A DNA stretch of 64,000 bases. Origin: Eledone cirrhosa. Lineage: Eukaryota. The position numbers were made by a program, and so were the translations under genes. The notes below the pieces were generated by a model that was not told the origin of the DNA, did no database searches, and saw only the letters and a program-made list of their open reading frames with translations. Position 1 is the stretch's first letter. The number at the start of each line of letters is the position of its first letter. Of this stretch, positions 1 to 64,000 are shown piece after piece. The stretch covers positions 330,584,001-330,648,000 of the forward strand of contig OZ024741.1 of NCBI GenBank assembly GCA_964016885.1. Direction: 5' to 3'.

Positions 1-15102: not shown

Positions 15103-15444
15103 AGAAAGTGAGGTTTTTTTTACAAAATGAAAAATAACCGAGGTGTCCTACACGAGTGGAAGTATAAAGAAAAAGGGATGAAATCGAAAATGCAACTGAA
15201 GTCTTATTTTTTTTTAAATATATATATTTATTTGGTTCCTTTACCGGTTTCGCAGTTCTTCTGCTTTTCAAAAGGTGAGTTGAGATGGAGGGTCTGTGGT
15301 TTTTCTCACATCTGGTTGGTCTCTAAATGTTACTTGTTTTATATGGAAAAACTGGCTCGAAAACCAGGTTTTTCGAGAAGTAATTTGATTGGTTTGTCAA
15401 TAATTATAATAAATTTATTATAATTATTGACAAACCAATCAAAT
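15100..15444 (-). mobile_element. Probable Penelope pLTR remnant with decayed hammerhead (15238-15275) and 62-bp palindrome (15383-15444)
   Basis: Reverse complement: CCTT-TTGAAAA-GCAG-AAGAA-CTGC-GAAA-CCGG-TA-AAGG. Perfect palindrome at the other end. Confidence 0.55.
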
Positions 15445-17529
15445 AAATGGGAGAAAGACAGTCTCCCCCACATCGACCCAATAGAGGGACCAGCAGTGTT
15501 AGTCAAGGGTAGTATAATAAGTAAGGCAATCAAAGATATGAAGACAGGCAAGGCGGCTGGGCCTTCGGAAATAGTTGCCGAGATGTTGAAGGCATCTGGT
15601 ACGGTGGGACACACCATGGTCACCCGGATAGTCAACCAGTCATACAGAATGGGGTTGTTCCGAAGGACTGGTGCAGCAGCATTATCGTTAACTGTTATAA
15701 GGGTAAAGGAGATGCCCTAGATAGGAGTAACTATAGAGGCATTAAATTAATCGACCAGGTCATGAAGGTCACGGAAAAAGTAATAGCGCAACTAATCAGA
15801 GAGCGAATTGATCTAGATGAAATGCAGTTCGGGTTTGTGTCAGGAAAAAGTACCACAGACGCTCTTTTCATTGTACGACAACTACAGGAGAAGTACCTAG
15901 CTAAAAGTAAACACCTATACTTAGCTTTCGTCGACTTGGAGAAGGCCTTCGACAGAGTCCCCCGTTCCATTATCTGGTGGGCTCTTAGAAAACTAGGTGT
16001 TGATGAATGGCTTGTGAGAGCTATACAAGCCATGTATAAAGAAACAGTTAGCAAGGTTAGAATTAACAACGAATAGAGTGAAGAGTTTAGTGTAAAAGTT
16101 GGTGTTCATCAGGGCTCTGTTCTTAGCCCCCTACTATTTATTATTGCCCTCCAGGCTATAACAGTGGAGTTCAAGACCGGCTGCCCATGGGAACTCCTAT
16201 ACGCAGATGATCTAACGCTCATAGCTGAATCAATGGCCGAGCTAGAGAAGAAATTCCAAACATGGAAGCACGGCCTAGAATCAAAAGGCCTTAAAATTAA
16301 CGTAGCTAAGACTAAAGTTCTAGTTTGTAAGAAAGAAAATAAGGCGGCGGTCCCCTCCGGGAAGTGGCCATGCGCAGAGTGTAGGAAAGGCGTAGGTAGA
16401 AATTCCATTTTGTGTCCCAAATGCAAAGTTTGGGTGCATAAAAGATGTAGTGGGATCACAGGTAAGCTAACTAAGAATATAGATTTTACATGTGGCCGGT
16501 GTTCTGGGGATATAAGTAGCAGCAAGTGCCCAAAAAATACTAGCTCTTTCAACTGCGCAGAGGGTTCTATAGAAATAGTGAACAGCTTCCGTTACCTGGG
16601 TGACAAAATCAGCAGTGGGGGAGGGTGCTCTGAAAGTACGGTAGCTAGAGTCAGAACTGGGTGGAAAAAGTTCAGAGAGCTTATACCACTATTAGCCGCT
16701 AAAGGGTTATCCCTAAAAATGAAAGGCAGGCTGTACGATGCCTGCATACGAACAGCAATGTTGCTTGGCAGTGAGACCTGGGCATTGTGTGCAGAGGATA
16801 TACGCAGACTAGAGAGAAACGAAGCTTGCATGCTCCGCTGGGTGTGTAATAGTAATATACGTGAACGACAAAGCATAAACGAACTAAGGAAAAAATTAGA
16901 AATAAGAGGAATCAGATGTTGTTTACTAGAGAGAAGGCTACGTTGGTATGGTCACGTGATGCGCATGAAGGATGATAGCTGTATAACAAAGTGCAGGGCA
17001 ATAAAGATAGACGGTAGCCACGGAATAAGCAGACCCAGAAAAACCTGGGACGAGCTGATAAACTCCGACCTCACACACTTACACCTCACCAAGACAATGT
17101 CACTGGACCGAGACCTTTGGCGGTACTCAGTAATAGAGAAGACCCGCCTTGCCAGTAGGCATCTCTAACAAAATACACCCCGTCCCAGCCCCACCCCCAC
17201 CCCCACCCCATCCACACCACCCCGTTCTATGTAAAGTTATGTTGGTGCCGCGCCATCCAGGCCGAAACAAATGAGATCGTGTAGGTGTCACGACAAAAAA
17301 ACACACAGTCCACGCTGTAATGTGGCCGTGTAGGCAACACGGTAAAAACCTCCCAGACCCACACTGTAAATGTGGTTGGTGTTAGGAAGGGCATCCAACT
17401 GTAGAAAACCTGCCAGACAGTCCTATGCGAGCAAGAAAATCACTCTTGCCTCAAGTGGAACTACCCCCGTCCAAACCCATGCAAGCATGGAACACGGACG
17501 TTAAACGTTGATGATGATGATGATGATGA

Positions 17530-17533
<4 letters not shown>
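15442..17533 (+). mobile_element. RTE LINE family A, 5'-truncated and disrupted (copy 1)
   Basis: RT motifs FVDLEKAFDRVP, GVHQG, YADD, FRYLG; frameshift near 15640, stop at 16076; (ATG)n tail. Confidence 0.92.
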
Positions 17534-17569
<36 letters not shown>

Positions 17570-17570
17570 T

Positions 17571-19713
17571 AGCTTGGAAGTGTCACTATGAAAGGCTACT
17601 AAATGAGGAGAATAAATGGGAGAAAGACAGTCTCCCCCACATAGACCCAATAGAGGGACCAGCAGTGTTAGTCGAGGGTAGTATAATAAGTAAGGCAATC
17701 AAAGATATGAAGACAGGCAAGGCGGCTGGGCCTTCGGAAATAGTTGCCGAGATGCTGAAGGCATCTGGTACGGTGGGACACACCATGGTCACCCGGATAG
17801 TCAACCAAGTCATACAGAATGGGGTTGTTCCGAAGGACTGGCGTAGCAGCATTATCGTTAACTGTTATAAGGGTAAAGGAGATGCCCTAGATAGGAGTAA
17901 CTATAGAGGCATTAAATTAATCGACCAGGTCATGAAGGTCACGGAAAAAGTAATAGCGCAACTAATCAGAGAGCGAATTGATCTAGATGAAATGCAGTTC
18001 GGGTTTGTGTCAGGAAAAAGTACCACAGACGCTCTTTTCATTGTACGACAACTACAGGAGAAGTACCTAGCTAAAAGTAAACCCCTATACTTAGCTTTCG
18101 TCGACTTGGAGAAAGCTTTCGACAGAGTCCCCCGTTCCATTATCTGGTGGGCTCTTAGAAAACTAGGTGTTGACGAATGGCTTGTGAGAGCTATACAAGC
18201 CATGTATAAAGAAACAGTCAGCAAGGTTAGAATTAACAACGAATATAGTGAAGAGTTTAGCGTAAAAGTTGGCGTCCATCAGGGCTCTGTTCTCAGCCCC
18301 CTACTATTTATTATTGCCCTTCAGGCTATAACAGTGGAGTTCAAGACCGGCTGCCCATGGGAACTCCTATATGCAGATGATCTAACGCTCATAGCTGAAT
18401 CAATGGCCGAGCTAGAGAAGAAATTCCAAACATGGAAGCACGGCCTAGAATCAAAAGGCCTTAAAATTAACCTGGCTAAGACTAAAGTTCTAGTTTGTAA
18501 GAAAGAAAATAAGGCGGCGGTCCCCTCCGGGAAGTGGCCATGCTCAGTGTGTAGGAAAGGCGTAGGTAGAAACTCCATTTTGTGTCCCAAATGCAAAGTA
18601 TGGGTGCATAAAAGATGTAGTGGGATCACAGGTAAGCTAACTAAGAACATAGATTTTACATGTGGCCGGTGCTCTGGTGCAATAAGTAGCAGCAAGTGCC
18701 CACAAAATACTAGCTCTTTCAACTGCGCAGAGGGTTCTATAGAAATAGTGGACAGCTTCCGTTACCTGGGTGACAAAATCAGCAGTGGGGGAGGGTGCTC
18801 TGAAAGTACAGTAGCTAGAGTCAGAACTGGATGGAAAAAGTTCAGAGAGCTTATACCACTATTAGCCGCTAAAGGGTTCTCCCTAAAAATGAAAGGCAGG
18901 TTGTATGATGCCTGCATACGAACAGCAATGTTGCATGGCAGTGAGACCTGGGAATTGTGTGCAGAGGATATACGCAGACTGGAGAGAAACGAAGCTTGCA
19001 TGCTCCACTGGATGTGTAATAGTAATCTACGTGAACGGCAAAGCATAAACGAACTCAGGAAAAAATTAGAAATAAGAGGGATCAGATGTTGTTTACTTGA
19101 GAGAAGGCTACGTTGGTATGGTCACGTGATGCGCATGAAGGACGATAGCTGTATAACAAAGTGCAGGGCAATAAAGATAGACGGTAGCCACGGAATAGGC
19201 AGACCCAGAAAAACCTGGGACGAGCTGATAAATTCCGACCTCACACACTTACACCTCACCAAGACAATGTCACTGGACCGAGACCTTTGGCGGTACTCAG
19301 TAATAGAGAAGACCCGCCTTACCTAAATACAAAGTAAAACCTACTACAGTCAGTAGGCATCTCTAACAAAATACACCCCCGTCCCACCACCCCCACCCCA
19401 TCCACACCGCCCCTTTCAATGTAAAGTTATGTTGGTGCCACAACATCCAGGCCAAAACAAATGAGATCGTGTAGGTGTCACGTCAAAAAACACACAGTCC
19501 ACGCTGTAATGTGGCCGTGTAGGCAACACGGTAAAAACCTCCCAGCCCCACACTGTAAATGTGGTTGGTGTTAGGAAGGGCATCCAGCTGTAGAAAACCC
19601 GCCAGATAGTCCTATGTGAGCAAGATAATCACTCTTGCCTCAAGTGGGAAAACCCCCGTCCAAACCCATGCAAGCGTGGAACACGGACGTTAAACGTTGA
19701 TGATGATGATGAT
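17571..19713 (+). mobile_element. RTE LINE family A, 5'-truncated with open RT ORF (copy 2)
   Basis: ORF 17665-19326 with RT and internal PHD finger; 3' UTR and (ATG)n tail; (TA)n on both flanks. Confidence 0.93.
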
Positions 19714-19730
19714 GTATATATATATATATT

Positions 19731-19781
<51 letters not shown>

Positions 19782-19788
19782 GTATATG

Positions 19789-19819
<31 letters not shown>

Positions 19820-19840
19820 GTATATATATATATGTATATG

Positions 19841-19871
<31 letters not shown>

Positions 19872-20689
19872 GTATATCTATATGTATATATATATATATG
19901 TTCTTTTCTTGGTTCTTTTCTTTTGTGTACTTTATATCTGTTTTTCTTTGGTTTTGTTCCATGTGATGGAAATTATGACTGTGTACCAGATTGACTACTC
20001 CCTTGAATACTGTAGTTTTCCCTCCGTCCTAATGTATGGCACTATCGTTCAATATGTGGATAGTGTAACAGTGACATTGGAACCCCTCTCAGAACTTCTT
20101 ACTTAAACATCTCTCTCCATATTTTTTACTCACTTCAATCTATATGTTTTTTTACTCACCTCAATCCGGATTCTCACTTGAAAAATTTTTAATTTCTAAT
20201 TGTTAATTTTTTAATTGTTTAATTTATAATTTCTGATTTTTTTATTTAGGATTTTAATTTTTATTTCCAACTCTCACTCATAACTTCCAATGTAAAACCT
20301 AGAATTAAGTATATTTTCTCTTGGGAGTTGATGGTCAGTCGTACTGTCCATGCTTGGTGAGAGGTAGTATTGTGACCTGTAAAAACTAACACTCTCCCAT
20401 CCCCTCTGGCTTTCGGCTGACTGCCACAGATGGGACGGGTAGCAGTAAACTATGGTACAGGCCTAAATGGGTCATTGTTTGGCTGAGAGGGTGAACTGAC
20501 TAAGCGAATTTCGTTGAAATCGGCGTTAGTTAATGGTCAACTTCCTTCGGACATGCGCCTGCACAGACCGGTGGGGGTGAATTGGCACTCACAGGGGAAC
20601 GGAGGAAGAACCCCAAAGCACACACTTCGTCCATTCCCATGTCGATTCAACTTGGATCGCCTCGGAAACATAACCTTATTATGTAACAA

Positions 20690-20763
20690 GCTGTCTGATG
20701 ATGTCACGACACTCGCACACAGAACAGTGTGGCCAGTGTCGTCATTGAAATATATATCACAGC
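20690..20763 (+). ncRNA. Type I hammerhead ribozyme with long stem II, in a pLTR-like segment ending at (TA)n ~20895
   Basis: GCTGT-CTGATGA-..ACGACACT...AGTGTCGT..-GAAA-TATATA-TC-ACAGC. Confidence 0.82.
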
Positions 20764-20899
20764 ATTATTATTAAAGGACTTGAACATCTGAAACTACTTC
20801 GCTTTTACTTATTCGATATTTACTCCGTCACTCCTATGTGGAAAAAGTACGTTGAGTGCTTGAATTGAATTGCATCAATGTTTACTCTAAGTATATGTA

Positions 20900-20942
<43 letters not shown>

Positions 20943-22523
20943 GTGAAGAGTTTAGCGTAAAAGTTGGTGTCCATCAGGGCTCTGTTCTTAGCCCCCTACT
21001 ATTTATTATTGCCCTTCAGGCTATAACAGAGGAGTTCAAGACCGGCTGCCCATGGGAACTCCTATACGCAGATGATCTAACGCTCATAGCTGAATCAATG
21101 ACCGAACTAGAGAAGAAATTCCAAACGTGGAAGCACGGCCTAGAATCAAAAGGCCTTAAAATTAACCTGGCTAAGACTAAAGTTCTAGTTTGTAGGAAAG
21201 AAAATAAGGCGGCGGTCCCATCGGGGAAATGGCCATGCTCAGTGTGTAGGAAAGGCGTAGGTAGAAACTCCATTTTATGTCCCAAATGCAAAGTATGGGT
21301 GCATAAAAGATGTAGTGGGATCACAGGTAAGCTAACTAAGAACATAGATTTTACATGTGGCCGGTGCTCTGGTGCAATAAGTAGCAGCAAGTGCCCACAA
21401 AATACTAGCTCCTTCAACTGCGCAGAGGGTTCTATAGAAATAGTGGACAGCTTCCGTTATCTGGGTGACAAAATCAGCAGTGGGGGAGGGTGCTCTGAAA
21501 GTACAGTAGCTAGAGTCAGAACTGGATGGAAAAAGTTCAGAGAGCTTATACCACTATTAGCCGCTAGAGGGTTCTCCCTAAAAATGAAAGGCAGGTTATA
21601 CGATGCCTGCATACGAACAGCAGTGCTGCATGGCAGTGAGACCTGGGCATTGTGTGCAGAGGATATACGCAGACTAGAGAGGAACGAAGCTTGCATGCTC
21701 CGCTGGATGTGCAATAGTAATATACGTGAACGGCAAAGCATAAACGAACTAAGGAAAAAATTAGAAATAAGAGGGATCAGATGTTGTTTACTCGAGAGAA
21801 GGCTACGTTGGTACGGTCACGTGATGCGCATGAAAGACGACAGCTGTATAACAAAGTGCAGGGCAATAAAGATAGACGGTAGCCACGGAGTAGGCAGACC
21901 CAGAAAAACATGGGACGAGCTGATAAATTCCGACCTCACACGCTTACACCTCTCCAAGACAATGTCACTGGACCGAGACCTTTGGCGGTACTCAGTAATA
22001 GAGAAGACCCGCCTTACCTAAATACAAAGTAAAAACCTACTACAGTCAGTAGGCATCTCTATCAAAACACACCCCCGTCCCACCACCCTCCACCCCACCC
22101 ACACCGCCCCTTTCAATGTAAAGTTATGTTGGTCCCACAACATCCAGGCCGAAACAAATGAGATCGTGTAGGTGTCACGACAAAAAACACACAGTCCACG
22201 CTGTAAATGTGGCCGTGTAGGCAACACGGTAAAAACCTCCCAGCCCCACACTGTAAATGTGGTTGGTGTTAGGAAGGGCATCCAGCTGTAGAAAACCCGC
22301 CAGACAGTCCACGCTGTAATGTGGCCGTGTAGGCAACACGGTAAAAACCTCCCAGCCCCACACTGTAAATGTGGTTGGTGTTAGGAAGGGCATCCAACTG
22401 TAGAAAACCCGCCAGACAGTCCTATGCGAGCAAGACAACCACTCTTGCCTCAAGTGGGAAAACCCCCGTCCAAACCCATGCAAGCGTGGAACACGGACGC
22501 TAAACCTGATGATGATGATGATG
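20943..22523 (+). mobile_element. RTE LINE family A, 5'-truncated (copy 3)
   Basis: EEFSVKVGVHQG...YADD...EKTRLT*; ~112-bp duplication in the 3' UTR; (ATG)n tail. Confidence 0.92.
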
Positions 22524-22542
22524 TATATATATATGTATATAT

Positions 22543-22884
22543 GGAGACACATGGCTTAGTGGTTAGAGCATTGGGCTTGAAATCGAAAGGTTGTGAGTTC
22601 AATTTTCAGACCGGGTGATGTGTTGTTTGCTTGAGCAAGACACTTTATTTCACATTGCTCCAGTTTACTCAGCTGTAGAAATGAGATGATAGGGACTGGG
22701 GTCTATATCATTCCACTGCAAAATGGTCGTGGAGGTGCCACAGCAAAAAAGCACCCAGCACTCACTGTAAATGAGGTTGGTGTTAGGAAGGGCATCCAGC
22801 TGTAGAAATCAAGCCAGAATCAGTTCCCGTCCCACCCTTGCAAGCAGGGAAAAGCGGACGTAAAATGATGATGATGATGATGAT
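22543..22884 (+). mobile_element. tRNA-derived SINE with CORE-like body and RTE-derived 3' tail
   Basis: A box TGGCTTAGTGG, B-box-like GAGTTCAATT, CTTGAGCAAGACACTT (CORE-like); tail identical to the RTE family B 3' end; (ATG)n. Confidence 0.85.
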
Positions 22885-22891
22885 ATATATG

Positions 22892-22940
<49 letters not shown>

Positions 22941-23064
22941 ATACATATATATGTATATATGTATATACATATATATGTATATATGTATATATGTATATAC
23001 ATATATATGTATATATGTATATACATATATATGTATATATGTATATACATATATACATATATAT

Positions 23065-23845
23065 GAATTTGTCAACGCTTATTAATGCTTAGACGTGCTA
23101 GCCCCCCTGCGAAATGTAATGTAAATGCCATTTTTTTTTCTTGTCTCTCCAGCCTCTCGGTCCATTCATTCATATATCCATATCATCGCCCAGAATCCAA
23201 TCTTTTGCTCTCTCTCAATGCTATTCTATAATTCTGTCTGGTTGTTCTAAATAATCTTCTTGTATTTTAAAATCCCATTATTCGCTTATTATTACTGTTA
23301 TATGCTTGTTCAATTATGCCCAAAATTCGAAGGTTTTATTTAAACCCTCTCGTAAAATGCCCCATTTGTTTTTCTAAAATAACAACCTCGTTTGTTTAAT
23401 TTTGGCCGAAAAATTCTAGGATTTATAAAATGGCCTCCTTGTCCCTCTTAATCTTTACCCCCCCCCCCCCCTATATCGTATTATGCGCCTGCTAGTTCAC
23501 CCTTTCAATCACTCCCTTCTCTCACCAAATATAAATAAACCTGTTATGAGGTACGAATCTCAGAATTTGTCAACGCTTATTAATGGTCAGACCTGCTAGT
23601 CCCCCTGCGAAATGTAATGTCAATGCCATTTTTTTCTTGTCTCTCCAGCCTCTCGGTCCATTCATTCATATATCCGTATCATCGCCCAGAATCCAATCTT
23701 TTGCTCTCTTTCAATGCTATTCTATAATTCTGTCTGGTTGTTCTAAATAATCTTCTTGTATTTTAAAATCCCATTATTCACTTATTATTACTGTATATGC
23801 TTGACCAATTATGCCCCAAATTCGAAGATTTTATTTAAACCCTCT
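23065..23845. repeat. ~285-bp direct repeat pair, period ~498 bp
   Basis: GAATTTGTCAACGCTTATTAATG...TTTAAACCCTCT at 23065 and 23563. Confidence 0.9.
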
Positions 23846-23899
23846 TGCTAACTACCCCATACCCCTCCCACCCGCCCCCACACTCCACCATTATTATTA

Positions 23900-26800
23900 G
23901 GACCAATCATAAGTCAGCGGCCTATGCTATCACTTCTCCTGGTTGCTTTTCGATATGATGGATGGACTAAGGAATTCTGGAGAGTCTGAAAAATCTGGAC
24001 ACTCAGTGACAATGCCAAAGACAAAGACACCTCATGCTGCCGGACGAAAAGGCAAGGACTCCCCTTCTTTGTTTCGGCCGCAGATGGCCAACATAACCCC
24101 AACCCCATCCCCCTCACCCCTCTCTGCGCCCGACCGTTCCCACCCACCAAATGCAATCCAAAACTTCAGAGTTGGTACCAATCCAAAACAACGAGGTTGT
24201 AGAAATGCTTGAACGTAAGGAGGTTGATGTTTGCTGTATTCAAAAGACCAGGTGGAGCGATGGGTCTGCTAGATTCATTGTGGGTAAAGAACGCTGCTAT
24301 AAGCTTTTCTGGGTGGGAAATGACAATGGGCTGGGTGGGGTAGGAATCATGTTAGCAGAAAAATGGGCAGATAAGATAATAGATGTAAATAGAGTGAACG
24401 ACAGAATAATTAAAATAAGACTTGTCCTAAATAGAACTACTGTGACAGTAATATCTGCGTATGCACCCCAATCCGGACTGCCTGGCGCTATAAAAGACAG
24501 ATTCTATGAGACATTGATGCTCACTATCTCCCAAATAACCAACAGTGACTACATAATTATTGCTGGCGACCTAAATGGTCACGTTGGACAACATTGTGAC
24601 GGCTATGACGGAATCCATGGAGGCTATGGGTTTGGTACTAGAAATGAGGAAGGCTCCAGAATCCTGGAATTCTGTGATGCAAAGAACCCAACTATCTGTA
24701 ACACTAACTTAAAAAAATGAGACAATCACTTGATCACCTATAGATCAGGGGAACACGCCAGTCAGATAGATTATATCCTGACCAGAAGATGTGATAGAGT
24801 GTCTGTTGTAAACACTAAATCCCTTCCCCATGAAGAATGCACCTCCCAACATAGACTCATAGTCAGCGACCTCATAGTCAGGACAAGACGTACTCGGCAA
24901 CAGAGGAGGACTATCCTCAGGAGAAAAATATGGAAGCTAAAGGACCCCACAGCCAGTAATAAATTTAAAAGCATATTCCTTGATGCTTTCAACAGTAAGA
25001 AAGAGCAATTAGAGTCGTACAATATAGAGGAACAGTGGGAATTCCTGAAAGCTAACCTGCTGAAGGCGGCAGATGAAGTCTGTGGCTGGAGCAGGCCTAT
25101 AGGCAGGAGGAGAGTAACGTGGTGGTGGAACAGTAAGGTGGAGGAGTCAATTAAGGCCAAAAAGCAGGCTTGGAAAGTATTGCGGGATGGGGGAAGTAGA
25201 GAAGACTATCAAGTGGCCAGGAGAAAAGCTAGGAGACAAGTGTACTTCGCAAGAAGGGAAGCAGAGGAAAGAAAGTTCAAGCATGTTCTACAATGCGAGG
25301 ACCAAAAACGTGAGGTGTTCAGGATTGCTAGGCAATGTGTCAAGGAAAACCGTGATATTGTCGGGGAGAAGTGTGTCCTTAATGATGATGGTGTACTTGC
25401 CATCACTGACGCTGATAAGAAGGAAGCTTGGAAGTATCACTACGAAAGGCTACTAAATGAGGAGAATAAATGGGAGAAAGACAGTATCCCCCCACATCGA
25501 TCCAATAGAGGGACCAGCAGTGCTAGTTGAAGGTAGTATAATAAGTAAGGCAATCAAAGATATGAAGACGGGTAAGGCGGCTGGGCCTTCGGAAATAGTT
25601 GCTGAAATGCTGAAAGCATCTGGAACGGTGGGACACACTATGGTCACCCGGATAGTAAACCAAGTCATACAGAATGGGGCCGTTATGAAGGACTGGCGTA
25701 GCAGCATCATCATTAACTGCTACAAGGGTAAAGGAGATTCCCTAGATAGGGGTAACTATAGAGGCATTAAATTAATCGACCAGGTCATGAAGGTCACAGA
25801 AAAAGTAATAGCGCAACTAATCAGAGAACAAATTGATCTAGATGAAATGCAGTTCGGGTTTGTGTCAGGTAAAAGTACCACAGACGCTCTTTTCATTGTA
25901 CAACAACTACAGGAGAAGTACCTAGCTAAAAGTAAACCCCTATACTTAGCTTTTGTTGACTTGGAGAAAGCCTTTGACAGAGTCCCCCGCTCCATTATCT
26001 GGTGGGCTCTTAGAAAACTAGGTGTTGATGAATGGCTTGTGAGAGCTATACAAGCCATGTATAAAGAAATAGTCAGAAAGGTTAGAATTAACAACGAATA
26101 TAGTGAAGAGTTTAGCGTAAAAGTTGGTGTACATCAGGGCTCCGTTCTTAGCCCCCTACTATTTATTATTGCCCTTCAGGCTATAACAGAGGAGTTCAAG
26201 ACCGGCTGCCCATGGGAACTCCTATATGCAGATGATCTAACACTAATAGCTGAATCAATGGCTGAACTAGAGAAGAAATTCCAAACATGGAAGCATGGCC
26301 TAGAATCAAAAGGCCTTAAAGTTAACTTGTCTAAGACTAAAGTTGTAGTTTGTAGGAAGGAAAATAGGGCACCGGTCCCATCTTGGAAATGGCCATGCTC
26401 AGTGTGTAGGAAAGGAGTAGGCAGAAACTCCATTTTATGTCCCAAATGCAAAGTATGGGTGCATAAAAGATGTAGTGGGATCACAGGTAAGCTAACTAAG
26501 AATATAGATTTTATATGTGGCCGGTGCTCTGGTGCAATAAGTAGCAGCAAGTGCCCACAAAATACTAGCTCCTTCAACTGCGCAGAGGGTTCTATAGAAA
26601 TAGTGGACAGCTTCCGTTATCTGGGTGACAAAATCAGCAGTGGGGGAGGGTGCTCTGAAAGTACAGTAGCTAGAGTCAGAACTGGATGGAAAAAGTTCAG
26701 AGAGCTTATACCACTATTAGCCGCTAAAGGGTTCTCTCTAAAAATGAAAGGCAGGCTCTATGATGCCTGCATACGAACAGCAATGTTACATGGCAGTGAG

Positions 26801-27700
26801 ACCTGGGCATTGTGTGCAGAGGATATACGCAGACTGGAGAGGAACGAAGCTTGCATGCTCCGCTGGATGTGTAATAGTAATATACGTGAACGGCAAAGCA
26901 TAAACGAACTAAGGGAGAAATTAGGAATAAGAGGGATCAGATGTTGTTTACTTGAGAGAAGACTACGTTGGTATGGTCACGTGATGCGCATGAAAGACGA
27001 CAGCTGTATAAAAAAGTGAAGGGCGATAAAAATAGACGGTAGCCACGAAGTAGGCAGACCCAGAAAAACCTGGGACGACTTGATAAATTCCGACCTCACA
27101 CACTTACATTTCTCCAAGACAATGTGACTGGACCGAGATCTTTGGCGCTACACAGTAATACAGAAGACCCGCCTTGACTAAGTACAAAGCGAAACCTACA
27201 GTCAGTAGGCACCTCTAACAAAAATACACCCCTGTCCCACTACCCCCCCCCCCTCCACCCCACCCCCTTACATGTGAAGTTATGTTGGTACCACAACATC
27301 CGAAACAAATGAGGGCGTGTAGGTGTCACGACAAAAAAACACACAGTCCACACTGTAATGTGGCTGTCTAGGTAACACGGTAAAAACCTCCCAGTCCACA
27401 CTGTAAATGTGGTTGGTGTTAGGAAGGACACCCAGCCGTAGAAAACCTGCCAGACGTGTAGGTGTCACGACAAAAAAACACACAGTCCACGCTGTAATGT
27501 GGCCGTTTAGGTAACACAGTAAAAACCTCCCAGTCCACACTGTAAACGTGGTTGGTGTTAAGAAGGGCATCCAGCCGTAGAAAACCAGCCAGACAGTCTT
27601 ATACGAGCAGGACAACCAATCTTGCCTCAAGTGGTAAAACTCCCGTCCAAACCCATGCAAGCGTGGAAGATGGACATTAAACAATGATGATGATGATGAT
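23900..27700 (+). mobile_element. Near-full-length RTE LINE family A (APE + RT), disrupted (copy 4)
   Basis: APE motifs VDVCCIQ, SAYAPQ, GDLNGHVG, SQIDY, SQHR; RT ORF 25457-27019; several stops/frameshifts. 5' boundary approximate. Confidence 0.9.
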
Positions 27701-27704
27701 GTAT

Positions 27705-27824
27705 ATCATCATCATCATCATCATCATTTTACGCCTGCTTTTCCCTGCTTGCAAGGGTGGGACGGGAACTGATTCTGGCTTGATTGCAAGGCCAATGCTC
27801 TAACCACTAAGCCATGTGCCTCCA
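27705..27824 (-). mobile_element. Internally deleted mini-SINE (A-box head fused to RTE tail)
   Basis: Reverse complement: GGAGGCACATGGCTTAGTGGTTAGAGCATTGGCCTTGC-AATC-AAGCCAGAATCAG...GTAAAA(TGA)n. Confidence 0.8.
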
Positions 27825-27836
27825 TTAAAATATATG

Positions 27837-27871
<35 letters not shown>

Positions 27872-28779
27872 ATATATATGTGGAATGTTCGGTGGGGGCA
27901 CTCTATGATAAAAGGTATTCATCCTAATATGAACACCTTTAGTACTTCTCGATAGACTACACTGTAATTTATAGATAAGATACTTAAATTTAGAAATTGT
28001 TTATAACCTTATATGATGGGAACTCATTTGAGACACCATTAATGTACTTTAGGATAATAAATTTAACTATAGAAATCAGCTAGTTACCTCCCCTTATGCA
28101 TTAACTCCCCTTAATCACACACACAGTTCCGGAATATAATACGATGTCATCTCTCACAACAAAAACAACCTGATCTATGAATCAAATTAAAGAACGACAA
28201 GCTGTGATATTCTAGCATGGTTCACCAGGCACCCAATGTTGAATCGTCGTGGATTGTGAGATGGGCATGTAGTCTATAAATTGCGTTTCCTGGATTGTGA
28301 GAGTGGTGGTGTGTACGAGGACAGTGGTGCTGTTTTGCTTCTCATTTGTAATATTTTTGATATTTTTGGTGTTTCTCCACACACGGGCTTCTATATCGTA
28401 CAGGTGTGTGTAAATAATGCTTAACCAGTTCACCCCCATAATGCTCTTGATTGCCTGCTTTGACTGCTTGTTTTACTTGTAACAATCTGCCGCACTATAA
28501 TCTTGTGTAAATAGGACACGCGTGCATGCCACACGTGTGACTGTTGCATACATTGGCAACTCCAAACTTTCCTTTTGCTTTATCTTAGTAGACTGCCAAT
28601 GTTTTATTTTATTTTAATTTTAATTTTGTCCTTTAATATGACTGTAATCTTTGTATGTAAATTACCATGCTATATTATTATAATGGATGTCAACCCACTG
28701 TGGGTCAATATATACATATGTTTCTATATGTCTCTTGTATTGAAAAGGAGGTCAAGTATGTTAAAAATCACTGAATAAT

Positions 28780-28826
28780 TGCTCCGAAGACTCCAAACCT
28801 CAGTTTGGAAGAAACAATTGTAAGCA
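28780..28826 (+). ncRNA. Degenerate minimal hammerhead ribozyme
   Basis: TGCT-CCGAAGA (one core mismatch)-CTCCAAAC-CTCA-GTTTGGAA-GAAA-CAATTG-TA-AGCA. Confidence 0.6.
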
Positions 28827-28873
28827 GATAAATGATTTAAACAGAACTTTGTTTCATGTAATCTCTCTCTCTT

Positions 28874-28905
<32 letters not shown>

Positions 28906-29304
28906 AATAAATATAATTTAGCAAGAATCGCATTTCGGCGGGTAGAAATTAGCGAAACGCAACTTCCATATTGTGCAGACAAGCGCTCCATGGCTCTGAA
29001 GAAGATACCAGAACTATAAACATAAGTTAAAATGGTCATACACGCTGAGACGATGGTTAAGAAGCCATTAAACACCATAGCCAAAAAAGCGAACAAGCTA
29101 GACGGGTTAAACAAAATGAGATATGATTGAAATATGATTGAAATATATATATGTGTGTTTATATATATATTTTGAGTATATGTTGGTTGTTTACCGACAC
29201 CCCAGTATGCAGATTGGAGCACTCGACGAAGTGCGCAAGTTGGTTTGGTTACTCCGGAGTAACATAAAATAAAATAAATAAGTCAAATATTTAAAATTTG
29301 GCTT

Positions 29305-29615
29305 CATCATTTCATTTCATTTCATTTCATTTTACGTCCGCTTTTCCCTGCTTGCAAGGGTGGGACGGGAACTGATTCTGGCTTGATTTCTACAGCTGGA
29401 TGCCCTTCCTAACACCAACCTCATTTACAGTGAGTGCTGGGTGCTTTTTTCCGTGGTGCCTACACGTCCACTTTACAGTGTGGGCTGGGTGCTTTTTTGC
29501 CGTGGCACCTCCATCACCACTTTGCAGTGGAATGATAGGGACCCCAGTCCTATTATCTCATTTCTACAGTTGAGTAAACTGGAGCAATATGAAATAATGT
29601 GTCTTGCTTAAGGAA
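29305..29615 (-). mobile_element. 5'-truncated SINE, same family as 22543-22884
   Basis: Reverse-complement match to body and tail; tail has drifted to (ATGAA)n. Confidence 0.85.
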
Positions 29616-29628
29616 GCTTCATTTATAT

Positions 29629-29662
<34 letters not shown>

Positions 29663-29834
29663 ATGTATATATAGGAAAAAGTATGACCCCGACGGCAGAG
29701 CTCAAGCCGTTTCGACGGCTATTTCCCACTCTACTACCCTAAGTATTGAGTACTCTGGTGTGTTATGGTCCATCTAGTTCCTTACCACATTTCCTTTGTT
29801 ATATGTATATATATATATATATATACATATAACT

Positions 29835-30721
29835 TTTTATCATCGTAGTGGACTACTGTATGCGCCTTGCACTGGAGAAACACCAGGACTCTGGCTTTAC
29901 TGTAGCACCGGCTCAGAGCAGGAGAGTTGGGGTGAAAAAGGTATCGGATGCTGAATTTGCCGACGACATAGTTTTGGTGACAAATACAGTGAAGGAGGCA
30001 GAGGATTTGATGCGGGAGGTTGAGACTGTGTCGATGAGTGTGGGGCTGAGAATGAATGAGACTAAAACAAAATATCTGGTAGAGAATGTTGAGAAGCCAG
30101 AGGGGATCACTAATGTAGGCGGGAAGCCGCTGGAATTGGTTGAGGACTTCCTGTATTTGGGAGCAAAGATTGGGAATACGGAAGATGATGTGGTTGAGAG
30201 GAAGATCAAGGCCTGGGCGGCGTGTCACAGCTTGAGGTCGGTGTGGAAGTCAGACCTTCGTAGAGACCTGAAAATCCGCCTCTTCATTGCTGTAGTGGAG
30301 TCTGTGCTGCTGTATGGGTCTGAGACTTGGACACTGACCAAGAGACTCACTCAGATGGTGGATGGGTGCTACACGAGAATGCTGAGGATGGCTCTGAACA
30401 TTAATCAGTATACACTGAGGATGAAAAACTCAGAGCTGTATGGGAGCATCCCAAAAGTCAGCTCAAAAGTGACACAGAGGAGACTGAGGTTGGCTGGACA
30501 TGCTCACCAACATCCAGAGTTGACATTGCACTCAGTGCTCCTTTGGGAGCCCCTACATGGACACACTAGAAGAGGAAGACCAAGGTTAACATATGTTGAT
30601 GCCCTAAGGACAGACACTGGTCTGTTGGAGTTGCAGGATATGGCAGCGATAATGAGGGACAGAGACCGCTGGAGAGAACTCGTCCATGGATCTCGGGAAT
30701 TTTACCCGCCTTAGATAGATA

Positions 30722-30725
<4 letters not shown>
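29835..30725 (+). mobile_element. 5'-truncated RTE-like LINE family C (no PHD insert), (GATA)n tail
   Basis: EFADD, KTKY, FLYLG, LLYGSETW, RRLRLAGH, GRPR; stop followed by ATAGATAGAT. Confidence 0.88.
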
Positions 30726-32170
<1,445 letters not shown>

Positions 32171-32287
32171 GGCCGCTAACAGTGAGAGAGTGAGTGTGTG
32201 TCTCCACTTTTATAGAGGATACGGTGGTGTGCGCCAGGCCAAGGAAGAGTTATTACAGCTTGATTTCACTAAAGTTTATCTAGCGAA

Positions 32288-33229
32288 ATGGACTGCATGC
32301 AGGAAAAAGGTGAAATCAGGAGTCAACGAAACTGGTCAAAGATGGAACTAGCGGTTTTGATCAAGGGGTGGACCATGGCTGATGGGTCTCCACCAAGCAA
32401 AAAGATGGCGGAGAACCTGAAGAGCCATGGGTTTCTGAGGACCCTGGCACAGATAGAGAGAAAGAGAAAAGAAATTGAGAAGGCGTATGTCCTCATAGCG
32501 CCACATATGGCGATGCTAAGCCGTGTCCTCAGGGAGGAGAAAACCGAAGGGAGGGATGAGGAGAAGGAGAGGGAAAAGGAAGAGGAAAAAGAAAAGGAGG
32601 AGAGCACAAGCACGGACCTGAAAGAAAATGATATACCCTCCACCACAAGCAGGGAGGGCAGGCCGGGCAACCAACAAGCTAAGGGCAAAGGTGAAAAGCA
32701 AAATCACCTTCCGAAGGAGAACCAAGCGTAGAGGGACCAGTGGACAACTGTTCAAAGGAAGAACAGAAAGCACCGAGATAATGGGAGCAAAAAACCCCAA
32801 GTAATGTGCAAGTTTTTCAAGAACGGGACATGCTGGCATGGAGAGACAGGGATGGGATGCAGATTCGCCCACCCTAGGTCTCAAACGAACTATGCCCATC
32901 ATACTCGCGCAACATGCCCCAGCCAAAGCCGAAATAAGCCGCTCCAGAAGTATGCTGATGTCGCGCGTGCTGCACCAACAAGGAGAAGGCACGCACATGC
33001 CGACGAGATACAGATGGCAGCAGCAGATCAGAAAAATTTTTTAGTGATGGCAGAGAAGATTGTGGGACAGCTGACCTGGCTGCATCGTCTCCAGAGCCAG
33101 GGTCATCCACACCAGCACTCGAGACCACCGCAGTTAAGGGACCCAGAGTGGCCGCCGCTGACACCAAACCAGGTGTCATACCGACAGCCATTACTGGCAC
33201 CCCAAAAGTCACACCAGTGCTGCTGCTGA
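32288..33229 (+). pseudogene. LINE ORF1 (Myb/SANT-like N-terminus + CCCH finger) with one in-frame TAG at 32729
   Basis: ORFs 32288-32731 and 32804-33229 are in the same frame. NWSKMELAVLIKGW...GFLRTLAQIERKRKEIEKAY; CKFFKNGTCWHGETGMGCRFAH. Confidence 0.7.
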
Positions 33230-36156
33230 ATGTCAGGGGCCTGGTGAAACTCAGCAACATGAGTAAAATTTCCTACCTGGGAGACTTAGCCATAAGCAAT
33301 CAAGCACTATGCATGGCACTAACCGAAACGCACCTGACAAGCAGTATAGCAGATGCAGAAATACATATACCGAAATATACTGTATTTCGGTCGGACAGGA
33401 AGGAGAGAACTCATGGTGGGGTTGCTCTGTATATCCATGAAGATGTCACACCAATTGTACTGTTGACACATTCAAACTCAGTCTGTGACACACTGATAAT
33501 ACATATGAAGCAACTACAGACAGTAATATGTGTCACATATCGGCCGCCCGATGCCCCCAGTCATGAGGGTAAATTTGAGGATAGCCTAAGTAGGATAGAA
33601 GAGGTCCTTGACAAACTGGACCAGGGTCTCAACATCCTACTGCTGGGAGACTTCAACCTACCAAAGGTCAAATGGCCTGAGGGCCACCTCCTCCCTGGAA
33701 TGACGTCAATAGAACAGAGACAGACGGAATCCCTGCTGGCCCTCACACACAGGCTGTTCATGGAGCAAGCAATACTCCTCCCAACAAGAGGCGAAAATGT
33801 CTTGGACCTCTGTTTTACAAACAACGAAGTGCTCATCCACAATGTAAAGGTGACACCAACAATTCTCTCGGATCGTAACTTAGTAGAGCTAATGATATGT
33901 GGTCCAAGAGACCCAACAGAGACAAAACCACCAAGAAGCTCCGGGACACTATCCAACCTTAACTTCTACAAGGCTAACTGGAAAAAGATTAAGAGTGAAA
34001 TCCGGAAGCAAACATGGAGTGAAAACACCGCCACACAAGACACTAACACACAATTTCAACACTTCATGACAACGATACACACCATATGCAAAAAGTGTGT
34101 CCCGGAGAAAGAGGCAAACAGACACAAAAATCTTATTCCCAGAGATAGGAAAATCCTTATGAGACGTAGAACTAAACTCTCAAACCAGTTGAATAGTCAA
34201 CAAAACAAAAACAAGAAGGAATCCTATTTGAAACGTGCACTACTTGACACCGAGATTGCACTCAAACTTTCACATGAGAATGAGAGGGCAAAGAAAGAGA
34301 ACAGGGCCATAGAAAACATTAAAACAAACCCTAAGGCCTTCTTTAAATTTGCAAAAGAAACTGCCTCAGTACACTGCAAGATTGGGCCACTCTTCCACAC
34401 GGACGGTTCATTAACCGAAAATCCCCAAGAGATATGTGAAATACTGAACGAACAGTACAAAAGTGTGTTCACATGTCCACTGAGGCACATGCAAATAACG
34501 AAGCCAGAGGAGTTCTTTGATGCCACAACACTACATCAAGAAATGGCAACCATCAACCACATAGACATAACGGAGGAGGATGTGGTGTACGCCATTGATG
34601 AAATTAGAACAGACTCGGCTGCTGGACCTGATGGATTCCCAGCAGTTCTCCTAAAAATATGTAAGCGGGCTTTAGCAACTCCACTGAAGATGCTCTTCAG
34701 AAGCTCCTTGGCTAGCGGTGTACTACCCAGGGAGCTGAAAGAAGGCACAATATGCCCTATCCATAAAGGAGGTAGTAGAGCGGAGGCCAAGAACTATAGG
34801 CCAGTCTCCCTGACGTCGCATATCAGTAAGGTCATGGAGCGAGTCGTCAGAAAGAAACTAATCACTTTCCTCGAAGAAAATGACCGCCTGACTAGCACGC
34901 AACATGGCTTCCGCCCAGGAAGAAGCTGCCTTACACAGCTGCTACATCACTACGACTGGGTACTGAGACAACTACTAGACAGCTCACATGTGGACGTGAT
35001 ATATCTTGACTTTGCGAAGGCCTTTGACAAGGTCGACCACGGAATGATATGTCACAAACTACACGGACTCGGCATAACTGGAAAAGTAGGTGAGTGGCTG
35101 CATGGCTTCCTAAGGGACAGAAGCCAGGCAGTCGCAGCAAATGGGGCCCTCTCGAGGGAAACACCGATAACAAGTGGGGTGCCCCAGGGGACAGTCCTGG
35201 GACCACTACTGTTTTTGGTGGCTCTCTCGGACATGCCCTCTGTGGTGCATGCAACAACATCCCTCACTAGCTATGCTGATGACACTAAGGTAGCACAGGC
35301 AATCAAAAACCCGGCTGACGCTGCCCTTTTACAGCAGGATCTGGATGCCATATACAGATGGGCGGAAGAAAACAACATGCAGTTTAATGCTGGCAAATTC
35401 CAAGCCCTACAATACAAACCTGCAAACACAAATATAGTGGAACACAGCTACACAGGACCAGGAGGGAGCGATATCCCCGTGTCAAAATCGATACGAGACC
35501 TGGGCAGAGACATGAGCGATGATGCATCTTTTTCTTCACACATCATGAAGGTGCCGACAATATGTAGACGATTCGCTGGCTGGATCTTGAGGACTTTCCT
35601 TACAAGAGATCGAGACACCATGTTGACACTGTGGGGGACTTTTGTCCTAAGCCGCCTGGACTACTGCTCCCAGCTGTGGTCACCCCATAGTGTCAAACTA
35701 ACCACGGAGCTTGAGGCAATCCAGATGAGGGAGACAAGCTACTGGGAGAGGCTAAAGGAACTGAACCTCTACTCCTTGGAGCGAAGATGGGAGAGATACG
35801 CAGTGATCTACATGTGGAAAATCCTGGAGGGACTAGCACCAAACTTTGGCATTGGGAGCTGGACTAACCGTCAAACAGGACGTCACTGTATGGTGCCAAA
35901 GGTCCCGTCTTCCACATCTAGAATAAGGAGCAGGTATTGCAATAGCCTGGGATTCAAGGGCCCTCAACTCTTCAACAGGCTGCCGAGGCATCTGAGAGAC
36001 TTCCATGACGTGGAGGTGGATGTCTTTAAGAAACATCTCGACACCTTGTTATCCAGGATCCCGGATGAGCCCACAGCAAGACACGAGGGAAACCTAACGG
36101 CAGCAGCAACAAACTCCCTCCTACACCAGTGGCCAACCTATACAGGCTGGAGATAA
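33037..36156 (+). CDS. LINE ORF2 APE + RT, no AUG before endonuclease motif I
   Basis: [46 protein letters not shown] replaces SDH and there is a short deletion near 35725, so probably inactive. Start is placed at the slippery site (inference). Confidence 0.85.
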
Positions 36157-36229
36157 AATGTGTAGCAACAAGAGCGGTGCCCCAGCATGGCCTCAGCCGG
36201 ATGGCTGAATCAGGTAAAAGAGTAAAAGA

Positions 36230-36280
36230 GTATATATATGTATATATACATATGTATATATATATATGTATATATATATG

Positions 36281-36311
<31 letters not shown>

Positions 36312-36630
36312 GTATATATATATGTATATATATATATATGTGTATGTATATATATATGTATATATATATATATGTGTATGTATATATATATGTATATATA
36401 TATATGTGTATGTATATATATATATATATGTGTATGTATATATATATATATGTGTATGTATATATATATATATATATGTGTATGTATATATATATATATA
36501 TGTGTATATATATATGTATATATATATGTATATATATGTGTATATATGTGTATATATATGTGTATATATGTGTATATATGTGTATATATATGTGTATATA
36601 TGTATATATATATGTATATATATGTGTATA
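36230..36630. repeat. (TA)/(TG) compound microsatellite
   Basis: Visible array. Confidence 0.97.
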
Positions 36631-37900
36631 TCATCATCCTCATCATCATCATCGTTTAACGTCCGTGTTCCACGCTTGCATGGGTTTGGATGGGGGTTTT
36701 CCCACTTGAGGCAAGAGTGGTTATCTTGCTCGCATAGGACTATCTGGCGGGTTTTCTACAGCTGGATGCCCTTCCTAACACCAACCACATTTACAGTGTG
36801 GGACTGGAGGTTTTTACCGTGTTGCCTACACGGCCACATTACAGCGTGAACTGTGTTTTTTTTACGTGACACCTACACGATCTCATTTGTTTCGGCCTGG
36901 ATGTTGTGGCACCAACATAACTTTACATTGAAAGGGGCGGTGTGGATGGGGTGGGGGTGGTGGGACGGGGGTGTATTTTGTTAGAGATGCCTACTGACTG
37001 TAGTAGGTTTTACTTTGTATTTAGGTAAGGCGGGTCTTCTCTATTACTGAGTACCGCCAAAGGTCTCGGTCCAGTGACATTGTCTTGGTGAGGTGTAAGT
37101 GTGTGAAGTCGGAATTTATCAGCTCGTCCCAGGTTTTTCTGGGTCTGCCTATTCCGTGGCTACCGTCTATCTTTATTGCCCTGCACTTTGTTATACAGCT
37201 ATCGTCCTTCATGCGCATCACGTGACCATACCAACGTAGCCTTCTCTCGAGTAAACAACATCTGATCCCTCTTATTTCTAATTTTTTCCTTAGTTCGTTT
37301 ATGCTTTGCCGTTCACGTATATTACTATTACACATCCAGCGGAGCATGCAAGCTTCGTTTCTCTCTAGTCTGCGTATATCCTCTGCACACAATGCCCAGG
37401 TCTCACTGCGATGCAACATTGCTGTTCGTATGCAGGCATCGTACAACCTGCCTTTCATTTTTAGGGAGAACCCTTTAGCGGCTAATAGCGGTATAAGCTC
37501 TCTGAACTTTTTCCATCCAGTTCTGACTCTAGCTACTGTACTTTCAGAGCACCCTCCCCCACTGCTGATTTTGTCACCCAGGTAACGGAAGCTGTCCACT
37601 ATTTCTATAGAACCCTCTGCACAGTTGAAAGAGCTAGTATTTTGTGGGCACTTGCTGCTACTTATTGCACCAGAGCACCGGCCACATGTAAAATCTATGT
37701 TCTTAGTTAGCTTACCTGTGATCCCACTACATCTTTTATGCACCCATACTTTGCATTTGGGACACAAAATGGAGTTTCTACCTACGCCTTTCCTACACAC
37801 TGAGCATGGCCACTTCCCGGAAGGGACCGCCGCCTTATTTTCTTTCTTACAACCTAGAACTTTAGTCTTAGCCAGGTTAATTTTAAGGCCTTTTGATTCT
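36631..37900 (-). mobile_element. RTE LINE family A, 5'-truncated (copy 5)
   Basis: ORF 37021-37956 ESKGLKINLAKTK...EKTRLT; reverse-complement 3' UTR and (CAT)n. Confidence 0.92.
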
Positions 37901-38593
37901 TTATATTGATATATGTGTATATATATATATATCAAATAGTAGAGTTGAAAACTCACAATAATGCCATATGATCCAAGGAGTTCCAGGAAGGGAGACCGAA
38001 CATTTTATAAATCATAGTAATGAGTGAAAGACACATAATAAACTATATCAGACAATAGGGGATAAAATACCACCCTGGTTAAGCATAAGGTATTTTATCC
38101 CCTATTATTTGATATAATTTATGTGTCTTTCTCTCATTACTATGATTATATATATAAGCAAGTATTGCACCAAGAAAACTATAAACGTTGGTGTGAAGGT
38201 GATTATGAATTTATTTTCCTTAACATATGTTTCTGTGTCTATTATAATTGTCTACATATTCTGACTACAATATATATTGTTCAATCATACGCAATACTTA
38301 ATTATTTATCACACTTTATCAGAAAGCCTATAATAGTTTAGGGATTCATGTTTATTTTTAAAATAAAATTTAGTAAGAAAAAAAATGTAGTGGGTAATAA
38401 AAGGAAAGAAAGAATAGTGAAATATAGAAAAAAAAAGTGAGAAAGAAAGAAAAAGAACAGGAAGGAGAAGGGATGGCAAGAGCTCTGGTGTGTTTAGGGA
38501 TTGTAATGTCAAGTTTACTGTAGGTTCACCAAAGTGAGCACCCAATGCATAGTCTCCAGTATGTATTTTGGTGTTGTGCTAAGCAGAGTGTAA

Positions 38594-41500
38594 TCATCAT
38601 CATCATCATCATCATCATTTTACGTCCGCTTTTCCCTGCTTGCAAGGGTGGGACGGGTCTTATTCAGCACAGTATCTCTCCACTCGTCACGGTCCCTCGT
38701 CATCTCCACCGTGAGCTTCAATGATCTGAGGTCTGTTCTCACCACCTCCGCCCATGTTTTTCGTGGTGTACCTCTACCACGTCTTCCTTCAACTGGCAAT
38801 TCCTGGCACTTCTTCACCCATCGAACATCCTCCATGCGCATCACATGTCCATACCACCTCAGTCTCCTCTCCCGTACACTACATTCTATCCCTCTCAGAC
38901 ACAGTTTCTCTCTCAACACATTTATGCTGGGTCGTTCACGCACATTTATACTGCACATCCAATGGAGTATGCTTGCCTCATTTCTCTCCAGTCGTCGCAT
39001 ATCCTCTGCAGTTGCTGCCCATGTCTCACTACCATGCAGCATCGCGCTCCTCACACAGGCATCATACAACCGGCCTTTCGTACGCAGGGAGAAACCCTTC
39101 TTCGTCAACAGAGGAAGCAGCTCCCTAAACTTCTTCCAACCCGTCCTTATTCTAGATACTATGGCCTCGGAACACCCTCCTCCCATGCTAATCTGATCTC
39201 CTAGGTACCGGAAGCTATCCACCACTTCTATAGCACCCCCTTGCATTTGAAAAATGTGTCTATCAGTGCGACTTCTACTGTCTAATTTCCCTGTACATCT
39301 ACTGCATATATACTTCTCCCTACCTGTTAGTTTGCCTGCTATCCCGCTACATCTCTTGTGTACCCAGGATCTGCATTGTGTGCATTTTATAGAATTTATG
39401 CCAGTTCCTTTTCTGCATATCGAACATTGCCATTTCCCTGACGGAATCAGAGTTTTGTCCTCTTTTCTACTCATCAACACTTTTGTCTTAGCTAGATTCA
39501 CTCTCAGTCCTCTTGCTTCCAACTGCTGTTTCCATAGCCGGAATTTATTCTCTAGCTCCTCTACTGATTCTGCCATAAGAGCCAGATCGTCAGCATAGAG
39601 AAGTTCCCATGGACAGCCAGTCTTAAACTCCTCTGTTATGGCTTGGAGGACTATAATGAACAAGAGCGGGCTGAGGACCGAACCCTGATGTACTCCTACT
39701 TGTATCTGGAATTCCTCACTAAACTCCATTCCTACCCTGACTTTACTGAGAGTACCTCTGTACAAAGTTTGCACTGTCCTCACAAGCCATTCCTCAACAC
39801 CTAGCTTCCTTAGAAGATCGGGGTACCCTATCAAAGGCCTTCTCTAGGTCAACAAAGGCTAAGTATAGTGGCTTATTCTTCTCTAAGAACCTCTCTTGCA
39901 ATTGTCTCACCAAGAAGAGGGCATCTGTTGTACTCTTCCCAGGCACAAAACCAAACTGCATCTCATCTAGTTTGACCCTTTCTCTAATTAGTTGTGCTAA
40001 AATCCTTTCTGCCACTTTCATAACCTGATCTATCAGTTTTATACCCGTATAATTGCTCCTCTCCAAAGCATCCCTTTTACCTTTGTAGCAATTTATGAGA
40101 ATACTGCTGCACCAGTCTTTGGGTATGACACCACCATATATAGCCTGATTGATGATGCGTGCAACCAGTTTAGTGCCTACGTCCCCTGATGCCTTCAGCA
40201 TCTCAGCAACTATTCCCGATGGTCCGGCAGCCTTACCATTTTTCATTTCCCTAATCGCCTCTTGGACCCTATATTTGTCAATCTCAATAGCTGGTCCCTC
40301 TGTCGGATCCACCAAGGGTAATTTCTCTCTCTCCCATTCGTTCTCCACATTCATCAGTCTCTCATAATGACATTTCCAGGCCTCCTTTTTCTGATCATTC
40401 GTGACACTAAGTACACCGGCATCATCCCGGACACATTTATCTCCAACAACATCCTGATTTGCATTGACACACTGCTTTGCAATGTGGAACACTGCATGCC
40501 TCTGATCTTCCCGTCGCAGAACATTGGCAAACCTCCTACTCTCTGCCTCCCTGCGTGCTAAGTACACCTGACGTCTAGCTTCTCTCTTAGTGGCTGTATA
40601 TTCTTCCCTACTCCCACCCTTATTCCAAGCCTTCCATGCTAGTCTTTTGTCTCTAATAGCCTTATCTACTGTGCTGTTCCACCACCAGGTCACTCTCTGT
40701 CTGGTTGGAGCTCTGCTCTAGCGACACGTTTCATCAGTAGCCTGCAGCAAGTTGTCACGTAAGAAATTCCAGTTATTATCTATGTCATACGTCTCTAAAT
40801 CGTCTTCTTTTTCGTCATATACATCTTGAAAGGCTTTCCTAAATTTGTATTTTAGTGAAAGGTCTTTTAGCTTCCAGACCTTTCTTCTCCACACCTTCCT
40901 ATATGTCTCATTCCATCTCTTGCTTACTGAGATATCACTAACAACTAACCTATGCTGTGGGGTACATTCTTCCCCAGGGTATGCCTTGGTATTAGACACT
41001 ATCTGCCTGTCCCGCTGCCTAACTAGCAGGAAGTCAATCTGGCTTATGTGCTCACCAGATTTGTAGGTTATTAGGTGATTGGCAGGTTTCTGGAAGTTTG
41101 TGTTGCAAATAGTCAATGTACTTGCATCACAAAATTCAAGAAGTCTCACTCCTTCTTCATTTCTTGAACCGTAACCGTGCCCACCATGTACCCCAATGTA
41201 ACCATCCTGGAGCTGTCCAACATGACCATTGAAGTCTCCTGCTAGCATAACGATGTCTCCGTCCTCTGTCATTGCGGTTGTTTGCAAAAGTTGCTCATAA
41301 AAGCAGTCTTTCTCATCTTTGCCTAGGCCTGCTTGGGGAGCATAGGCCGAGATGATTGTCAATAGTCTCCTACCTACAACTAATCTAAGCTTAATTATTC
41401 GATTACTAACTCGAACTACCTCTATTGTCTTATTGATCCATTTCTCAGCCAGGAAAATGCCTACTCCCCCTAGCCCATCATCCTTACCTACCCAGAATAG

Positions 41501-41800
41501 CTTATAGCTAAGACGCTTGCCTACGACTAGTCTCGCAGAGGCACCTCTCCATCTCACCTCTTGCACGCAGCACACATCCACCTGCCTTCTCTCCAGCATC
41601 TCCGCTATTTCAGCAGATCTACCTCTGAGAGTGCCAACATTAAGTGTTGCAACTCTGAGATGCGACGTCTTCATATTTTGTTGTTGTTCCTATCTGTTGC
41701 TGTGCTGATAAGCGTTTTGGCATTGATACACTGGTTGGATGCCCTTCCTAACACCAGCGCCACTTTACAGCATGGACTGGGTGCTTTTATTTGTGCCACC
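38594..41800 (-). mobile_element. Near-full-length RTE LINE family B (APE + RT + PHD), one stop and one frameshift
   Basis: MKTSHLRVATLNVGT..., ORFs 40718-41674, 39794-40693, 38620-39834; the ORF ends inside the 3' tail, followed by (ATG)n. Confidence 0.92.
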
Positions 41801-42733
41801 AGCACTAGAGAGGATGTCTTACTAGACTCAAGGGCCTTCTCTACCCCTCCATTTTACAGCATGGTCATAAAAAAAAACAAAAAAAAAAACTCATTGACAC
41901 GACGCACACACACACACTCACACACCAACACTCATGCATACAAACCACAACCACACACACGCCACTCACATACCAACACTCATTCATGCATACAATTACA
42001 CACACCACTCACAAACATATATATATATACATATATTACCGACAGTACAAATACAAAATCAAAATCAAAATCAAAATCATCAAAATCAAAATTATGTCAA
42101 CTGTTGACCTTTCCCAGTCCAGTTCAGCTTGTATATAATAACAATAATAATAATTGTTTGCTTTACGCTGGTAATGGCGTTGGTGGTGGTGAATGGTGGT
42201 GGATGGTGTCAGTGTGGTGGTGGTGGATGGTCAGTTATGGTGGTGGCAGTTGTTGGTGCTGTAGTTGTTATTGTAGTTGTTGTCGTTGTTGTTGTTCTTC
42301 TTCATTTCACTGCTGCTGTTGCTGCAGACAATGGTGTTGATGCTGTTATTGCTGTCGCATATATACAAACACATACATACACACACATTCAACGCAGACA
42401 ATGGTGTTGATGCTGTTATTGCTGTCGCATATATACAAACACATACATACACACACATTCAACACAGACAATGGTGTTCTTGCCGTTGGTGTTGCTGCTG
42501 TTGTTGTTGTTGTTGGTGCTGCTGCTGTTGTTGTTGTAGTTGTTGCTGTGTTGAAATCATCCATACATATACACACACATATATATATGTATATATGTAT
42601 ATACACATACATACATCAAAAGTGATGGATGAAGTGTTAAATTTTATTACATTTATTGAGGTGTGACATACATTTCGCGAATTTGATCAGCTCAAGGTTC
42701 GATCTGTATGTCCTGTTCTTCCCCTATACGAAC

Positions 42734-42769
42734 TTTACTGATGAAGGACTTCTGTCCGAAACGTTGAAA
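42734..42769 (+). ncRNA. Minimal hammerhead motif
   Basis: CTGATGA-A-GGAC-TTCT-GTCC-GAAACGTT; stem I weak. Confidence 0.55.
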
Positions 42770-43068
42770 CCTCCTCCATTTCCACCAAGCACGAACCTAA
42801 TATAACTGTGTACAATTGCCTCCTGTATTTTCTCAGTTCATTTTCAACTATATAAATGTGTGTGCGTACGTGTGTGTGTAAATACATGTATATATATATA
42901 TATTCATAGGGTTTTGTAAGGCTAGCTACTGCATTAGCAGGGGGAAATGGCCTTCAGGTGCTTTTTGTTGTTATTGTTATATTTCTGTCAATGTAAGAAA
43001 TTCTTATTTTTGATTTTTTTTTTTAACAATTTTTAATAATAATTTTTTTTTTCATTCTATCTGGTCAG

Positions 43069-43252
43069 CTAATGTTTGTATCTCAGAGGTTGATGTGATT
43101 TCTACAAACCATTATTCTGCCCATCTCGACTGGTCTTCCTCTCTACTCCAATTCCAATACACCATCCTAGATAACAAGGAGAGAATCTACACCATTGTAC
43201 AGCAAAATGAGGGTCCGGTTGAACACGAGGAGGCCTGGCAGAATGTCTATAT
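43069..43252 (+). CDS. FANK1: FANK1-like exon (FN3 N-terminal half)
   Basis: Pyrimidine tract + CAG acceptor (alternative acceptor at 43087); NVCISEVDVISTNHYSAHLDW...WQNVY; GTACGT donor, phase 2. Confidence 0.72.
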
Positions 43253-43544
43253 GTACGTACATCCTAACCCTCCTAATGGTTTGTTTATCTTGCACTATAA
43301 TAACTCTCTTTTACTCTTTTACTGGTTTCATTCATTAGACTGTAACCATGCTGGGGCACCACATTATCATCATCATCATCATTACCAGCACCTCCACCAT
43401 CATCGCTATCAAAACCACAATCATCATTATCACCACAATCAGCCTCACTGCCACCAAATCATTACTACTACCACTACCATCATCACTACCAATACCACCA
43501 TCACCACCAATACCACCACCTCCAAAAGGATGCCTTTCCTAATG

Positions 43545-43805
43545 ACAATCACTTTGCAGTGTGTACTGGGTTTATTTTCTCATGGCATCAACAGTGCCAC
43601 TTGACAGGGTGAACTGGGTGCTTTTTTACATGATACCACCACTACCACTTGACAGAGTGGACTGGGTGCTTTTTTTTACATGGCACCAGCACTATCACTT
43701 GACAGGGTGGACTGGGTGCTTTTTTACATGGCACCACCACTGCCACTTAACAGGTGGACTGGGTGCTTTTTGACATGGCACCACCATTACCACTTTACAG
43801 TGGGT
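43545..43805. repeat. ~45-50-bp minisatellite derived from the SINE/RTE internal unit
   Basis: GTGGACTGGGTGCTTTTTTACATGGCACC..CAC..CCACTTGACAG repeated about 5 times. Confidence 0.8.
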
Positions 43806-43909
43806 TGATTGCATCTATCTGAAAATGAACATTTTTGTTGTTGTCTAGAAATGGATATTTTTGTATATATCACCAAAGTGCATTATATGTGTGTGAGAGA
43901 GAGAGAGAG

Positions 43910-44305
43910 AGACCCTAAAACCATGCTAATCCCCAAATTCATTATATGAGAGAGTGAGACAGAGAGTGTATGTGTGTGAAAGAGACAGAGACCATGCTAA
44001 TCCCCAAATCCATTATATGAGAGAGTGAGACAGAGTGTGTATGTGTGTGAAAGAGACAGAGACCATACTAATCCCCAAATCCATTATATGAGAGAGTGAG
44101 ACAGAGTGTGTATGTGTGTGAAAGAGACAGAGACCATACTAATCCCCAAATCCATTATATGAGAGAGTGAGACAGAGAGTGTATGTGTGTGAAAGAGACA
44201 GAGACCATGCTAATCCCCAAATCCATTATATGAGAGAGTGAGACAGAGTGTGTATGTGTGTGAAAGAGACAGAGACCATGCTAATCCACAAATTCATTAT
44301 ATGTG
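43910..44305. repeat. 71-bp minisatellite, ~5.5 copies
   Basis: AGAGACAGAGACCATGCTAATCCCCAAATCCATTATATGAGAGAGTGAGACAGAGTGTGTATGTGTGTGAA. Confidence 0.93.
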
Positions 44306-44424
44306 TGAGAGAGAGAGAAAGTGAGTGAGAGAGAAAGAGAGTACAAGAGAAAAAGAGAGTGCAAGAGAGAAAAAGGGAGACCCTAAGACCATGCTAATAA
44401 CCAAAGTATATTGCTCTATTTTAG

Positions 44425-44552
44425 GGGATTTGGTGACAGTACATTGGTTATGGACCTGCTTCCATGCAAGGAATATCGCTTTAGACATCGATTCCATCGA
44501 AATGACAATAATTACACCAATTGGTCATATACTACAAAAGCCATAACAGCCA
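44425..44552 (+). CDS. FANK1: FANK1-like exon (FN3 C-terminal half)
   Basis: TTTAG|; GFGDSTLVMDLLPCKEYRFRHRF...TTKAITA has the FN3 L.P...Y.FR motif; |GTAAAT; phases 2/1. Confidence 0.85.
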
Positions 44553-44724
44553 GTAAATATTTTAACTCTTTCATGACTGTATTTCTAATTAAATACACTT
44601 TTTGGCATTTAACTAATGAATAACTTTAAAAGATTTACTAAAATTATTAATTATTTTAGTACTTAGACAGTAACATAACATATAGCTCTGGGCTTATGTT
44701 CTGTAACTTAGTGGTTTGACAAAA

Positions 44725-45166
44725 AGAGGTTGATAAAATAATGATTTCTAGTATAGGCACAAGGCCAGCAATTTGGGGGGAGAGGAAAGTCGATTAAATC
44801 GACCCCAGTACGTTACTGGTGCTTTATTTTATCGACCCCGTAAGGATGAAAGGCAAAGTTAACCTCGGCGGGATTTGAATTCAGACCGTAGAGGGTCATA
44901 ACTCTATGCTGCAAAGCATGGTGTCCAACGCTCTACCGATACTGCCAATCCACCGCCCGCAGAGGTTGATAAAATAATTGTTTCTACTTTTTGGCACAGG
45001 GCCCACAATTATCGCAGTGTATTACTGGTACTTTATTTTATCGACCCCGTAAGGATGAAAGGCAAAGTTAACCTCGGCGGGATTTGAACTCAGACCATAA
45101 AGGGCCGTAACTCTTTGCTGCAAAGCATGGAGTCCGACCCTCTCCCGATACTGCCAATCCACCGCC
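44725..45166 (-). mobile_element. Two tandem copies of a second tRNA-derived SINE family
   Basis: Reverse complement: GGCGGTGGATTGGCAGTATCGGTAGAGCG...TTCAAATCCCGCCGAGGTTAACTTTGCCTTTCATCCTTACGGGGTCGATAAAAT. Further fragments near 45930-46200 and 50888-50995. Confidence 0.8.
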
Positions 45167-45646
45167 CTCAGAAGTTGATAAAATAATAAAATAAGTTCAA
45201 AGCTTTAAAAACAAGGGTAGAGGGGAGACTTTAGTTGTGTCAAGACAGTTCTTTTCTCTACACTACATTAATCCATTTAGTGCTGCATAGCCAATAATCC
45301 AGAACTAATCTCTTGAAATTCTAATCGTTAATTATATTTAATTAAACTTTATTAACTCTTGATATCCTGTAAGGATTTAGGAGAAAATATCTAAAATAAG
45401 GTTTGTTAGTTCAAATGTTTATAATATCTTTACTAACAGATAGATCATTGTGAAAATTTGCAGTCTTAGAATAAATACTTGAATTTTTAATGTGATTCAG
45501 TCATAATATTGTTTTGTAGTCTTCAATAATGTCTTGTTAATGTGGTTTCATGTGGTACAGGACGTTAAGAGTTAATTAAATTAAATAAATGGACTTTTAA
45601 TCTATATATTAATTGAAATCTTATTTCCTATTTATGTTTTCTACAG

Positions 45647-45728
45647 AAGAACCATACTATGGAGAAAACTTACATAAAGCAATACGGTCTCAAAGAATTT
45701 CTGAAATTGAGAATGTACTAAAGTCGGG
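45647..45728 (+). CDS. FANK1: FANK1-like exon
   Basis: CTACAG|; EPYYGENLHKAIRSQRISEIENVLKSG resembles recalled human EPISSEHLHRAV; |GTAAAA; phases 1/2. Confidence 0.85.
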
Positions 45729-46944
45729 GTAAAATTCTGAGTTTTTGTATATATCTTTATTATTAGAAGAATCATTAGAGTGTCAAACAAATACATTTTG
45801 GTATTTGTTCCAGCTCTTTAGATTCTGAACTTCGACTAATTCTTTGCAGTATATATTCCTTCAGCTATTTAAATTCTGAGCTTCGATAAATTCTTTGTGT
45901 TTTAACTCTTGATGTGCTGCATTCAAATTCCGCTGAGGTCAGCCTTGCCCTTTTACCTTTTCTGAGGTCAATAAAATAAAATACTCACCCCAAAAATGAC
46001 TGCCTTTGTGCTTAAAGTAGAATTCATTATTTTTCCATACTGTATTTAGTACTATATTCTCCATTGTATCCCTTTGCCTTTCCTACTTCAAGGGAAAGGG
46101 TTTCATAAAAGAAAGTAACTATCAAGTACAGTAGTCAATTTAATCAACTTTTCCTTCCTTCCAAATTGCTGGCCTTGGGTCTAAATTAGAAACTATAATT
46201 ATTTTTGCTTTCATAATCAACCCCACCCTCTCACCACCACCATCATCATTTATGTCTGTATTCCATGTTAGCATGCTTTGGATGGGTTGCCACAGTCCAA
46301 GACAAGACAGATCAGAGAATCACATCCTACTCCTCATATGCTCCGTATTTTGACATGGTTTCTTTGCCTGAATGCTTTTCCTAACACCAACCACTTTACA
46401 GAGTGTACATGGGGCATTTTATCATGGCACTAACACTAGAGAGGTTATCATGTGCCTGGCAAGACCGAATAATCATCTTTACTCTATATTGTCAGCATTT
46501 GATCACCAACAACTTTACAGAGTATACAGGGTGCATTTTCTCCTATCACCAGCCCAAAAGAGGTTGTCATGTATTCGGAAATACTGAAGAGTCCTCTCTA
46601 CCCTATATTGTCAGCATTCGATCACCAACCACTTTACAGAATGTACTGGGTGCATTTTATTGTGGCACCAACACTAAAGAGGGGGAGGAGGTCAAGGTTT
46701 TAACAAGACCAAAGTCTCCCTCCCCTCTACCCTATGTTGTCTCCATTTTATTACCAATCCGTTTACAGGTGGTACCAAGTGCATTCCATCATGACACCCA
46801 CAGTAGAGAAGTTGTTCCATCCACTGTAGGCTAAAAGTGGTAATGGTGATGATGATAATAATGTTAGTGTTGGTGGTAATGGTGAGGATGATGATAGAAG
46901 TGATGGTGGTGATGATGATAACAATTGTTCCTATTGTGTTCCAG

Positions 46945-47019
46945 AAATATCAAAGTTGATGTACCAGATAACCACGGTCTCAGTGCCTTAATGAATACAG
47001 CAAAAAAAGGACAAATTGA
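46945..47019 (+). CDS. FANK1: FANK1-like exon (ankyrin)
   Basis: TTCCAG|; NIKVDVPDNHGLSALMNTAKKGQI; |GTAAGT; phases 2/2. Confidence 0.9.
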
Positions 47020-47084
47020 GTAAGTATCTACTGTACATTGAGTGTGTGTAGGTATAAATATATGTGTGTATGTATATGTGTCTA

Positions 47085-47130
<46 letters not shown>

Positions 47131-47320
47131 GTGTGCATGTGTGTGTATTAGTTAGGTATGTCTTTGCACATATAAACTCGCATTTCCAAGGAGATGTTGA
47201 AGAAGAGTCATGCCCCAGTCATCATGATTGTACCCAAAGCTGATTGATATCAAAACAATTGTAATATGCCAATAAAGTTTGTACATATGCTGTAACGACT
47301 TTGATTCTACTCTCTCTGTG

Positions 47321-47430
47321 AAAAGATTCTGGACCCCGACGGCTGAGCTCCGGCCATTTCGACAGCTAGATCTGTTTGGATCTAGCTATCGAAACATCCG
47401 GAGCTCATCCGTCGGGGTCCTGAATCTTTT
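47321..47430. repeat. 110-nt imperfect hairpin belonging to a dispersed repeat
   Basis: AAAAGATTC.GGACCCCGACGG.TGAGCTCCGG...CCGGAGCTCA.CCGTCGGGGTCC.GAATCTTTT; partial relative at 29686-29790. Confidence 0.85.
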
Positions 47431-47501
47431 CATATTACCCACTCAACTACCCCAAGTATCGAGTACTCTGGTGGCTCCACCTGGTATTTTACCACACTCT
47501 T

Positions 47502-47540
<39 letters not shown>

Positions 47541-47541
<1 letters not shown>

Positions 47542-47845
47542 GCAGGACCGAGACCTCTGGCGTTACGCAGTAATAGAGAAGACCCGACTTCCCACGGATA
47601 CAAGCTGAAGCATATAGACAGTATGGCCCCACCCCCTCGCACTGTAAAGTGGTCGTATAGGAGTCACAACAAAAAGCACCCAGTCCACACTGTAAAGTGG
47701 TCGTGTAGGCGCAACAGTAAAAAAGCACCCAGCACTCACTGTAAATGAATATGGTGTTAGGAAGGGCATCCATCTGTAGAAATCAAGCCCAAATCAGTTC
47801 TGTATGAGACATGGTCACCTGACCTGGCATTGCCCACATGATGAG
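47541..47845 (+). mobile_element. 3' fragment of an RTE family A-related LINE
   Basis: GACCGAGACCTCTGGCGTTACGCAGTAATAGAGAAGACCCG plus a 3' UTR related to 52386-52740. Confidence 0.8.
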
Positions 47846-48065
47846 ATATATATATATATATATATCATCAGTGTGGCCGAAACTCGAGTCCGGAAACTAT
47901 AATAGGCACCCGTTTACGTGTGTTGTATTGAAGCGAATAACTATGTGTATACTCTGGGAATGTATTCTACATTACCTATTGAGTACGCTGAGATACAACC
48001 GGTCCTGGCATTGATAAATATGCTGGGTCTGTCAACTCCTTATTATATATATATATATATATATA

Positions 48066-50100
48066 TTGTTATGCTTTGGGAGGGTCATGTTGCCAATAAG
48101 AAACACACGCACCAGTTGCTTTCACTCCAATTTATTATAAATAAAATTTATAAATTTAAGAATTTATAAATTTCCGGTTGGTTGGTTGGTTCCATAACCG
48201 GACGGTTGTTCATATATTGTCAAAGTTCTTTCGTCACACATTCTGTGACCTCTTCAGTGACTGGAGATTCTTTTCTTTGTTTTTGTGCCTCTCCTTTGTT
48301 CTGTCCTACGCCATCTTGTTTTTGTGTGTGTTGTGTGCTTAGTTTGTGCATGTGTTACATCCGGGTGTCTGTGTGTGTTTATATTTGTTTATTTATTTGT
48401 TTATTTACATGTTACTGGCTGGTTGTTTGTTCTATGTGTGTGTGTGTGTTTTCATTTTGTCCTTAATTGTAAGTTGTGATGTTGCTATTCCATTCATGTT
48501 TTCTATTTAATTTTGGTTGGAGTTCATTTATGTTTATTGCCTCTGTGATTTGTCTAAACATTGCGTTTTTTCTGTGTGTAGATTCTATTTTTATTTCTAT
48601 GTTCTCTAATTTGCCCTTATGTTCTATTTTAGCATGTTGGTGGAGTATTGATGATTCTTGTTTATCTTGAAGTTCTCGCCAGTGTTCATTTAACCGTTCT
48701 CCTATACTACGAACTGTCTCACCTATATACACTATATTCTTATCTTTACAGTGTCCTTCAGTACATCTTATGCTATATACTACATTTCTAGTTTTACAGT
48801 TAATATGGGGGCTTAGTTTACAGATTATGCATTTCTTATCTATACAGAGAGGTCTTTGAAAAGGGTATGTATTGCTAATAAGTGTTTTTATGGAAGGACC
48901 TGGTCTTTCTACTATCTTAATATTAAGTTTATGTTTATCTAGGGTCCTTCTAAATTTGTAAGCTAATTCACCTCTAGGGGTTGTATTGATGAACATTACA
49001 CTCTGGTATTTATTGCTATCATACCATGAGTTTATTCTATTAACCTTATTCCTAGTTCTTTCTATTCTATTCCAAAATTTGCTCCTATACAAGGGGCAGG
49101 TCCCATTTGTATCATTATTTACCATTTTTTCCCATTTAGTTCTGGCTCCTTTATATACTCTGATTTTATCTCTCTGATTGTAACCAGAGAACTGCATACG
49201 GTGGATGAAGTGTTGTATGTGTCTCTCTAGTTCTTTGGGGTTTCTCATCACCCGTACCAAATCCGCAATCAGTATGTTGATTTTGGTGTGATCCGAAACA
49301 GCTGAGTTTCAGTGGATCAGATATAATGGGTTTGGCATAATGGGAATGGAGGATTTGTTTTTTGTTATTAAATGGTTTCTAACCAAAGCTCTGTGTCTAG
49401 TACAGGTAATCGATGGTTGGGGTGTTTGCTTGGGTACTCTATAGTAACTCTAATACTCTGGTGGATGGAGTTAACTATTTGCTGGATGCTTTCCATTGTG
49501 TTTTTCTCTAATTCCTGACTGTTCTCTAGTGGGGGTGATTTTACTATGATGTTTATATCATCAACGTAGCGGGAGTACATTATCAGGGTTAAGAGGTTGC
49601 TGTCTTCTAATTGTTCTTTAAGTTTAAGTTTAAGTTTATTGTCCCACCATACCATGAATAGGTTAGCTATGTCACCTGCAATGCTAACACCAATGGCTGC
49701 TCCCTCCTCTTGGGCATATGTTTTTCCATTAAATTTGAACATATGTTCCTTAAGGGTTAATTTTATACTGGCCCCCACCGCATGTGCAATCATTTTCTTT
49801 AGTTCATCGTGGTTTTCGGGGGTCCGTATGGCTCTGGTCCACCCATTCCATCTTTCTGTGTGGGTTTTCTTGGCCATTGAGGTAATGGTAGGTGGTCTGC
49901 CTCTTGTTGGTCTTGTAGGGCACAGGTTGCTAAGGTCATACGTATCTAGATAATCATTACTATAGGTAAGTATCTAGATAATCATTACTATAGGTAAGTA
50001 TCTAGATAATCATTACTATAGGTAAGTATCTAGATAATCATTACTATAGGTAAGTATCTAGATAATCATTACTATAGGTAAGTTTAAAATTTCCTGCTTC
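48066..50100 (-). mobile_element. 5'-truncated Penelope-like element (RT, GIY-YIG, pLTR with hammerhead at 48219-48261)
   Basis: QEEGAAIG, YSRYVDD, LPVLD; NVVYSIRC...VYIGETVRSIGERLNEH; reverse complement GTCA-CTGAAGA-GGTCACA..TGTGAC-GAAA-GAAC-TT-TGAC. Confidence 0.9.
49943..50082. repeat. Perfect 28-bp tandem repeat x5
   Basis: TATCTAGATAATCATTACTATAGGTAAG. Confidence 0.97.
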
Positions 50101-50329
50101 TATGAAAAAAATCGATAAAACTAAATACATGCTGTAACCCTCTCTCTTACATGCTTAATTCCTCTCACTACTACCCTCAAAAATCTATGAAACTACATAC
50201 ATGTTGCAACTCTCTCTCTATATATATCACACACACACACACATATACATATACATCTAAAGAGAGAATGGGAGATGTAGAGAGAGAGTGTGAGATAGGT
50301 TGTTATACAGAGAGAGGTACAAGACAATC

Positions 50330-50373
<44 letters not shown>

Positions 50374-51129
50374 GCGACGAACGCTGGTTCACACACACAA
50401 ACACATATATATATAAAGACACAGAGAGAGAGAGAGAGATCTGTGCGTTCTTTATTGTTCTCCATTCTGTAGAGGAAGAGAGAGAGGGTATGAGAAAGAA
50501 AAGGGAGAGGGGTTGAGAAAGAAAGAAAGTTTAAGCAAAGAATCGTTGCTTTCAACATTAACGGGATCTTCTTAAACTAAAAAATTCACTCTGTGAACGC
50601 AGAATTAAATATTTCGAGAAACATTGCAACCGAAGGAAAACAGGAAGACAATATTTTGGTTTGGGAAGACGTTCCGTGGTAATGAACAGAAAAAAAGCGA
50701 GGATAATACATCGTTATGTGGACCGAGAAGAACAATTTCATGCAAAGACGAGACCAAGTTTATGATATAAATGAAGTCGTTAGACTAATATTCTATTTAA
50801 AATAACCGAATGATTTCCAGCCCCGGAGTTTAAGAATGATGTAAATAAAATTGTAAACAAAAATGACAGAGTTTATTAAAACAGTTGTTTCTACTTTTGG
50901 CACAAGGCCAGCAATTTCCCAGTACATTACTGGTACTTTATTTTATCAACCCCGTAAGGATGAAAGGCAAAGTTAACCTCGATGGGATTTTAACTTTGCT
51001 TTAAAATAGTAAAAGTAAATAGTGAAGATTTAGGCTAGTACATACGTATGCGCCGACGAACATACACATACATATACATAGGCACACACAAATACATACA
51101 CACACACAAACACGCGTGCGCGTGTGTGT

Positions 51130-51451
51130 GTAAACCTTATGCATTTCTACAGTATTTTAACCAAACTTAAGACATAGGTTACTTATGTACTCCGGATGGT
51201 CATGGGCACTTTCATTTTTCCAGATATTGATTATAGGGACTCCCAGCAGATAACTCTCTTTAACCACTTCCTTAGAGTCGACTGAAGCAATGCAACAAGA
51301 CGTCATAACTTCTGGAGTTCGCAACCGATTTTCACAAAACTTGACACATGGGCTACGTTTGTTCTACAGATGAATGTGAAAGGAACTTAACATTGTAACT
51401 TTAACACAGCTACTGAGCAGCCCCGAGCAACGCCAGGCTTTACTGCTATAG
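51130..51451 (+). mobile_element. Possible non-autonomous Helitron-like remnant
   Basis: Ends with a GC-rich hairpin-like CCCGAGCAACGCCAGG ~10 nt before CTATAG; internal repeated ATTTT..C.AAACTT.ACA. Confidence 0.35.
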
Positions 51452-51555
51452 GCGATAAAGTTGTGCAGACAGACAGTCAAGCTGATAGACGATGGAGGCA
51501 TGCAGACAGTCGTGCAGAGAGGTCATATAGGCGATAAATTTGTGCAGACAGATTT

Positions 51556-52123
51556 CTTAGTACGGCTGGTACTTAAATGTAAGTATATATATACATACTA
51601 CTGTACGTCTGTATACATATATGTATGTACGCATACATACTTACATTTAAGTACCAGCCGTACTGAGAGAGAAATGAAATTTTGTTTCATTCTTTTCCAT
51701 TTATTTTTGGTGCGCCCGGCCGACTAACTCACTCGATATGCAAATTAGGCTGTTCAGCCATTAATATGCATAAGGAAAGTATATACTTTCAGACGTTCAA
51801 CCATCTGACAGAAAGGTATACGATGCTGACGATAGCTAATAAGCTTGAAACTAGTACATCGTTCCTGTGTCAGTGTTGAACGAAAAGGTGACGATGGTTG
51901 CCTGAACACTGTACGGCGTAATTCGGCTGTTTGTTTACAAACAAACCGAGCATTATAATAAATGTTCGGTGAACCCATATGTACATATATATATGTGTGC
52001 ATGTATGTATATATATACATACTACTGAACGTCTGTATACATATATGTACGTATACATACATACTTACATTTAAGTACCAGCCGTACTAAGATTGAGAAA
52101 TGAAATTTCGTTTCATTCTTTTT
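51556..52123 (+). mobile_element. Retrozyme-like non-coding element (~424-nt monomer, terminal direct repeat, 5' inversion)
   Basis: 51583-51696 repeats at 52007-52123; ~31-bp inverted arms at 51556-51667; internal hammerhead. Confidence 0.65.
51794..51881 (+). ncRNA. Type I hammerhead ribozyme with extended stem I
   Basis: CGTTCAAC..CTGACA..AGG..ACGATG-CTGACGA-TAGCT-AATA-AGCTT-GAAA-CTAG-TA-CATCGT.CCT.TGTCAG.GTTGAACG. Confidence 0.82.
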
Positions 52124-52125
52124 TC

Positions 52126-52376
52126 CTTGAGCAAGACACTTTATTTCACATTGCTCCAGTTTACTCAGCTGTAGAAATGAGATGCTAGGACTGGGGTCCC
52201 TATCATTCCACTGTAAAGTGGTCATGGAGGTGCCATGGGAAAAAAGCACCCACCACTCACTGTAAATGAGGTTGGTGTTAGGAAGGGCTTCCAGCTGTAG
52301 AAATCAAGCCAGAATCAGTTCCCGTCCCACCCTTGCAAGCAGGGAAAAGCGGACGTAAAATGATGATGATGATGAT
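52126..52376 (+). mobile_element. 5'-truncated SINE (22543 family)
   Basis: CCTTGAGCAAGACACTT...CCCGTCCCACCCTTGCAAGCAGGGAAAAGCGGACGTAAAA(TGA)n. Confidence 0.88.
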
Positions 52377-52385
52377 ATATATATA

Positions 52386-64000: not shown

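Follow-up and report, generated by a model that had tools for sequence, protein, structure and literature searches.

A slippery heptamer conserved at the ORF1/ORF2 junction of an animal LINE clade points to reverse transcriptase expression by −1 ribosomal frameshifting

Introduction

The expression of LINE ORF2 is a long-standing question, for which the textbook answer is reinitiation yielding a free ORF2 protein. Bombyx SART1, a bicistronic LINE whose ORF2 combines AP endonuclease (APE) with a reverse transcriptase (RT), uses a stop–start overlap and makes a separate ORF2 protein rather than a fusion. Mammalian L1 is likewise bicistronic with an APE–RT ORF2, for which an unusual, AUG-independent initiation after ORF1, giving a separate protein, is favored (PMC5009743). 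Recoding has been put forward for two other groups. The APE-type LINEs TRE5-A and TRE3-A of Dictyostelium are said to "require a -1 frameshift" for ORF2; these are amoebal, tRNA-gene-targeting elements, and the passage concerned gives no slippery site or test (PMC5911963). For Paramecium LINEs, +1 frameshifting, reinitiation or readthrough was proposed, and no −1 shift on a slippery heptamer (PMC5405496).

A −1 programmed ribosomal frameshifting (PRF) site is defined by an X_XXY_YYZ heptamer in zero-frame phase (PMC3542737), and U_UUU_UUA, G_GAU_UUU, U_UUA_AAC and G_GGA_AAC are listed as shift sites (PMC5009743). In HIV-1 gag-pol, U_UUU_UUA lies where an enzyme ORF overlaps, in the −1 frame, an ORF that encodes a zinc-finger RNA-binding protein (PMC5009743, PMC3542737). 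Here we describe a LINE with a similar junction, found in a 64,000-nucleotide stretch of the Eledone cirrhosa genome (the window) that also contains a related element upstream, referred to as the first element. The heptamers of its clade match published shift sites (PMC5009743, PMC3542737, PMC11050907), and the variants G_GAU_UUU and U_UUA_AAC are published viral heptamers (PMC5009743). Unlike HIV-1, these are non-LTR elements with AP endonuclease and RT, in which no protease or integrase was seen; their overlap spans 32–214 codons in all but one family, and the two window families lack a stimulator at 5–9 nt.

CR1-group LINEs share the APE–RT ORF2 and a short tandem-repeat tail with the window element (PMC4120745, PMC13343379, PMC10294476), and the word "frameshift" does not occur in the main texts of these three papers. 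The published ORF1 types are esterase, PHD, RRM/CCHC and Tnp22, and the ORF1-type table of Metcalfe & Casane has no CCCH type (PMC4120745). CR1-Zenon has no ORF1 and ends in poly-A (PMC13343379). Nothing relevant to the question was found in PMC1925062 and PMC1947958; PMC7175516 is also part of the background. We found no description of such an animal LINE clade in the open full-text literature; Repbase and Dfam entries and paper supplements may already note the overlap.

Results and Discussion

The window element and its family

Inspection of the window element (Table 1) revealed an APE-type LINE: its ORF2 carries AP endonuclease and RT, and its family is high-copy and 5'-truncated. On the strength of CR1-like RT motifs, both window elements are putative members of the CR1 group; the tree built here is endonuclease-only and unlabelled. 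They may correspond to CR1 subgroup 2, described as "unclassified, PHD only" (type V) (PMC4120745). Identity with CR1-Zenon was excluded because the window element has an ORF1 and a short tandem-repeat tail.

Table 1. Features of the two LINEs in the window (positions are those of the whole window)
Feature	Position	Strand	Remarks
First element, T_TTT_TTA	11582..11588	+	in ORF1 phase; ORF1 ends at 11693; ORF2 frame 11564–14701
Host-derived spliced leader of the window copy	32171..32283	+	92-nt exon 32171–32262 and 21-nt exon 32263–32283
LINE element, whole	~32284–36230	+	
ORF1	32288..33229	+	CCCH-like finger, x-Phe-Leu and helix, Q/P-rich tail
CCCH-like zinc finger of ORF1	32807..32878	+	weak; the zf-CCCH match (E = 0.023) misses the Pfam cut-off
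ORF2 frame (−1 relative to ORF1)	32959..36156	+	Pfam endonuclease and RT domains; no ATG before 33259
A_AAT_TTT overlapping the heptamer	33034..33040	+	present here, not conserved by the family
Slippery heptamer T_TTT_TTA	33037..33043	+	ORF1 phase, conserved; likely −1 shift site
Dual-coded stretch (tail of ORF1, linker in the ORF2 frame)	33037..33229	+	both frames open; the third has 5 stops
Stem proposed initially	33072..33105	+	arms 33072–33081 and 33095–33105; starts 28 nt after the heptamer; unsupported as a stimulator
GTG in the ORF2 frame	33148..33150	+	overlaps an ORF1 Trp codon; 37 codons past the heptamer
Endonuclease of ORF2	~33226–33873	+	Pfam
Reverse transcriptase of ORF2	~34759–35409	+	Pfam
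3' end	36214..36230	+	8-nt unit twice, no poly-A, then (TA)n

The family is young and abundant, with 968 candidates in the 3.0 Gb host genome, the top 40 at 99% identity. Intact copies encode an ORF1 of about 320 aa. In the window copy it is interrupted by a TAG at 32729–32731, which is present in 0 of 29 other copies. Relatives of the element carry tandem CCCH fingers. The coordinates of the initial annotation all proved correct (the TGA at 32956–32958, both heptamers, the GTG and the stem arms). As it had read them, T_TTT_TTA and A_AAT_TTT are both in ORF1 phase, and ORF2 is the −1 frame, with its first ATG (33259–33261) downstream of LLLNVRG, the endonuclease motif I.

The −1 phase was found in all 29 other fetched copies with the same 25-codon open lead-in, so the overlap is not a copy-specific indel. 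T_TTT_TTA was kept in 28 of the 29, and mostly also in older copies (~81–94% identity), whose counts include duplicate loci and serve qualitatively only. The overlapping A_AAT_TTT had been taken as part of the site and did not hold up: its codon reads CAT or ATT in 11 of 30 loci, and base 33034 is variable in older copies that mostly retain T_TTT_TTA. The tandem was rejected as a functional site for lack of conservation across the family. P0136 and P0121, used as queries for diverged sister families, brought back the same family only.

Survey of ORF1/ORF2 junctions in the clade

Relatives were collected with an endonuclease-alignment scan of metagenome contigs, which was blind to the junction and from which the best 80 of 168 were kept. 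A Pfam search contributed 30 further loci from the element's own genome. A quick tree placed both window elements in a clade of 59 rows (SH-aLRT 95), from which 56 loci were grouped into 44 families at 75% identity. The family counts exclude the long-branch rows L104/L105, whose ORF1 differs, as well as L110, loci without motif I, and L116, for which there was no upstream DNA.

An in-phase heptamer was read directly in 36 of the 44 families: T_TTT_TTA in 30, G_GAT_TTT in three, and G_TTT_TTA, G_TTT_TTC and T_TTA_AAC in one each. Two further families turned positive once other copies were read. For the L139 family, the heptamer was present in 12 of 13 additional copies, as predicted beforehand; for L137/L144, it was seen in L152 and L160. 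The junction was absent from the fetched DNA in five families (L058, L065, L078, L093, L101). L066 has no heptamer and is the one genuine exception. Thus, in 38 of the 39 families whose junction could be read, a slippery heptamer stands in phase close to where the ORF2-open stretch begins. Heptamer phase across families had been set beforehand as a refuting test, and it is not random, the heptamer lying in phase at the homologous place. The single member L103 has the non-canonical T_TTT_TTG.

An outgroup family carries a G_GGA_AAC junction. The named protein relatives come from Oratosquilla (crustacean) and Mnemiopsis (ctenophore) and are known at the protein level alone. No relative was found among viral contigs, and the ESM Atlas returned only unnamed CCCH clusters, under 0.9.

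Selection on the heptamer nucleotides

The Phe-Leu encoded at the heptamer could be a mere protein motif that opens the ORF1 helix, with the T run reflecting codon bias. The peptide motif and the helix are indeed conserved enough for a codon-blind motif search on ORF1 peptides, in which 31 of 44 families scored at least 5. Of the two window elements, the search passed over the second and hit the first one codon away from its heptamer. A slippery heptamer stood at the sites chosen in this way in 29 of the 31 families, where each family's synonymous codon use would predict 3.5; under a strict criterion, the count was 26 and the expectation 2.3. The P values of this test overstate independence and are too strong, because the families share ancestry. 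All 29 heptamer sites lie within the open −1 stretch.

Codon use at the site deviates sharply from the background of the elements and from neighboring Leu codons. The Phe codon is TTT in 27 of 27 cases (background 348 TTT to 373 TTC) and is preceded by T in all 27. The Leu codon is TTA in 24 of 27, and in 3 of 70 among the leucines that follow in that helix. As a control, the Phe of the catalytic GDFN motif mixes 23 TTC with 9 TTT, which indicates that synonymous sites are free to drift. The peptide, in turn, varies (Leu-Asn, Phe-Gln, Phe-Phe) where the shift heptamer stays. Families that have lost T_TTT_TTA carry the substitutes G_GAT_TTT, T_TTA_AAC or G_TTT_TTA, and where G_GAT_TTT replaces the site, the Leu codon relaxes to CTG/CTC or turns into Gln. 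These results largely refute the protein-motif explanation, which we consider barely tenable. As far as codon choice can tell, the controls show that selection acts on the heptamer nucleotides and not on the peptide alone, and that a clade-wide, nucleotide-level signal at the ORF1/ORF2 junction is real.

Reading frames around the heptamer

The −1 frame closes a median of five codons upstream of the heptamer, where it has 253 stops per 3032 codons. No −1 stops were found in 3368 dual-coded codons, versus 102 expected from synonymous resampling of ORF1 and 234 in the third frame; the zero is partly by construction, as the choice of sites favored open stretches. No ATG precedes motif I in 29 of 36 families and a linker ATG occurs in the other 7, near-cognate starts being possible throughout. 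The base after the heptamer is G in 29 of 36 families, and AG stands there in 27 of 36.

An AUG-independent start of ORF2, by reinitiation past the ORF1 stop or from a near-cognate codon, the GTG at 33148 for example, would make the heptamer incidental. This is the best rival explanation, because in 35 of 36 families the ORF1 stop lies between −71 and +7 nt of motif I, and stops are scarce in the ORF1 frame too, almost up to that point (12 versus 55 expected). Reinitiation could exploit this openness of ORF1, for which frameshifting has no need. A functional Q/P-rich tail would also account for the open ORF1 frame. An AUG-independent start is the favored route for mammalian LINE ORF2 in the Atkins review (PMC5009743). 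Most copies of the window family retain the GTG. Its overlap with an ORF1 Trp codon speaks against its use as a start, as does the GTA found in its place in two old copies. Reinitiation further leaves unexplained why the −1 frame is already open from the heptamer, 41–220 codons before motif I of the endonuclease, and why the heptamer is fixed at the nucleotide level and swapped for other shift sites. We therefore regard an AUG-independent start as unlikely, though the most credible of the rivals to frameshifting.

Splicing and other changes in the RNA

The sequence TTTTTTAG is acceptor-like and, with AG directly at the site in the 27 families noted above, could serve as a 3' splice or trans-splice acceptor, through which the ORF2 frame would be joined to an exon farther upstream. 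The family does use an acceptor in its 5' UTR, as revealed by the leader of the window copy. The leader exons (first 113 bases) are 100% identical to two host segments lying 21 kb apart on G000:C2. Each host segment is followed by GTAAG, and a pyrimidine-rich AG precedes the second. The host leader is joined precisely at the 5'-UTR acceptor of the family, where other copies have a pyrimidine tract and CAG. Judging by this joint, the window copy is derived from spliced RNA; the source copy of the spliced chimera was absent from the 240 kb after exon 2.

Genomic copies are informative on splicing because LINE copies record their RNA. The RNA of the window copy passed the spliceosome and its ORF1/ORF2 junction is intact, which provides a built-in positive control against splicing at the heptamer. 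A joint at the AG was seen in 0 of 29 other copies, picked solely by sequence 3' of the AG. Among the matches listed from three contig sets of unknown kind, a weak source, there was no joint at 33044–33045 either. The AG is missing in 9 of 36 families, the substitutes at the site are shift heptamers and not pyrimidine tracts, and the sequence upstream is purine-rich in the window element. With neither an invariant AG nor spliced products at the heptamer, use of the site as an acceptor is very unlikely.

Some molluscs show abundant A-to-I editing. The frame could in principle be altered at the RNA level, either through editing that generates an AUG or through polymerase slippage on the T run, a T6 run being present at the site. 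An inserted base was found at the site in 0 of 29 genomic copies, which are cDNA of the RNA, on the assumption that the RNA making ORF2 is copied no less often than others. Slippage would need no fixed phase, and G_GAT_TTT and T_TTA_AAC fit tRNA re-pairing and not a homopolymer run. We give hardly any credence to a frame change in the RNA.

Search for an RNA stimulator

The stem at 33072–33105 had been noted initially, and folding does not bear out a role as a stimulator. Its stability did not exceed that of dinucleotide shuffles (z = +0.4 to −0.3), and no compensatory changes were found in it among older copies. For both window families, the best helix at a 4–10 nt spacer was no better than in shuffles (p = 0.59 and 0.27). 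No H-type pseudoknot downstream of the heptamer was significant against shuffles, and Rfam gave no match of note. Of the canonical −1 PRF cassette, the window families have the heptamer in phase and a −1 ORF without an ATG before motif I; a stem or pseudoknot at 5–9 nt was found in neither family, so that the cassette is incomplete here.

Across the clade, the first 45 nt past the site fold, on average, into more structure than shuffled sequence does, with a mean z of −0.86 (se 0.24) as against 0 to −0.39 at other offsets. A helix at a 4–10 nt spacer reached p ≤ 0.1 in 13 of 36 families, mostly of one subclade, and in one subclade a stem is predicted 6–8 nt past the heptamer. A 20-sequence subclade yielded no single covarying structure; two registers, each ~52–54% paired, did not stand out clearly from slid controls. 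For an RT, a low basal rate of shifting may suffice.

Relation of the two window elements

All 20 loci read for the first element, the one in the window among them, have T_TTT_TTA, and the first ORF2-frame ATG lies 141 codons downstream of the heptamer. The endonucleases of the two window elements are 34% identical, and a quick endonuclease-only tree assigned them to different subclades within one clade. The initial annotation had called their ORF1s otherwise unalignable by eye. BLAST agrees, giving no alignment (the best match, E = 0.036, falls on the zinc finger); the layout, however, is common to both elements and to their relatives, with CCCH-like finger(s), x-Phe-Leu, an amphipathic-looking helix and a Q/P-rich tail. 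CCCH-like fingers are thus the ORF1 type here, with a weak PHD in one relative. The second element had also been taken as independent support for frameshifting. This view has to be given up, since the site is common to both by descent. Given different subclades of one clade and the low endonuclease identity, the heptamer in both elements is, by sequence comparison, the long-term retention of one ancestral site.

Proposed mechanism and its significance

The results for 38 of 39 families, the synonymous constraint and the substitution of one heptamer by another support the clade-wide frameshift mechanism that was proposed initially. ORF2 is very probably made by programmed −1 ribosomal frameshifting at the clade-wide heptamer, as an ORF1–endonuclease–RT fusion comparable to retroviral Gag-Pol. 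In the window element, the Phe- and Leu-tRNAs on UUU UUA would slip one base back, and a minority of ribosomes would enter the −1 frame at 33043. The shifted ribosomes would then read a 61-codon linker rich in Ser, Thr and Ala, followed by the endonuclease and RT. The remaining ribosomes would complete ORF1 through the helix and the Q/P-rich tail. In the fusion, the CCCH finger(s) would be retained, and the helix and tail of ORF1 lost.

In two database proteins, P0069 and P0126, CCCH fingers and the endonuclease share one reading frame. These proteins hint that such fusions are tolerated, although they may be damaged copies. A word search, itself a weak test, found no long fused ORF1–ORF2 proteins.

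On balance, we also lean towards a broader reading of these comparisons, in which an ancient animal LINE clade with ctenophore and crustacean relatives relies on −1 frameshifting to make a Gag-Pol-like RT fusion, a local RNA stimulator being absent from many of its families. A second lineage would do likewise with G_GGA_AAC, and frameshifting would be a common, overlooked route to ORF2. If the clade-wide shift site works in this retroviral manner, many animal LINEs would make an ORF1–RT fusion at a fixed ratio, equipped with its own RNA-binding fingers. The proposal offers a sharp test in a single heptamer and a single junction peptide. Studies of frameshifting itself could draw on the dozens of natural cassettes in the clade, which differ in heptamer and in whether a stem lies nearby. 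Gene callers place the start inside the endonuclease for 148 of 262 related proteins, a start-less look that such ORF2s would have because they would be entered by frameshifting.

Spliced Host Leader and ORF Junctions

The second LINE element of the window was retrocopied from a chimeric RNA that had undergone splicing. In this copy, two host exons are joined to the acceptor in the 5′ UTR of the element (32171–32283), and the host segments from which they derive lie 21 kb apart on the same contig of the Eledone cirrhosa genome (G000:C2). The 240 kb beyond the second host exon did not contain the source copy of the chimera. Other copies of the family carry a 5′ UTR of ca. 900 nt, which ends in a long pyrimidine tract and a CAG located four bases 5′ of the ORF1 ATG. 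Splicing at this acceptor may thus allow the family to acquire promoters of the host.

Features located in the window and in fetched loci (L)
Feature	Location
Host exon, 92 nt	L223:1501–1592
Host exon, 21 nt	L255:9747–9767
Several broken copies of other retroelements	window 1426–3048; 15525–27019; 37021–41689; 48463–49973
Trinucleotide-like repeat array, 5 kb (GTT/GTG/GCT units)	window 58700–64000

In the 36 clade families with a directly observed in-phase heptamer, the ORF1 frame remained open from the heptamer nearly up to the endonuclease, and its stops were depleted between the heptamer and motif I (12 vs. 55 expected). The resulting ORF1 tail was Q/P-rich and 32–214 codons long, with one exception, and the ORF2 linker it overlaps was rich in S/T/P/A. 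This tail could serve a function as a low-complexity domain. The first element contains an additional in-phase heptamer, A_AAA_AAC (window 11618–11624), 12 codons 3′ of T_TTT_TTA.

An outgroup family of the same genome displayed an in-phase G_GGA_AAC immediately followed by the ORF1 stop TAA, and no ATG upstream of motif I, in all four copies covering the junction (L141, L148, L155, L159). In the metagenomic locus L129, G_GGA_AAC lies one codon ahead of the stop. These outgroup sequences possibly represent a second frameshifting lineage. The long-branch family L104/L105, whose ORF1 is unlike the others, has a −1 overlap with no ATG, and both A_AAA_AAC and G_GGA_AAA are in phase. In the database proteins P0069 and P0126, the endonuclease is in frame with CCCH fingers; they are possible natural single-ORF clade members.

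Genomic Surroundings

(TA)n microsatellites flank both window elements (regions 10700–14790 and 32000–36630) and two full-length copies (L004 and L017), which suggests that insertion favors TA repeats, or just that the genome is rich in TA. The broken retroelements filling the window are RTE-like and Penelope-like, according to their motifs. The AT skew is extreme in the trinucleotide-like array.
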